A stretch of 64,000 bases of DNA from contig CAYUSP010000003.1 of NCBI GenBank assembly GCA_964447405.1, positions 691,723-755,722 of the forward strand. The letters are read 5' to 3'. The notes below the pieces were generated by a model that saw only the letters and a list, made by a program, of their open reading frames with translations, made no database searches and was not told the DNA's origin. This document shows positions 1 through 64,000 of this stretch, piece after piece (position 1 is the stretch's first letter; every line of letters begins with the position of its first letter). Source of the stretch: an uncultured Nitrospiraceae bacterium. GTDB lineage: Bacteria; Nitrospirota; UBA9217. The translations under genes were made by a program, and so were the position numbers.

Positions 1-251
1 TCCGGCGACGATCGTTTTCCGTAAAAGACCGCTTCCTTCATGGAAGGATTGTAATAGGCGTTCGTGATGTCGTCGGACAGCTTCGCAAGCAGTGATCTCG
101 CCAGGTCGGTCCGGTCCCTCTTCAGTTCCGCCTGCTCCACATTCCTGCCCGCAGTCGAGAAACTCGTATAGATCACTGTGACAATGATGGCGAGGATCGC
201 AGTCGCCAGCAGTACTTCGAGCAACGTAAATCCCTTGAAACCGAGAGGCAT
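1..251 (-). CDS. gspJ: Type II secretion minor pseudopilin GspJ-like; N-terminal part only, C-terminus beyond the window edge
   Basis: Minus-strand translation from the ATG at 251..249 gives MPLGFKGFTLLEVLLATAILAIIVTVIYTSF.... This is a prepilin leader with a G|FTLLE methylation motif and a hydrophobic helix. It is the last gene of the gspC-I operon order. Confidence 0.65.
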   Translation of the reverse strand, partial: MPLGFKGFTLLEVLLATAILAIIVTVIYTSFSTAGRNVEQAELKRDRTDLARSLLAKLSDDITNAYYNPSMKEAVFYGKRSSP

Positions 252-301
252 GAAGCGTAAGGGGAAATCAGAGCACCTACAGGATTGATTACTGTTCTCC
301 A

Positions 302-336
302 CCCCTGGCCCCTGGCCCCTGACCCCTGACCCTTTG
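302..336 (-). repeat. G-tract tandem repeat (revcomp GGGTCAGGGGTCAGGGGCCAGGGGCCAGGGG) about 50 nt upstream of the gspJ start codon; G-quadruplex potential on the coding strand
   Basis: Plus strand reads cacccctggcccctggcccctgacccctgaccc. That gives five runs of G3-4 on the minus (coding) strand. Confidence 0.6.
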
Positions 337-684
337 CTACTCATACCCCACCAGCTCTACCATTTCCTGCCGGTCCCCCTCTTTCCAGAGAACAGCAATG
401 CGCACCTCCATGATCTGGGTAAGGGGAGTGGGTGAAATCACCTTCTTCCATAGATACTCTTTGAACTCCACTTCGGGGAACTCCCCCTCATCCTCCGCAG
501 GAAGGCGCGGCCGCTTTACGATCGTGTCCGTCATCACCCGCTTCGCAAGAAGCGTGGCCGTGGTGATCCGCTCTGCTGCCAGGACGTTCTGCATGCTCCT
601 GTTTTTGAGCCCCAGCAGTGAGACCAGTACAAACGCCATGATCGAAACGGCCATCATCACTTCGAGAAGGGTGAAACCTTTCAT
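337..684 (-). CDS. gspI: Type II secretion pseudopilin GspI
   Basis: MKGFTLLEVMMAVSIMAFVLVSLLGL... is a prepilin N-terminus. The size of 115 aa and the position between gspH and gspJ fit. The ORF is open further upstream through the G-repeat, and the internal MKG start is preferred. Confidence 0.7.
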   Translation of the reverse strand: MKGFTLLEVMMAVSIMAFVLVSLLGLKNRSMQNVLAAERITTATLLAKRVMTDTIVKRPRLPAEDEGEFPEVEFKEYLWKKVISPTPLTQIMEVRIAVLWKEGDRQEMVELVGYE

Positions 685-727
685 TCCTTGAGGGAAGGAT
701 TGAAATCCGGCCCGGAGACTCGGTTCT

Positions 728-765
728 CCCCATGCCCCATGACCCCTGCCCCATGACCCTTGATC
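728..765 (-). repeat. G-tract tandem repeat (revcomp GGGTCATGGGGCAGGGGTCATGGGGCAT) about 50 nt upstream of the gspI start
   Basis: Plus strand reads atgccccatgacccctgccccatgaccc, giving four G3-4 runs on the coding strand. Confidence 0.6.
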
Positions 766-767
766 CA

Positions 768-1304
768 TCATCGCTCCTCTATCCGTCCTTCGCGGAGCTC
801 CGTATCCCCTGTCAGCGGCCTCACGATCAGGGTGAAAATCTTTTCATCCGCGTCCTTCAGGTAAATAAAGGTCTTCTCCACCCAGCCGTCCGGTGTGAAC
901 TGGATATAATGTTCATCGGAGTGGCTGCCCGCCCGCACATCGCTGAAAGCGGTCTGGCCGGAAAGGATTCCTTCGCTCCCCATCTCGGAGTGATATTTTC
1001 TGAACTCCACAGCCTGCTCTCCAGCCAGGCTGAGAACCTCGGCCCAATAGTGTCCGTTGGGAATATCGAACCTTAGGCGGAACACCGCTTTTTTTGCCTG
1101 TGCCTCGTCCCGCAGAAACCGTATGGTGCCAGTCAAGTGGCGCGCGCTCTGCTTGAGGTTTGCTTCTCCCATGTCCCCGAGGCGGGAGATCACGAGCGAA
1201 AGCATCACTCCCAATACGACAATAACAACCGCAAGTTCTACGAGTGTGAATCCGCGGGGGCTGTTCCGTAACCCGTGATCCCTGACCCCTGACCCTTGAC
1301 CCAT
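768..1304 (-). CDS. gspH: Type II secretion pseudopilin GspH
   Basis: It has a prepilin motif ...RGFTLVELAVVIVVLGVMLSL. It is 178 aa with ATG at 1304. The unusually long 18-aa leader (MGQGSGVRDHGLRNSPRG) is encoded by the G-repeat. Confidence 0.65.
   Translation of the reverse strand: MGQGSGVRDHGLRNSPRGFTLVELAVVIVVLGVMLSLVISRLGDMGEANLKQSARHLTGTIRFLRDEAQAKKAVFRLRFDIPNGHYWAEVLSLAGEQAVEFRKYHSEMGSEGILSGQTAFSDVRAGSHSDEHYIQFTPDGWVEKTFIYLKDADEKIFTLIVRPLTGDTELREGRIEER
1279..1303 (-). repeat. G-tract tandem repeat (revcomp GGGTCAAGGGTCAGGGGTCAGGG, a canonical G3N4G3N3G4N3G3 G4 motif) at the 5' end of gspH
   Basis: Plus strand reads ccctgacccctgacccttgaccc, immediately 3' of the ATG at 1304 on the coding strand. 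Confidence 0.6.
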
Positions 1305-1310
1305 GGCAAG

Positions 1311-1751
1311 CTACTCTATCTTCCAGCTCTGGATATCGGCATTCTTGCCCTCGCCGCCCGGCTCGTTGTCAGCGCCGTAGGAGATGATTTCATATTCTCT
1401 GCCTTCGCTTCCCGGCGATAGATACACGTAGTCCTTGTCCCACGGGTCCTTGGGAATGCGCGCCGGCTTCAGATAGCCGCCCTCGCGCCACTTCGGCGGG
1501 ACGCGGCCTGTTTCCGGCTTCCTGATCAGGGCGTCAAACCCCTGCTCCGTGGAAGGATACGATCCATTGTCGAGTTTGTAAGCATCCAACGCGCTTTCCA
1601 GCGACCGGATCTGCACTTTTGCCGTCCCGATCTTCGCCTTTTCCTCCTGCCCCAGAATGCGGGGAAGGACCAGTCCCGCAAGCAGACCGAGGATAATGAT
1701 CACCACCATGATCTCGATGAGGGTGAAACCCTTTTGATTTCTTGTCTTCAT
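1311..1751 (-). CDS. gspG: Type II secretion major pseudopilin GspG
   Basis: MKTRNQKGFTLIEIMVVIIILGLLAGLVLPRILGQEEKAKIGTAKVQIRSLESALDAYKLDNGSYP...DPWDKDYVY...YGADNEPGGEG is a highly conserved GspG signature. There is an RBS ggagac before the ATG at 1751. Confidence 0.9.
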   Translation of the reverse strand: MKTRNQKGFTLIEIMVVIIILGLLAGLVLPRILGQEEKAKIGTAKVQIRSLESALDAYKLDNGSYPSTEQGFDALIRKPETGRVPPKWREGGYLKPARIPKDPWDKDYVYLSPGSEGREYEIISYGADNEPGGEGKNADIQSWKIE

Positions 1752-1803
1752 ACCGAGTCTCCTTTTACCACCTGACAATATCCGGTTTTCCTTGCCCCCT
1801 GAC

Positions 1804-1832
1804 CCTTGCTCCTTGACCCTGATTTCCAAACC
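1804..1832 (-). repeat. G-tract repeat (revcomp CAGGGTCAAGGAGCAAGGGTCAGGGGGCAAG) in the gspF-gspG intergenic region, about 50-80 nt upstream of gspG
   Basis: Plus strand reads cttgccccctgacccttgctccttgaccctg. Confidence 0.55.
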
Positions 1833-1841
1833 CTGCCGTTA

Positions 1842-3062
1842 TCATCTCAGCCCCGAGCTCATCTCAAGCATAGGCAGCATGATGGCGATGACAATGAAAC
1901 CGATGATCAGGCCCATCACCAGGATGATCACCGGTTCCAGGAGCGCCAGAAACCCGGTGATGCGCGTCTCCACGGTGCGGTCGAACGAATCCGAGATCTT
2001 GAGTAGCATTTTTTCGAGTTCACCGCTCTTCTCGCCCACGGCAACCATCTGCACGACCACGGGCGGGAACAGGCCGCTCCTGCGCAGCGGGTCCGCGATG
2101 GGCTCGCCTTCACGTACGTTGTCGCGGGCCTTCTGGACCGCATTCGCCAGCACGGTATTCCCCACTACATTTCTGACAATATCAAGGGCAGTCAGCGTAG
2201 GAACTCCGCTCTGGAGCAGCGTGCCCAGTGTCCGCGTGAACCGGGATACCGTGATCATGCGGATAAGCCCGCCGAACACGGGAATACGCAGCAGCCAGGC
2301 GTCAACGGCCTCTCTTCCCGCTTGCGTGCCGATATATCTCCGGAAATAGAATATCCCCAGGCCAAGCGCCAGCAGGATCGCCCACCAGTAAGAGGAGAGC
2401 AGCCGCACGATCCCAAGCAGCATGAGCGTCACGAACGGAAGCTGCTGTTTCGTGTTCTCGAACATGCCCACGACGCGCGGCATTACAAAGCTGAACACGA
2501 AGAACAGCATGCCTGCGCCGATGATCGTCATGAACGCGGGATAGGCAAGGGCCGCTGTGATCCTGCCGCGGAACCGCACCTGCTCGTCCAGAAAATCCGC
2601 CAACCGGTCAAGGGTTATCTCAAGAGTCCCGCTCGCTTCACCAGCCGAGACCATGTTGACATAGAGCGGCGAAAAGACCTGCGGATTATCCTTGAGTGCA
2701 TCCGCAAGCGATGCGCCTTCGCGTACCCTGTCGCGCACCGCGGAGAGCGCGGCCTTCAGGGCCTCGGTCTCCTCCTGGTCCACCAGCACGGTCAGAGCAT
2801 CCATCAGGGGGAGCCCCGATGACAACAGTGTCGCAAGCTGCCGCGTGGAGGTGGCCAGGTCGCCGAGACGCACCTTTCGCCTGAACACGGTGGTTGATGC
2901 CCCCCTGCGGGCAGCCTGGGCAGCGTCCCCTTCGCGGATCTCAAGAACGATGATGCCGTCTTTCTTGAGCTTCGTCCGGACGGTCTTGAGGCTTTCCCCG
3001 TCCTGGGCACCGGATATCTTCTTTCCCTGGCTGGTAACGCCTTTGTATTCGTAGACCGGCAT
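1842..3062 (-). CDS. gspF: Type II secretion inner-membrane platform protein GspF
   Basis: 406 aa with two GspF repeats, multi-pass membrane topology, and the typical ...LGTLLQSGVPLL... motifs. Confidence 0.9.
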   Translation of the reverse strand: MPVYEYKGVTSQGKKISGAQDGESLKTVRTKLKKDGIIVLEIREGDAAQAARRGASTTVFRRKVRLGDLATSTRQLATLLSSGLPLMDALTVLVDQEETEALKAALSAVRDRVREGASLADALKDNPQVFSPLYVNMVSAGEASGTLEITLDRLADFLDEQVRFRGRITAALAYPAFMTIIGAGMLFFVFSFVMPRVVGMFENTKQQLPFVTLMLLGIVRLLSSYWWAILLALGLGIFYFRRYIGTQAGREAVDAWLLRIPVFGGLIRMITVSRFTRTLGTLLQSGVPTLTALDIVRNVVGNTVLANAVQKARDNVREGEPIADPLRRSGLFPPVVVQMVAVGEKSGELEKMLLKISDSFDRTVETRITGFLALLEPVIILVMGLIIGFIVIAIMLPMLEMSSGLR

Positions 3063-3162
3063 GGTTTTAATTCAGTTGGGGGTCGCGAGTTCGTAGTTCG
3101 GAGATAAAGACCGAAACTGCGATTCTCACTTCCATCTCCGAACTCCAAACTCCGAACTTACC

Positions 3163-4848
3163 TCACGTTTCCTTCTGCGTCACCCTCACTACTTCGTCAA
3201 CTGACGTGATGCCGGCGAGGATCTTTTCTGCGCCGTCCTGGCGGAGCGAACGCATGCCTTTTTCCATAGCCAGGGCCTTGATCATGGAAGCATCCGAGTT
3301 CTTCATAATCATCTGGCGCATCTCGTCATCCACCGTCAGGAGCTCATAGATCGCGCTCCTGCCAAAATAGCCGGTGTGGAAGCAGGCTTCGCACCCTTTT
3401 GCCCGATACACGGTGATGCCCGCGGCTCCTGTCCTGATCTCGAGTTCCGCGATCTCGCCGGCGGTCATCTGGTATGGCTCACGGCACTCTTTGCACAGCA
3501 CGCGCACGAGCCTCTGCGCAAGGATCCCCATAACCGACGAGGAAATAAGAAACGGTTCGATCTTCATATCAATCAACCGGGTCACCGCACCGGCGGAATC
3601 ATTCGTATGCAGCGTGGAGAACACCAGGTGTCCGGTGAGCGCGGCCTGGATCGCAATCTCAGCGGTCTCGGAGTCCCGGATCTCGCCCACAAGGATCACG
3701 TCCGGATCCTGACGCAAAACCGAACGGAGCCCCGCGGCAAAGGTGAGATGGATCTTGGCGTTCACCTGGATCTGCCCGATGCCCTTGAGCTGGTACTCGA
3801 CCGGGTCTTCGATGGTGATGATGTTCTTGTCCGGAGAGTTGATCTTCGAGAGCGCCGCGTACAGCGTGGTAGTCTTGCCGCTGCCAGTCGGGCCGGTAAC
3901 GAGAACAATGCCGTGGGGTCGCTCGATCATCGCATTGAACCTGGTAAGGGTATCCCCGGTGAATCCGATCTGATCGAGAGGCAGCAGGGCGCTTTCGCGG
4001 TACAGGAGGCGGAGCACGAGCCGCTCGCCGAACGCGGTGGGAACAATCGAGACACGGATGTCCACATCCTTGCCACCGATCTTGATGCGCATGCCGCCGT
4101 CCTGCGGCAGCCGCCGTTCTGCGATGTTCAGATCGGCCATGATCTTGACGCGCGAAGCGATGCTGGCCTGAAACCGCTTCTGGATCGTGAGAATGTTGTA
4201 CAGGATGCCGTCTATGCGGAACCGCGCGATCATCTCTTTTTCGAAGGGCTCGATGTGAATGTCGCTCGCGCGCTCGCGGATGGCCTGGGACAGGAGCGAA
4301 TTCACCAGCCTGATGATCGGAGCGTCGTCGGTGGCCTCCAGCAGGTCCGCGGGCTCATCGAGCTCCACCGCGAGAAAGGACAGGTCATCCTCCTCCATTT
4401 CCTGGACCGTATCCTCGGCGCGGTTCATGTCCTCGCTGTGAAGGCGGTTGATGGTGTCCAGGATCAGTTCGGACGGGGCAAGCACCAGCGATATATCGGC
4501 GTTGAAAAGGGCCCGGAGATCATCAAGCGTGGCGAGGACAAGCGGTTCGGATGTGGCGGCAACGACCGAGCCGTTCTCCCTGCGGAGCGGGACGGCGATC
4601 GCTTTTTTTGCGTAGGTGATGGGAACCTTGAGGGCCAGCTCGCGGTCGATTTCCCCGAGCTCGCCCTGGAACGGAAGGCGGAGCTGGGCGCCGAGCGCCT
4701 TCAGCACATCGGCCTCCGTCACAAAGTTTAACCGGACCAGCAGCGTACCGATCCGTCCGCCGCGCTTTTTCTGGAGTTCGAGCGCCTTTTTCAGCCGCTC
4801 CGGCGAAAGCCCGGACTCAACAAGTATCTCGCCGAGCAGGCGTCTCAC
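3163..4848 (-). CDS. gspE: Type II secretion ATPase GspE
   Basis: 561 aa with an N-terminal T2SSE_N/MshEN domain, Walker A GPTGSGKTTT, Asp/His boxes, and a tetracysteine CKEC...CEAC zinc motif. Confidence 0.9.
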   Translation of the reverse strand: MRRLLGEILVESGLSPERLKKALELQKKRGGRIGTLLVRLNFVTEADVLKALGAQLRLPFQGELGEIDRELALKVPITYAKKAIAVPLRRENGSVVAATSEPLVLATLDDLRALFNADISLVLAPSELILDTINRLHSEDMNRAEDTVQEMEEDDLSFLAVELDEPADLLEATDDAPIIRLVNSLLSQAIRERASDIHIEPFEKEMIARFRIDGILYNILTIQKRFQASIASRVKIMADLNIAERRLPQDGGMRIKIGGKDVDIRVSIVPTAFGERLVLRLLYRESALLPLDQIGFTGDTLTRFNAMIERPHGIVLVTGPTGSGKTTTLYAALSKINSPDKNIITIEDPVEYQLKGIGQIQVNAKIHLTFAAGLRSVLRQDPDVILVGEIRDSETAEIAIQAALTGHLVFSTLHTNDSAGAVTRLIDMKIEPFLISSSVMGILAQRLVRVLCKECREPYQMTAGEIAELEIRTGAAGITVYRAKGCEACFHTGYFGRSAIYELLTVDDEMRQMIMKNSDASMIKALAMEKGMRSLRQDGAEKILAGITSVDEVVRVTQKET

Positions 4849-6710
4849 CGGGCGCCCTCGGCGGGTCGGCTCGACTCAGGAGTGACCGTCGTCGCGGCGG
4901 GTGCTGACTGCTGTTGGCCAGCAGCCGGCTCCTGCCCAGCCCCTGACTGTTCGCCGGTTGTAGGTTTTTTCTCGTGCGCGCCCGGGAGGCCCCGGTCCTT
5001 TTTGTCAATACGGTATTCCTTGCGGAACTCATCCAGGGATTCGTTCTTGTGCCTCGTAAGTTCGCCGGCCTCGGCGTCTCCCTTGATCACGTAGGGCGTA
5101 ATGAAAATCATGAGGTTCGTCTTCTCGATCTTGGTCGTCTTGTATTTAAAGAACCATCCCAGGATCGGGATATCGCCCAGCAGCGGCACCTTCACGGTTG
5201 ACGCTGTCGCATTGTCCCTGATCAGCCCGCCGATCACCATGGTTTCCTTGTCTTTCACTACGACGGTGGTGCTTGCCGAACGCTTGCTCGTACTCGGGCC
5301 CACCAGGTTCGGATTCAATCCGGCAGTCGCGATCACGTTGGATATCTCAAGGTTCAGCTCGAGCTTGACGTTGTCCTCCGAGGTGATCTGCGGCGTCAGT
5401 TCCATGGTCAGGCCGACGTCCTTTCGATCGATGGCGGTCAGGATGGAGCCGGCCGTTGCCGGAGTCTGGGTTTGACTGCCGATGAACGGCACATTCTCGC
5501 CGACCATGATCTTGGCCTTTTGATTGTCCGTGGTAAGGATGTTCGGCGTGGACAGCACATTCACGTCGCCGTCAGTCTGCACCGCGCGAAGGAGCGCGCC
5601 GATGTTCATGTACTCCACACCTTTAAAAGAGAAGGTACCCTTGACCGCTCCCACGGCCAGGCCATTGAAGCCCGCGAATGCGGCAGGTCCGCTGACCGTC
5701 GCGTTGGCGATGCCGCCGAAGTTCGTCCCGCCCACGGCATTCGTGCTGCTGTCGCTCAGTTGATTGACAGCGCGGAACTCGAATCCGAGTTCCCGCTGCT
5801 TTGCCAGACCCATCTCGATGATCGCTGCTTCGACATAGACCTGGCGGCGGCGAATATCAAGTTTCTGGATCACGTCCTTCATGATCTCGAAATCGCCTGG
5901 CGATGCGACAATAATCAGCGAGTTCGTTGTCTTGTCCGCAGTGATGGTGACCGCGCCTTCGAGGATCGTGGACGGTCCCGCGGGCTGCGCCGCTCCTCCC
6001 GCCGGCGGCACCGGCAGCCTGGAGACAAGCGCCTGCATCAGTTTAGCGATGTCCTCGGCGTTTGCGTTCCTCAAATAGTAGACGTTAATCTTGCCTTTCC
6101 CTTCGGGCGCCGCCACGTCCATGGCATGGATCAGGCTTTCGATCTTCCTGATGTTATGCACGGAGTCGGTAATGATGACGGAGTTCGTGGTGGGATAGGC
6201 GATCAGCGTGCCGTCTTTGGTAACGAGGGGGGAAATCGTTCGCACGATCTCCTGCGGATTGACGAAACTCATGCGGATGAGCTTGGTTACGTACCCCTCC
6301 CCGTTCATGCTGCCATCCTGCATCACCTTGAGCCCGCTCTGCCTGGCCGAGGCCGCGGGAATGATGCGGATCACCGCTCCGTCCTCAATGGCTGTAAACC
6401 CCTTGATTTCGAGCGCCGAAAGGAACACCTGGTATGCCTCGTCGGGTGAGATCTTCGTCGGCGTCATGAGCGTGATCTTGCCCACCACGCGTTCATCCAG
6501 GATGAAGTTCCTGCGCGTAAGCTCGCTCATCACTTTGATGAGGGCGTTGATGTCGATGTTGGTGAAGTTCAGGGTGATGTAATCCTCGCCGGATCTTGCC
6601 TTCTGAAGATCGGCCTGATCGGGCGGGGCAACGGGCTTCTTCTCTTCAGCGTTAGCCGCGGATATGCCCATGAGCCCCATGAGAAGCAGCAGGGCCGCTG
6701 TTCTTTTCAC
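4845..6710 (-). CDS. gspD: Type II secretion secretin GspD
   Basis: 621 aa with a signal peptide, N0-N3 secretin N-domains, and a C-terminal secretin domain (...VPLLGDIPILGWFFK...). There is an ATGA overlap with gspE. Confidence 0.9.
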   Translation of the reverse strand: MKRTAALLLLMGLMGISAANAEEKKPVAPPDQADLQKARSGEDYITLNFTNIDINALIKVMSELTRRNFILDERVVGKITLMTPTKISPDEAYQVFLSALEIKGFTAIEDGAVIRIIPAASARQSGLKVMQDGSMNGEGYVTKLIRMSFVNPQEIVRTISPLVTKDGTLIAYPTTNSVIITDSVHNIRKIESLIHAMDVAAPEGKGKINVYYLRNANAEDIAKLMQALVSRLPVPPAGGAAQPAGPSTILEGAVTITADKTTNSLIIVASPGDFEIMKDVIQKLDIRRRQVYVEAAIIEMGLAKQRELGFEFRAVNQLSDSSTNAVGGTNFGGIANATVSGPAAFAGFNGLAVGAVKGTFSFKGVEYMNIGALLRAVQTDGDVNVLSTPNILTTDNQKAKIMVGENVPFIGSQTQTPATAGSILTAIDRKDVGLTMELTPQITSEDNVKLELNLEISNVIATAGLNPNLVGPSTSKRSASTTVVVKDKETMVIGGLIRDNATASTVKVPLLGDIPILGWFFKYKTTKIEKTNLMIFITPYVIKGDAEAGELTRHKNESLDEFRKEYRIDKKDRGLPGAHEKKPTTGEQSGAGQEPAAGQQQSAPAATTVTPESSRPAEGAR

Positions 6711-6835
6711 TCGTCGCCTCCGTGATTTGAATTGTACAGGAAAATACGAACCGGAGAATCGGGGAATGGGGGCCTCGGAAAGGTTCTCGGGCCAATATTC
6801 CGTAGCTCCCGTTCCCCGGTTCCCCGGTTTATGTG

Positions 6836-7660
6836 TTAGCGTATCTCGTAGTTCAGCGTCTGGCGCTGACCGCCGCGGATGAGGTCAATGGAGATGTACC
6901 GCTCGTTCCTGAGTCCCTGGTAAAGCTGGAAGAACTTGGAGGGATCGTCAACATCCTGCGAATTGACCCGCTGGATCACATCATTGTTCTGGATCCCGAT
7001 CTTCTCATAGATGCTGCCCGGCACGATCTCGCTGATCTTGAACCCCACGGTCTTTCCCTGCTCCATATGGGGCAGCGCACGCGCCTGCGTCAGTATCTGG
7101 CTCATGTTTTCCGTGCTCGCGATCATTTCTTTCTGGTCCACCATCCATTTGCCATCGGAGAGCTTTTTTACACCGTTTACGCCCGGCTTTGGGATGGAGA
7201 CGATCTTGGTGTCGTCGATGATCTGGATGTCGACGGTCCCGCCATCCGCTTTCTGGAGCGTGACCTTGTCGCGGATAACCTTTATGATCTGCGAACCATC
7301 AGGCAGCTTCTGGCGCGTCCGGTAAAAAGCCTGGCCCGTGCTGTCCTCAAGCACTGCGCCGGAAAAATTCGCGCCCTCCACCGTCCCGATGAGCTTGTAG
7401 GTGGTGGCTTCGATTGCTGTCGCTCCCCCGGAAGGCCCTTTTCCATCACCGAAGATCCCGCGTTCAAGGATGGAGGAATAATCGGAGAGCTCGCGCTTCG
7501 GCTCGATCGCTGGCCGTTCACGGTCCAAGGGAGCCGCGTACTTCGGAGCAGCATCAAGGCTCCTGCCGATCATCGCATCCACCGTATCAGCAAGAAAATA
7601 AGCTGAAAACGTGAGAAGAGCAATGAGAACAAGCGTATACAGTGTTTTTTCTTCTTTCAC
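6836..7660 (-). CDS. gspC: Type II secretion protein GspC (PDZ domain)
   Basis: 274 aa with an N-terminal TM anchor, an HR/pilotin-binding-like region, and a C-terminal PDZ domain (...GFKISEIVPGSIYEKIGIQNNDVIQRVNSQDV...). It is the first gene of the operon. Confidence 0.7.
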   Translation of the reverse strand: MKEEKTLYTLVLIALLTFSAYFLADTVDAMIGRSLDAAPKYAAPLDRERPAIEPKRELSDYSSILERGIFGDGKGPSGGATAIEATTYKLIGTVEGANFSGAVLEDSTGQAFYRTRQKLPDGSQIIKVIRDKVTLQKADGGTVDIQIIDDTKIVSIPKPGVNGVKKLSDGKWMVDQKEMIASTENMSQILTQARALPHMEQGKTVGFKISEIVPGSIYEKIGIQNNDVIQRVNSQDVDDPSKFFQLYQGLRNERYISIDLIRGGQRQTLNYEIR

Positions 7661-7702
7661 GACAGAAATGCCCCCCTAATGCTTCTTACCTCGTCATAAA
7701 AA

Positions 7703-7731
7703 ATTATACTCTCTGGCGGGTTTCTTGTCAA
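7703..7731 (-). promoter_or_regulatory. Perfect consensus sigma70 promoter for the gsp operon: -35 TTGACA (7731..7726), 17-bp spacer, -10 TATAAT (7708..7703), read on the minus strand
   Basis: Revcomp of 7703-7731 is TTGACAagaaacccgccagagagTATAAT. The gspC start codon is about 40 nt downstream, at 7660. Confidence 0.6.
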
Positions 7732-7743
7732 TTGTTAACAATT
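7730..7743. promoter_or_regulatory. Perfect 14-bp palindrome AATTGTTAACAATT abutting or overlapping the -35 hexamer of the gsp promoter; candidate operator
   Basis: aattgttaacaatt is exactly self-complementary. It lies on the upstream side of the -35 element. Confidence 0.4.
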
Positions 7744-7815
7744 TGAGAGTAAAAGGTTTTTCCCTGTCCTGGCCGCTTCTGCAATGCTTTCCGAACAGCC
7801 GTCCGGTTCAATCGA

Positions 7816-8499
7816 TCATGCAATGAAGAACCCCTGGTAAAACCGCTCTGCCCGCTCACGGTAGCCGGGAAATATCCGTTCCGAGTCAATGGCAACGTCG
7901 GAAACATCGATGCCCTTCTCGTTCTTCAGCCATTCCTGCACCATGGCAGGAGTGACCTCGATGTGGAATTGGAGCGCATACACCCTGTCACGAAACAGGA
8001 AAGCCTGGTTCTGATAGAGCTCCGAAGATGCGAGGCATACAGCTCCAGCAGGAAGATCGAACGTGTCGCCATGCCATTGGAAGACCTGGGCACGGTCCCG
8101 GCCTGGTATCGTGAGAGCGGACATACCGGGATCTTTCAATCCGTCGCGCGTCAGTTCAACTTCGGACCATCCAATCTCCTTGCGAGAGCCGGGATAGACA
8201 CGGCTGCCGAGCACATGTGCGATCATCTGCGCACCAAGGCAGATTCCGAGTACATGCTTGTCCATTTTTATGGCCCGATCAATCAGCAGTGCCTCGTGTA
8301 CGAGATGGGGATAGGTAAGCATTTCGTACACCGCCATGGGTCCGCCCATGACCAGAAAATGGGAAAATTGATCGGGATCGGGGACATCATCGCCCGCGCT
8401 GAGATCAACGACCGCAAAGGGTATCCCGCGCGCAAGCAAATGCTCCGCGATCGTACCCGGCCCTTCACTGAAGATGTTCTTGATGATGAGAACCCGCAT
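7816..8499 (-). CDS. Class I glutamine amidotransferase (GMP-synthase-like GATase1)
   Basis: 227 aa with a catalytic Cys motif GICLGAQMIAHVLG and a His/Glu dyad region ...ALQFHIE... Confidence 0.75.
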   Translation of the reverse strand: MRVLIIKNIFSEGPGTIAEHLLARGIPFAVVDLSAGDDVPDPDQFSHFLVMGGPMAVYEMLTYPHLVHEALLIDRAIKMDKHVLGICLGAQMIAHVLGSRVYPGSRKEIGWSEVELTRDGLKDPGMSALTIPGRDRAQVFQWHGDTFDLPAGAVCLASSELYQNQAFLFRDRVYALQFHIEVTPAMVQEWLKNEKGIDVSDVAIDSERIFPGYRERAERFYQGFFIA

Positions 8500-8508
8500 A
8501 AAGCGCGA

Positions 8509-8676
8509 TCATCCCTTCTTTGAAAAAAATATGAATGCCATAGTAGGCCGCTTGGAGGACACGGAGGTCACAAACTGGATGCTCTCGAACACGCATCCCT
8601 TCGCCGTCCATTCGTTCAGGGTCCGTTCGATCTCTTCATCGGTCACCGTGCTGATTTCAACGACTTTATAGGACAT
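8509..8676 (-). CDS. Small DUF4177-like protein, 55 aa; not in the ORF track because under 60 aa
   Basis: Hand translation of the minus strand gives MSYKVVEISTVTDEEIERTLNEWTAKGCVFESIQFVTSVSSKRPTMAFIFFSKKG. The YKVVEI start is typical of DUF4177. It sits directly upstream of the GATase gene. Confidence 0.45.
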   Translation of the reverse strand: MSYKVVEISTVTDEEIERTLNEWTAKGCVFESIQFVTSVSSKRPTMAFIFFSKKG

Positions 8677-8710
8677 GCCCGGATTATAGACAAGGCGGGA
8701 TTATTTTTCA

Positions 8711-9961
8711 ATGATTATCGAAAAAAGCGCTTACTTTCCTGTTGCTAATCAGCATGAGACTCACTATAATTCGCCCATGCTGGCCGACAAAAACGTTCTC
8801 TCTGGACTGGATCTCATTGACAAACAGTGGCCCCGGGACCTCAAAGGCGCGCGTGTCGGGCTCGTCGTGCATCCCGCTTCCGTGAACCGCAACCTGCAGC
8901 ACGCGGTCACAATATGCATGAGGTCGAAGCGCTTCGAGCTCACTACGCTCTTCGGCCCGCAACACGGGATCCTCGGGCAGACCCAGGACAATATGATCGA
9001 ATGGGAGGGTTTCAAAGACCAGTCCACCGGCCTCCCTGTTTACAGTTTATACGGTAAATTCCGCAAACCTCGCCCTGAGATGTTGGCGAACATTGATGTT
9101 CTGGTGGTCGACCTTCAGGATGTGGGGAGCAAATATTATACGTTCATCTGGACATTGGAACTCTGCATGCAAGCGTGCAGGAGCGCGGGCAAGGCCGTGA
9201 TTGTCCTGGACCGGCCCAATCCGATAAATGGGCAGAGCGTTGAAGGGCCGCTCCTGAATCCCGAATACGCGTCCTTTGTCGGGCTTCGTCCCCTTCCCAT
9301 CCGCCACGGCATGACCATCGGAGAGATCGGATCCTATCTCAGAAACACATTCCATGCCGGGCTGGACTACCGTGTCATCGCCATGCAGGGATGGAAGCGC
9401 GGCATGTGGTTTGAACAGACAAAACTGCCCTGGGTAATGCCCTCACCTAACATGCCGACACCCGATACGGCTCTGGTCTATCCCGGCATGTGCCTGTTCG
9501 AGGCCACGAACATCTCGGAAGGCAGGGGTACCACGCGGCCCTTCGAGATCTTCGGTGCACCGTTCATCATTGCCGAGGCTATTGTGGACGTTCTCAAAGA
9601 ATTCAAGCTGCCTGGCGTGATCTTCCGCCCCCTCTCGTTCCAGCCCACGTTCCAGAAACACGCGAACGCACTCTGCAACGGCGCTCAGATCCATGTAACG
9701 AACCGTGACAGGTTCAAACCATTCAAGACCGGAGTAGCGATCCTGAAAGCCATCCACAATACGTATCCCCGCGACTTCAAGTGGAACCAGCCTCCCTATG
9801 AATATGAAGAAGTGAACCTTCCTATCGACATCCTGGCGGGAAGCGATCGGCTGCGCAAGGACGTCGAATCATGGAAGGACATTGATGATATGGAAGCGTG
9901 GTGGAAGGAAGAAGCGAAGGCGTTTGAAAAAACAAGGAAGCAATTCTTGCTCTATAAATAG
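8711..9961 (+). CDS. DUF1343 family protein (NamZ-like exo-beta-N-acetylmuramidase)
   Basis: 416 aa with conserved DUF1343 blocks (...LFGPQHG..., VVDLQDVG, IVLDRPNP, ...EATNISEGRGTTRPFE...). Alternative start at M23 (8777). Confidence 0.8.
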   Translation: MIIEKSAYFPVANQHETHYNSPMLADKNVLSGLDLIDKQWPRDLKGARVGLVVHPASVNRNLQHAVTICMRSKRFELTTLFGPQHGILGQTQDNMIEWEGFKDQSTGLPVYSLYGKFRKPRPEMLANIDVLVVDLQDVGSKYYTFIWTLELCMQACRSAGKAVIVLDRPNPINGQSVEGPLLNPEYASFVGLRPLPIRHGMTIGEIGSYLRNTFHAGLDYRVIAMQGWKRGMWFEQTKLPWVMPSPNMPTPDTALVYPGMCLFEATNISEGRGTTRPFEIFGAPFIIAEAIVDVLKEFKLPGVIFRPLSFQPTFQKHANALCNGAQIHVTNRDRFKPFKTGVAILKAIHNTYPRDFKWNQPPYEYEEVNLPIDILAGSDRLRKDVESWKDIDDMEAWWKEEAKAFEKTRKQFLLYK

Positions 9962-9970
9962 AACCATTTC

Positions 9971-10103
9971 ACCGCAGAGGACGCAGAGGGGAAGCATGGC
10001 GAGGAAGGCAACGGCGGGCAAGGCATTAAGCTTTGTTTAAAAACCAGAAATAATTTTGAATTAAGATTTCCTTGGAGTTGATTTCCTCTGCTTCCTCTGC
10101 GGT
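9971..10103. repeat. Cargo-less inverted-repeat element: accgcagaggacgcagagg ... cctctgcttcctctgcggt, about 130 bp
   Basis: The left arm at 9971-9989 is identical to the left IR of the GxxExxY element at 12360-12381. The right arm at 10085-10103 is its imperfect reverse complement. The interior is AT-rich. Confidence 0.55.
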
Positions 10104-10114
10104 AACAATTATTT

Positions 10115-12091
10115 ATGCCTGAATTCAATCTCAACATTTTCCTCCCCGCAGCTGGCCTCGGTGAACGGCTCAGACCGATCACGAACCACATTCCCAAACC
10201 GCTCCTTCCGATACTCGGCAAGCCAATCATCGAAGGCATTCTCGATAAACTCACTCTTGTCTGCAACGGCAGCATAGGGATTAACCTCCACTACAAGCCG
10301 GATATGCTACGCGAATGGGCTGTACGATCTACCTGGGCTGACCGCATATCATTCTTTCCCGAGGACCCGATCCTCGGGACCGGCGGCGCGCTTAAGAACG
10401 CGGAGTCATTTCTCTCCAGCAGGAACTTCATCGTCCACAACTCAGACATCCTCCTTGATATCAACTTCACCCGCCTGATCGAAGAGCACCTCTCTTCAGG
10501 TAATATCGCCACACTTGTATGCCACCGTTTGCCGGAGCTTGCCAACGTCGTGATCGATACACACGGCCAGGTCCTGGATGTAGAAAACCCGGGAGCATCA
10601 AAACCGGACGCATCGACCACTGCGGACAAGGTCGCCTATACCGGCGTCGCAATCTACTCACCGGACATATTGCAGTTTCTGCCATCCGGCGTTTCACATG
10701 CCACGGTCGCGTGGATAGCCGCGTCCAAGGCTGGTTTTCGAGTGCGCGCCTGGGATGTCACCGGCTCGTACTGGAACGACGTGGGAAATCCAGTGACCTA
10801 TGCACGAGGTGTACTGGACGCCCTGCGTGAAAACGGGGAAATGGTGCATGTCTCCCCTGCGGCACGATGCGGGAACATCCTGAGCGACGGTTATCTGGTG
10901 CTCGAGTCAAACGGGGAAGTACAGGACAGCTCCCGGCTCAGGAATTGTATTGTGATGCCCGGGGCAAACGTTTCCGGCAGTCATGCGGACTGCATTCTCG
11001 GTCCGGACTACGCGGTCGCACTTACGGAATCCGACATGCAGCCGTCGGTCCATGCGGCGGAAAAGAAACGCGTATTGCTGAACGATCCGCTTTTCTCGTC
11101 GCACTTTGGGATTCACGCCATGAGCAACTGCACAGCTGCAACTCCCAACTCGCCATTCTGGTCCGACGCAATCCTGATAGGACTCGGCGGCTCGGATAGG
11201 CGCTATTTCCGCGTACGGAACAATGGTAAGACCGCGGTCCTCATGGAGTGCCGGCAGGATGATCCGGACTATGATCGCCATTTGATTTACACCAGGTTCT
11301 TTAAAGAACATACCGTGCCCGTGCCTGAGCTCATTGCATCAGACACTGAGGGCAAACGTGCCCTGTTCGAGGACCTCGGAGACACATCGTTGTACTCATA
11401 CCTGAAGCTTCCGCACGCGGCTTATGCAGTCGAGGAAGTCTATCGGAAGGTGCTCGACATCCTGGTGCAGCTCCACACCAGGGTCACGAATCATGTATAC
11501 GGGTGCCCGACACTCAGTGCGCGAGTATTCGACTATGATCATTTACGGTGGGAAACAGGTTATTTTATGGAGCGGCTCGTCACCGGACTGAAAGATATCG
11601 CGGCGTTTGATCGGGCGGCACTGGACAACGAATTCCACCGGCTTGCGGAGCGGACAGCTGCGTTGCCCAAAAGCGTGATCCACCGGGATTTTCAATGCCA
11701 GAATATCATGATCACGGATGGAGACATGCCGCGCGTAATCGATTTCCAGGGCGCACGCATGGCGCCGCCAGGTTATGATGTCGCATCCATGCTGTGGGAC
11801 CCGTACCACCGGCTGGATGAAGGCGTCCGGGAGCGCCTTATTGGTTATTATGTGGCGGAAATGAAGAAATGTTCGGAAAATTTCGATGAGCAGGCTTTTT
11901 TGAACAGCCTGATCCCCTGCCGGCTTCAGAGACATATGCAGGCTTTGGGTGCATTTGGATTTTTGTCTGTGGTCAAGGGGAAAAAATATTTCCGCAAGCA
12001 CATACCCGAGGCAATGCGACTGTTGAAAGAGGAGACTATCCTGGTCAAGGAAGAATTTCCGACGCTGGCATTGCTCGCGTCAACACTCTGA
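10115..12091 (+). CDS. Fusion protein: MurNAc-alpha-1-P uridylyltransferase (MurU-like NTP-transferase) + left-handed beta-helix linker + anomeric MurNAc/GlcNAc kinase (AmgK-like APH-fold kinase)
   Basis: 658 aa. The N-terminus ...LPAAGLGERLRPITNHIPKPLLPI... is a nucleotidyltransferase fold. The middle has hexapeptide-repeat-like stretches. The C-terminus has an APH/choline-kinase catalytic loop HRDFQCQNIMI and IDFQGA. It sits adjacent to the NamZ-like gene. Confidence 0.75.
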   Translation: MPEFNLNIFLPAAGLGERLRPITNHIPKPLLPILGKPIIEGILDKLTLVCNGSIGINLHYKPDMLREWAVRSTWADRISFFPEDPILGTGGALKNAESFLSSRNFIVHNSDILLDINFTRLIEEHLSSGNIATLVCHRLPELANVVIDTHGQVLDVENPGASKPDASTTADKVAYTGVAIYSPDILQFLPSGVSHATVAWIAASKAGFRVRAWDVTGSYWNDVGNPVTYARGVLDALRENGEMVHVSPAARCGNILSDGYLVLESNGEVQDSSRLRNCIVMPGANVSGSHADCILGPDYAVALTESDMQPSVHAAEKKRVLLNDPLFSSHFGIHAMSNCTAATPNSPFWSDAILIGLGGSDRRYFRVRNNGKTAVLMECRQDDPDYDRHLIYTRFFKEHTVPVPELIASDTEGKRALFEDLGDTSLYSYLKLPHAAYAVEEVYRKVLDILVQLHTRVTNHVYGCPTLSARVFDYDHLRWETGYFMERLVTGLKDIAAFDRAALDNEFHRLAERTAALPKSVIHRDFQCQNIMITDGDMPRVIDFQGARMAPPGYDVASMLWDPYHRLDEGVRERLIGYYVAEMKKCSENFDEQAFLNSLIPCRLQRHMQALGAFGFLSVVKGKKYFRKHIPEAMRLLKEETILVKEEFPTLALLASTL

Positions 12092-12334
12092 TACAATCGG
12101 CTGTGCGCCTCTATCCCTCATTGCTTTCTCCACTGCCGTGATTTGCTCGTTAAGCAACTTGCACTCTTCCTCGTATTCCGTGGTCAAATTCTGCGCTTTT
12201 TCGGCGCCGATGTGCACCGAGGTCTTCACGAAGGTGAATGAGTGCATGTCCTGCAGGTCGCACAGGTTATCCTTCAACCGCTTGAGCTCGGCTTTGAGTT
12301 CGTCGAAGGACATATCGTTATAATTCTTTGTCAT
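12080..12334 (-). CDS. Hypothetical small coiled-coil protein, 84 aa
   Basis: MTKNYNDMSFDELKAELKRLKDNLCDLQDMHSFTFVKTSVHIGAEKAQ... with an RBS gagg. It converges on the MurU-AmgK gene with a 12-nt 3' overlap. I recognise no family. Confidence 0.45.
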   Translation of the reverse strand: MTKNYNDMSFDELKAELKRLKDNLCDLQDMHSFTFVKTSVHIGAEKAQNLTTEYEEECKLLNEQITAVEKAMRDRGAQPIVSEC

Positions 12335-12359
12335 AACACAAACCTCAAAACCTTTTTTT

Positions 12360-12847
12360 ACCGCAGAGGACGCAGAGGAAGTCAAACCCGCTGGCCTATA
12401 ATCCGTTGGCGACTCTCTTAATGCCATCTTTCAAATGAACAACATTGAAGTTTATTAATAGCCCAAGCTTTTTATTGCTTAATTTCAGGTATGAAAGAAT
12501 TTGTGCTTCATGAATCGGCAATATTTTCTCAACTGCCTTCAATTCAACGATAACACAATTGTCAAGCATAAGGTCTATTCTATATCCGGCATCGATCTTC
12601 AAGCCATCATACAGGATCGGCAAGGCCATTTGAGAAAGCACGGTTAATCCGAGCTTTCGTAGTTCATGCAGCAAACATGCTTCATACGCGCTTTCCAGCA
12701 AACCAGGACCCAAAGCTGAATGAACTTTCATTGCAGCTTCAATAATCTTACCACTAACCCCATTTATATCCATTTATTCCAGACCTCCTGTCTATCCTGC
12801 CAGTTTTTGACCTCCTCGCCTCTCACCCTCTGCGTCCTCTGCGGTGA
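12360..12847. mobile_element. Inverted-repeat-bounded element carrying a GxxExxY gene
   Basis: The left IR accgcagaggacgcagaggaag (12360-12381) and right IR ccctctgcgtcctctgcggtg (12827-12847) are near-perfect reverse complements. They sit exactly between two housekeeping genes and abut the cca stop. Confidence 0.6.
12396..12773 (-). CDS. GxxExxY family protein (PD-(D/E)xK-like)
   Basis: 125 aa. ...GPGLLESAYEACLLHEL... contains the eponymous G-x-x-E-x-x-Y. The C-terminus ...IDLMLDNCVIVELKA... resembles a PD-(D/E)xK core. Confidence 0.8.
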   Translation of the reverse strand: MDINGVSGKIIEAAMKVHSALGPGLLESAYEACLLHELRKLGLTVLSQMALPILYDGLKIDAGYRIDLMLDNCVIVELKAVEKILPIHEAQILSYLKLSNKKLGLLINFNVVHLKDGIKRVANGL

Positions 12848-12851
12848 AAGA

Positions 12852-14270
12852 TTATCTGAATCTCTCCAGATACACCAGCGCCTCCTGCCTGGTCGCGATA
12901 ACTCCCTCTGCCTGCTTCTCCTTAATCTCCTCCAGAATCTCGCGAAACCGCGGACCCGGTGTAAGTCCAATCCCGATGAGGTCCTCACCCCTTATCAGTG
13001 GTTTCTCTTCGACCTTCAGGAATTTTGAAAAGTAGAATTCCAGGACCGCAGCCATGGTCTTCGAGGTGTCCGTAAACTTTTCCCTGGGCATGATCTCGAA
13101 TGTAGCGCGCGCGTCCGCCTGGGCAAGGAGCAGACTCTCCGGCACAGACTCTCCGAGATCGCGGCAGTAGCGGTACATGGCGTTTCTTCCCGGACCGCCT
13201 GGAGCGGAAAGATTAAACAGCCTCATGTGCTGTTTGATGACCCGGGTGACCGCTTTTTCCGTGTCTTTCGAGAGCTTCAATCGCCGGCAAATGCCCGCCG
13301 CCTTGTCCGCGCCCAGATTGTCGTGTCCATGGAACCGGACATGGCCGTCCGCATTCGTGAACGTCTCGGGCTTTGCATTATCATGGATAAGACAGGCGAA
13401 TCTGAGCGCTGCCTTTCTCGTGACCTGGTGTTCGAGCAGCTCATCGAGGTGCGCCAGTATAGCAGCTGCATGCTCTGGTGGAAGTGACTGCAGATCATCC
13501 AGTACCGCATCGATATACCCCGCTGTTTTTATGGAATGGGTCAGGACATCATGGACATGGTACCTGCCGGGAGCAAAGCCGCGGAGCGTTTCGAGTTCCG
13601 GCAGAAGCGGCGCGAGAAGACCAAGTGAATCCAGGAGCGTGAGATGCTGTTCAGCATTCCGTTCGGCAAGGATGATAAAGAGCTCATCCCGAACGCGTTC
13701 TGGAGCTGGCCGCGATATCAGGCTTGCGCGCTGCCGGATGTGCTCCGCAGTCGATGCCTCGATCGTACATCCCAACGCAGCAGCAAATCGCACTGCGCGC
13801 AAAAGACGAAGAGGGTCCTCATCCAGAACCTCCGGACTTGTCACGCGAATGACCCTGTTCTCCGCATCCTTTTTACCATGAAAGAGATCGATCAGTCCTG
13901 CAAGAGACTGATCACGCATGAACTCCCGCAGGTCAAGCGCCATGGCATTGATGGTGAAATCCCGACGGCCAAGATCGGCCTGCAGGTCAGGACCTTCGAA
14001 GTTCGTAAAATCGAACTGAAAGGAGCCATCGTTCTCATACTTCATGACGCGCGTTATCTTTCGATCTTCGTCCAGGAAAAAAAAACTGCCCTGAATCAGA
14101 TCAGCGAACGTGCGCGCCACAGCCTCCGAGCCTTCAGGCATGAGCAGGTCTATGTCCTTGAGGTCCTGTTTGCCTATCAGGAGGTCGCGGATAGCTCCGC
14201 CGACGAGATAGATGGGTTGGGGAGTTAATGAAAGCAGCTTGGCAAGATATTTCGAAGCGAGAGCATCCAT
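12852..14270 (-). CDS. cca: CCA-adding tRNA nucleotidyltransferase (PolyA_pol head + HD domain)
   Basis: 472 aa with ...VGGAIRDLLIG...DIDL... in a nucleotidyltransferase head, plus a C-terminal HD motif (...HDNAKP...). Confidence 0.85.
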   Translation of the reverse strand: MDALASKYLAKLLSLTPQPIYLVGGAIRDLLIGKQDLKDIDLLMPEGSEAVARTFADLIQGSFFFLDEDRKITRVMKYENDGSFQFDFTNFEGPDLQADLGRRDFTINAMALDLREFMRDQSLAGLIDLFHGKKDAENRVIRVTSPEVLDEDPLRLLRAVRFAAALGCTIEASTAEHIRQRASLISRPAPERVRDELFIILAERNAEQHLTLLDSLGLLAPLLPELETLRGFAPGRYHVHDVLTHSIKTAGYIDAVLDDLQSLPPEHAAAILAHLDELLEHQVTRKAALRFACLIHDNAKPETFTNADGHVRFHGHDNLGADKAAGICRRLKLSKDTEKAVTRVIKQHMRLFNLSAPGGPGRNAMYRYCRDLGESVPESLLLAQADARATFEIMPREKFTDTSKTMAAVLEFYFSKFLKVEEKPLIRGEDLIGIGLTPGPRFREILEEIKEKQAEGVIATRQEALVYLERFR

Positions 14271-14329
14271 GGCTGATACTTATGTATAGCAGAAAAACGC
14301 ATCACTTTCAGCGCAGCATTTCTGTCAGA

Positions 14330-15025
14330 TCATTCCCCGGTCGTTGCTTCCTGAGGTTCCTCACCCGTGATCTGCCTGATGTCCTTCAGCCGTTTTTTCC
14401 TGTCTTCCCGCACAACATACCAGTCATGAATGAGCGTCTCGATCAGGCCGATCAGGAGCTTTTCCTCGCCGGAGTCGGTGTCCTGAATTGCGGCCCCCTC
14501 ACTCTCCATCCGAGCTCCGATCATGCCGCTCCTGCGCACAGACTCGATGGCCTCCCAGGTGAGCGGGTCCACCGTGCCCTTGACCTGGCGGAATTCGTCA
14601 TTGAGACTGCCGGGTTGGACCTGCCAGAAATCACGAAGCATTGCGGAGAGGCAGCGCCGCGACAGGGCTGCAGCCACTTTGGGGCTGAACTCGGCGGCAA
14701 AACAAGCTTCCTGATAATCTTCGAGAATATTATGCGGAAGGGTTGTAGGAAAAGACCGGGCTCGTGAAGGCGGAATGAGCGGCCAGGTCTTGATGTGCTT
14801 ACCCGTGTAAGACCGGTGGTGGCCCGATGTCTCAAGGGTGTGCAGCGAAGCATTCAGGGAGAACCGGCGGCATTTCGGATTGGGGCAAACCACATACTTC
14901 ACCACCAGGCGGCGCGGTCCGTCTGCGTTTTCCCCGGTGAGATCAGCAAAGCTTACCTGACGGTCCGCATCGGACACGGTCTGGTCCGTGCCACAGAACG
15001 CGCAATTCCAGAAATATTCACCCAT
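14330..15025 (-). CDS. DUF4145 domain protein with an N-terminal zinc ribbon
   Basis: The start is taken at MGEYFWNCAFCG. The N-terminus has CAFCG...CPNPKC. The C-terminus ...LPHNILEDYQEACFAAEFSPKVAAALSRRCLSAMLRD... matches the DUF4145 pattern. It sits between cca and aroB. Confidence 0.55.
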   Translation of the reverse strand: MGEYFWNCAFCGTDQTVSDADRQVSFADLTGENADGPRRLVVKYVVCPNPKCRRFSLNASLHTLETSGHHRSYTGKHIKTWPLIPPSRARSFPTTLPHNILEDYQEACFAAEFSPKVAAALSRRCLSAMLRDFWQVQPGSLNDEFRQVKGTVDPLTWEAIESVRRSGMIGARMESEGAAIQDTDSGEEKLLIGLIETLIHDWYVVREDRKKRLKDIRQITGEEPQEATTGE

Positions 15026-15051
15026 GGCTTCCCTCCCTGATATGCATTCCC

Positions 15052-16134
15052 TTACTCCGCGAGCAGTGCCCGCAGATGCTGTTCCTCCCATTCCCTGGTG
15101 ACTACAACCTCGCCTATCTTAGTCGGCAGAACGAATTTAACTTTTCCCCCTTCTGCCTTTTTGTCGATCTGCATCGTTTCCATGAGTTCCGTCACGGACG
15201 GTTTTCGGCTGAGTGAAGACAGACTGGCCGGCAGTCCAAAGGAGGTGACGAGTTTTTCCACTCGCCCGGGGACCGACGAATCGCAGAAACCCGCTTTATG
15301 AGCAAGCCGCGACGCATAGACCATGCCGATGGCCGCAGCATGGCCATGGCGCATGGTGTAGTTCTCCGCAGTTTCAATCGCATGCCCCACGGTGTGGCCA
15401 AAGTTCAGGACCGCACGAAGCCCGCCCTCGCGCTCATCCCTGCTCACAACGTCTGCTTTGATCTCGCAGGACCGGCTGATGATATGGTTCAGTGCGTCAG
15501 CATCCAGCGAGAGGATCCTGTCGCGGTTTTGTTCGAGATATACGAAGAAGGCGCTGTCCCGGATCACTCCGTACTTGATCACTTCGGCCATTCCCGAGAG
15601 CAGCTCCTCGCGGGGAAGGGTCTTCAGCACTTCGAGGTCCATCAGCACTTTTTGTGGCTGATAAAATGCGCCGATCATGTTCTTGCCCATGCTATGGTTC
15701 ACGCCGGTTTTGCCGCCCACGCTGCTGTCCACCATGGCGAGGAGCGATGTGGGGACCTGAATAAATGGCACGCCGCGCATGAAGGTCGCGGCTGCGAAGC
15801 CGGTGAGATCGCCTATCACTCCGCCGCCCAAAGCTACGAGCGCGGAATTTCTGTCGAAGCTGTTGATCAGGAGCGCAGTGTAGATGGCATTCGCCCAATC
15901 AAGGTTCTTGTACTGCTCCCCGTCCGGCACCTCGATGGACATGACCGTGAATCCCGCGTTTTTAAGGCTGTCCGCGGCGCGTTTGCCGTACAGGCCCTTG
16001 ACCAGGGGATTCGTAACCAGGGCCATCTTTCTGCCGAGGCCCAGACCCTGCAGGCGGGCGCCGATATTGTCCAAGCTTGAACCGATCTCGATGTCATAGC
16101 TCCGGTCGCCGAGGTTGACACTAACAGTATGCAT
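15052..16134 (-). CDS. aroB: 3-dehydroquinate synthase
   Basis: 360 aa with a Gly-rich NAD site LGGGVIGDLTGFAAA and metal ligands ...NFGHTVGHAIE... Confidence 0.9.
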   Translation of the reverse strand: MHTVSVNLGDRSYDIEIGSSLDNIGARLQGLGLGRKMALVTNPLVKGLYGKRAADSLKNAGFTVMSIEVPDGEQYKNLDWANAIYTALLINSFDRNSALVALGGGVIGDLTGFAAATFMRGVPFIQVPTSLLAMVDSSVGGKTGVNHSMGKNMIGAFYQPQKVLMDLEVLKTLPREELLSGMAEVIKYGVIRDSAFFVYLEQNRDRILSLDADALNHIISRSCEIKADVVSRDEREGGLRAVLNFGHTVGHAIETAENYTMRHGHAAAIGMVYASRLAHKAGFCDSSVPGRVEKLVTSFGLPASLSSLSRKPSVTELMETMQIDKKAEGGKVKFVLPTKIGEVVVTREWEEQHLRALLAE

Positions 16135-16636
16135 ATTTAATTCTCTCTTTGATCTCTTGAATAACGTCCACCACGGACTTTTGGGACGTGTCGATGATCA
16201 CATCTGCCTGTGCGTAGAATTTTTCCCGGCTGTCGAGGAGTTCCTTGATGCGGGCCTTGGGATCAGGGGTCTGAAGCAGGGGGCGATGGGTTTCATGCTT
16301 GATCCGCTCGTAGATAACTTCGGGCCGGGCTGACAGGCAAACGACAAAGCCAGCCTTCCTGAATGCCTGCCGGTTCGTTTCCCGTATCACCGCGCCGCCG
16401 CCCGTGGACACTACCTGGCCTTCCTTCTCCATGACCTCATGAATGATCTTTTCTTCGATATCACGAAAATAGGGTTCACCGTGTGTTGAAAAAATCGAGC
16501 TAATGGTCATCCGCTGGTCTGCTTCAATGAGGAGGTCAGTGTCAACGAACTCATAACCCAGATCCTTTGCAAGCCGGGTGCCTACGCTGGTCTTGCCCAC
16601 GCCCATGAAACCAGTGAGAATGATATTATTGAACAT
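16121..16636 (-). CDS. aroK: Shikimate kinase
   Basis: 171 aa with a P-loop GFMGVGKTSVG. It overlaps the aroB start. Confidence 0.9.
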   Translation of the reverse strand: MFNNIILTGFMGVGKTSVGTRLAKDLGYEFVDTDLLIEADQRMTISSIFSTHGEPYFRDIEEKIIHEVMEKEGQVVSTGGGAVIRETNRQAFRKAGFVVCLSARPEVIYERIKHETHRPLLQTPDPKARIKELLDSREKFYAQADVIIDTSQKSVVDVIQEIKERIKYAYC

Positions 16637-16689
16637 ACTATTGATAAGAGGGAAACGTCGGTGAAGGATTCTATCTTACTTCTATCTTC

Positions 16690-17877
16690 TTACCTCTTCG
16701 CCTGCTCCTCTTCCCTCTCCATGCGAGCGTTCAGCTGTTTGTTGAACATATGATAGTTGCGTTTCATTTCCTCGATGCTGTCGCCGCCGAACTTGTCGAT
16801 CATGGCCGCTGCGATCTCGAAGGCAACCACTGCTTCCGCCACTACTCCTGCCGCGGGCACGGCGCAGACATCGGAGCGGTGCACGCTTGCCTTGAACGGC
16901 GTCTTGCTTACCAGATCAACGGAACGGAGCGGCTTCATCAGTGTGGGGATCGGCTTCATTGCCGCCCGAAGCGTTATGATCTCACCGTTGCTGATGCCGC
17001 CCTCGATCCCGCCCGCCAGATTGGTCTTGCGATAGAAACCGTCCTTCTTGTTCCACAATATCTCATCATGTACCTGGGATCCGGGCTTGTTGGCTGCACC
17101 GAATCCCGCACCGACCTCTACTCCCTTGATGGCCTGAATGCTCATGAGTGCGGCGGCAAGCCTGCTGTCGAGCTTCCGGTCCCAGTGCACGTGGCTGCCA
17201 AGTCCCATGGGCACACCGGTGATAAGCACCTCGAACACGCCACCCAGCGAGTCACCGGCCGCCCGTGCTTCATCGATCCGGCGCATCATGCGCTTCTCGG
17301 CCTCATGGTCAGCGCACCGCAGCTCCGATGCTTCCGCTTTTTTCCTGGTCTCTGCTGGTGCCATGGGTACCTTGGCATGGACATTCCCTATCGACAGCAC
17401 GTGGCTTATAACATCGATCCCAAATTCCTCAAGCAGCCTTTTTGCCACGGCACCTACAGCGACCCGCATGGCGGTCTCGCGTGCGCTCGACCTCTCCAGA
17501 ACGTTTCTTATGTCCGTGAATCCGTACTTCATGGCGCCGGCAAGGTCCGCATGGCCGGGACGGGGGCGGGTCACGGGGTCAGCAGAATTCAGGAACATGG
17601 GATCTGGTGACATCTTGTCGCGCCAGTTCTCCCAGTCCTTGTTGCGGACCATGAGGCCAAGAGGGCTGCCGAGCGTCTTTCCCCAGCGGACACCGGTGTA
17701 GATCTTGACCGTATCCTTTTCGATCTTCATCCGGTCACCGCGTCCGTATCCACCCTGCCTTCGGGCAAGATCACTATCTATATCCGTGACTCGTATCAGA
17801 AGGCCCGCTGGCAAGCCCTCAATAATGCCCATGAGCAGCTCGCCGTGCGATTCCCCAGCAGTCAGATAACGCAGCAT
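16690..17877 (-). CDS. aroC: Chorismate synthase
   Basis: 395 aa. [26 protein letters not shown]... is the canonical AroC N-terminus. Confidence 0.9.
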
Positions 17878-18105
17878 AAATTATCCCCCCTCCACAAATG
17901 GAACACTTACAGTTCAGCTTTGTTAAAGAAAAATAGCGAAAAAACCCGTAAAATCGCGCTCATCATAGCAAATTTGCAGTAGAAGTGCAATCAAAAGTAT
18001 GGTACTATTCAGCGTATTTTTTGGGTTTTTGGGGGTTTTTTCGCAATAAATTGACCTTCAAAAAATATATCCCATTACAACCGCACTCACGTTAGGATCA
18101 ATATC

Positions 18106-18549
18106 ATGGACTATAGACAGGGAACGTATGGAAGGGTTTTTATTCTCAAATTTGACGATAAAGACGATCTCCTTAAAGAAATCAAGCAATTAGCTGGTAA
18201 AGAAAAAATCCGGGCTGGTACGATAATGCTTCTGGGCGGCATGCGCTCATGCGGTGTCGTCTCCGGTCCCAGGGAACCGGTGATACCACCAGAACCAGTG
18301 TGGTTCAACTTCAATGATGGCAGAGAAGTTCTTGGCTTCGGCACGCTGTTCTGGCAGGAGAATGAGCCAATTATCCATCTGCACGGTGCAATAGGCCGCG
18401 GAAGCGAGACCGTGACCGGATGTATTCGCAAGGACTCACGCGTGTATCTGGTCGTGGAAGCAGTGATCACCGAGATCCTCGGCATAGAAGCCCGCAAAGC
18501 CACGGATGCAAATTCCGGTCTGGTAATGCTGCAATTGGGAAAATCATGA
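18106..18549 (+). CDS. PPC (DUF296) domain protein
   Basis: 147 aa. ...GRVFILKFDDKDDLLKEIKQ...IIHLHGAIG... is a typical PCC/PPC fold signature. Confidence 0.7.
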   Translation: MDYRQGTYGRVFILKFDDKDDLLKEIKQLAGKEKIRAGTIMLLGGMRSCGVVSGPREPVIPPEPVWFNFNDGREVLGFGTLFWQENEPIIHLHGAIGRGSETVTGCIRKDSRVYLVVEAVITEILGIEARKATDANSGLVMLQLGKS

Positions 18550-18583
18550 GTAGTCATCCGCATCGCTTCAAGGGGCGTCAGCC

Positions 18584-19309
18584 ATGATCGCCCTGCTCTG
18601 TTCAGTCAACGCTGAAGCGGATATTCTTCTGCCGCTCATAGATGTTTCCCGATCCTCCGCAATAGGTTCCAAAATGATCGTTGAGGGGACGGTGTCTGAC
18701 CAGCAGGTGCTGCTGTGCGTGGGAGGAATGGGCAAGGTTAATGCGGGACACGCGGCAACGCTGCTGCTCGACCGGTTCGATCCGGAGGTTATCATCAGTT
18801 TCGGGATCGGGGGTGCATACCCCTCGTCAGGCGCACGCATCGGGGATATCGCCCTCGCGCAGGAAGAGATCGCCGGCGATGAAGGGGTACTGACCCTGGA
18901 CGGATTCAAGGATACGGAGTATATCGGTATTCCGCTCCTGAAAACAGCATCTGCAGTCATCTATACAACGTATCCCGCGCCAACAGCCTTGCTGAAGCAG
19001 GCGCTTCACTCATTAGTTTCCCGTCCGCATGAGGGCAATATTCATGTGGGAAAATTCGTCACCTTATCCACCTGCACCGGCACTGCATCCCGGGCCCGGG
19101 AGCTTGAAGAGCGCCATCACGGGCTCTGCGAGAACATGGAGGGAGCGGCCGTGGCCCAGGTTGCGATGCTGCATAACCTGCCGTGGCTTGAGGTGCGGGG
19201 CATATCGAACATGGTCGAGGACCGAGATCCGAAGAAATGGGACATTTCACGCGCCACGGCGGCCGTACAGAACGCGGTCCTTACCATGCTCGCCGGATGG
19301 CGGTTATGA
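18584..19309 (+). CDS. mqnB: Futalosine hydrolase (MTA/SAH-nucleosidase family)
   Basis: 241 aa in the PNP_UDP_1 family, with ...VGGMGKVNAGHAATLLL... and ...ENMEGAAVAQV.... It is adjacent to and translationally coupled with mqnD. Confidence 0.8.
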   Translation: MIALLCSVNAEADILLPLIDVSRSSAIGSKMIVEGTVSDQQVLLCVGGMGKVNAGHAATLLLDRFDPEVIISFGIGGAYPSSGARIGDIALAQEEIAGDEGVLTLDGFKDTEYIGIPLLKTASAVIYTTYPAPTALLKQALHSLVSRPHEGNIHVGKFVTLSTCTGTASRARELEERHHGLCENMEGAAVAQVAMLHNLPWLEVRGISNMVEDRDPKKWDISRATAAVQNAVLTMLAGWRL

Positions 19310-20145
19310 CTGCCGTGCTCACGATAGGCTACTCGCCCTGTCCTAACGATACCTATATTTTCTACGCTCTCACCCACGGCAAAGTAAGGATTCCGAATAT
19401 CGCCTTCCGTGAACAACTTGATGACGTCGAGACGCTGAACCGCATGGCACTCGAGGGTACGCTCGACATCACCAAGATTTCCTACCACGCCCTCGGCCAT
19501 CTGCGCGAGCAATACGCCCTGCTCCGGTCCGGCAGCGCGCTTGGCCGGGGATGCGGCCCGCTCGTGGTTACAAAACCGGGAACAACGCTGGATTTGGTCA
19601 GGAAAGGTTTGATCGCCATTCCCGGCGAACTCACGACAGCCCATCTTCTCCTTCGTCTCTTCGATCCCCAGATCACGAATCTAAAGGTGATGGCCTTCGA
19701 CCGCATCATGGACGCGGTAGCGCACGGGGAAGTTTTGGCCGGGCTTATCATCCACGAGAGTCGATTCACCTATCCATTGTACAAACTCGAAAAACTTATC
19801 GACCTCGGTGAATGGTGGGAGCGGTTCTCCAACCTACCGATCCCCCTGGGCGGCATCCTGGGCAGGCGTGCGCTCGGCAAAGATGTTTTACTTCGGGTGG
19901 AAGCCGGCATCCGGGAAAGCCTGCATTATGCGAATTCACACCCCGATGAGGTGCTGTCCTATTGTAAACAGCACAGCCAGGAGATGGATGAATCCGTGAT
20001 GAAGGACCACATAGACCTGTATGTGAATGACTTCTCACTTGACCTGGGAAAGGATGGCATGGCTGCGGTGCGGAGGCTTTTTGATGAAGCCGAGGCGCGG
20101 GGAATCTTTCCCCGTTCGGACATGCCGTTGCTTGCTGGGGAGTGA
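19306..20145 (+). CDS. mqnD: 1,4-dihydroxy-6-naphthoate synthase
   Basis: 279 aa. MTAVLTIGYSPCPNDTYIFYAL... is the MqnD N-terminal signature. There is an ATGA overlap with mqnB. Confidence 0.8.
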   Translation: MTAVLTIGYSPCPNDTYIFYALTHGKVRIPNIAFREQLDDVETLNRMALEGTLDITKISYHALGHLREQYALLRSGSALGRGCGPLVVTKPGTTLDLVRKGLIAIPGELTTAHLLLRLFDPQITNLKVMAFDRIMDAVAHGEVLAGLIIHESRFTYPLYKLEKLIDLGEWWERFSNLPIPLGGILGRRALGKDVLLRVEAGIRESLHYANSHPDEVLSYCKQHSQEMDESVMKDHIDLYVNDFSLDLGKDGMAAVRRLFDEAEARGIFPRSDMPLLAGE

Positions 20146-20246
20146 ATTTATTATGCAGGGACGCTGATGAGTATGCTATACTTTTTTCACGTTGACAGAC
20201 CGCGGAATTGCGCGATCAAACACTAAGAAGATTCGAGGGAGGCGCT

Positions 20247-20807
20247 ATGGTTGGCTGGATACTGCTTGCTGTGCTTGGCCTGGTCATTATCTGGATCATC
20301 GTGATCTATAATGGGCTCGTATCGTTACGGAACGAGGTGCAGAATGCGTGGAAGCAGATCGATGTGCAGTTGAAACGCAGGCATGATCTGATCCCGAACC
20401 TGGTGGCAGCTGTGAAAGGCGCGCTGGAATTCGAACAGGACACCCTCGAAAAAGTGATTTCAGCCCGGGCAAAGGCCGTTTCCGCGGGATCTGCCGCATC
20501 CAAAGCCGACGCTGAGAACATGCTGACCCAGGCCATCGGAAAGCTCTTTGCCGTGATGGAGAACTACCCCGCGCTCAAAAGCAACGAAAACGTCCTGCGT
20601 CTCCAGGAGGAGTTGACCTCAACCGAGAACAGGATTTCCTTCGCGCGACAGTTGTATAATGACCTCGTTGCTAATTACCGGACCAGGCTCCAGGTCTTCC
20701 CGAACAATATCATTTCGTCAATGTTCAACTTTCAGACCGAGGAATATTTTTCAGCCGAGGAGCAGGCCAAGGCCACACCGGCTGTGAATCTGAGCATAAG
20801 GAAATAG
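20247..20807 (+). CDS. LemA family membrane protein
   Basis: 186 aa with one N-terminal TM helix plus the LemA core (...NAWKQIDVQLKRRHDLIPNLV...MENYPALKSNENV...). It ends with TAG. Confidence 0.8.
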   Translation: MVGWILLAVLGLVIIWIIVIYNGLVSLRNEVQNAWKQIDVQLKRRHDLIPNLVAAVKGALEFEQDTLEKVISARAKAVSAGSAASKADAENMLTQAIGKLFAVMENYPALKSNENVLRLQEELTSTENRISFARQLYNDLVANYRTRLQVFPNNIISSMFNFQTEEYFSAEEQAKATPAVNLSIRK

Positions 20808-20912
20808 AACGGACAGAAGTAAGAAGACAGACTGAACCAATATACCGCACGCTTGTATACCTTGTCTATTGTCTGACTTCTCTCTTCTGTCCTCTGTCTT
20901 CTGTCCTCTGTC
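20808..20912. repeat. Cargo-less CAGAAG/CAGAGG-type inverted-repeat element between LemA and the M48 protease
   Basis: The left arm is ggacagaagtaagaagacagac. The right arm is gtctgacttctctcttctgtcctctgtcttctgtcctctgtcttctgacc, with internal tandem tgtcctctgtcttc repeated twice. It is related to the arms flanking the four-helix-bundle gene at 29.3 kb. Confidence 0.5.
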
Positions 20913-20926
20913 TTCTGACCCTCACC

Positions 20927-22561
20927 ATGCCCCTTACCTTTATTGACATAGAACGGCAGAAGAGCTGGCGCATAGGAATCTTTTTCCTCGTTCTCCTCGC
21001 GTTGTACCTCGTGATAGCGGCTCTCTTTGTAACCGCCTTTTTCCCCATTCCCTGGCATGGCGCGCTGCAGTTCTGGTTGATTGTCGGACTGGCTGCGCTG
21101 TTCATTGCAGGGATTCACTTCTGGTTCTCCGCATATGACACGGTCAGGACGGTAATACAAGGCCTCGAAGGCCAGCCGCCCGATCCTCAGGACGACGTGC
21201 ATACGATGTTCCTGAACATCATACAGGAGATCCAGGTCGTGACCGGGAGCAAACGGAAGATTCAGTGCACCGTGATTCCCTCATTCTCCCTGAATGCGCT
21301 GGCGGTTGCGGATCTCAGGGGCGAGGCTGCGATAGGAATCACGGAAGGTCTGCTGTCGCGCCTTACCCGGCCCCAGCTCGAAGCGGTCATCGCGCATGAA
21401 GCGCACCACATCCTTTCAGGGGATTGCCTGGAAGCCACCGTAGCTGCAAGCCTGTTCGGCACGTATGTATCTGCCATTGAAAAAATGAGCGCGACGTCAC
21501 AGGGCCGGGCCTTTGCGTCGCCCACGCTCCTGCTGGCCTGGCTGCTGATGAAACTGAGCCAGCTCCTGAACATGTTCATTTCTCGCGAGCGCGAGTACCG
21601 GGCCGACGCCGCAGCTGTACGCATGACCAGAAACCCCATCGCGCTCGCAGAGACACTCTATATGCTGTCGCGAAGCTGGCGGGGCGCTGGTTTTATCGGC
21701 AGCGGATACGAAATGCTCTGTATCGTGAATCCCCGATCAGCGTTCATGGACGAAACCGAAGGATTCTGGGCCGACCTGCTGTCCACGCATCCTCCGCTCC
21801 GGAAAAGGATGGACATTCTGCTTTCCATGGCGCATGCGAACATCGCTGAATTGGATGCCCGTTCAGCGGGGGCAGCAGATCACAAGCCGACAAAGGTGGA
21901 ACTTCGATACTATGCCATGAATCCCCAGCAAAAGTGGCAGGGGCCGTTCACGCCGGCAGAACTCGGCGAACTGCTGTGGTTGTCGCCCCTTACCTGGGTC
22001 ACGCAGGGCAAGAATCATCCCGTGGACCGCGCTTCGAAAGAGCCTTCCCTCAACGCCATTTTCATGGCTAAACTTGCCTCGCAGGAGCGGCCTCTTTCGG
22101 ATTTTTCCTGCCCTGCCTGCAGCCAGCAGCTCGTTATAAGTTCTTATGAAGGCACTCAGATCTATCAATGCAGATTTTGTTCCGGCATTCTGGTGGATAT
22201 GATGAAAATACCCCGGATCATCGCTCGAACAAGCCGGGAGCGTCTGTGCTCGGAGAGGATCGTATCTCTTGCCAAGGCAGTCGCTTCGGCAAATCAAATG
22301 AAAGTTACGCTTCAGAAACACGCTGCGGGTGGGCATAAGGCGGTTGCGCTTCTGCCGTGCCCGAAATGCGGCAATCCCATGTTCAGGTGCTTTTACAGCC
22401 AGGCCCACCTGATTGAAATAGACCGCTGCAGTTTCTGCAGCCTCACATGGTTCGAGCAGGACGAGCTCGAAATGCTGCAATGCATGATAGAGCACAGGTT
22501 GATGCCGGATGTCACCGGGCAGGAACAGATTACTCTGCCAACTGCTGAAGCATGGATTTAA
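20927..22561 (+). CDS. M48 family zinc metalloprotease with a C-terminal GYF-like (DUF4339-like) segment and two zinc-ribbon modules
   Basis: 544 aa. There are 2 N-terminal TM helices, then HEAHH (HExxH) and a downstream Glu. ...WQGPFTPAELGELLW... is GYF/DUF4339-like. The Cys pairs are CPACSQ...CRFCSG and CPKCGN...CSFCS. Confidence 0.75.
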   Translation: MPLTFIDIERQKSWRIGIFFLVLLALYLVIAALFVTAFFPIPWHGALQFWLIVGLAALFIAGIHFWFSAYDTVRTVIQGLEGQPPDPQDDVHTMFLNIIQEIQVVTGSKRKIQCTVIPSFSLNALAVADLRGEAAIGITEGLLSRLTRPQLEAVIAHEAHHILSGDCLEATVAASLFGTYVSAIEKMSATSQGRAFASPTLLLAWLLMKLSQLLNMFISREREYRADAAAVRMTRNPIALAETLYMLSRSWRGAGFIGSGYEMLCIVNPRSAFMDETEGFWADLLSTHPPLRKRMDILLSMAHANIAELDARSAGAADHKPTKVELRYYAMNPQQKWQGPFTPAELGELLWLSPLTWVTQGKNHPVDRASKEPSLNAIFMAKLASQERPLSDFSCPACSQQLVISSYEGTQIYQCRFCSGILVDMMKIPRIIARTSRERLCSERIVSLAKAVASANQMKVTLQKHAAGGHKAVALLPCPKCGNPMFRCFYSQAHLIEIDRCSFCSLTWFEQDELEMLQCMIEHRLMPDVTGQEQITLPTAEAWI

Positions 22562-22576
22562 AGGACGCGAACATAC

Positions 22577-23251
22577 ATGATCACGATTAAGTTATTTGCG
22601 AATCTGAAGGACAAGGCAGGAAAGAGCGAGCTGCATATAGCTGCACAACAACTCACCCTATCAGACCTTATTGAGCGGATTGCCCGGGAGCATCCCGCCC
22701 TGTCCGAAATGCTATCCTGCGGCAGGATCATTGTATCTATCAATCAGGAGCTCGCGGGCAGGGATGCACTGATCAAGGATGGCGATGAAGTTGCGCTTAT
22801 GCCGCCGTTCTCGGGAGGTGGTCCGTCAGCGGGCGTAGTCCGAATACAGAAAGAGCCTTTTTCCATAGAAGAGGAAACAACTCGGCTGAAAACCTCATCA
22901 GCGTCCATCGGAGCGATTGTGGCATTCCTCGGGACTACCCGCGATATATCCAGGAATAAAAAGGTATCCCAGCTGGAGTTCGAACACTATCCCGGCATGG
23001 CGGAAAAAATGCTTCTCGAGTTGAGAGAGCGGGCGATCAGGGATTATAGGATACTCGATGCGACGATCATACACCGCACCGGCATCATACCCGCGGGCGA
23101 CGACATCGTCCTCGTCCTCGTCGCGGCCGGGCACCGCGACGAAGCATTTGCAGCATGCCGCTTCTGCATTGATGAACTAAAGAGAACTGCGCCTATCTGG
23201 AAAAAAGAGACCACGCCGGAAGGCGAGGTGTGGGTGGAGGAACATCCATGA
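22577..23251 (+). CDS. Molybdopterin synthase MoaD-MoaE fusion
   Basis: 224 aa. The N-terminal roughly 85 aa is a ThiS/MoaD fold ending in the Gly-Gly-like segment ...MPPFSGGGP. The C-terminus is MoaE (...FLGTTRD...EFEHYPGMAE...). Confidence 0.8.
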   Translation: MITIKLFANLKDKAGKSELHIAAQQLTLSDLIERIAREHPALSEMLSCGRIIVSINQELAGRDALIKDGDEVALMPPFSGGGPSAGVVRIQKEPFSIEEETTRLKTSSASIGAIVAFLGTTRDISRNKKVSQLEFEHYPGMAEKMLLELRERAIRDYRILDATIIHRTGIIPAGDDIVLVLVAAGHRDEAFAACRFCIDELKRTAPIWKKETTPEGEVWVEEHP

Positions 23252-23372
23252 GGCAGAGGTTAGAAGATTGATGACAGGCAAACCCAATAAAGCTCTTTGG
23301 TTCAGACTGCTATCTTTAATCTCTTGTTAGTCTGTCTTCTGACAGTCTGTTCTTATCGTCTTTTGTGCTCAA
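23252..23372. repeat. Probable degenerate member of the CAGAGG/CAGAAG inverted-repeat element family
   Basis: The sequence is gaggcagaggttagaagattgatgacag ... tagtctgtcttctgacagtctgttc, with inner cagactg/cagtctg. It is wedged between the moaDE stop and the MerR-like stop. Confidence 0.35.
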
Positions 23373-23768
23373 TTATTTCTTCGCTACTTTTTTCCCGTCC
23401 CGGAGGAAGACAACGCAGGTTGTGCAGTCCGCGTCCTGCCGGCATCGGGTGGTTTCCCAGCAGGGTTTGCTCTTGTTCGTGAATGCCGTGCAGATTACCC
23501 GACGATCGTCCGGGCAGTCCCGTATCTCCCAGCAAGGTGCGTAATCAAGTAGTTTCTTGATCCCTTCAATGCTGATTTTCTTCGCATGGATCAGTTCACG
23601 GATACATCGCAGCCACTTAATATCATTTTCCGTATAGAGCCGGTTCCTGCGCTCCCGTGTCGGAAGAATGAGGCCGTGCTTTTCATAGAGGCGCAGCGTC
23701 TGTGCCGTCGTCCCGACGAGTTTGGCTGCAATACCCATGGTATAGAGCGGAGCATCCTTGTCTTTCAT
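23373..23768 (-). CDS. MerR-family HTH regulator with a Cys-rich C-terminal domain
   Basis: The N-terminal HTH_MerR is ...YTMGIAAKLVGTTAQTLRLYEKHGLILP.... The C-terminal 45 aa contains 7 Cys (CWEIRDC...C...CWETTRC...C..C). It is co-directional and downstream of ccdA. Confidence 0.6.
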   Translation of the reverse strand: MKDKDAPLYTMGIAAKLVGTTAQTLRLYEKHGLILPTRERRNRLYTENDIKWLRCIRELIHAKKISIEGIKKLLDYAPCWEIRDCPDDRRVICTAFTNKSKPCWETTRCRQDADCTTCVVFLRDGKKVAKK

Positions 23769-23818
23769 TGCATCGAGGCTTTCTGGTGCCATATGTTTTT
23801 TCTGTTCCCTTCGGATTT

Positions 23819-24535
23819 TTACCGTGGAATAAGGATTGTCATTTTATCCAGAATCAGCAGCACGCCCATGATGATCAGGATGATGCCGCTGGTGATCTTG
23901 ACTGCCTTGAAATGTTTTTTTAACACATTGAATGACGAAAGGAAGGCGCTGATGGCGATGGCCGAAAGGATGAATGGTACGCCAAGACCGAGCGAATAAA
24001 ACATGAGCAGTGTCATCCCGCTTCCCAGCGTATCGCTCGTCACGGCAAGAGCAAGGACCGATCCCAGAAAAGGCCCGGTGCATGGCGTCCAACCTGCTCC
24101 GAAGATCATACCGACGACAACCGTACCCAAATAACCTGCGGGCCGCGATTTAAGACTGAGCTTTGCTTCCTGCTGCAAAAATGGGATGTTGACGACATCC
24201 ATCACAAATACACCCATGATAATAACCAGCACTCCTCCCACAATACGAATGACATCGAGGTGCTGCGAAAGTATGCTGCCCGCAAGGCTCGCCGTGGCGC
24301 CGAGGAGCACGAAAATGATCGAGAACCCCGCCACGAATGCCAGTGAATGGAGCAGGGTAATGCTCATGTTCTTCCGGCGCGTCTCCCTGCTGACCAACTC
24401 GTCGTAACTGATCCCGGTTATATAGGAAACGTAGGAGGGGATAAGCGGCAGAATGCAGGGAGAAGCAAAAGAAATAATCCCCATGACGAGTGAGTAAAGC
24501 AGGACATACGGCGTCAAACCATGCGAAAGGTCCAT
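23819..24535 (-). CDS. ccdA: Cytochrome c biogenesis thiol-disulfide transporter CcdA (DsbD-family core)
   Basis: 238 aa with 6 TM segments and a conserved Cys in TM1 (...FASPCILPLIP...) and TM4 (...GAGWTPCTGP...). Confidence 0.85.
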   Translation of the reverse strand: MDLSHGLTPYVLLYSLVMGIISFASPCILPLIPSYVSYITGISYDELVSRETRRKNMSITLLHSLAFVAGFSIIFVLLGATASLAGSILSQHLDVIRIVGGVLVIIMGVFVMDVVNIPFLQQEAKLSLKSRPAGYLGTVVVGMIFGAGWTPCTGPFLGSVLALAVTSDTLGSGMTLLMFYSLGLGVPFILSAIAISAFLSSFNVLKKHFKAVKITSGIILIIMGVLLILDKMTILIPR

Positions 24536-24729
24536 GCAGGATAATCTCCCTTTAAAAACAGCAATGCATAATACCAAAGCAGGTCAAATTTAGTCAAGCA
24601 ATACTTTTGTTATTCTCGGGTTGATGTGTTCTAAAGTTCAGACTATGCCGGGTTTTTCGCTTGATATTTCTCTGTTGCCGGCACACTCGTTCCGCACGCC
24701 ATTCCCACAGACACACGGCATTTTTTTTA

Positions 24730-24758
24730 TTGACAAAGAATGGCAAGTTCACTATTCT
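24730..24758 (+). promoter_or_regulatory. Predicted sigma70 promoter TTGACA-17-TATTCT for fchA-folD
   Basis: The sequence is ttgacaaagaatggcaagttcactattct, about 50 nt upstream of the fchA ATG, which is preceded by an RBS aggagg. Confidence 0.45.
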
Positions 24759-24806
24759 TCAGCTCGAATCAATCGCAGCAATTCTGTGCATAGGAGGATC
24801 AATTCG

Positions 24807-25433
24807 ATGTACATCGATCAACCGATACGACAGTTTATGGACAAACTGGCCAGCAAATCTCCCGAACCTGGAGGCGGCAGCGTAGCAGCGCTTACCGGAT
24901 CGCTCGGTGCGGCACTGGTAAGCATGGTCTCGAATCTCACCCTCGGTAAGGAAAAATACAAGGACGTTCAGCCTCAGATCGAACAGTTGCTCAAGGAATC
25001 GGAAAAACTGCGAACAGAAATGCAGGACCTCATCCAGAAGGACACCGAAGTATATGGCGCTCTTTCCGAAGTTTACAAGATGCCAAAGAATACTGATGCG
25101 GAAAAAGCTGCGCGCACTGCAAAGATGCAGGTGGCGTTGAAAAATGCCTGCCAGGTTCCCTTTGACATCGGGATGAAATCACTGGAAGTGGCGAAACTCG
25201 CCCGTCGCGCTGCCGATATCGGGAATGTTGGCGCGGTCAGCGACGCGGGCGTGGCCGTGCTGCTCGCCCAGGCCTGTGCGCAGAGTGCCGCGCTCAATGT
25301 CAAGATCAACGTGAACAGCATCAAGGATGATGCATACAACCAAGACACCTGGACACGCATGCAGGATGTGCTCGGCCAGGTTGCGGCTCTGGAAAAATCA
25401 GTGATGGAAACGACGTATAAGAAAATGGGCTAA
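24807..25433 (+). CDS. fchA: Methenyltetrahydrofolate cyclohydrolase / cyclodeaminase family (FTCD_C)
   Basis: 208 aa. ...LASKSPEPGGGSVAALTGSLGAALVSMVSNLT... is the cyclodeaminase/cyclohydrolase signature. It is adjacent to folD. Confidence 0.75.
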   Translation: MYIDQPIRQFMDKLASKSPEPGGGSVAALTGSLGAALVSMVSNLTLGKEKYKDVQPQIEQLLKESEKLRTEMQDLIQKDTEVYGALSEVYKMPKNTDAEKAARTAKMQVALKNACQVPFDIGMKSLEVAKLARRAADIGNVGAVSDAGVAVLLAQACAQSAALNVKINVNSIKDDAYNQDTWTRMQDVLGQVAALEKSVMETTYKKMG

Positions 25434-25570
25434 AATATTGGGTCATGTAGCATGGGTCAAGCAGCAAGGATCCAAGAGCGGGCGGTAACGATCTTGTTTG
25501 ATGGTTCTCCCCATGCTACTTGCTACAGTGCTTTTGCTACTTGACCCTCTTCGACGAAGGAGAAGAACAC

Positions 25571-26422
25571 ATGTCAGCTAAACTATTAACCGGCAAAGAA
25601 GTTGCTCAGAAGATGGACCAGGATATCCAGAAGGATGTCCAGGAGCTCAAGACGAAGGGTTGCAATCCAGCGCTCAGGATCATGATCGTGGGCGATGCGG
25701 AAGATTCGATCTTTTACGCGAACAGCGCAAAAAAGATGGCGGAAAAGAACGGCATTGCCTGTGAAATAGAGCAGGTTGCCGGAACTACAAGTCAGGCAGA
25801 CTTTGTCAGCACGCTTAAACAGCGGAACGCGGACAAGAACATTCACGGTATCATCGTCATGCGGCCGTTCCCAAAACAGATCAGCGAAGATGTTGTAAAA
25901 CACATTCTCGCTCCGGAAAAAGATATTGACTGCTTCAATCCAGTGAACGCCGGCAAGATCATGGCCGGCGATATGACCGGCTTCCCGCCGGCAACCCCCC
26001 AGGCAGTCATGGAAATCCTGAAATTCTATCAGATCCCCATGAGCGGCAAGGAAGCGGTGGTCATCGGCCGCTCCATGGTTGTGGGCAAGCCTATGTCCAT
26101 GCTGCTGTTGGGTGAGAACGCGACAGTCACCGTATGCCACTCAAAAACGCAGGACCTTCCTGGCGTTTGCCGCAGAGCAGACATTCTTGTTGCAGCAATC
26201 GGCAAGGCAAAGATGATCACAAAGGACTATATCAAGCAGGGCGCCACGGTCATGGATGTGGGAATTAATCCGGAAGGTGATAAGTTCGTGGGTGATGTGG
26301 ACACCGAACCGGCAAAGGATGTTGCCGGAGCTATAACTCCGGTCCCCGGTGGTGTGGGCACGGTCACGACGCGTGTGCTGCTCAAGCATGTCGTTAAAGC
26401 AGCGAAACTGCAGAACCCATAA
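25571..26422 (+). CDS. folD: Bifunctional methylene-THF dehydrogenase / methenyl-THF cyclohydrolase
   Basis: 283 aa with ...IVGRSMVVGKPMSMLL... and ...TPVPGGVGTVT.... Confidence 0.9.
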   Translation: MSAKLLTGKEVAQKMDQDIQKDVQELKTKGCNPALRIMIVGDAEDSIFYANSAKKMAEKNGIACEIEQVAGTTSQADFVSTLKQRNADKNIHGIIVMRPFPKQISEDVVKHILAPEKDIDCFNPVNAGKIMAGDMTGFPPATPQAVMEILKFYQIPMSGKEAVVIGRSMVVGKPMSMLLLGENATVTVCHSKTQDLPGVCRRADILVAAIGKAKMITKDYIKQGATVMDVGINPEGDKFVGDVDTEPAKDVAGAITPVPGGVGTVTTRVLLKHVVKAAKLQNP

Positions 26423-26576
26423 CGAGAGATCAATGGTTTTGGCAAGAACCAAGGACAAAATAGCAGAGCAAAGCAGAAATTCAGGTTTGAAAGCTGCATA
26501 GTACGTCGAACTTATACCTGTTACCGCCATTCCGGTGAAGAGCGGAATCCGGATTCACCGTTACATCGCATAACAT

Positions 26577-26618
26577 AAAAAACCCCCGGGAGATTGCTCC
26601 CCCGGGGGTTTGTTTTTG
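26577..26618. terminator. Rho-independent, bidirectional-looking terminator between folD and the convergent porin gene
   Basis: The sequence is aaaaaacccccgggagattgctcccccgggggtttgtttttg. A GC stem is flanked by an A-run and a T-run. A second hairpin ccggtgaa...ttcaccgg lies at 26532-26561. Confidence 0.7.
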
Positions 26619-26653
26619 CTTCCGTATCAGCACAATTACTGTGCGAACACGAT

Positions 26654-27952
26654 TTAGAACGCCATGGTAAGCACGCCCTGGATGTTGGTTGAAGCATCCT
26701 TGCCCAGACCTGCGCCCGGGATAAGATGGCCGACAACCCAGTTCCAGGTCACGCCATCAGCAAGCTTCCAGTTCGCCTTGAGGTCGATTTCGTTTCCGAG
26801 CTCGGAAGTATCTGCACCACCAACTTCCTTCTTGTTCGCGACCTTTTCCGTGGCCTGCAGAATCCAGATATCGCCGCCAATGCTCAGGTTCTTTGTAGCT
26901 GCGAACATGGCGCCTGCATTAAGCGCTGTGGTACCGCAGAAGCCCTGGTTCTTCGCGCCGCATGCACCAGCGACCAAGAATTCATAGACCAGCGTGTAGT
27001 GAACATCCTTGTCAAGGAAGGTGACCATTTGATTGAAGTCAGGTGAGGTCGAATTGCGCTTGACGCCGGAACCGCGGGCTACGGTAAAGTTCACCGTGAG
27101 AGCATCCATCGGCACTTTGCCTTCGATTACGATCTGGTTGCCCTTGAGTTTTGCCGAGGTGGTAGCACCCTTTGCTGTGCCAGACTGCATGTCAAGTTCA
27201 GCCTTGAGATCGATCGGGCCGACTTTGCCGCCAAAATGCAAGCCGACGTTCGTGGCTTTCGTGTCATAACCGGCTGTATTGAATCCAAAGCCATTTCGAC
27301 GGTCATTCGCCTGTAAGATGTTGATACCGGCTGTGGCATCACCAAACTTGTTGGTGGCAACGAGCACATAGGCATCAATGTCATCGCTGGCATTGATCGC
27401 TCCCTCGGAGATCTTCACATCCACTACGCCAAGATGGAGTCCGCCGAAATCAGCATAGGCTACTAAGGCATCGGAACCATACTTGTTGGAACGAATGAAC
27501 CAAGCATTGCTGAGCTGAAGGAACATATGACCAGCCTTGAAAAAGACTGGCGTTCCCGGGATCGGGGTCAGGAGCCATGCTTCGCGAAGCTTGATGCGGC
27601 TTGCGGGACCAGTGGTGGCAACGTAATTGCCAGCTGTATTCGTGCCACCGGTCACTACCGTCGTGGTTCCCTGCTCTGCTTCATATCTGCCGAATGTGTC
27701 CCAGTCGTTCTCGATCGTCACTTTAGCCTTGGCATCGCCTGCCTTGGCATTAATGTCAATGCGAACTCTCTCCTGCGTGCTAACGTCTCTTGTGGCGCTC
27801 GTGTCAGCTGTTGCATCACTAAAATCCAGGTTGTTGAAATTCTTGCTTCTCAAAAATACCTGCCCGCCTATGGTAACATCCGCGGCCAGGGCCACCGTAC
27901 TGATCATAACCATCGCCAGTGCCAACAGTACTACGAAATACTTCTTCATCAT
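26654..27952 (-). CDS. Outer-membrane beta-barrel protein (porin-like)
   Basis: 432 aa with signal peptide MMKKYFVVLLALAMVMISTVALA. The body is Gly/Thr/Asn-rich with alternating strands and a C-terminal ...LTMAF ending in Phe. The upstream leader is long and AT-rich. Confidence 0.7.
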   Translation of the reverse strand: MMKKYFVVLLALAMVMISTVALAADVTIGGQVFLRSKNFNNLDFSDATADTSATRDVSTQERVRIDINAKAGDAKAKVTIENDWDTFGRYEAEQGTTTVVTGGTNTAGNYVATTGPASRIKLREAWLLTPIPGTPVFFKAGHMFLQLSNAWFIRSNKYGSDALVAYADFGGLHLGVVDVKISEGAINASDDIDAYVLVATNKFGDATAGINILQANDRRNGFGFNTAGYDTKATNVGLHFGGKVGPIDLKAELDMQSGTAKGATTSAKLKGNQIVIEGKVPMDALTVNFTVARGSGVKRNSTSPDFNQMVTFLDKDVHYTLVYEFLVAGACGAKNQGFCGTTALNAGAMFAATKNLSIGGDIWILQATEKVANKKEVGGADTSELGNEIDLKANWKLADGVTWNWVVGHLIPGAGLGKDASTNIQGVLTMAF

Positions 27953-28665
27953 TCATCCTCCCTTAACATTGATTTTGCCCCGAATTGCTCCGGAACACAA
28001 GGTAACCTCTTTTTTATCTACAACTCAAAATGATGCCGATGCATTATTGCGGTTTATTGGGACAGCACCCCCCCTTTCATCTTTGTATCAAAATTTTGAA
28101 CAAACGAAGGATAGAGACTCAAGTCCACATAGTGAGCTGATGTGCATTTCAAATTTTACTGCATTTCTTGTATTTTTTTTGCGGAATCCCTTGCTGCTGC
28201 TTTTGGGACAACTGATGTATTGCTCAACGCGAACACGTTGGCAATGGTGATATGTAGGTCTGTCAGTGGTTATCATTGATTGATAATTTCATACGAATCT
28301 GCCACTAGCACAAACAACTACAAACAACGAAATGTGAAAACCGGGGAAGACAAAACACGTGATGCAAGCATTCAATGAGCATTTGGAAGCAATTGAAGTA
28401 GGGCAAATATAACAAAGTCGCATAGTCAAGTCAAGACTTTTCTACCTCATTGAAATGGGAATAAAACATGATCAGTTGCAGATTACCGAAACTATAAACT
28501 CGCTGACTTGCTGACGTAGAAAAGATTGCCCGCGCATATAACACCATTCATTCATGAAACAGGTCCCAAAAAGTCTGACGTACCTCAGCTGCGATTTGAT
28601 CAATCAGTCGGACCTGTGGCTAACCAGTCGCCGCCAATTCCCGGGATCATCATTTCAGTTTCCCC

Positions 28666-29313
28666 TTGCCATCACAAATAACTCATGCTATAACGCTCGT
28701 CATGTCAACCTCTCCCTCCTTAGAAGAACAGATAACGATGGCGGGCCTCACATACGGACGCCGCCACGACATCGCATACCGCTCCGGCATGGTGCTCCAG
28801 GTATGCGGTGCTGCCTTGCTCGCTGTGCTGTATCCGCTCGACAGCCCGTTCTATACCATAGGCATCATGCTGTTCGAAGCCGGCGTACTGCTTTCTGCAA
28901 TCTATCTTCTCGTTTGGATGCGCCCGGTCAAGAAGATAATAGTCGGGTCGGTGATCGCAGGGCTCGTTCTTCAAGTAGTCGGTGCCTTCGCGGCCCCGGA
29001 ACAATATGCGGGTCTGGTTCTGCTCTCAGGAATCGGGCTCGTCTGCGCTGGAGCGGCTGGGATGGTCGGCAATGAGGCGTTTTGCTTTGGATACCGTGAA
29101 GGCTGGGTGCTTATGCTGGCTGGATTTCCCGTGATGGTCCTGGCAAATCTGCTGCTCAGAGAGAACCGCATTTTCAATTCGCTGGGTTTCTCCGTTATTT
29201 TTTTACTGCTGCTTTCACTTACAGGCAAGAAGCTAAGGCAGAAATTGCTTTCTTTACCCTCTACAAGCGTTTGCGGGGTGTCGGAGAGGACAGAAGTAAG
29301 AAGTAAGAAGTAA
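28666..29313 (+). CDS. Hypothetical polytopic membrane protein
   Basis: 4-5 predicted TM helices. The start is uncertain (alternatives 28702 or 28738). No family is confidently recognised. Confidence 0.45.
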   Translation: MPSQITHAITLVMSTSPSLEEQITMAGLTYGRRHDIAYRSGMVLQVCGAALLAVLYPLDSPFYTIGIMLFEAGVLLSAIYLLVWMRPVKKIIVGSVIAGLVLQVVGAFAAPEQYAGLVLLSGIGLVCAGAAGMVGNEAFCFGYREGWVLMLAGFPVMVLANLLLRENRIFNSLGFSVIFLLLLSLTGKKLRQKLLSLPSTSVCGVSERTEVRSKK

Positions 29314-29736
29314 GAGAACTACCAAATATAATTCGTCCAACATGAAAAAACATAACTTCAGAAATCTAAAAATCTACCAACGAGCCATAGCATTCGCTGT
29401 GGATATTTACCAGATCAGCAGGAGTTTTCCGCAGGATGAAATTTATGGGCTGACAAGTCAGATACGACGGGCCGCAACTTCAATCCCCCTTAATATTGCC
29501 GAAGGCAGTGGCAGCACATCAGGAAAAGAGTTTAGGCGATTTCTTGAAATTGCTTTACGTTCTGATTATGAGGTATTGGCCTGTCTGGAAATATCATTAC
29601 GATTGAATTACTGCAATCATGCGGTTTTTGAAAAACTGACTCAGGAAGCAAACGAAATAGCATCCATGATAGCTGGATTCTCAAAAAGCCTATAATCTTA
29701 CTTCTTACGTCTTATCTCCTTTTTCTTTCTTCTGTC
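29286..29736. mobile_element. Inverted-repeat-bounded element carrying a four-helix-bundle gene
   Basis: The left arm is gaggacagaagtaagaagtaagaagtaagag (29286-29316). The right arm is cttacttcttacgtcttatctcctttttctttcttctgtc (29697-29736), which ends at the stop codon of the sigma54 response-regulator gene. gtaagaagtaag/cttacttcttac is an exact reverse complement. Confidence 0.6.
29342..29695 (+). CDS. Four-helix-bundle protein (the so-called 23S rRNA intervening-sequence protein family)
   Basis: 117 aa. MKKHNFRNLKIYQRAIAFAVDIYQISRSFPQDEIYGLTSQIRRAATSIPLNIAEGSG... is the hallmark of this family. Confidence 0.85.
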   Translation: MKKHNFRNLKIYQRAIAFAVDIYQISRSFPQDEIYGLTSQIRRAATSIPLNIAEGSGSTSGKEFRRFLEIALRSDYEVLACLEISLRLNYCNHAVFEKLTQEANEIASMIAGFSKSL

Positions 29737-31141
29737 ACTTAAAATCTTCCTTTTTCAAACCATACCGCGCCATCTTTTCATGGAAGTTCTTGATATTGAT
29801 CCCCGCATGACCAGCCGCTTTGGTCATGTTTCCGGCATACATTTTGAGAAGCTGGGTAAAATATTCTGTTTCAAACTGCGCAACGACCTCAGTTTTGATC
29901 ATCCGAAAAGGCGGGATATCGCCTCCTCCGGGGAATGACGCGGTGAACTTTCCTGTTCCTCCCGGACGTTTCAAGTCAAGACGGCTGAGGGTGTCGCCCT
30001 TTTCCATGATCACTGCGCGTTCGATAAGATTCTCCAGTTCGCGCACGTTTCCGGGATAGGAATACCGCAGCAACGCAGTGAGCGCATCCGGTGATATAGA
30101 AGTAATCGTTTTCTGGTTTTTTTCGCAATATTTCCTGAGAAAAAATGAGGCTAAAAGCGGGACATCGTCCATCCGGTCCCGCAATGCGGGCAATTTGATC
30201 GGAACAACATTCAGCCGGTAAAAAAGGTCCTCGCGAAACAACCGTTCACCCATAGCGCGATGAAGATCCTTGTGCGTGGCGGCAATGACCCGTACATCGA
30301 CTTTTACGGGATGATTACCTCCCACGCGTTCGAACTCACGCTCCTGCAGTACGCGCAGGAGCTTCATCTGGACCGGCATGGACATTTCCCCGATCTCGTC
30401 GAGGAACAGCGTACCACCATCCGCCATCTCGAATCTACCGATGCGCTGCCGGATCGCACCGGTAAACGATCCCTTCTCGTGTCCAAACAGTTCACTTTCC
30501 AGGAGGGTCTCGGGAAGGGCTGAACAGCTCACAACGACGAATGGGCGGTCCTTTCTTCTGCTGTTATAGTGGATCGACCGGGCTATGAGCTCTTTGCCTG
30601 TGCCGCTCTCTCCGTGGATCAGCACAGTTGCATCGGTCTCGGCCACTGTACGGATGAGCTGAAATATCCCCTGCATGTGCGGATTTCTTCCCAAAAGATT
30701 GCCAAACTGATAACGCTCCTCCACCTCATGCCTGAGATTTTCCACCTCCCGGAAAAGCCTCCTGCGTTCAACAGCATTTTTTACCTGTTGGCTCAGATCC
30801 TCATATTGTATCGGTTTGGTTAAAAAGCTGTAGGCGCCCTCCTTCATTGCCTTGACAGCCATCTCTATCGTCCCGTAAGCGGTCACGACGATCACCGGAA
30901 TGTCAGTCCTGCCCGGCCCCGGGAAGGCTCCCTTGCGAAGCTTCTCGAGCAGGTCCATACCCGTGATCATCGGCATCTGCTGGTCCACGATAATGACATC
31001 GAAATCGCGGCTCTCAAGGCATCTCAATGCCGAAACGCCGTCTTCCGCCGTCTCTACTTCATAGCCTTCCCTTCTGAGGTTGGCAGACATGACCAGAAGG
31101 ATGTCGGGCTCATCGTCGACTATTAAGAGGGAGCCTTTCAT
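29735..31141 (-). CDS. Sigma54-dependent response regulator (REC + AAA+ sigma54-activator + Fis HTH)
   Basis: 468 aa with a phospho-acceptor Asp in ...DFDVIIVDQQMP..., a GAFTGA-like ...GSFTGA..., an ESELFGHEKG Walker B region, and a C-terminal HTH. Confidence 0.9.
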   Translation of the reverse strand: MKGSLLIVDDEPDILLVMSANLRREGYEVETAEDGVSALRCLESRDFDVIIVDQQMPMITGMDLLEKLRKGAFPGPGRTDIPVIVVTAYGTIEMAVKAMKEGAYSFLTKPIQYEDLSQQVKNAVERRRLFREVENLRHEVEERYQFGNLLGRNPHMQGIFQLIRTVAETDATVLIHGESGTGKELIARSIHYNSRRKDRPFVVVSCSALPETLLESELFGHEKGSFTGAIRQRIGRFEMADGGTLFLDEIGEMSMPVQMKLLRVLQEREFERVGGNHPVKVDVRVIAATHKDLHRAMGERLFREDLFYRLNVVPIKLPALRDRMDDVPLLASFFLRKYCEKNQKTITSISPDALTALLRYSYPGNVRELENLIERAVIMEKGDTLSRLDLKRPGGTGKFTASFPGGGDIPPFRMIKTEVVAQFETEYFTQLLKMYAGNMTKAAGHAGINIKNFHEKMARYGLKKEDFK

Positions 31142-32850
31142 AGGGGGGGGGTCTGATTGAGGACCGTGGAATATGGCTTGTCCGAATGTACTGCTTCTCC
31201 ATGTGCTCCGGGTGCACTGCTCTGCATGCCGGAACAGCAGCGTATAGGAAGCCTCACCAGGATCCGGGTGCCGCCGGACGAGGGTTGATCGATGACGATC
31301 TCACCCTCATGGCTCTTCAAGACCCTCTGGACGATGGTCAGGCCAAGCCCCGTACCTCTGACTTTGGTCGTATAAAAGGACTGGAAGACGCGCTCCCGAT
31401 CCTGCTCGGGAATTCCCGGGCCCGAATCCTGGATGCGAATTTCGACTGCCGGCCGATCCATTGCCTGCGCCGTGGAAACCCGCAGCGTCCCACCCCCGGG
31501 CATTGCTTCCGCGGCATTGCGCAGCAGATTGTGCAGCGCCTGTTCTATCTGCAGCTCATCCGCCTGCAAATGCGGAAGCCCCGGATCAAGGTCGCGCACC
31601 AGCTCGATCTTCTGGGTGCGGAGCTGCTCACCAAGAGCATCAAGCGCCTGATCAAGCACGGTATTGACCTGAAGCGTCGTGAGATTCATGCGGATCGGTT
31701 TGGAAACATAGAGGAGGTCGGAGGCCACCTGGTTAACGCGGACAGCCTGCCGTTTGATCAAGCTCGTGAACTTTTGCAGTGTTTCATCGTTTGCATATTC
31801 CGTGGACAGAAAATGCGCCGCTCCAGTGATCGCGTTCAACGGATTTCTCACTTCGTGGGCCACACGGGCGGCCATCTCTCCCAGCTCTGCGAGGCGGCGC
31901 GACTGTTCGAGCCGCTCTGCGAGCCGGACCTTTTCGGTCACGTCCTTGATGTATTCGACCACCTGAACGACCCGGTTGCCCCGGTCCAGCAGAGGAAACG
32001 AGCTGATCTCGACGACCCGGTCCTCGGCCACGCCGGCGTTTCGGGGGAGTCTCTTCGTGGTCGATGCCGGCAATCCCGTGCGAAACGTCTCCTCGGCAGG
32101 GCAGTCATTGCAGACCGTGGTCCCGAAGGAGCAGGCTTCATGGCACCGCTCGCCGGGTGTGATGCTCCGGGCGAGCAGCGACGTCATTGACTTATTCGCG
32201 GCGGTTATCCTGAAATCACTGTTAATGACCTGGATGCCGTCCGTGATGCCGTCGAACATGGCCACCAGTCTCTTGCGAGCATCGGAGATCTGGTCCTCCA
32301 TCTCCTTTTTTCGCGTAATATCCTCAAGCATGATCACCACGCCGTTTCCGACGGACCAGGCCATTTTGCCGAGGGGATAAACGCTGTAGCTCATGGTCTT
32401 TCGGGGGCCGTGCTTCGACAGCAGATCATATTCGAGGTCAATGGCGGCACCTGCGGCCCAGACCGCATCGGACAAACGCTCCCATAGTGCTCGGAGCGCA
32501 TGGTCATCGAATCCCATGATCTTGCCTATTTCCGCCATATGCTTGCCAACCACCATCACGCGCGGCAAGCCGAATAATTTTTCCGCCGCGGCATTAAAGA
32601 TCCTGATGCCGCCTTCTCCGTCAAGCGAGATGATGCCGGTGGTCACACTGTCGAGCAGGCCTCCCATGTGCAGAAGGAGTTCGTTGTTCCAGCCGGGTGC
32701 AGCCGGGATCGCGGCTCCGGAACGCGCGGGTTGACCGGCCCCACCTCCGAAAGGATCGTTGCCAAGAGGTGTCTTTTTTTCGGTTCGCATGAATGGAAAT
32801 CGCGATTTACTGGTGGGAAGTTTCCTTGTCATGTTTATCCGTCTTGTCAC
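31138..32850 (-). CDS. Cytoplasmic PAS-PAS sensor histidine kinase
   Basis: HisKA H-box ...AARVAHEVRNPLNAI... and HATPase G-boxes are present. The N-terminal start is uncertain because the ORF overlaps the upstream HD-GYP gene. Its stop overlaps the response-regulator start (ATGA). Confidence 0.8.
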   Translation of the reverse strand: MTRRINMTRKLPTSKSRFPFMRTEKKTPLGNDPFGGGAGQPARSGAAIPAAPGWNNELLLHMGGLLDSVTTGIISLDGEGGIRIFNAAAEKLFGLPRVMVVGKHMAEIGKIMGFDDHALRALWERLSDAVWAAGAAIDLEYDLLSKHGPRKTMSYSVYPLGKMAWSVGNGVVIMLEDITRKKEMEDQISDARKRLVAMFDGITDGIQVINSDFRITAANKSMTSLLARSITPGERCHEACSFGTTVCNDCPAEETFRTGLPASTTKRLPRNAGVAEDRVVEISSFPLLDRGNRVVQVVEYIKDVTEKVRLAERLEQSRRLAELGEMAARVAHEVRNPLNAITGAAHFLSTEYANDETLQKFTSLIKRQAVRVNQVASDLLYVSKPIRMNLTTLQVNTVLDQALDALGEQLRTQKIELVRDLDPGLPHLQADELQIEQALHNLLRNAAEAMPGGGTLRVSTAQAMDRPAVEIRIQDSGPGIPEQDRERVFQSFYTTKVRGTGLGLTIVQRVLKSHEGEIVIDQPSSGGTRILVRLPIRCCSGMQSSAPGAHGEAVHSDKPYSTVLNQTPPL

Positions 32851-34339
32851 TGCCCGTCGAGTACTGATGGTAGGAATGCATGCCCAGCTTCAGCAGCCCC
32901 TTCTCGATCAGTTTCCTCGCGGAGTCGGCAACAACAGGATCGAACTGGCCGCCCGACTCCCGCTTGAGTTCAACGAACACTTCCTGGCTCGAAATAGTGC
33001 CGCGATAAGGCCGTTCGGAGATCATGGCATCGATCGTATCGGCAACATTGAGGATCCTCGCAGCGAGGGCGATCGCCTCCCCGGCAAGGCCGCGCGGGTA
33101 CCCCTTCCCGTCATACCGCTCATGATGCTGATAGATCGCATTGATGATAAACGCTGAGAAGCCTATCGGCTCAAGGATCCTGATCCCGTGTGCCGGGTGA
33201 TCCTTCATGATGTCGAATTCTTCCCTGCTGAGCCGTTCCGGTTTGCTGATGATCAATTCGCTGATCCCGATCTTGCCCACATCATGCAGGATGGCGGCGA
33301 TATGGACCTCTTCCAGCTGCGAGGGGCTCATGCCGATGTCCCGCGCGATGGCCACTGCGTATTTCGCAACATTAGTGGAGTGCCACCGCGTGTAGGGATC
33401 CTTCGCTTCCACAGCAGCCACAAGCGCCTGCACGGTGCGGAAATAATTCTCCCGCAGGTTCTCATAAAGAGCGGCGTTTTCCATGGCGGTCACCACCTGG
33501 CTGGACAGGATGAGGACGATCTGGAGGTCGCTCTCCGTGAACGATGGCCCGGAGAGCTTGCTGACGTTCAGTACGCCGAACAGTTTGTTCTTTCCCATGA
33601 GCGGGACCGACATGGAGGAGGCCGGCATGTTCTCCCGGTTAAGGGCGCTCATGACGTCCGCGTCAGGATGCTTGCCGGCCGAGATGATCAGCGGCTTCCG
33701 GTGCTTGAGTACCAGGCCGGACACTCCCTCTCCTTCATGGCGCCTGGCCTTGAGCGCGAGGTCCGTGGAAAGACCGTGGGATGCCCGGATCAGCAGCGTG
33801 CCGCTCGCCTCATCGATCAGCATGAGCGAAACACGGTCCACATGGAATTCCTGCACCAGCACCTCGGTGATGATCTTGAAGAGATGGGCGAGATCGATCT
33901 CGGTGACCAGAAGCTTGCTGATCTCGAACAGGGGAATGAGCGCCTTCAGCCTGATGTTCTCCTTTTGAAGCCGGCTGCGCTTGACTGCGCGGTCGACCGC
34001 TCCCAGCAATTCTTCCTGGGTGAATGGCTTGAGCACGAAACCATCCACGCCGCGCATCAGGGACTCGATCGCCGTGTCAAGGGTGCCATGGCCGGTGATG
34101 AAGATGGTCACGATGTCCAGCTTCATGACCTTGACCCGCTCGAACAGCTCGAGTCCGTCAATGCCCGGCATTCTGATGTCGGTAATCAGCAGGTCCGTAG
34201 CCGCATTCGCAAGCTCATCCAGCGCCGCAGCACCGTTCGATACCGTGGAAACCTGGTACCCCTCGGCCTCAAGGATCAGTTTACAAAGATCTCTGATTGC
34301 ATCTTCATCGTCAACGACAAGGATTTTCTCTCCTGCCAT
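32807..34339 (-). CDS. Response regulator with REC + GAF + HD-GYP (c-di-GMP phosphodiesterase) domains
   Basis: The start is taken at MAGEKILVVDDE. ...HHERYDGKGYPRG... is the HD-GYP signature. The REC Asp is in ...LLITDIRMPG.... Confidence 0.85.
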   Translation of the reverse strand: MAGEKILVVDDEDAIRDLCKLILEAEGYQVSTVSNGAAALDELANAATDLLITDIRMPGIDGLELFERVKVMKLDIVTIFITGHGTLDTAIESLMRGVDGFVLKPFTQEELLGAVDRAVKRSRLQKENIRLKALIPLFEISKLLVTEIDLAHLFKIITEVLVQEFHVDRVSLMLIDEASGTLLIRASHGLSTDLALKARRHEGEGVSGLVLKHRKPLIISAGKHPDADVMSALNRENMPASSMSVPLMGKNKLFGVLNVSKLSGPSFTESDLQIVLILSSQVVTAMENAALYENLRENYFRTVQALVAAVEAKDPYTRWHSTNVAKYAVAIARDIGMSPSQLEEVHIAAILHDVGKIGISELIISKPERLSREEFDIMKDHPAHGIRILEPIGFSAFIINAIYQHHERYDGKGYPRGLAGEAIALAARILNVADTIDAMISERPYRGTISSQEVFVELKRESGGQFDPVVADSARKLIEKGLLKLGMHSYHQYSTGSDKTDKHDKETSHQ

Positions 34340-34502
34340 GCAATAACTCCTGTCCAATAATCCATTGAGTCTATCGAGTCGGGCGGGTCCATGAAGTCAC
34401 TGACACCCTTGACGTCTTAATTGCATGGCATCATGCCCTGCGCTCCTGCCTCGGACTCCCGGGTATTGCCGCTCTCTTACACAACGATCTCGAGGAACTC
34501 TC

Positions 34503-35942
34503 CTACACCGGCAGAATCACCCGAAAAGTGGAACCCTCGCCAACCTTGCTTTCAACTTCAAGCCTGCCGCCGTGATTCTGAACGATCATATAGCTGATGG
34601 AGAGCCCGAGACCGGTCCCGTCTCCATCGGCACGCGTCATGAAAAAAGGATCGAAAATCCTGTCAAGCTGCTCTTCGGGGATGCCGGTGCCTGTATCGAT
34701 GAACTCCACGGTGATATGCTCCTTCCCGGTAAAGTCCGCTGACAGCCGGCTCGTAATCAGCAGGGACCCTCCCTGCGGCATGGCGACAAATGCGTTGCTG
34801 ATGAGATTCACAAATACCTGTTTCATTTCGTCGCTGTCCATCGCCACAAGCGGCAGCCCGGCGGGACAGCTGGTGGTGATCTCTACGTTGCTGATCCGAG
34901 CCTGACCCTTGATCAGCGAAATGGTGTCCTGCACGACGCCGCAGAGGTCGGTTTTGACAAGCTGCGGAGGTTTCCGCCGGGAGAAGTCAAGCAGGCTCTT
35001 CAGAATCTCCCGGGCGCGCAGTGTTTCACGTTCTATGGTCTTTAAGTACGCTTTTTTATCTTCGGGTATGTCGTCCGCCTTCAGCAGCAGCCCGGTATAG
35101 CCCAGCACGCCGGTCAGGGGATTGTTGACTTCATAGGCGATATTAGTAGCCATCTCGCCAATCGCAGCCAGTTTTGCGCTTTGCACCAGCTGCCGCTGTG
35201 AGCGGTGAAGGTTTTGGGTCATCGCATTGAAGGCTTCGCCAAGTTCCTTGAATTCGCTTCCCTGGTCATCGCTGATCTCCACGCGCTGCTGCAAGTCGCC
35301 CCGTGCTATGAGTCGGATCGCAACGAGCAGTTTGCTGAGGCGACGTTCCAGACTATCCGCAAGGTACCATGCAATGATCACCGCAAGAAAGAATCCGAGC
35401 AAGAGGGTGAAATACAGGACGGTCCTGATCTCACGGATGGTGGTAAGGGTATCCTGGGTCTTTTGCTGCAGCCGCACATTTGCGGTAAAGGCCATACCCT
35501 GCGTCATGGTAATGAGTTCCTGCCCCAGTTCATGGGCACGTCGCTCGAACGAGGCGATTCGGGCGGGATTCGCGGACGCCGTTACCAGCCGGCTGATGGC
35601 TGCCTTGTAATCGCCGGCCATATCATGCATGCCCAGCAGACCCTGGGCAAGCTCTGGAGCATGATGACAGCCGAGACAGGAGTCCATAACGTTGTCAAGT
35701 TCCTGGACCTGTGCGATCAGCACGTCCACATCGCCGCCCCTCCGGGTCCTGTTCATATAGATATGGGATTGTACCTGCTGCAGATGGATGATAAGGCTTT
35801 CCCGCAGAATCTCGACCTGATGCAGCTGGATCAGTTTGTCCATGCGCTGCGTCGTCTTGGTGATATAGATCGCGGCGATCACGCTCCCGGTCAGGAAGAT
35901 CGCGATCAGCATGCCAAAGCCAATAAGGATTCTTTTTTTCAT
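34503..35942 (-). CDS. Sensor histidine kinase with a periplasmic domain carrying a c-type heme-binding CXXCH motif, plus HAMP, HisKA and HATPase
   Basis: TM1 is at residues 5-27 and TM2 at about 175-195. CLGCHH sits at residues about 89-94 in the periplasmic segment. H-box ...MATNIAYEVNNPLTGV.... Confidence 0.85.
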   Translation of the reverse strand: MKKRILIGFGMLIAIFLTGSVIAAIYITKTTQRMDKLIQLHQVEILRESLIIHLQQVQSHIYMNRTRRGGDVDVLIAQVQELDNVMDSCLGCHHAPELAQGLLGMHDMAGDYKAAISRLVTASANPARIASFERRAHELGQELITMTQGMAFTANVRLQQKTQDTLTTIREIRTVLYFTLLLGFFLAVIIAWYLADSLERRLSKLLVAIRLIARGDLQQRVEISDDQGSEFKELGEAFNAMTQNLHRSQRQLVQSAKLAAIGEMATNIAYEVNNPLTGVLGYTGLLLKADDIPEDKKAYLKTIERETLRAREILKSLLDFSRRKPPQLVKTDLCGVVQDTISLIKGQARISNVEITTSCPAGLPLVAMDSDEMKQVFVNLISNAFVAMPQGGSLLITSRLSADFTGKEHITVEFIDTGTGIPEEQLDRIFDPFFMTRADGDGTGLGLSISYMIVQNHGGRLEVESKVGEGSTFRVILPV

Positions 35943-35955
35943 GGTATCATGCCGC

Positions 35956-36861
35956 TCATTCGTTCCGATAGTGATATGTTTTCAGATTGATGCCGACTTG
36001 CGATGTGATCTTGTAGAGATATTCAAAGTCCTTGTCGCTCGTCTCGATGAATCCGCGGGCACCGAATCGGCGAAGCGCGTCCCGCCCTTCTTCGTTCTTC
36101 TCCATCTCGACAAGCACCTTGACGAGCGCCTTTTTAATATCAGGATCGAGGTCACTGCGGACCGCCAAACAGTTCTGGGGTACAACGCCCGAGGCCCCAA
36201 TGATCATGAGCTCCTTCTCGATCCGGGGATTCTCCGACATCAACTGGTCGTAGATGGTATTCTTCGCGGCTCCTATGTCCGCTTCCTTGTTCAGCACCGC
36301 CAAAATCGCGGCATCATGGCTGCCGGCGAAAAAGGTCTCCCCCAGATAGGAATGAGGGTCAACAATGCCTTTCTCCCGGAAATACGCGAGCGGAAAGATA
36401 TATCCGGCGGTTGTGGCTCGCTCCACGAAAACAAAACGCTTCCCCTTCATGGAGGACTCACTGCGAATACCGCTGTCCTTGCGGACAAAGATGTACCCGT
36501 GATAAGTGGAAGTCCCGTCCATATTGACCGGCCGCGCGAGCGGTTCCACACCCAGCTGGCTGTGAGCCAGGCCATAGGTGAAACTGCCAAAAAACGCGCC
36601 GTCCATTTTTTCCGCAACAAACCGCTCAATAATGTTTCCGTAGCGGCTCAGACTGGTGAAGTTGACCGTCATGCCTATCCGGTCGGACAGATATTTTCGC
36701 AGGACCATGTAGCGTTCCCGCTGCCGAAATACATTCTGCTCGGGAATCAGCCCGATGAGAAGCTCCTGCTGCCCCAGCGTTTTCTTCTGTTCCGGGGGCG
36801 CTTTTTTATTCTCGCATGCCCCGAACGCGAGGGACACCGCTACCAGGAGGATTGTTGTCAT
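35956..36861 (-). CDS. PhnD/SsuA-like periplasmic substrate-binding lipoprotein
   Basis: The start is taken at MTTILLVAVSLAFGAC, which contains a lipobox. It has an ABC phosphonate-binding-like fold and is sandwiched between two sensor-kinase genes. Confidence 0.65.
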   Translation of the reverse strand: MTTILLVAVSLAFGACENKKAPPEQKKTLGQQELLIGLIPEQNVFRQRERYMVLRKYLSDRIGMTVNFTSLSRYGNIIERFVAEKMDGAFFGSFTYGLAHSQLGVEPLARPVNMDGTSTYHGYIFVRKDSGIRSESSMKGKRFVFVERATTAGYIFPLAYFREKGIVDPHSYLGETFFAGSHDAAILAVLNKEADIGAAKNTIYDQLMSENPRIEKELMIIGASGVVPQNCLAVRSDLDPDIKKALVKVLVEMEKNEEGRDALRRFGARGFIETSDKDFEYLYKITSQVGINLKTYHYRNE

Positions 36862-36898
36862 GCGTTTATACGGTGCCATAAGTCTCCCCTCGCCGGCC

Positions 36899-38995
36899 TT
36901 ATACCGCCGCCAGCTTATACAGAGGAAGGACCACCCGGAACGTGGTTCCCTGCCCCTGCTCGCTCTGAACCTCGATGCTGCCGCCATGATTTTGCACGAT
37001 GCGATAGCTGATAGAGAGCCCCAGCCCTGTACCGTCTCCTTTCTCCTTGGTGGAGAAGAACGGCTCAAATATTTTATTCTTGTGCTCTGCCGCAATTCCC
37101 ACACCGGAGTCCCGGATAACAACGAAACATTCCTGCTCGGACGCGATATCGACGTTGATCGCGATAACTCCTCCGTGCGGCATGGCCTGGAGCGCATTGT
37201 TCAGGATATTAATGAACACCTGCTTCATTTCATTATGATCCATGTTGACGATCACCGGCGATTCAGGATAGTCCTCCTGAATCCTGACGGACGCCTGCTC
37301 GGCAATACCCTGCAGCAGCGCCACGGTCTCCCGGAGCGGCTGGGTCAGATCCCCCGGCTGCATCCATGACGGCCGCTGACGCGCGAAGTCGAGCAGATTG
37401 CGGATGATCTTGCGCACCCTGAGCGTCTCCTGCTCCATCAGCCCGAGAATCCGCTTCGGCTCATCCGGCAGGTCAAGTGTCTTGATCAAGTGGGTCGTAT
37501 ACCCAAGCACGCTCGTCAGCGGATTGTTGATCTCGTGAGCAACATTCGCCGAGAGCTCGCCGATGGCCACCATCCTCGTGGAATGGAGGAGCTGTTCCTG
37601 AGTGGCATGGAGCTCGCTCATTTTCCCCTTCAGGTCGGAATAGAGAGAGGCATTCTGCAGAGCTGCGGCAGCAAGGCTCGAAAACACGGTGAATAGCCTG
37701 AGATCATGTTTGTCGAAGTTCGTTCCGCCCTTTTTGTTGACTGCGGTGATCAACCCCGTCATAGTATTCGCTGACCACAGCGGGATGGTCATGATGCTCC
37801 TGAAGCCGAGCGATTTCATGGAGGTACTGTCGAGTCTGAAGTCAGCCAGGGCATCGGGAATCAGGAGCGGCGTGCCATAGCTTACCAGCCAGTTGTATAT
37901 GCCCCCCGCCTCGACCGGCATCTCCAGCCCCCGGATAACATGCGATCGGGAGCCGTATACTCCCAGATATTTGAGCATGCGGTCGGACCGGTCAACCACG
38001 GAAATGGCGATCGTATCGGCCCTTACGAGGTCCTCCGCTCTTGCAGCGATCTTGACCAGCAGCGCCTCCTGGTCAAGGCTTTCCATAAGGTCAAGGCCGG
38101 CGGTATGCAGCAGAAAGAGGTCCCGGTTCCCGCGAGATAGACTGGTATCGCGGGTCCGGAGCGTCAGCGCCATCTGGTTGAACGTGTGGCCGAGTTTGCT
38201 GATCTCATCAGATCCCTTGACAGGGAAAGGAGTATCCCAATCCTGCTGGCTCAACCGGTCGGCTGCCTTGCTGAGCTGAAGGATGGGCCGCGTAATGCTG
38301 ATCGCGATGATCTGGCTGAATGCCAAGCCGACCAGCAGGATCCCGATCAGCGCAACCGCGGATTTTGTTATAAATCCCGAGAATTTCTGCTCAAACCGTT
38401 GACTGGAGATGCCCGCCCGGACATACCCCACTCGGTCGGCTCCCGACATGACCGGAAGCGTAAGATCATACACGCCGTCTGCCTTGATGCGGAACACGGG
38501 TTCCGTGATGCCGCCGTCGGAATCGCAGTGAAGCGTGGTATCCTCGCGGTCCTGCAGGTTGCTGCCGGGCCTTGTATAAAAGGAGGCGCCGCTACTTAAA
38601 TATACCTCCGCGGCCGTACTGGCGATGAGCATTTTACATGCATGATTGTACACCATCAGATACCGCAGGGAATTGCCGGAATGGGACTCATCATCGGCCG
38701 CAAAAGGGGGGGCTATCTTCCGATAAATCTCGAGCAGGTTCCCTGTGGTAATATCATCAGCGGTAAGCGCCGCTATTTCTCGGGCCACATACAAAGCCCT
38801 GTCCCTGATCTCGGCATCCAGGGTCCTTTTCGCCTCCCGAAAATAGAACGCACCCACCAGCGAGGCAACCAGGATAAGAGCTACTGTCATAAAAAAAGAC
38901 ACTCTGCATCCGATGCTGCCCCACCACCAGAAGAGAGCCCTGCGCAATCTATCCGATATAACTGAGTTTTCCCCGATTGAATGCGTCTTGGCCAT
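36899..38995 (-). CDS. Sensor histidine kinase (periplasmic sensor + HAMP + GAF + HisKA + HATPase)
   Basis: 698 aa with 2 TM segments, H-box ...SANVAHEINNPLTSV..., and G-boxes ...GDGTGLGLSISY.... Confidence 0.85.
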   Translation of the reverse strand: MAKTHSIGENSVISDRLRRALFWWWGSIGCRVSFFMTVALILVASLVGAFYFREAKRTLDAEIRDRALYVAREIAALTADDITTGNLLEIYRKIAPPFAADDESHSGNSLRYLMVYNHACKMLIASTAAEVYLSSGASFYTRPGSNLQDREDTTLHCDSDGGITEPVFRIKADGVYDLTLPVMSGADRVGYVRAGISSQRFEQKFSGFITKSAVALIGILLVGLAFSQIIAISITRPILQLSKAADRLSQQDWDTPFPVKGSDEISKLGHTFNQMALTLRTRDTSLSRGNRDLFLLHTAGLDLMESLDQEALLVKIAARAEDLVRADTIAISVVDRSDRMLKYLGVYGSRSHVIRGLEMPVEAGGIYNWLVSYGTPLLIPDALADFRLDSTSMKSLGFRSIMTIPLWSANTMTGLITAVNKKGGTNFDKHDLRLFTVFSSLAAAALQNASLYSDLKGKMSELHATQEQLLHSTRMVAIGELSANVAHEINNPLTSVLGYTTHLIKTLDLPDEPKRILGLMEQETLRVRKIIRNLLDFARQRPSWMQPGDLTQPLRETVALLQGIAEQASVRIQEDYPESPVIVNMDHNEMKQVFINILNNALQAMPHGGVIAINVDIASEQECFVVIRDSGVGIAAEHKNKIFEPFFSTKEKGDGTGLGLSISYRIVQNHGGSIEVQSEQGQGTTFRVVLPLYKLAAV

Positions 38996-39222
38996 AGGAA
39001 GCAGGAGAGTACAACTGGGTCATAGTAACATAAAAGCACAGAGGTGTAAATCCATTTAAAGACAACCGGACGACTACGAACAACAGCTTTTGTAAAGGCG
39101 GGCGTCAACGGATACTCCTGCAGTTCCTTGAGCAGAACTTCAGAAATAGCCTTGCGGACAATGGATATTCTGCGTTGCGGACGAAATACTTATGCCCCCG
39201 CAGGACGGGAAACAGCCGCGTA

Positions 39223-40029
39223 TCACTTCACCAACTCCCCATACTCTCCGGGTCGGCGCTTTTTCAAAAAGCCCCAGGTCTGCACAGCTGCTTCCCGTTC
39301 AGCAAGATCGATATCAGCCAGTACGATCGCTTCCTTGCCTCCGGCAAGATCGGAAACCGTCTCCCCCCAGGGGTCCGCGCAGAAACTCCGCCCGTAAAAG
39401 GACAGCTCCCCCTCTTTCCCCACGCGATTCACCCGGAACACGAATATGTTGTTGGTGAACGCGTTCGAGGAGACCGCACGTTCCCAAAGGGTATGGGTAT
39501 TGATCGATGCCGCGGTGGGCGCAAACACAATTTCCGCGCCCCTGAGCGCAAGGACGCGGCTGGCCTCGGGGAACAGGTTGTCCCAGCAGATCTGGACGCC
39601 GATCCTGCCCTGCGATGTCTCGTATACGGGCAGGCCTGCGTCGCCGGGCGAGAAATAGAATTGTTCACGGTATTGAGGCAGATCGGGGATGTGCAGTTTT
39701 CGGTAGGTCCCGAGATGTTTTCCGCAATCGAAGACTGCGGCGCTGTTGTAATATTTCCCGCTGGCTGATTCGAAGAATGGGACGATGATCACGGTCCCGG
39801 TCTTTTGCGAAGTATGCTGGAACCGGCCCAATGTCTCACCCAGGGGATTGATCGCCCAGGAGAAGAGGGTCTTGTCCTCCTGTTTCGGGAACCAGCGAGT
39901 GAGGAAAAGTTCGGGATAGCAGATAATCCTCGCTCCTCTCTCGGCAGCCACTTCCGCCATCTCAAGAGCGCGCTGGATGTTCCGTTCGGTTTCCGGACCG
40001 GCGCTTATCTGTATGCCCGCGATTCGCAT
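39223..40029 (-). CDS. Carbon-nitrogen hydrolase family protein (nitrilase superfamily)
   Basis: 268 aa with an E-K-C catalytic triad context (...ICYPELF..., ...RKLHIP..., ...QICWDNLFPE...). Confidence 0.8.
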   Translation of the reverse strand: MRIAGIQISAGPETERNIQRALEMAEVAAERGARIICYPELFLTRWFPKQEDKTLFSWAINPLGETLGRFQHTSQKTGTVIIVPFFESASGKYYNSAAVFDCGKHLGTYRKLHIPDLPQYREQFYFSPGDAGLPVYETSQGRIGVQICWDNLFPEASRVLALRGAEIVFAPTAASINTHTLWERAVSSNAFTNNIFVFRVNRVGKEGELSFYGRSFCADPWGETVSDLAGGKEAIVLADIDLAEREAAVQTWGFLKKRRPGEYGELVK

Positions 40030-40149
40030 GGTGTGCAGTCAACAACGAAGGATGCGTATGATCGCGGTTATTATTCCACCTGCCCCGTATTCACGGTTCC
40101 ACTGATAGGCTCCGGGTACAGGCTCCGCGATCCTTAATCCGCACTCAAA

Positions 40150-42786
40150 TTACTTCCCATGGCACTTTTTGTACTTCTTCCCGCTTCCGCAGGGGCAGGG
40201 ATCGTTCCGTCCCACTTTGGCTCCCGCGTGCACCGGCTGGGGGACCGAGGCTGCCGCTTCGCCGGCCCCGACGAACGTGAGATTGGCGATCTGGCGCTTC
40301 TGCTTCCGTTCGATCTCCTCGCCCTGGTCTTTGGCTGCGGCCTTGATCCGGAAGAGGTTCTCGACGGTGGTCTCGACGATGCGGAGCTTCATTTCCTCGA
40401 ACATTTCGAAGCCTTCTTTTTTATATTCGATGAGCGGGTCCTTCTGTCCGTATCCCCGGAGTCCGATGCCTTCCTTGAGGTGGTCCATGGCAAGCAGGTG
40501 GTCCTTCCACTGGTAGTCCACGGCCTGCAGCATGAAGACCTTTTCGAGGTGGCGCATGAGTTCTGGACCGGCCTGCTGCTCCTTCTCGTCATAGCTTTGC
40601 TTCAGGGCCTGCCACAATTTTTCGCGGAACTCATCGCGGGACAGGTTCTGCGGATCGATGGTGCCCATGCGGTAGGAAAACTTCGCGGCCAGCACATCGG
40701 TGAGGCCGGTGATATCCCAGGCTTCGGAATAGGCGTCTTCGGGGCAGTAGAACCCGAGCATGCCGTCGAGCATTTCCTCGGCAAGGCCGAGCATCTCATC
40801 TTTCAGATCCGTGCCGGAAAGGATCTGGCGGCGCTGTTCGTAGATCACCTTCCTCTGCTGGTTCATGACATCGTCGTACTCGAGGATGTGCTTCCGCATC
40901 TCAAAGTTGTGCGCTTCGACCTTCTTTTGCGCATTCTCAATGGCGCGCGACACCATGCGGTGTTCGATCGGCATATCCTCTTCCATGCCCAGTTTGCCCA
41001 TGAGCCCCGAGATGCGGTCCGATCCGAATATCCTGAGCAGGTCATCCTCAAGCGAAAGATAAAACCGCGACGAACCGGGGTCGCCCTGCCGGCCCGAACG
41101 GCCGCGAAGCTGGTTGTCGATCCGCCGCGCCTCATGCCGTTCCGTGCCGAGGATATGGAGCCCGCCTGCGGCGATCACTTTTTCCTTTTCAACGGCGCAA
41201 AGCTCCCTGAACTGGGCCAGCGTCTTGTCCCATTCCTCAGAGGTATATTCCTTGCCTTTGAGCGCCTGGCGCGTGAGCCCTTCGGGATTGCCTCCCAGCA
41301 CGATGTCCGTGCCGCGGCCTGCCATGTTCGTGGCGATCGTAACAGCTGCATGCCGGCCTGCCTGGGCCACGATCTCGGCCTCCATCTCGTGGTACTTGGC
41401 ATTCAGCACCGAGTGCCGGATGCCCTTCTTTTTTAGCAAGGCAGCCAGGGTCTCGGATTTGACGATGGATATGGTGCCCACGAGGACCGGCTGGCCGTTC
41501 TTGTGCAGTTCCTCGATTTCCCTGATGGCAGCCAGGAACTTGCCCTGCTCGGTCTTGTAAATGTAGTCGGCGCTGTCCTTGCGCACCATGGGGCGGTGCG
41601 TGGGAATGACCAGCACATCAAGATTGTAAATCTTCCCGAACTCCGCGGCCTCGGTCTCCGCTGTTCCGGTCATGCCCGCGAGCTTGGCATAGAGGCGGAA
41701 GTAATTCTGGAACGTGATCGAGGCAAGCGTCTGGTTCTCGTTCTCGATCTTGACGCCTTCCTTTGCCTCGATGGCCTGGTGCAGGCCGTCGCTCCAGCGC
41801 CTGCCGGGCATGAGCCTGCCGGTGAACTCGTCCACGATCATAACCTGATCGTCCTTGACCACGTAGTCCACATCGCGGCTGAACAACGCATGGGCCTTGA
41901 GCGCCTGATGCACATGATGCACGAGGTCCACGTTGGCGGGGTCGTACAGGTTCCCGGCGCCGAGCATTTTTTCGACCTTGATGTTTCCATCTTCGGTCAG
42001 GGCCGCAGTCTTGGTCTTTTCCTCGATCGTATAGTCCGTGTTCTTCTGCAGGCTCGGGATGATCCGGTTTATCTTGTAGTATTTGTCCGTGGAATCTTCC
42101 GTGGGTCCGGAGATGATCAGCGGGGTCCTGGCCTCATCGATCAGGATCGAGTCCACCTCGTCGACAATGGCGAAATTGAGCTCGCGCTGGACGTAATCAG
42201 CAAGATCGAACTTCATGTTGTCGCGAAGGTAATCGAATCCGAACTCGTTGTTTGTGCCGTAGGTCACGTCCGCGGCGTAAGCCTGCTGCCGCTGCTCGTC
42301 GGTAAGGCCGTGCACGATCACGCCGACCGTGAGACCCAGGAACGAATACACGGGCCCCATCCACTGAGCATCGCGGCGGGCGAGATAGTCGTTCACGGTC
42401 ACCACGTGAACGCCCTTTCCTGAGAGGCTGTTCAGGTACACGGGAAGCGTCGCAACCAGGGTCTTGCCTTCACCGGTCTTCATCTCAGAGATCTTGCCCT
42501 GGTGCAGGACGATGCCGCCGATGAGCTGCACATCAAAGTGGCGCATGCCCAGGGTCCGCTTGGACGCCTCGCGCACGACCGCGAACGCCTCGGGAAGCAT
42601 GTCGTCCAGCGTCTCACCGTCTTCGAGCCGCTTCCTGAACTCATCAGTTTTGGCCCGCAGCTCGGCGTCGGAAAGCCGGGCAATTCCGTCCTCCTGCGCA
42701 TTAGTCGCGTCCACCAGATGCTGAATGCGCTTTAATTCCCGCTCATTCGCGGTGCCGAACATTTTTTTCAGGATCGATCCGATCAT
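40150..42786 (-). CDS. secA: Preprotein translocase ATPase SecA
   Basis: 878 aa with DEAD motor motifs and the C-terminal zinc finger [14 protein letters not shown]. Confidence 0.95.
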
Positions 42787-43124
42787 CTAACAGTTCTCCA
42801 GCACAGCATGGTCATATGACAGCGGCTCATATTATCATTTTTCGCACGGATTTCAAGTAAATAATCCGTTTGACCGCGTTGTTTGGCCCTTGTCTCTCGC
42901 CGCTTGATGTCGAATGTCAGACCGTACCAAGCAGTACACCGAAGGGACTCCACCTGCACCATCGGGATCAAGGGAGCAGAATCCCGTCCGTTCACTCCAT
43001 GAAGGTACCGCTCACTGCGGGTTATGCCAGTGTCAATACCATTATAGACATTGCAGGACCCGTCTTGACATCGTGCGCTTCATGAGATATGGTTAGCTAT
43101 ATTTCGGATCCATTCCAGATATGA

Positions 43125-45518
<2,394 letters not shown>

Positions 45519-45601
45519 TAGAGTCAGAGCGAAGGCCTGTCACGGATTACCTGCGGTGTGATCAAGTAATACCGGCATAAGTTGTTTTCGATGCATGATC
45601 A

Positions 45602-45638
45602 GGTCCTATCATCGAGCGGATGATGGGACCTTTTTATT
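45602..45638 (+). terminator. Probable rho-independent terminator after katG
   Basis: The sequence is ggtcctatcatcgagcggatgatgggacctttttatt, a stem with one mismatch followed by a T-run. It ends 14 nt before the cfa start. Confidence 0.5.
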
Positions 45639-45652
45639 CTGGAGATCTAACC

Positions 45653-46702
45653 ATGAGCATGATCATCGAACTTGCAGAGAACGGCCGCCTGCCGGATGCG
45701 CTAATCCGCGCCGGTATCCGGACGCTCAATCGGCAGCGACTTCGTGAAGAGCAGCGCGGCGGCATCGAGGCGCTCCGCGAGCACCAGCGCCAGTTCATCG
45801 CAATGCTGCGCTAGAGCCCCATCGCAGTCCTGACCGAGGCTGCGAACGAACAGCACTACGAGGTCCCGCCGGAGTTCTTCCTCCTCGCACTGGGGAAGAA
45901 CCGCAAGTACAGCTGCTGCTATTATCCGACTGGGATGGAGAGCCTGAACGAGGCAGAGGAGAGGATGCTCGCGCTCACCTGCGAGCGAGCGCAGCTCTCC
46001 GATGGCATGGACATCCTGGAGCTCGGCTGCGGATGGGGTTCCCTCACGCTCTGGATGGCGGAGCAGTATCCAAAGAGTCGGATCACGGCCGTGTCGAACT
46101 CCAATCCCCAACGGGAGTTCATCACAGCACTCTGCCGTGACAGGGGCATCGGGAACGTCCTGGTGGTCACGGCGGACATGAACAATTTCTGCACTGAGAA
46201 TCGCTTCGACAACGTCGTGTCGGTCGAGATGTTCGAGCACATGCGGAACTATGAACTGCTGCTCCGAAAGGTCGCTTCCTGGATGCGGCCCGGCGCAAAG
46301 CTCTTCGTCCACATCTTCTGCCACAAGGAATATGCCTACCTGTTCGAGGACGAGGGCGAGGACAACTGGATGGGGAGGCATTTTTTCAGTGGCGGCATCA
46401 TGCCATCCGACGACCTGCTGCTCTATTTCCAGGATGATGTCGCCATTGAGAACCACTGGCGCGTGGACGGGACCCACTATGAGAGGACCGCGAACCACTG
46501 GCTGCAGAACATGGACGCGCGGAAGGAAGCAGTCATGCCGGTCCTGGAGCGGACCTACGGGATGCAGGACGCCGCCCTATGGTTCCAGCGATGGAGGCTC
46601 TTCTTCATGGCCTGCGCCGAGCTGTGGGGGTTCCGCGATGGCCAGGAATGGTGGGTGGCGCACTATTTATTCAGAAAACGATCGGTCAGACAACCATCCT
46701 AA
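45653..46702 (+). pseudogene. cfa: Cyclopropane-fatty-acyl-phospholipid synthase gene interrupted by an in-frame TAG at 45812-45814
   Basis: One continuous frame reads MSMIIELAENGRLPDALIRAGIRTLNRQRLREEQ...[44 protein letters not shown]...[13 protein letters not shown].... Both sides of the stop align to the Cfa family. The 3' ORF alone (45935..46702) would lack the N-terminal segment. Confidence 0.6.
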
Positions 46703-46782
46703 CAAAGGAGTCTTCCAGGTCCAGAAGGCTTCGGTGATCGATGGTTTCGTCCGCCAAGAGCGGAGGGACCAAGGCGAAGGGG

Positions 46783-47631
46783 CTATTGCAAAGTCCGCAG
46801 ATAGGAGATCACCGCCGCCAGATCAGCGGGTGTCAGCTTGCTGGTGGCATTTGTGACGACCTCTTCCATGGCCTTGTTGGCCACGTCGCCGTCCGGCAGT
46901 ATTCCGGTCTTCAAATACTTCGCCAGATCCTGATCGCTCCATTTTTTCAGCCGTGATGACGTCAGGTCAGGAACCTTCTTGCCGTCCGGGCCAATACCGC
47001 CTTTGAGATAGCTCTTCTTCTTGGGAGCACCAGCCAGGTTGCGAGGCGTATGACATTCGCCGCAATGCCCCACCGCCTGGACCAGATAGGCCCCGCGGTC
47101 GACAGATCCCGAACGCACGTGATCCGGAACGAACGGCCCGGGCGTGAAGAACAGCCACTGCCAGCCCCGGAGAGGGAAACGCATCCCGAAGAGCGGCCCG
47201 AGGTCATGCGGCCGGCTTGCGAGCTTGTCCGGTTTGAGTGAGCGCAGATAGGACCACAGGTCCTTCAGGTCGCTGTCACTGATCCCCGTGAATGAAGGAT
47301 ACGGGAATGCCGGGAAGTAGATCGCTCCATCGGGACGGACGCCATGGCGCATGGAACGGATGAAGTCGGATTCGCTCCAGCGACCGATTCCCCTATCGTT
47401 GTCCGGAGTGATATTCGGTCCGAAGAACGTGCCAAAGGGGGTCTTGAGCGCGCGTCCGCCTGCATAGGGTATAGCGCCTTCCCGGTCCTCGGTGTGGCAT
47501 CCCGCGCAATTGGCAATGCTTGCCAGATAGGCGCCCCGCTTCACATCCTCAACCGTTCCCGCCAGGCCATTCGATCCGGTCAGCAGCAGAACGAACAATC
47601 CGATAGCGACTGTCTGTTTCCTGTTTCCCAT
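46783..47631 (-). CDS. Diheme c-type cytochrome (two CXXCH)
   Basis: The start is taken at MGNRKQTV. It has a signal peptide and the heme motifs CAGCH and CGECH. Confidence 0.75.
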   Translation of the reverse strand: MGNRKQTVAIGLFVLLLTGSNGLAGTVEDVKRGAYLASIANCAGCHTEDREGAIPYAGGRALKTPFGTFFGPNITPDNDRGIGRWSESDFIRSMRHGVRPDGAIYFPAFPYPSFTGISDSDLKDLWSYLRSLKPDKLASRPHDLGPLFGMRFPLRGWQWLFFTPGPFVPDHVRSGSVDRGAYLVQAVGHCGECHTPRNLAGAPKKKSYLKGGIGPDGKKVPDLTSSRLKKWSDQDLAKYLKTGILPDGDVANKAMEEVVTNATSKLTPADLAAVISYLRTLQ

Positions 47632-47700
47632 ATCCACTCCATCCTGTGACAAAGAAGACCCCGCCCATCAGGGCGGGGCCGTACCAAGCCATCAATGTCC

Positions 47701-48162
47701 CTACTGTTTCTTTTCACGGAAATTGTCGTGGCACCCGCCGCAGGTCTTGCCGAGTGCGCCGATAGCACCCTTTGTGGCGGCCTCGTCCTTACCTTTGGAT
47801 GCGGCGACCAGCTTGGCCACGGCTGCCTGCGTCTCATCCGTTGCCGCCTTAAACTTCGCCGTGTCGGAAAAGACCGCGGGGAGCGAGGCGGATTTTTCCT
47901 TTGCCGTGGCGGCATCAAAGCCGTCCCAGGGCATCTTGGCAAGCACTTCCAGGTACCCGGCATTGCGCGCGACGGTCTCCGCGTTGAAGGGGGCTTCGCC
48001 TTTCGCCATTGCGACAAGCGGGCCAAAATACTTCCCCTGCAGCGTCATGGCTGCCTGACGCTGCTTGACAAGCACCTCGGGTTTCATCTGTGAGAACGCC
48101 GTGACCGCAAGACCAGCAAACACCGCCATTGTTACGACCGAAACGAGCACCATCTTCTTCAT
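47701..48162 (-). CDS. Cytochrome c' (class II c-type cytochrome)
   Basis: 153 aa with a signal peptide, a four-helix-bundle-like sequence, and a single C-terminal heme site ...GKTCGGCHDNFR. Confidence 0.8.
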   Translation of the reverse strand: MKKMVLVSVVTMAVFAGLAVTAFSQMKPEVLVKQRQAAMTLQGKYFGPLVAMAKGEAPFNAETVARNAGYLEVLAKMPWDGFDAATAKEKSASLPAVFSDTAKFKAATDETQAAVAKLVAASKGKDEAATKGAIGALGKTCGGCHDNFREKKQ

Positions 48163-48413
48163 TACACACCTCCGTTGTTGGAATTACCCTGTCAGAACCG
48201 TAGCCAGGGTGTTTGATTAGATATCAAAATATACCATATTTCGAACCAGTCGGCATCCGCTTGATCGGCTCCGGATGGTCGCAAGAACTCTCCGGCTGAC
48301 AAGAGAAGATGCCAGGTTGAGCAGGAATGGTGTGCGGTGCACTACCTCTTTACGCAATGCTGACGGTTCTCTCTGATTCGTGCCATACAGTGCAGCATAT
48401 AGGTTTTTTTCTT

Positions 48414-48809
48414 CTAGAAACCGCCCATCCTCGACGCCAGCAGCGGGCAGAGCGCCATGATGGCCATGCCCAGCCCCAGCAGGTTCCCCTTCCTGATGTC
48501 AAAGTCATCCAGGATGGTCTCCCAGCGCATCTTCAGGATGAACCGGCCCACCACGACATCGAACAGCCCCATGAAGAGGGACAATGATATCCCGAGGACC
48601 AGCAACCCCCCGTCGGCCCTGATGTGCAAGAACGGCACATAGTAGTAGCAGATGAGCAGACAAAGGGCCAGCGCAGGCAGCAGCGATATCCGCTTCGCAT
48701 TCATCACTCCGACCCGCTTGTTCAGAAAGATCGTTCTGGCGATCCCGTTCAGCATTTCCGAGGCGGCGACAAGAATGAATAAACCGATTACGTGCAGGAT
48801 GAAGGTCAT
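48414..48809 (-). CDS. Hypothetical small membrane protein
   Basis: About 130 aa with 3-4 TM helices. I recognise no family. Confidence 0.35.
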   Translation of the reverse strand: MTFILHVIGLFILVAASEMLNGIARTIFLNKRVGVMNAKRISLLPALALCLLICYYYVPFLHIRADGGLLVLGISLSLFMGLFDVVVGRFILKMRWETILDDFDIRKGNLLGLGMAIMALCPLLASRMGGF

Positions 48810-48854
48810 GCGATCATTTCCTTCCGAAATAATCGAGCCAGAGGGCATCAAAGG

Positions 48855-49466
48855 TCAGGATGTTCGTGGCTTGTAACCAAGAATGGCCCAGAGCACCCAG
48901 AGCGACAGGTTCATGCCAAGGCCCAGATAGCCGTTATAGAGCGCGACGATCGTGGATGCGGCGTACACCACCATGCCGTACCGGTAGGCAATCGAGATCT
49001 TCCGCACATGGGCCGCCGAGATGCCGTGCTGCAGCAGGTCTCCGCGTACCATGCACTGCCAAATGAGATTGTAGCCGATGCTGATGAAGATGAAGGTCCC
49101 GCAATAGAATGCGGCGGCCGCGTTCAGCGCCCTGCCGTCGAGGTATTCGGCGAGCAGCGATGTGGGAAAGGGTACGAAACTGATCAGGAGCAGCAGGAAA
49201 CCGTTTGCATACAAGAAACCTGGATTGGTCCGCCGAACCATGTTGAACAAGCCATGGTGGTTGATCCACATGATCAGGATGGCAAAGAAGCTGAGCAGAA
49301 AGGCAAGGAACGACGGCCAGAGGCCGATGAGCGCCCCGGCAAGTTCCGCCGGTGAACTGTCGTGCGACATTTTTGGCACCTTGATCTCGAGGATCAAAAG
49401 CGTGATAGCGATGGCGAACACGCCGTCGCTGAAAGCTTCGACCCTGCCTGTTTCCTTTTCTTGCAT
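48855..49466 (-). CDS. DUF1211 / TMEM175-like potassium channel family protein
   Basis: ...RVEAFSDGVFAIAITLLILE... is the family-defining motif. There are 6 TM helices. Confidence 0.75.
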   Translation of the reverse strand: MQEKETGRVEAFSDGVFAIAITLLILEIKVPKMSHDSSPAELAGALIGLWPSFLAFLLSFFAILIMWINHHGLFNMVRRTNPGFLYANGFLLLLISFVPFPTSLLAEYLDGRALNAAAAFYCGTFIFISIGYNLIWQCMVRGDLLQHGISAAHVRKISIAYRYGMVVYAASTIVALYNGYLGLGMNLSLWVLWAILGYKPRTS

Positions 49467-49546
49467 GGGATCCTCTCTTGTGATTAGCATCGTCCGTCGG
49501 TTCGTGACCCTATAAGTTCGGCAGCGACGGCCCGCCCCCGCAGGCG

Positions 49547-50038
49547 TCATTTCACGGGGACGAGGACGATATCGAACGTCCCTTTCCGGCTCCCCTCTTC
49601 GCGATACTGCTGCGTCATCAGGATATCGAATCCCGGGGCCGAGACCCGGAGATGAATGTGCGGCGGCCTGCCCGAGTACGGCGGCGGGACATGGCTCTCA
49701 AACCGGTATGCGCCTTTCCCGTCGGCAATGACCGTTGCGCGATAGGCGTCGCCATATCCGCCGTCCGGCCCGGCAAGCCACAGTTCGATGACCGCACCTT
49801 TGATCGGAGCGCAGTCCTTCGCCGAGCGGACCATGCCCTCGAGGACATACCCTTTCCCCACGCTTGCGCGCACCGGCGAGCCAGGCTCGTAATACGGACC
49901 GAGAGCATCGGGTTCCGTCGGCCTACAGGAGCCCGCATTCGCATCGAGCTGCAAGAGCAGCAGGAGTACGGCCGACAGAAAGGGCCGTAAGCCACGTCTT
50001 CTCATGGCATCCTCGGCATTGCCCGGTGTTGTCTTCAT
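49547..50038 (-). CDS. Intradiol ring-cleavage dioxygenase-like protein, secreted
   Basis: It has a signal peptide (probable start at MRRRG, 50005). ...GPYYEPG... and ...PPHIHLRV... are metal-site motifs of the dioxygenase family. Confidence 0.6.
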   Translation of the reverse strand: MKTTPGNAEDAMRRRGLRPFLSAVLLLLLQLDANAGSCRPTEPDALGPYYEPGSPVRASVGKGYVLEGMVRSAKDCAPIKGAVIELWLAGPDGGYGDAYRATVIADGKGAYRFESHVPPPYSGRPPHIHLRVSAPGFDILMTQQYREEGSRKGTFDIVLVPVK

Positions 50039-50056
50039 GCTCGATCCTGTGACGAA

Positions 50057-50524
50057 TCATTTCTTTCCGAACTTCTCTTTCCAGATGACATCCGCCTTCT
50101 TGATGTGGCCGGGAATGTCCCTGCTCCATTTCCCATATGCCTCCTGGCTGCAGTTCAGGTACAGCTTCCCGTCCACGATCTTCCAGACCTCCGGGTCCGT
50201 TATCGCCAGCCGGGACTCGGTCATAGCCCAGGCACAATACCCGTCATACTGAGGGGCGTACTTCTCCGGACTTGCCGCGAACAGGTCCCGGTTCTCCTTG
50301 GTCGAGAAATGCCAGGTCATATCATGCCAGGGGAATGTGAATGACCCGCTGCCTTTCATTGCCTTGCCGGCTTTGAAATAAGCCACGGCGTCATATCCCT
50401 TGATCGCAACCTCATTCTGCGGCGACGCCGAAGCAGGAGAGCCTCCCAATCGGATAAGCAGCAGGAAGAGACCAGCGATGAACATCAAATACCCATAAGT
50501 CGTTCTTCTTGATCTCATATGCAT
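50057..50524 (-). CDS. YHS-domain protein
   Basis: ...GYDAVAYF...W.FSTKENRDLF...PEKYAPQYDGYCAWA... with an N-terminal signal anchor. Confidence 0.6.
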   Translation of the reverse strand: MHMRSRRTTYGYLMFIAGLFLLLIRLGGSPASASPQNEVAIKGYDAVAYFKAGKAMKGSGSFTFPWHDMTWHFSTKENRDLFAASPEKYAPQYDGYCAWAMTESRLAITDPEVWKIVDGKLYLNCSQEAYGKWSRDIPGHIKKADVIWKEKFGKK

Positions 50525-50581
50525 GCACCTCCCTCATATTATTATCGATGAGCCACCCCTCTTCTCATTTTATCATTTTTT

Positions 50582-50803
50582 TCACTGGGCCCCGTGCCTG
50601 GCTACCGCAGCCTTCACCCGGCGCAGGAGCCTGCGGGCCCAGATGAACTCCGTCCCAAGGACAGCGAGACCGATTGGTATCACCACGACCGCAGGCCCGG
50701 GGAGAACGATCATCGCCACTCCGGCCAGAAGGATCGTCGCACCTACTACGAGAACGATCAGCCTCCGGGCATGCCTCACCGCTCTGTTCAGGACATCATT
50801 CAT
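50582..50803 (-). CDS. PGPGW-motif small transmembrane protein
   Basis: The start is taken at MNDVLNRAV. It contains ...VLPGPAVVVIPIGLAVLG.... Confidence 0.45.
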   Translation of the reverse strand: MNDVLNRAVRHARRLIVLVVGATILLAGVAMIVLPGPAVVVIPIGLAVLGTEFIWARRLLRRVKAAVARHGAQ

Positions 50804-50894
50804 GGCATCGCCGCCATATCCCCGTCCAGAGCATGCCCTGCACAAGAACAGCTCGCAGTTTGCCCGGACCATTGGATGCGACTGCTGGAAACAC

Positions 50895-51293
50895 TTACTT
50901 CTCTCTCCGGTAACAGTATCTTGCAGCCGCAAGCGCCAGGATGATGGCCGCAATGCCCACCAGCGTCATGCCCGCGAGCTCCTTCACATCCAGGGTAATG
51001 ACCTTGCGCGCGATGGCGATCATGGCCACGGTCAGGACCACCTCGAAGTGCACTACATTATCCTTGAGATAGGCCTTGATCGTCTCGAGCAGCTCCACGC
51101 CGATCAACACCAGCAAAAACAGCCCGAAGATGTCCAGCAGCTCATCGATCTCGAGCAGGAGGACCGGCGGAGTGATGATGTCCTTGATGATGATCCATCC
51201 CAGCTCGATGGTCGCCAGCAGAACGACGACGGCCATCAATATGACCAGCGTGGCCGTTACCGCCTTTTCGAACTTCTTCAGCAGATCAAGCAT
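50895..51293 (-). CDS. PsiE-family (phosphate-starvation-inducible E-like) membrane protein
   Basis: The start is taken at MLDLLKKF. There are 4 TM helices and a PsiE-like sequence. Confidence 0.65.
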   Translation of the reverse strand: MLDLLKKFEKAVTATLVILMAVVVLLATIELGWIIIKDIITPPVLLLEIDELLDIFGLFLLVLIGVELLETIKAYLKDNVVHFEVVLTVAMIAIARKVITLDVKELAGMTLVGIAAIILALAAARYCYRREK

Positions 51294-53979
51294 GTTCCCT
51301 CCTTCGGCGCAGCCATTTGTCGATCTCGACGACAAAAACGACGGTAAGTGAAAGCAGACATACCCGGCCCCACTCCTGAACCGTGAGCGGCTCGGTCTTG
51401 AAGACCCACTGCAGCGCCGGCACGTAGATGAACGCGAGCTGCGCCAGGACAGACGCTGCGATGGCGAAGAGCAGCAGCGGATTGCTCAGCAGGCCGATCC
51501 GGAACACCGACAGCGTCTCGGACCGGCTGTTCCAGGTCTGGAAGAACTGGAAGAAAACCATGGTGGTCACGGCGATGGTCCGCGCCTGCTCGAGGTGCTC
51601 GCCGATGGCGAGGGCGTGGTGGAAGCTGTACACGACGCCGGCGGCGATGAGCGCTCCGACCAGCACGGTGCGCTGCACCAGCACGGCAGACATCACTCCC
51701 TCCTTCGGGTCACGCGGCGGCCGCAGGACGACGCCCGGCTCACCCGGCTCGAAGGTGAGCGCCAGCACCTGGAGCCCGTTCGTCACGAGGTTGATCCAGA
51801 GCAGCTGCGACGGCGTGTACGGCATGGGAAGCCCCAGCGCGATCGTGCCGATGATCGACAGGATCGCGGCGACGCCCGTAGGGATCAGGAAGAAGACGAC
51901 CTTCCGTATGTTGTCGAACACGATCCGGCCTTCCTCGACCGCCGCGAAGATCGTGGCGAAGTTGTCGTCAATGATTACCATGTCCGACGCCTCCTTGGCA
52001 ACATCCGTTCCGGTACGGCCCATGGCGATCCCGATATGCGCGGCCTTGAGCGCCGGCGCGTCGTTCACGCCGTCTCCCGTCATGGCCACGATCTCGCCGT
52101 GCCGGATGAGCTGCCGGGCGATGCGCAGCTTGTGGTGCGGCGCCACGCGGGCAAAGATCGACACGGTCCTGACCTTCTCGAACAGCTCGTCGTCGCCCAT
52201 CTCCTCGAGCTCCCTGCCCGTGAGCGCTGCACCGGTGCCGTCCCCGATGCCGATCATCCTCCCGATGGCGCCGGCGGTGGTGGCGTGGTCGCCGGTGATC
52301 ATGACAACGCGGATGCCCGCCTTCCGGCAGCCCTTCACCGCGTCCATAGCCTCGGGCCGCGGTGGATCGATCATGCCCTGGAGACCCGTAAGCGTGAGAT
52401 CACCCTCCACGTGCCCGTGCGTGAGCTCTTCGAGGTCCGGCGGCGCCTCCTTGTAGGCCATGGCCAGGACACGCATGCCCTCGGACGCGAACCGATGCGC
52501 TGCGTTGAGGAGCTCCTTCGCCCGGAGCGCACCGGTCAGGTGGCAGGACGTGCAGAGGTCGATGACACGCTCGGGGCCGCCCTTGACGAAGATGTACTTC
52601 CTGCCGTCGTGTCGGTGCAGCGTCGCCATGTAGCCCCGGTCGGACTCGAAAGGCACCATCGAGACGAGCGGCCAGTCCCGCTTCTCGTCCTCGGGGCGGA
52701 GGCCCGCCTTCATGGCAGAGACGATGAGCGCCCCCTCGGTCGGGTCGCCGTCGACGCGGTACGTGCCGTCCTCCTCGTAGACCTCTGATTCGTTGCAGAG
52801 CAGGCCGATCCGCAGGTTCAGGAACAGGTCCTTTCGTTCCTGCTCCGTGATGGGAAGCCACCCGTGCAGGACCTCGCCGCCAGGGTCATACCCGGTCCCG
52901 GTCACTTCGAAGACGTGCTGGCCGTCGTGGACCACCTTGACGGTCATCTCGTTCTTCGTGAGCGTGCCGGTCTTGTCGGTGCAGATGACGGTCGTGCTGC
53001 CAAGGGTCTCGACAGCCGGCAGCTTCCGGACGATGGCGTTCCGGCGCGCCATGTTCCGGACGCCCAGGGCGAGCGCGATGGTCAGCACCGCCGGAAGGCC
53101 CTCGGGGATGGTGGCGACGGCCGCGGCCACGGCAGTCATGAACATGTCCTTGACCGTTTCGCCGACCAGCAACCCGATGCCGAAGAGAAGGCACGATGCC
53201 GACAGTACCACGTACCCGATCATGGCCGAGAAGCGGTGGAACTTCTGCTGCAGCGGCGCCGGTGCTGTTTCCGCTTCCCGAATCTCGCGGGCGATGCTGC
53301 CGAGGACGGAGCGCGCGCCCGTGGCGACCACGACGCCGCGGCCGCGGCCGTTCACGACGACCGTGCCCAGGAAGGCCATGTTCCGCTGGTCCCCGGGCGG
53401 CAGGTTCGGTTCGGCAATGGCTGACACGGTCTTCTGCGCGGGCAGCGACTCGCCGGTCAGCATGGACTCGTCGGTCTTGAGCTCCAGCGCCTTCACGAGC
53501 CGGATGTCCGCCGGCACCTTGACGCCCGAGGCGAGCAGGACGATGTCGCCTGGCACCAGTTCCGCACTGTCGATCTCGTGCTCCCTGCCGTCCCTGACCA
53601 CCCGCGCCTTCGGCACCACCAGCTTCTTGAGTGCCCGGACGCTCTCCTCGGCCCGGTATTCCTGGAAGAAGCCGATCGCCGCGTTCAGGACCACGACCGT
53701 CAGAATGACGCCCGAGTCCACGACCTCCTCGAGCAGGGCGGTCACCACAGCGGCGATGAGAAGGATGTAGATCAAGGGGCTCGTGAACTGACCCGCAAGG
53801 ATCCGGAGCTTGCTGATCCGGTCCTCCTCACCGAGGCGGTTCAGGCCGTGCTCGATCAGCCGTTCGTGGACCTTTGACGACGACAGTCCCTGGTCCGACG
53901 TCGCGAGAGCATGCAGCACATCACTGCTTTCCTGCTGATAAGGCCGAAGATCGGATCGTTCAGGTGTCGTTGGTGACAT
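51286..53979 (-). CDS. P-type cation-transporting ATPase (type II, Ca2+/Mg2+-like)
   Basis: It has the DKTGTLT phosphorylation motif, TGDHATTA/MTGDGVNDAPAL, and 10 TM helices. The start is at MSPTTPE. Confidence 0.9.
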   Translation of the reverse strand: MSPTTPERSDLRPYQQESSDVLHALATSDQGLSSSKVHERLIEHGLNRLGEEDRISKLRILAGQFTSPLIYILLIAAVVTALLEEVVDSGVILTVVVLNAAIGFFQEYRAEESVRALKKLVVPKARVVRDGREHEIDSAELVPGDIVLLASGVKVPADIRLVKALELKTDESMLTGESLPAQKTVSAIAEPNLPPGDQRNMAFLGTVVVNGRGRGVVVATGARSVLGSIAREIREAETAPAPLQQKFHRFSAMIGYVVLSASCLLFGIGLLVGETVKDMFMTAVAAAVATIPEGLPAVLTIALALGVRNMARRNAIVRKLPAVETLGSTTVICTDKTGTLTKNEMTVKVVHDGQHVFEVTGTGYDPGGEVLHGWLPITEQERKDLFLNLRIGLLCNESEVYEEDGTYRVDGDPTEGALIVSAMKAGLRPEDEKRDWPLVSMVPFESDRGYMATLHRHDGRKYIFVKGGPERVIDLCTSCHLTGALRAKELLNAAHRFASEGMRVLAMAYKEAPPDLEELTHGHVEGDLTLTGLQGMIDPPRPEAMDAVKGCRKAGIRVVMITGDHATTAGAIGRMIGIGDGTGAALTGRELEEMGDDELFEKVRTVSIFARVAPHHKLRIARQLIRHGEIVAMTGDGVNDAPALKAAHIGIAMGRTGTDVAKEASDMVIIDDNFATIFAAVEEGRIVFDNIRKVVFFLIPTGVAAILSIIGTIALGLPMPYTPSQLLWINLVTNGLQVLALTFEPGEPGVVLRPPRDPKEGVMSAVLVQRTVLVGALIAAGVVYSFHHALAIGEHLEQARTIAVTTMVFFQFFQTWNSRSETLSVFRIGLLSNPLLLFAIAASVLAQLAFIYVPALQWVFKTEPLTVQEWGRVCLLSLTVVFVVEIDKWLRRRREHA

Positions 53980-54032
53980 GGCGTCTCCCGTGGTGCAGCT
54001 GCGGAGCAAAGCACATACGTTAGCAAGTAGCG

Positions 54033-54782
54033 TTAAAAGCGTATCTCCATACCTGCCACTGCATAGTGAAACAGCGAGAATGTATATACTTCGCTATTGT
54101 CGGCACCGCCTTCCAGCACGCGGTAGCCGGCAAAGAATCTGGTCGAGCCGCTGACGTCATACATCATCGCGAAAAATACGTCCTCGGCCCTGCCTTGTGT
54201 CGAGCCGAGCGCGTCGCCGGCAACGCGGAACGTCCAGGGCTTCGTGAACCGCCAGTCAATAAGGAAATTGATCAGCGGTACGAAGCCGGTGTTCTTTTTC
54301 TCGGCCCGCAGGCCGCCCCCCTCGACCGTGATCGCCGCATCACGGACCTTGGCAGTCAATCCCACCCAGGTGTCGAGATCATCGCGAGTGACGAGATTCC
54401 TGCGCCAGGTAAAGCGATAGGAGTCGAAGCGGAATGTGGCGTCAAGGTCCGTTCCTGCCGGGAAGGTCTTTCCGGCAAAGCGGATATCCCGGTCCAAACG
54501 GCCGTGGGAACTCAAGCTGAGCGGAGAAACGACGACACCGAAGTAATCGCGCATATCACGAATGTACCCGGCTTCCAGCCGCCCGGTGAATTTGGTGTCG
54601 GTCTTAAGGTCGTCAGAGAACGAAAACCGCGTCCCGGTATCTCCCGGGATGCGGACATCATTCTTACTCGTAAATACTTCCGCAGCCTGCAGATTGAATA
54701 CATATTCCGCAGCCACCGGATCCGGCAGGCAGAGGAACCCGGTCAGAGTGATTAACAGACCTGCAATCCGTGCATTGATCAT
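54033..54782 (-). CDS. Outer-membrane beta-barrel protein (hypothetical)
   Basis: The start is MINARIAGLL, with a signal peptide and an RBS ggag. The body has alternating beta-strands and a C-terminal ...GMEIRF ending in Phe. Confidence 0.55.
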   Translation of the reverse strand: MINARIAGLLITLTGFLCLPDPVAAEYVFNLQAAEVFTSKNDVRIPGDTGTRFSFSDDLKTDTKFTGRLEAGYIRDMRDYFGVVVSPLSLSSHGRLDRDIRFAGKTFPAGTDLDATFRFDSYRFTWRRNLVTRDDLDTWVGLTAKVRDAAITVEGGGLRAEKKNTGFVPLINFLIDWRFTKPWTFRVAGDALGSTQGRAEDVFFAMMYDVSGSTRFFAGYRVLEGGADNSEVYTFSLFHYAVAGMEIRF

Positions 54783-55069
54783 GGCGGACTCCTTTTTTTC
54801 TTCTCGATAAATGCTCGGTCCCAACACAGAGGAACCGAACAATATGTTTCTCAAACGCGCCAAGCGCCCGCTGCAATTACTGCACACGAAGACCTGGCAA
54901 CGCGTTCTTTTAATTGATCGACTGGCGGCCTTTGCGGACGCGCCCGGGAACCGCTTAGCTTGCTACGGTCGCAAGGCGAGACACGTCCCCCGTTTTCGCA
55001 CTGCTGTTTACTTAATTATATATGAGAATGGCGTTTCGGGAGAATGAAACCGCATATCCCGCTGCCCGT

Positions 55070-56236
55070 CTATGAGGCTCTAAGCGCCTCGACGATTTTC
55101 ATGCGGCTGGCGCGGAAGGCCGGCAGCACACCGCCCACCAAGCCCATGATCAGCGAGAAGATGAGCGACTGCACGACGATTTCCGGGGTGAGGCTGAAGG
55201 AGAATGCCAGCTCCGAAAAGGTCTGCCAGTTCACGGTCGAGATGGTGAAGAGCTGCAGAAACGACGAAATGAAAATCCCCGCAAGCCCGCCGACGAGGCC
55301 CAGCAGAAGGGACTCCACGAGGAACACGACCATGATGCTCCTCCTTCGAAACCCGAGTGCACGGAGCGTGCCGATCTCGGCGGTGCGGTTGGCCACGGCC
55401 GCGTACATGGTGATCATGGCGCCGATGACTGCGCCGAGGGAGAAGATGATCGTAAGCGTCATTCCCATGATGCTCAGAAAGGTTGCCATCATCTCGGACT
55501 GGTCGCTGTAGAATTGCTTTTCGCGTTTCGCTTCCAGAGTAAGACGCGGGTCCGTTTCGATCCGTTCCTTCAATGTTGGAAAGGCCGAGGCATCCCTCAA
55601 CCGGAAGAGCACTGATGAGTACACCGGTCTGCGAAATGCCTGCATAAGCTGGTCCGAGTCCCCCCAGATCTCGGAGCTGAAGCCCGTGGTGCCCGCGTCA
55701 AAGGTCCCGACCACGGTCCAGTCGCGCATGCCGAACCGAAGCGTCTCGCCGATACCGCCGCCCTTGAAACGCTTTGCCACGCTCTGGCCCGCGATCACCT
55801 CCAAGGATCCCGGCCTGGGCATATGCCCGTCAACCAGTTTCACCTGCGGCCGCAGCGCGAGCGATGCATCGGTGATGCCGCGGATAACCACATTCGACGG
55901 CTTGTCCGTGCCCCGCTTGGGCAGGGAAATGAGCACCACGATCTCCTTGGCCAGGAGCTGCCTGCCGTCAATGCCAACGGCGATCTCGGGCTGGGACTCG
56001 ACCACAGCGGCCTGGCTGCGGTCCACGCCGCTCTGGACCTCGGTCTGCGAAGCCTTGCGGATCACGACCACATTGTCCAACGATCCGGTCTGGACCAGCG
56101 TCTGCCTGAGCCCGGTCGCCAGCATCAAGGTTGCGGCAAACACGAAGACCACAAGCGCCATGCCCGAAGCGGTCAGCACCGTGGTGAGACGGCGGGTCCA
56201 GAGGTTCCGGAAGCTGTAGGAGAAAGGAATGGCCAT
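55070..56236 (-). CDS. ABC transporter permease (FtsX/MacB-LolE type)
   Basis: 388 aa with 4 TM helices, a large periplasmic loop, and a C-terminal FtsX domain. Confidence 0.85.
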   Translation of the reverse strand: MAIPFSYSFRNLWTRRLTTVLTASGMALVVFVFAATLMLATGLRQTLVQTGSLDNVVVIRKASQTEVQSGVDRSQAAVVESQPEIAVGIDGRQLLAKEIVVLISLPKRGTDKPSNVVIRGITDASLALRPQVKLVDGHMPRPGSLEVIAGQSVAKRFKGGGIGETLRFGMRDWTVVGTFDAGTTGFSSEIWGDSDQLMQAFRRPVYSSVLFRLRDASAFPTLKERIETDPRLTLEAKREKQFYSDQSEMMATFLSIMGMTLTIIFSLGAVIGAMITMYAAVANRTAEIGTLRALGFRRRSIMVVFLVESLLLGLVGGLAGIFISSFLQLFTISTVNWQTFSELAFSFSLTPEIVVQSLIFSLIMGLVGGVLPAFRASRMKIVEALRAS

Positions 56237-56249
56237 AGTTAGCGTATGA

Positions 56250-56470
56250 GACTAAAGATTAAAAAATCTTTGACACGGAAGGAGCGGATGAAAAGCGGAT
56301 ATTGGCAGATAACGCCTAAATAGGTCCGTATCCCTCAGTGTTAAGCACGTCATTCTTTTAATGTTAACAGCTTCGTTCTAGAAGCGAGGATGAACCTCGG
56401 ATTGCGATTGTTAAAATCCGCCCTTATCCGGATTTCTGATCCGCCGTGATCCGTGTCAAAGATTCGACCG
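56250..56470. repeat. Structured AT-rich insert with nested inverted repeats between the two permease genes (MITE-like or intercistronic RNA element)
   Basis: The outer 12-bp inverted repeat is tctttgacacgg (56263-56274) / ccgtgtcaaaga (56448-56459). The inner repeat is gcggat (x2) / atccgc (x2). There is a palindrome aaagatt-aaaaa-aatcttt. GC content is well below the flanks. Confidence 0.45.
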
Positions 56471-56474
56471 TGTC

Positions 56475-57632
56475 TTACACTATTCTCCTCAATCCGTCAG
56501 CGATCCTGATCGTTGCGCCGCGCCAGGTCGGGAAGACTCCTGCCACAGCACCGACGATAAATGCTGCAAGGAAATCAAGATAGATGGTCTCCGGTGTGAG
56601 ACGGAACACAGGGAAGAACGCGCCCAGTTTTTGGCCGATCCACTCTGCCGCCGGGAAACTGAGCGCCACGCCCACTACCCCGCCGGCCATGGCAATAACC
56701 AGCGACTCGCCGAAGACCACGCCTGCAACATGCCAGCCGCCGAAGCCCAGGGTCTTCAGGGTGGCGTATTCGGCAATGCGTTCCCGGGCTGTCATGGCCA
56801 TGGTGTTCGCCGCGACGACCATGATGATCACGATGACCACATAGGAGACCAGCCGGATAGCGACCACGATGGCCTCGGTCATGGACACAAAGCTCATCTG
56901 GAACGACCGTTCCGTCTCGGTTAGCGTCTCGGCAAGTGAGTTCTTGAACATGCCATCTACATAAAGCGATACTTCAGCAGCCAGGTCCGGGCTGGTTAGC
57001 CCCAGAACATAGAATCCGACCTGGTCCGCCCGCTGCGGCGCGGTTTTCCGAACCGACTCGTTTAGATAGTCCCAGTGAAAGAAGAATTGCGAGGTGTCGG
57101 TGATGCGTTCCGCACCCCGGTAAATGCCGCGCACCACGAACTCCCACTGGCCGGGAAAGATGGTGCCGCGCAGGGTCACGATGTCCCCGCCCTTCCAGCC
57201 GAAGCGCTCTGCCGTGCTCTTGCCCACGACGCAGCCTTTTCGGTCTACAAGGAAGGCCTTCCTTTCCTCGGCAGTGAGCACGTATTCCGGGTAAAGATCC
57301 AGGTAGGTCTTCGGCTCCACCGCAAAATTAGGGAAGAAGTTCTTCTCGTCGATATAGACCCCGCCGAACCAATTCCCCGAGGAAACCGTAGTAACGCCGG
57401 GAACCTGGCGGATCTTTTCCAGATATGAGGCAGGCAGGAGGAAAATCAGGGAGATGGCGTTCCTCGTCACGAGACGGGAGGCGGAGGAGGATTCCACGCC
57501 AAGGTACCACGCGGCAACAAGGGTTCGCAGGAGCCCGAAGGCCAGCACGGCAATGGCGACGCCGACAATGGTAAGCGTTGACCTGAGCTTGTGGCGGAAG
57601 GCGTTCCGGATGATGAGCTTAAGCACGAACAT
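56475..57632 (-). CDS. ABC transporter permease (FtsX/MacB-LolE type), second copy
   Basis: 385 aa with the same architecture as 55070..56236. Confidence 0.85.
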
Positions 57633-58314
57633 CGTTCATCACGCCCTTCTCAAGGTGCCGGACCAGATGGGCCTTTTCCGCGGCCCGGGGATCATGGGTC
57701 ACCATGATGATTGTTTTGTTGAACTCCTTGTTGAGGCGAGTCATGAGTCCGAGCACATCCTCTGCCGAGACGCGATCCAGGTCTCCCGTGGGTTCGTCGG
57801 CAACAAGGATCGTCGGGTCCGTGACCACGGCGCGGGCGATCGCCACTCGCTGCTGCTGTCCGCCCGAGAGCTGGGAGGGGTAATGGTCCATGCGGTCCTG
57901 GAGGTTCACGACTGCAAGAGCCATCTCCACATGTTCGCGCCGCTCCTTCCGGGTAAGCCGGGTCAGCAGAAGCGGCAGTTCCACGTTCTCATAGGCGGTG
58001 AGCACCGGCATGAGGTTGTAGAACTGGAAGATGAAGCCGACATTGATGGCGCGCCACCCGGCAAGGTCTGTTTCGGAAAGGGTCGAAATGTCCACGCCGC
58101 CGATGATGACCGAACCGCTGTCCGCCTTGTCGATGCCCGCAAGGATGTTCAGGAGAGTGCTCTTGCCGGATCCGGATGGCCCCATGAGCGCCAGGAATTC
58201 ACCGTCGCAGATCTCGAACGTGATGTTCTCGAGCACGGGTACCGTCTGGGACCCACGCTGGTAGGATTTATTGAGGTCCTTGACAGTGACGATGTTTTGG
58301 GGGCAGCGGTCCAC
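57619..58314 (-). CDS. ABC transporter ATP-binding protein (MacB/LolD-like)
   Basis: It has Walker [10 protein letters not shown], the signature [14 protein letters not shown], and Walker [13 protein letters not shown]. Confidence 0.9.
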
Positions 58315-59483
58315 TATTTTTCTTTCCGCGTGACAGTCGAACCGTTCTTGAGCTTTTTCGGGGGATTCAGCACGACCTTGTCGCCCGGCATCAGGCCGCT
58401 GGCAACTTCGATTCCGTCGCCAATCTTTCCGCCGAGCGTTACCGTCGTCTCTTTGGCCTTGTCATCCTTTACCACGAACACAAGCTGCCGCCCGTTCCGG
58501 GAAACGAGGGCTGCCGGGTTCACCGCGGTCTTGGGCGCCTCCTCATTGCCAATAACAGCGCGTTCGAGGAAGGCTACGCGGGCGCTCATCTCGGGTAGGA
58601 CGCGCGGATCGACCTCCAGGAAGCGCACCTTGACCATAATCGATGCCTTGCTCCGATCGGCGGTCGGAACGATCATATGCACAACGCCGCGGAAGCGGTT
58701 GTCCGGCAGGGCATCGAGCTGGATCTCGCAAGGCTGGTCTTTCTTCACCTTGGAAAGGTTCGATTCTGAAACATCCACCTCGACCTGGAGCGAGGTCATA
58801 TCCGCGATGGTCACGACCGAAGCCTTGGCATTTGCCGCGGCTCCCAGGGGCGTAACGATGTCGCCCACATCGGCGTTCTTTGTCAGCACAACAGCGTCAA
58901 ATGGCGCCCGGATCAAGGTATACTCAACGGCGACCTGCGCCGACCGGAGAGCCGCCTCCGCGCCAGCCACCGCGGCCTGAGACCGTTTCAGGCGCGTATC
59001 AGCAACTTCAAGCTCGGACTGCGCCACATATCCCTTTTCCCGCAGTTCCTTCATGCGGCCGAAGTGCTGCTGCGCGTCGGCCAATTCGGCTTTTGCGCTG
59101 CTCACGCCCGCAACAGCCTGATCGCTTGCTGCCAGCACATCCTTGTTCTCCAGCCGGGCAATGACCGCTCCTGCACGGACCTTGCTCCCCTCCTCCACGC
59201 CGAGCCATTCCATGCGGCCAGTAGTCTTGGATGCCACGGCAGCCTTACGCTGGGCTACGATATATCCACTTGCGTTCAGAAGGGTGAAAGATTGGGAAGG
59301 GAAGACGCGGGAAACAACCGAGGTCTCAACTTCAAGAGTCGGGTTGCCTGCGATCACTACAACAGCGGACACGGCAACGGCGGCACCCAGAGCGATCAGG
59401 CCCCACCGCGGGATCTTCTGTTTTCGCTGGAAGTTCGCACCGGATTTATCAAGCTTGAGTTTTGACAAGTCGGTGTTCGTCAC
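58314..59483 (-). CDS. HlyD/MacA-family periplasmic adaptor (membrane fusion protein)
   Basis: 389 aa with an N-terminal TM anchor, a coiled-coil hairpin, and lipoyl/beta-barrel domains. Confidence 0.85.
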   Translation of the reverse strand: MTNTDLSKLKLDKSGANFQRKQKIPRWGLIALGAAVAVSAVVVIAGNPTLEVETSVVSRVFPSQSFTLLNASGYIVAQRKAAVASKTTGRMEWLGVEEGSKVRAGAVIARLENKDVLAASDQAVAGVSSAKAELADAQQHFGRMKELREKGYVAQSELEVADTRLKRSQAAVAGAEAALRSAQVAVEYTLIRAPFDAVVLTKNADVGDIVTPLGAAANAKASVVTIADMTSLQVEVDVSESNLSKVKKDQPCEIQLDALPDNRFRGVVHMIVPTADRSKASIMVKVRFLEVDPRVLPEMSARVAFLERAVIGNEEAPKTAVNPAALVSRNGRQLVFVVKDDKAKETTVTLGGKIGDGIEVASGLMPGDKVVLNPPKKLKNGSTVTRKEK

Positions 59484-59608
59484 GCGTGCTCCCTCGCTGT
59501 GCGATCGACTATCATATGCCCCTCATGCCCGTACGCGCGGATGTTTTCCTGCTTGCAGTACAGGCGATCCCACTTGCGGACTGAGGAATGCGATCACAGG
59601 ATATGCTG

Positions 59609-59812
59609 CTAGCCGCGGACCCGCTTGATCGTACCGTTATTGAGGAGCTGGTGAAACTGGGAAAGCAGTGCTTCTTCTTCCTTGTCGATGTGGCCGTCTT
59701 TATTCGCGTGCTCCATGATCTGGTTATATTCGTCAGGAGTGATCTCGAGATCACTGATGGCATGATTAATAAGCTCCTTCAGCCCGGTCGCGGATTTGCT
59801 CGGTTTTTCCAT
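59609..59812 (-). CDS. Hypothetical small acidic protein, 67 aa
   Basis: It has an RBS gggaga. I recognise no family. Confidence 0.3.
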   Translation of the reverse strand: MEKPSKSATGLKELINHAISDLEITPDEYNQIMEHANKDGHIDKEEEALLSQFHQLLNNGTIKRVRG

Positions 59813-59971
59813 GGTTGTTCTCCCTTTTGCATGTGGATTTGTTGTTGAGTTGTCGTAGTATACCGATGAGCCCCGTTCCTGTCAACATCACGCTAACGTT
59901 CGGGAAATTGCTGCAGTTGCTTGACATGGTCTGATTCATTTGCCACGGAAATGATACACGAATTTAATTCG

Positions 59972-60742
59972 TTATCGATTTTCCGTTCCTTTGCCGGTAT
60001 ACGCAGCATAATGCAGGTCGGTCGTGTTCTTATAGCCGCGATAGAACTTTTTTGCTATGACATTCAAGAGCGGGTCGGTCAGGCCGTTTAAAAAAGCGTA
60101 ATCAACATTGTCGGCGATGTGGTGTCGCGCGTGGTGTCGTTTGGACAGAAAAACGCCGCTCCTGTTTATCACCCGAGTAATCCCTGAATCCGGAACGTGG
60201 CAGCAGTAATGAGTAACCTCCGCAAAAGAGGATACTATCCCTATATACGCCAGGGTCCAGGAAAGAAAAGGAGGGAGAATTGCGCTCTCGATCAATAAGG
60301 CTGCTGCCAGGAGATATCCCACAAGCCAGATCTTTGATCCTGATTCATTGAAGTAAACTACCGGAAGGGTTTTTTCTTTATACAGCGGGGTTCTATGGTG
60401 CAAATGGAAGGCGGCGATCAACGGCCCAACCGGAGAATCGTAGTTGCCATTATTGTCCATGTACATATGGACCAGGCCGTTGAGGAAGTCAGCTGCCAGA
60501 TAGGCCGTGAAAAACGAGAGAACCTGCAATGGCGCTCCCAGGGAAAGAGGAAGAACCAGATACAGAACTAAAAGCTGCAACGAGACAACGAGGATGGACA
60601 CTACTTTGCCGATCCCGGTATAAATGCTTTTTTGTTCATATAATTCCATGGCAGCATTAAACTGTTGCTGTTTAAGGGTCAGTACCTGGTCGTCTATCAT
60701 GGCAAGCCCTTTCATGATCGCATCACGTGATACTCGTGTCAA
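59972..60742 (-). CDS. Histidine-box membrane lipid desaturase-like protein (TMEM189/CarF/FAD4-type)
   Basis: 256 aa, polytopic. The His clusters are HMYMD, FHLHHR, HYCCH and KRHHARHH. Confidence 0.5.
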   Translation of the reverse strand: MTRVSRDAIMKGLAMIDDQVLTLKQQQFNAAMELYEQKSIYTGIGKVVSILVVSLQLLVLYLVLPLSLGAPLQVLSFFTAYLAADFLNGLVHMYMDNNGNYDSPVGPLIAAFHLHHRTPLYKEKTLPVVYFNESGSKIWLVGYLLAAALLIESAILPPFLSWTLAYIGIVSSFAEVTHYCCHVPDSGITRVINRSGVFLSKRHHARHHIADNVDYAFLNGLTDPLLNVIAKKFYRGYKNTTDLHYAAYTGKGTENR

Positions 60743-60753
60743 TGCATGTTACC

Positions 60754-61728
60754 CTAGTCCATCGGGTATTGCTGAAAGAATTGCCATATGATCTGCGTTG
60801 CATCAAAGCCTTTCAGCGGATGATCTTCCGGAAGCGCTTTCATAAAGGGCCCTCCGGGCCACTCGTGTCCCCAGTTGAACACGCGGACGGTCCGCACCTC
60901 GTTCCCGTTGTTGGCATCTTTCCATGATTCTTCTACAACCATCCCGTTAAACGCGTCCTTCCAAACCGGGCCTGCAGCAGACTTGTTGGAAGCGATCCAG
61001 AAATCCTTTGCATGGGAAACCGGCCGATACTCCCGAGCGCTTTTGCGGTCGAGGGGTTTCCCCCCTTCATAGGGGACCGTCTTGTCCGCATCCCCATGCA
61101 TGATCAGGAACGGGACCGGACGCTCCGGTGCCGGCAGAGGCCACTCCAATGCGTCCTGCGACACCCTGCTGTTGATGGCGCCGGCAACCGAGGCTGCAGC
61201 TGCCAGCAAGGATGATCGTTCCGCTGCAAACCGGTAGGTCATCATGCCCCCATTCGAAAAACCCATCATGTAGATACGGCGCTTGTCGATAGCGTACTGT
61301 TTGCCAATCCCCTTGATGGCAGCCTCTATGAAGGCCACATCGTTCCAATTATCTTCAACAGCTTTGCCGCAGCAATGCCCTGCGTTCCAGTGCTGCAAAA
61401 ATCCCAGGATGCCTATGCCCTCGGGGTACATCACGATGAAGCCATCGCGATCAGCGAGCTGACTCCATCCCGACCATTTCTCCATTTCCCGTGCAGTGCT
61501 GAACGCGCCGTGCAGAACCACGACGAGAGGATAGGAACGGGAACTAGTGTACCCCGGGGGAATATGCAGCAAATAGCGACGATCATTGTTACCTGTCCGC
61601 AGAGAGAGATCATCCCCGAATGTACCGGGATCCATAGTTACGCTCCTGGTTCCTGGATAAGCGCAACCAATAAGCACGCAGATAAGCAAAATCCAGATCT
61701 GCTGGTAATGACTGAACAGAGAGGTCAT
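60754..61728 (-). CDS. Alpha/beta hydrolase of the PHB-depolymerase/LpqC esterase family
   Basis: It has a signal peptide, ...YPLVVVLHG..., and the nucleophile elbow GFSNGG. Confidence 0.7.
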   Translation of the reverse strand: MTSLFSHYQQIWILLICVLIGCAYPGTRSVTMDPGTFGDDLSLRTGNNDRRYLLHIPPGYTSSRSYPLVVVLHGAFSTAREMEKWSGWSQLADRDGFIVMYPEGIGILGFLQHWNAGHCCGKAVEDNWNDVAFIEAAIKGIGKQYAIDKRRIYMMGFSNGGMMTYRFAAERSSLLAAAASVAGAINSRVSQDALEWPLPAPERPVPFLIMHGDADKTVPYEGGKPLDRKSAREYRPVSHAKDFWIASNKSAAGPVWKDAFNGMVVEESWKDANNGNEVRTVRVFNWGHEWPGGPFMKALPEDHPLKGFDATQIIWQFFQQYPMD

Positions 61729-62243
61729 GGTTTGACTTGCTTTACAAATCTCCCCTTATACGTGGCGCGGCCGTCGCATTTTTCGAAGATGAACTGGCAG
61801 ATCCTGGTGCCGGGATACAGAGCCAGCGGCGCATAGCCCAGGTTCACGATCTCCAGGACCTGATGGTTGGAGATGCCGGGATGCATGAAACCGGCGGTCA
61901 CGTGGACTGCAAGGCCGAAGCGCGCGAACCTGCTCCGGCCTTCGAGCCGGCCGGAGATGGTATCAGCAAGAGTGATCTTTTCCTTCGTGATGCCCAGGAC
62001 CATCTCACCGGGCTTGATCACGATGAAACTGCCATCCTTGACATGGACCGCCTTGGTGATGTCCTGAAAATCAGAATCGTTCTTAACGTGATACACTTTT
62101 GATTTTTTCTTGAAGATCCTGAAATCATTTCCGAGCGTAAGGTCGATGGAACCCGGCCCGATCTGCGTTTTGTCGAGCGGCTCGATCTTGATCAATTCAC
62201 TTTTTAATGCTTTCGCGATTTCCTTGCCGATCAGCACACTCAT
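61725..62243 (-). CDS. dcd: dCTP deaminase
   Basis: 172 aa with the dUTPase-like fold ...GPGSIDLTLG...RLEGRSRFARFGL.... Confidence 0.85.
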   Translation of the reverse strand: MSVLIGKEIAKALKSELIKIEPLDKTQIGPGSIDLTLGNDFRIFKKKSKVYHVKNDSDFQDITKAVHVKDGSFIVIKPGEMVLGITKEKITLADTISGRLEGRSRFARFGLAVHVTAGFMHPGISNHQVLEIVNLGYAPLALYPGTRICQFIFEKCDGRATYKGRFVKQVKP

Positions 62244-62270
62244 GATATCCCAGCCTTTCCACTATTTATT

Positions 62271-63023
62271 TTATACTGATATCGGTCGGATATCATGCAC
62301 ATCTATCTTCACCAGCACCGGTCCCGGTATGGGCGTGTTGCCCACGAGCAGCGGGAGTGCCCGACGCCGTGTCGGGGCTTTGATCCTGCCGAAGGTCCGA
62401 TAGTCTTCGCACAGATGCGCGGCGTGCGCCCATCCGCCAACGACTTCGGCAGTATAATCCAGCCTGCGAAGAAGGAGCTGATCATCAAAATAGAATATCT
62501 GCTTTGTGGAATGCACGGGGACGTCATCGGGGAAAGTGGCCTGGATCCGCGAAAGCCCTGACAATGCGCCCGGCAAGGGATCGAGAATTTCCGTTACGAC
62601 CCCTTTACGTGCCAGCAGGAATGGAATGGCAAGGTAACCCCAGGTGGCATAGCCTGCAAAGTAGATGAAGTCCAGGTCGTCCCAGTAAAATAGCCTGCGG
62701 AGCCCCTTGAACGCGTCTCGTGGGTTCTCCCTTCGCGAGAGTACCACGCCGTTGCTGTCAACGATCCGGACCTCTTTGATTCCGATGAGTTCGGCAGTCT
62801 GCCCCGGCTTCGGATAATCCAGAAAAGAAAACCTCGGCTCACGGATCGATGCCCTCATGAGAACCCGCTTCAGAACAGGCCGCTGCTTCGCGGTAAACAG
62901 GAAACCGCTTGCTGATATTTCCGCTTCCAGCGCTTCAAGACTGTTCCAGTACTCCAATCCGCCGTGCACTTCTATAATCTCTTTCACGATCTGTTTCGGG
63001 TCCTTCTCGATCATCGCGAGCAT
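62271..63023 (-). CDS. Hypothetical protein
   Basis: 250 aa. I recognise no family. Confidence 0.45.
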   Translation of the reverse strand: MLAMIEKDPKQIVKEIIEVHGGLEYWNSLEALEAEISASGFLFTAKQRPVLKRVLMRASIREPRFSFLDYPKPGQTAELIGIKEVRIVDSNGVVLSRRENPRDAFKGLRRLFYWDDLDFIYFAGYATWGYLAIPFLLARKGVVTEILDPLPGALSGLSRIQATFPDDVPVHSTKQIFYFDDQLLLRRLDYTAEVVGGWAHAAHLCEDYRTFGRIKAPTRRRALPLLVGNTPIPGPVLVKIDVHDIRPISV

Positions 63024-63043
63024 CCCTTCTCTGTACTTCTCGA

Positions 63044-63232
63044 CTACTCATCAATATCAGTGCTCTTTTGGAAAACCTGTGTATTCACGTTGCCGGACGC
63101 CGGCCCCCCGCATTCGGGGATGTAACAGGTAACATCCACATATTCGCACTTTTCCTTGCACGAGGGGCAGATTTCCGGAGGCCTGTCATCGGTTAGTGTA
63201 TAACCGCACTTGTTGCATTTCCATGTCGTCAT
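63044..63232 (-). CDS. Rubredoxin-like zinc-ribbon protein, 62 aa
   Basis: MTTWKCNKCGYTLT...CPSCKEKCEY... has two CxxC knuckles. There is a strong RBS aaggag. Confidence 0.6.
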   Translation of the reverse strand: MTTWKCNKCGYTLTDDRPPEICPSCKEKCEYVDVTCYIPECGGPASGNVNTQVFQKSTDIDE

Positions 63233-63306
63233 GTCAATCTCCTTTTTACAGGCAAACACACTGGTTTCGCACACGCTGTTCGCAGTCAATCCCGCTGACC
63301 GAAATG

Positions 63307-63786
63307 TCAGACGGCCTTTCGCGAAGATCGCGTTTTGGCTTTGGAAATCCCGGAAGGCCGGAGTTTTTTCCGCTGTGTTGTCTTCGGCGCATGCCAATTG
63401 TACGGGATGGGCTGAAGCATGCTCACGCGGTTGCCCTCAGAATCAATGAATGAGACATACGGTCCTACGCCGGGTATCTCCATGGGCTCGCCCAGTACTT
63501 TACCCCCCGCCTTAATCACTTTCTTTATTGATTTCCTGATATCGTCAACAGCAATAACGATAGAGGGATACTGCGCGGGCCAATCCGGTTTATTCTGGTA
63601 AAAGCCCCCGTTGATCGCGCCAGGCTTTTTGGGGCCGCTCTCGCCGGTTTCCGTGGTAGTTGCAACAACGTAATTGCCCATCTCCTTGCCAAGCATCTTT
63701 GTTTGCCAACCGAATGTTGATTTATAAAACTTCGCCATGCGCGTTCGATTGTCGTAGGGCATCTCAAAATGAACGACAGGGTCCAT
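63307..63786 (-). CDS. VOC (glyoxalase/bleomycin-resistance) family protein with a basic C-terminal tail
   Basis: MDPVVHFEMPY... and ...GPYVSFIDSEGNRVSMLQ... are VOC-fold motifs. Confidence 0.65.
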   Translation of the reverse strand: MDPVVHFEMPYDNRTRMAKFYKSTFGWQTKMLGKEMGNYVVATTTETGESGPKKPGAINGGFYQNKPDWPAQYPSIVIAVDDIRKSIKKVIKAGGKVLGEPMEIPGVGPYVSFIDSEGNRVSMLQPIPYNWHAPKTTQRKKLRPSGISKAKTRSSRKAV

Positions 63787-64000
63787 ATCATATCCTCCTT
63801 AAGCACGAGTTGAGTGCAGCTACTATGCAGCATTATTGTTCCGATGTTCCGGTGATTGTCCCCTTATGCAAAAAGGCAGGATCCATCGCGGACCCTGCCT
63901 TTGGTGAATCATTCCCTTTGGTATCAGTCGCACGAAGTCAGCGTCGTTGGATTGATCACATACCAGACATCTTTCACGCCCTGTCCATTCGTATCGCCAG

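Follow-up and report, generated by a model that had tools for sequence, protein, structure and literature searches.

A CxxCHH receptor with tyrosine at its phospho-acceptor position, paired with a PhnD-like binding protein in a Nitrospirota signalling operon

The stretch of DNA analysed here (the window; 64,000 nucleotides from an uncultured Nitrospiraceae bacterium) carries a cluster of signalling genes, one of which encodes a kinase-like receptor, HK3, with a CxxCHH motif in its sensor domain. This raises the question of what the motif does, which protein of the cluster works with the receptor, and how a signal received there could reach c-di-GMP turnover and sigma54-dependent transcription. 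The features concerned are as follows.

36899..38995, minus strand: HK1 sensor histidine kinase (Pfam; TM, periplasmic domain, TM, HAMP, GAF, HisKA, HATPase)
35956..36879, minus strand: PhnD-like lipoprotein, orphan member of the PhnD/PtxB family (307 aa; PF12974 1.1e-61, TIGR01098)
34503..35942, minus strand: HK3 CxxCHH receptor (479 aa; HAMP, HisKA, HATPase), Tyr270 at the phospho-acceptor site
35424..35861, minus strand: HK3 periplasmic sensor domain, residues 28-173 (four-helix bundle, AF2)
35661..35678, minus strand: C89-L-G-C92-H93-H94 of HK3 (residues 89-94), putative c-type heme attachment site
35133..35135, minus strand: Tyr270 codon TAT of HK3, at the phosphorylatable-His position of the H-box (read from the sequence)
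32807..34339, minus strand: REC-GAF-HD-GYP response regulator (Pfam HD_5 8e-37, Response_reg, GAF)
31138..32832, minus strand: cytoplasmic PAS-PAS-HisKA-HATPase kinase (Pfam; His326 present)
29735..31141, minus strand: NtrC-type sigma54-dependent regulator with REC, AAA+ (GSFTGA) and HTH_8 (Pfam Sigma54_activat 1.3e-73)
26654..27952, minus strand: porin-like outer-membrane protein (signal peptide; weak Alginate_exp match)
23819..24535, minus strand: CcdA/DsbD_TM thiol-reductant exporter for cytochrome c maturation (PF02683 1.4e-17)
47701-48162: cytochrome c' gene

Gene coordinates and Pfam matches bear out the six co-directional genes and the domains described in an earlier note on this DNA; all are on the minus strand and are transcribed in the order HK1, PhnD-like, HK3, REC-GAF-HD-GYP, PAS-PAS kinase and REC-sigma54 regulator. 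The same arrangement was found again in 28 species-level Nitrospirota genomes, so the clustering is not due to chance. In addition, the gap between HK3 and the response-regulator gene is 17-27 nt in many orthologs, which supports an operon. We read the region as one signalling operon that has been passed down vertically within a Nitrospirota lineage. However, the six do not form an obligate unit: among the orthologs there were at least four losses of the PhnD gene and at least three of the PAS-kinase/NtrC pair, and only HK1, HK3 and REC-GAF-HD-GYP are kept as a trio in every orthologous locus (n=28), with HK3 always between the paralogous true kinase HK1 and the REC-GAF-HD-GYP gene. FolD, FTCD and CcdA form a conserved housekeeping flank of the cluster. 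The ccdA gene does lie about 10 kb away; because it belongs to this flank, its proximity is not the specific evidence for heme c that it had been taken for.

In HK3, CLGCHH lies between two hydrophobic segments (residues ~5-27 and ~174-196). The MKKR N-terminus and the HAMP domain directly after the second segment place the motif in the periplasm, as the note had supposed. The AF2 model of the sensor domain is a four-helix bundle (pLDDT 91.3; helices 2-63, 69-90, 96-121 and 126-204) whose top Foldseek match is the 4HB sensor of Adeh_2942 (4K0D, TM 0.82); the matches also include LytS-N (5XSJ) and QseE (9M08), which has a lipoprotein partner, QseG. At the sequence level, a profile search of the periplasmic segment, which the note had proposed, gave no match to Pfam at E<=10 and no family match in NCBIfam (best E=0.1 only), and no match was found among PDB sequences. 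The domain is the founding member of an unannotated and apparently undescribed receptor family, for which 308 representatives were collected (about 300 clusters at 50% identity). It begins at residue 1 in all members and is followed by HAMP in 76 of 77, and the outputs behind it comprise HK, PAS, REC, GGDEF and EAL, among others. Between orthologs, the periplasmic domain of HK3 is as conserved as its kinase core (69-77% identity). The motif proved constant across the whole family: CxxCHH is invariant in 145 of 145 untruncated representatives, with both x positions variable, and H41 and M150 are conserved in 95% and 81%, respectively.

This motif is best read as a putative site for covalent attachment of heme c. 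Cytochrome c maturation systems recognise their substrates by an exported CXXCH, and the window encodes capacity for c-type cytochromes (cytochrome c', a diheme cytochrome c and CcdA). The heme would be bound to C89 and C92; H93 would be its proximal ligand, and H41 or M150 is a candidate for the distal one, a geometry taken from helix lengths and heptad phase only and not from AF2 coordinates. With a heme in place, the domain might sense redox state or a gas, as the note had proposed. Alternatively, CxxCHH might bind a metal (Zn, Cu, Ni or Fe) in the periplasm or serve as a redox-active disulfide switch, possibly in contact with the binding protein or its ligand. Such a site would suit the second histidine, H94, which is invariant beyond what CXXCH requires and for which ordinary heme c attachment gives no explanation; it would also suit the bundle, which AF2 packs well without a cofactor, and the lack of cytochrome similarity beyond the motif itself in hhalign and NCBIfam. 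We nevertheless regard it as unlikely, given the maturation signal, the fixed His after the second Cys beside variable xx positions, hosts rich in c-type cytochromes, and the conserved, core-facing H41 and M150, predicted to be level with the end of helix 2.

Cytochrome c' is a class II cytochrome c that binds NO and CO in the periplasm. Like it, HK3 has a bundle of four helices, one of which bears the only CXXCH at its C-terminal end; however, this is helix 4 in cytochrome c' and helix 2 in HK3, and hhalign aligned the two over a 9-residue motif only (probability 12%). Heme c binding has been shown for the one other extracytoplasmic sensor family known to carry CXXCH (PMC12889525), which also argues against a non-heme site. 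In this sCache_heme group (DUF3365/Tll0287; GSU0582, GSU0935; CHH receptors), a strictly conserved extracytoplasmic CXXCH is followed by TM, HAMP and modular outputs, as in HK3, and one heme-c receptor without an output of its own signals through an operon-encoded kinase (10.64898/2026.05.25.727664). The sCache_heme fold is, however, an alpha/beta Cache without an obligate binding-protein partner, in contrast to the CxxCHH four-helix bundle of HK3, and the HK3 domain did not match the sCache_heme Pfam family PF11845.

The H-box of HK3 reads IA-Y270-EVNNPL, and there is no His anywhere in residues 250-330. Tyr occupies the phospho-acceptor position in 27 of 28 orthologs, His being present only in L006, and other members of the CxxCHH family have His there; the ExxN, N, G1 and G2 motifs are retained. 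With Tyr at this position HK3 cannot autophosphorylate on His in the window lineage, nor can it act on the HD-GYP and NtrC regulators as a straightforward phosphate donor. Judged by its sequence, HK3 is in this lineage a pseudo-histidine kinase and not a working one, and the proposal of a canonical histidine kinase driving HD-GYP and NtrC is not supported.

HK1, on the same kind of evidence, is a bona fide sensor histidine kinase: His487 is present, and the H-box (ANVAH487EINNPL) is intact in 23 of 23 full-length orthologs. The kinase cores of HK1 and HK3 are 47.7% identical (DHp 49%), and either is ~30% identical to that of the PAS kinase. The periplasmic part of HK1 (~160 aa, about residues 53-210) is sCache/PDC-like, with a weak sCache_3_2 match (5.8e-4) and an alpha/beta AF2 model (pLDDT 66) that Foldseek matched to WalK, KinD, DctB and DcuS. 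GCRVSFF is conserved upstream of M36, favouring the 698-aa form of the protein.

It is improbable that HK3 is instead a normal heme-c kinase that autophosphorylates, on Tyr270 or another site, and directly phosphorylates HD-GYP and/or NtrC. Its ATP-binding motifs (N, G1, G2) are all intact, the REC-GAF-HD-GYP gene lies directly downstream in 28 of 28 orthologous loci, the family relatives among the matches listed are true kinases with adjacent regulators, and the Tyr variant DivL was reportedly at first found to autophosphorylate on Tyr in vitro. However, the whole DHp lacks His, the Tyr has been kept, a His-containing paralog is always encoded alongside, and we know of no phospho-Tyr to Asp transfer in two-component systems. 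Later work, moreover, shows that DivL of Caulobacter, with Tyr for the phosphorylatable His, has no kinase activity and works in concert with a second kinase and with a response regulator (PMC4211667). HK3 resembles DivL in having Tyr within a retained H-box context together with the N, G1, F and G2 boxes, but HK3 is transmembrane with periplasmic input, whereas DivL is cytoplasmic or PAS-based, alphaproteobacterial and non-homologous in its sensor part; orthology of the two is unlikely.

The PhnD-like gene starts at 36879 (the long ORF 37197..35956 overstates it), encodes a lipoprotein N-terminus (...LAFGAC) and lies 13 nt upstream of HK3. Its best PDB matches are PtxB (1.5e-31) and ArrX/AioX (1e-13 to 1e-15). 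The oxyanion ligands Y80, Y126, T156, T157 and H188 are conserved, the phosphite cap Tyr is N236, and the AioX-type Cys is absent. To place this pairing in the family, we considered a metagenome sample of at least 120 receptor loci, selected by a search pattern in which 12 family positions are fixed. Among the matches listed, a PhnD-like gene stands directly upstream of the receptor on the same strand in 76 of 88 evaluable loci (by cluster, 85/95 at 90% identity, 69/78 at 70% and 11/12 at 50%); any PhnD match, found in 92 of 120 loci, is adjacent to the receptor, and in 35 of 78 loci the end of the binding-protein gene and the start of the receptor gene share 1 or 4 nt. The gene calls of L031 likewise have a PhnD-like homologue immediately upstream of the receptor gene. 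Among the same matches, the receptor-paired binding proteins share conserved pocket residues, all have a signal peptide and about 40% a lipobox. No ABC transporter partner was found in the window (PhnC/PhnE absent), and none recurs among the neighbours in the matches listed.

A role of the PhnD-like protein as co-sensor partner of the CxxCHH receptor is therefore strongly supported by gene content and order. The earlier note had suggested a co-sensor for either kinase; the first part stands, but the protein can be assigned to HK3, since the pair is conserved family-wide, including loci without an HK1-like gene. The binding protein is not indispensable in the Nitrospirota lineage, where it was repeatedly lost with no visible change in the receptor domain. 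That it works with HK1, whose gene also flanks it and whose sCache-like domain recalls AioS, itself described as sCache-like and the kinase that AioX, a PF12974 protein, partners (PMC8050422), or is a phosphonate/phosphite uptake protein here by chance, is very doubtful in view of the loci that pair it with the receptor but have no HK1-like gene, the absence of PhnC/PhnE from the window, the Asn at the cap position, the missing Cys and the fast-evolving HK1 periplasmic domain (36-59% identity between orthologs).

Periplasmic complexes of binding proteins with kinases have precedents (PMC8050422). In AioX/AioS/AioR (also ArrX, ArxX), a PF12974 protein acts as the receptor for the ligand and is in turn read by the kinase (PMC5908839, PMC8050422); the orphan PF12974 protein, sensor kinase and sigma54 regulator, and their gene order, are those of the usual CxxCHH family unit. 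The present system differs in that the sensor is a CxxCHH four-helix bundle and not sCache-like, the binding protein is nearer to PtxB than to AioX/ArrX and has no Cys106-type thiolate, and, in the window, Tyr replaces His in the receptor, whose wiring leads to an HD-GYP enzyme. In TorT/TorS and XylFII/LytS the binding protein docks on an all-helical sensor domain, as it might on the helical HK3 domain, but those binding proteins are Peripla_BP_1/4, and TorS and LytS have no cofactor motif. The tetrathionate and thiosulfate kinases TtrS/ThsS also sense a respiratory oxyanion through a PhnD-like module (PMC5408782), there fused into the kinase and here a separate protein paired with the bundle.

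On the output side, the translation of REC-GAF-HD-GYP has the receiver Asp and the HD and GYP motifs intact, the c-di-GMP phosphodiesterase type, and among the metagenome matches listed this gene occurs only beside Tyr-variant receptors. The second PAS of the PAS kinase carries C230-x3-C-x6-C-x2-C244, conserved in 17 orthologs; its gene overlaps that of NtrC by 4 nt, and the two genes occur as a pair in about 17 of the 28 orthologous loci and are both missing from the others. Among the metagenome matches listed, a sigma54 regulator lies downstream of the receptor in 29 of 48 loci, multiheme ORFs occur in 26 of 120 and an MtrB/PioB-like porin in nine. Typically, a family locus comprises genes for the binding protein, the receptor kinase and a sigma54 regulator, often with multiheme cytochrome genes nearby.

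Taken as a whole, we lean towards a model in which a paired binding protein and heme-motif receptor, the latter Tyr-variant in the window, tunes an HK1/HD-GYP step, with a separable PAS/NtrC branch. The lipoprotein would capture a small oxyanion-like ligand and dock on the HK3 bundle, by analogy with TorT on TorS, XylFII on LytS and AioX on AioS; HK3 would integrate ligand occupancy with the redox or ligation state of the heme and signal via TM2 and HAMP. In this model the ancestral, widespread form of the receptor is a true histidine kinase acting on the adjacent sigma54 regulator, often near multiheme cytochrome/porin genes, its phospho-acceptor His having changed to Tyr in the window lineage. 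Most likely, HK1 phosphorylates the REC domain of the HD-GYP phosphodiesterase, and HK3 probably steers this sister kinase, which itself acts on c-di-GMP breakdown, or else the HD-GYP regulator, so that the periplasmic signal would set c-di-GMP hydrolysis. HK3 might do so by acting purely as a phosphatase, by forming heterodimers with HK1 that inhibit or activate it, or by binding the phosphorylated regulator in the manner of DivL. The first is uncertain because among Tyr variants only DivL is well studied, and it shows no activity either as a kinase or as a phosphatase. The PAS(4-Cys) kinase/NtrC pair would be an optional, separable cytoplasmic input to sigma54 transcription. Near the cluster, neither a sigma54 promoter nor a regulatory target was found. 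The porin-like gene lies downstream of the cluster in at least 13 orthologous loci, with or without NtrC, and its product is part of the context and a possible target.

The six signalling genes of the window follow one another in a single orientation, on the minus strand, and the order of transcription runs from an active sensor histidine kinase (HK1) to an NtrC-type regulator.

Genes of the signalling cluster, in order of transcription
38995..36899, minus strand: HK1, consisting of TM, periplasmic domain of ~160 aa, TM, HAMP, GAF, HisKA and HATPase
36879..35956, minus strand: PhnD-family lipoprotein, the binding protein (PF12974 at 1e-61)
35942..34503, minus strand: HK3, the CxxCHH receptor, consisting of TM, 146-aa periplasmic domain, TM, HAMP, HisKA and HATPase
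34339..32807, minus strand: REC-GAF-HD-GYP regulator (PF13487, HD_5, at 8.4e-37)
32832..31138, minus strand: cytoplasmic PAS-PAS kinase
31141..29735, minus strand: NtrC-type sigma54 activator

In this order the intergenic gaps are 19, 13 and 163 nt, and at the last two junctions the genes overlap. The longest gap, that of 163 nt separating HK3 from the regulator gene (window 34340-34502), is specific to this genome; the corresponding spacers of orthologs measure 17-197 nt, many of them 17-27 nt. Sequence conservation of the spacer is absent among orthologs, and neither an Rfam match nor a terminator-like site was found in it. Because of the close spacing, the overlaps and an unconserved spacer without a terminator-like site, the six genes are likely to form a single operon. 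The Rfam search of the window found nothing, the promoter and terminator scans gave counts no higher than those in shuffled sequence, and searches with the sigma54 -24/-12 consensus yielded no convincing site; neither a sigma54 promoter nor a regulatory target was identified. The remainder of the window is ordinary chromosome, including T2SS genes, aro genes, SecA and FolD.

Orthologous loci were found in 28 species-representative genomes, nearly all labelled as Nitrospirota MAGs. HK3 is followed by the REC-GAF-HD-GYP gene in all 28, and HK1 lies upstream of HK3 in every locus whose contig extends that far. The tree of HK3 orthologs indicates an ancestral PhnD gene with at least four losses, and at least three losses of the pair of PAS kinase and NtrC genes. 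The downstream flank is conserved among the orthologs and comprises DUF2301, a porin-like outer-membrane protein, FolD, FTCD and CcdA. The earlier note had pointed to a ccdA gene for heme-c maturation 10 kb away; the gene is indeed present, and its position next to FolD and FTCD makes it part of a housekeeping flank.

HK3 has the N-terminus MKKR, hydrophobic segments at residues ~5-27 and 174-196, and a HAMP domain after the second segment; residues 28-173 are therefore predicted to be periplasmic. The CXXCH thus falls between TM1 and TM2, on the side of the membrane where the earlier note had placed it. A profile search over 1.84 billion representatives yielded a family of 308 proteins, 228 of them at E<=1e-10, in which the matches always begin at residue 1 and span ~197 residues. 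Every one of the 145 representatives whose sequence reaches position 89 has the motif C-x-x-C-H-H, in nearly all cases at residue 89; its x positions are free to vary. Further conserved positions are H41 (95%), E44, R47, L50, Q58, Y112, S117, T121, G140 and M150 (81%). A HAMP domain directly follows the sensor domain in 76 of 77 full-length members, and the outputs beyond it vary in the same set: HisKA/HATPase (52), PAS, REC, GGDEF (10) and EAL (7). The taxonomy of the family beyond Nitrospirota is taken from a few source names, namely Desulfobacterales and 'Proteobacteria' MAGs.

Assignment of the segment to a known sensor family, a search for which had been proposed in the earlier note, did not succeed, since none of the 4HB models of Pfam and NCBIfam matched, nor did the Cache_heme model of Pfam. 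The 77 full-length members have no Pfam annotation over their N-terminal domain, the isolated HK3 domain has no Pfam match at E<=10, its best NCBIfam match is to a cytochrome c-type protein at E=0.1 only, and PDB sequence searches gave no meaningful match to a solved structure. A description of the CxxCHH domain, or of its pairing with a PhnD-fold protein, was not found in the literature, Pfam, NCBIfam or solved structures. An AlphaFold2 model based on 119 sequences (pLDDT 91.3) contains four helices (2-63, 69-90, 96-121 and 126-204), and the domain is predicted to be an up-down four-helix bundle between two TM helices, similar to TarH/4HB_MCP. The best Foldseek neighbours are heme-free four-helix-bundle sensors, namely Adeh_2942 (4K0D, TM 0.82), PcaY, Tar and NarQ; matches also include LytS-N and QseE, both of them helical sensors to which accessory proteins bind, and all E-values are 8.6e-3 or higher. 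From helix lengths and heptad phase, CxxCHH would sit where the short helix 2 ends, at its C-terminus, and H41, E44, Q55 and Q58 fit the spacing of core positions. The helix lengths would also put CxxCHH level with H41 of helix 1 and M150 of helix 4.

Covalent attachment of heme has a single known requirement, a CXXCH that is exported, and C89-L-G-C92-H93 of HK3 satisfies this pattern. The window encodes a cytochrome c', a diheme cytochrome c and CcdA, which would imply a system for cytochrome c maturation in the host; CcsBA and Ccm genes were not seen within the 64 kb. In addition, the invariance of CxxCHH equals that by which the Cache_heme family was defined (PMC12889525). With the motif predicted to be exported, c-type cytochromes in the window and invariance of this degree, the best reading of CxxCHH is that it probably carries a c-type heme. 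Membership of HK3 in Cache_heme (sCache_heme/DUF3365) itself was rejected, as neither the isolated domain (E<=10) nor the 77 members match PF11845, and the model is all-helical and not a Cache fold. Homology to cytochrome c' (PF01322) can be dismissed, because hhalign against the cytochrome c' of the window gave a probability of 12% and aligned only nine motif columns. H94 (window 35661-35663) is as invariant as the CXXCH itself, and canonical heme c attachment gives no explanation for it.

The gene neighbourhood of the receptor was surveyed in metagenomes with a degenerate nucleotide pattern built on 12 conserved receptor residues, which was verified on the window and retrieved at least 120 loci; the sample is thus selected by a pattern that contains the motif. 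Among the matches listed, 118 of 120 have a start codon exactly 39 codons ahead of L40. The earlier note had proposed the PhnD-like protein, encoded between two kinases, as a ligand-presenting co-sensor, and it can now be assigned to the CxxCHH receptor: in 76 of the 88 listed loci whose upstream sequence is 900 nt or longer, a PhnD-like ORF on the same strand ends within 400 nt upstream of the receptor gene. After redundancy removal the adjacency among the matches listed is 85/95, 69/78 and 11/12 clusters at 90, 70 and 50% identity, respectively, and the PhnD stop lies -4 or -1 nt from the receptor start in 35 of 78 listed loci. In L031, a locus of a distant family member (38% identity), the stop of a PF12974 gene overlaps the receptor start; an NtrC-type regulator and multiheme cytochromes are encoded downstream. 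Genes for ABC permeases or ATPases are not a recurrent feature around the receptor in the loci listed. Family-wide adjacency, overlapping start and stop codons and the lack of recurrent ABC genes argue that the binding protein is dedicated to the CxxCHH receptor and belongs neither to HK1 nor to a transporter. In 10 loci without a binding protein, the receptor positions S117, N125, R128 and D73 show only slightly weaker conservation than in loci that have one.

The nearest solved relatives of the binding protein are phosphite-binding PtxB proteins (1.5e-31), and the arsenic-oxyanion sensors ArrX/AioX are more distant (1e-13 to 1e-15). In the PtxB pocket a capping Tyr makes a P-H...pi contact, and an STS-H motif is present (PMC5700983). 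The oxyanion ligands of PtxB are retained in the binding protein as Y80, Y126, T156, T157 and H188; however, the STS motif is replaced by T156-T157-A158 (PtxB S126 corresponds to A158), and the phosphite-specific capping Tyr by N236, with Asn in 80% of the subfamily among the matches listed. In the same set, E47 and T156 are conserved at 100%, H188 at 97%, Y80 at 95% and N236 at 80%. Signal peptides occur in all listed subfamily members and lipoboxes in ~40%; the only Cys residues of the binding protein are C22 of the lipobox and the non-conserved C237. A role as an AioX-type arsenite sensor was rejected, with the AioX-specific Cys ligand absent and PtxB the closer relative. Transport of phosphonate or phosphite was likewise rejected, as the PhnC/PhnE transporter is absent from the 64-kb window, ABC neighbours do not recur in the loci listed and the capping Tyr is N236.

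A REC-sigma54 regulator follows the receptor in 29 of the 48 listed loci with enough sequence, and also in three other family loci (L030-L032). The common unit mirrors the logic of AioX/AioS/AioR (PMC5908839; PMC8050422), with which it shares an orphan PF12974 protein without an ABC transporter, a sensor kinase and, in those 29 of 48 listed loci, an adjacent sigma54 regulator. In contrast to AioX/S/R, the sensor of the kinase is the CxxCHH bundle, and in the window the NtrC-type gene is in the operon yet paired with the PAS kinase. Among the matches listed, ORFs with at least three CXXCH motifs lie near the receptor in 26 of 120 loci, one such neighbour having 20 CXXCH motifs plus MtrC/MtrF-like domains, and an MtrB/PioB-like porin is nearby in nine loci. 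In 13 listed loci the PhnD-like gene is preceded by one for a second binding protein (PF04392). Example sites of such PF04392, porin and multiheme neighbours are L055:2125-3144, L117:5386-7383 and L089:2779-5340.

The earlier note described the CxxCHH protein as a histidine kinase; here it departs from the canonical type. Pfam recognizes HisKA (3.9e-14) and HATPase_c (7.9e-26) in HK3; however, its H-box reads IA-Y270-EVNNPL, and His is absent throughout residues 250-330. The Tyr replaces the phospho-acceptor His in 27 of 28 orthologs, one of the orthologs (L008) being truncated; the sole ortholog with IAHEVNNPL is that of L006 (from 7395), where the His may be either a reversion or the retained ancestral state. 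Other kinases of the family retain the His (53 among the metagenome matches listed and 37 among representatives). The HK3 orthologs still carry the ExxN, N, G1 and G2 motifs, a likeness to DivL, in which His is also replaced by Tyr with the remaining kinase boxes intact (PMC4211667). DivL-like pseudokinases are further characterized by binding of the phosphorylated regulator and by a lack of both kinase and phosphatase activity; for HK3 the likeness is read from sequence. Among the family matches listed, a REC-GAF-HD-GYP gene lies downstream in Tyr variants only, and the receiver Asp, HD and GYP motifs of the regulator in the window are intact (LLITDIRMPG, ILHDVGK and GKGYPRG in translation). 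Identity of the HK3 periplasmic domain among orthologs is 69-77%, and its rate of evolution does not exceed that of the kinase core.

Meanwhile, HK1 keeps its His across all orthologs. Its kinase core is 47.7% identical to that of HK3 (49% in the DHp), versus ~30% to the PAS kinase, and it falls in the same kinase clade as the true kinases of the CxxCHH family. The periplasmic domain is the fastest-evolving part of HK1; it appears sCache-like in a low-confidence model (pLDDT 66) built on six sequences. When conservation of the HK1 and HK3 periplasmic domains was compared between loci with and without the PhnD gene, loss of that gene was confounded with phylogeny.

As the most likely mechanism, we propose that HK1 would serve as phosphodonor to the HD-GYP regulator and that HK3 would report on both the heme and the binding protein. 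HK3 might modulate the step from HK1 to the regulator in one of three ways: by acting as a phosphatase that needs no His, by pairing with HK1 in a heterodimer, or by binding the phosphorylated regulator in the manner of DivL. There is a precedent for a heme-c receptor without output of its own that signals via an operon-encoded kinase (10.64898/2026.05.25.727664). Taken as a whole, the loci raise the tentative and on balance doubtful idea of a new three-part class of periplasmic receptor, in which a PhnD-fold protein presents a ligand to a covalent-heme CxxCHH bundle, so that one receptor would read a chemical, most probably an oxyanion used in respiration or a metal species, jointly with the redox or gas state of the periplasm. 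In anaerobic bacteria of sediments, such receptors would govern conduits built from multiheme cytochromes and porins, and in the Nitrospirota version a Tyr-for-His pseudokinase would gate c-di-GMP breakdown via a sister kinase.

To our knowledge, cofactor-bearing extracytoplasmic sensor domains were thought to be nearly absent before the Cache_heme family was described in 2026. If the idea is true, the four-helix bundle would be a second heme-c sensor family, structurally unrelated to Cache_heme, and the first one linked to a dedicated solute-binding protein. The binding protein, receptor and sigma54 regulator would make a tractable module, often located beside MtrC/OmcA-like cytochromes and MtrB/PioB-like porins, which could explain when uncultured sediment anaerobes choose to build electron-transfer conduits. 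The lineage of the window would represent a natural pseudokinase experiment, a sensor kinase turned DivL-like beside an active paralog, and pseudokinase control of c-di-GMP is thus directly testable.

The PAS kinase and NtrC form a separable pair, their genes overlapping and being gained or lost together. The second PAS domain of the kinase contains C-x3-C-x6-C-x2-C (CHEACSFGTTVCNDC) at residues 230-244 (window 32101-32145), which is kept in 17 of 17 orthologs, with the residues between varying, and this domain may bind Fe-S or Zn.

Directly downstream of the cluster are the genes for the porin-like outer-membrane protein (26654-27952, weak Alginate_exp match) and the DUF2301 membrane protein (28666-29313), both kept in at least 13 orthologous loci whether the NtrC branch is present or absent. 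Between NtrC and DUF2301 lies a gene for a 23S rRNA-intervening-sequence protein (PF05635; window 29342-29695); only two orthologous loci (L015 and L023) share it, and it therefore looks like a recent insertion. On the other side, ~8-13 kb upstream of the operon, the region 43164-48162 encodes KatG (43164-45518, plus strand), the diheme cytochrome c (46783-47631, minus strand) and the cytochrome c' (47701-48162, minus strand; PF01322 at 8e-34), a group of genes that might serve against oxidative or nitrosative stress.
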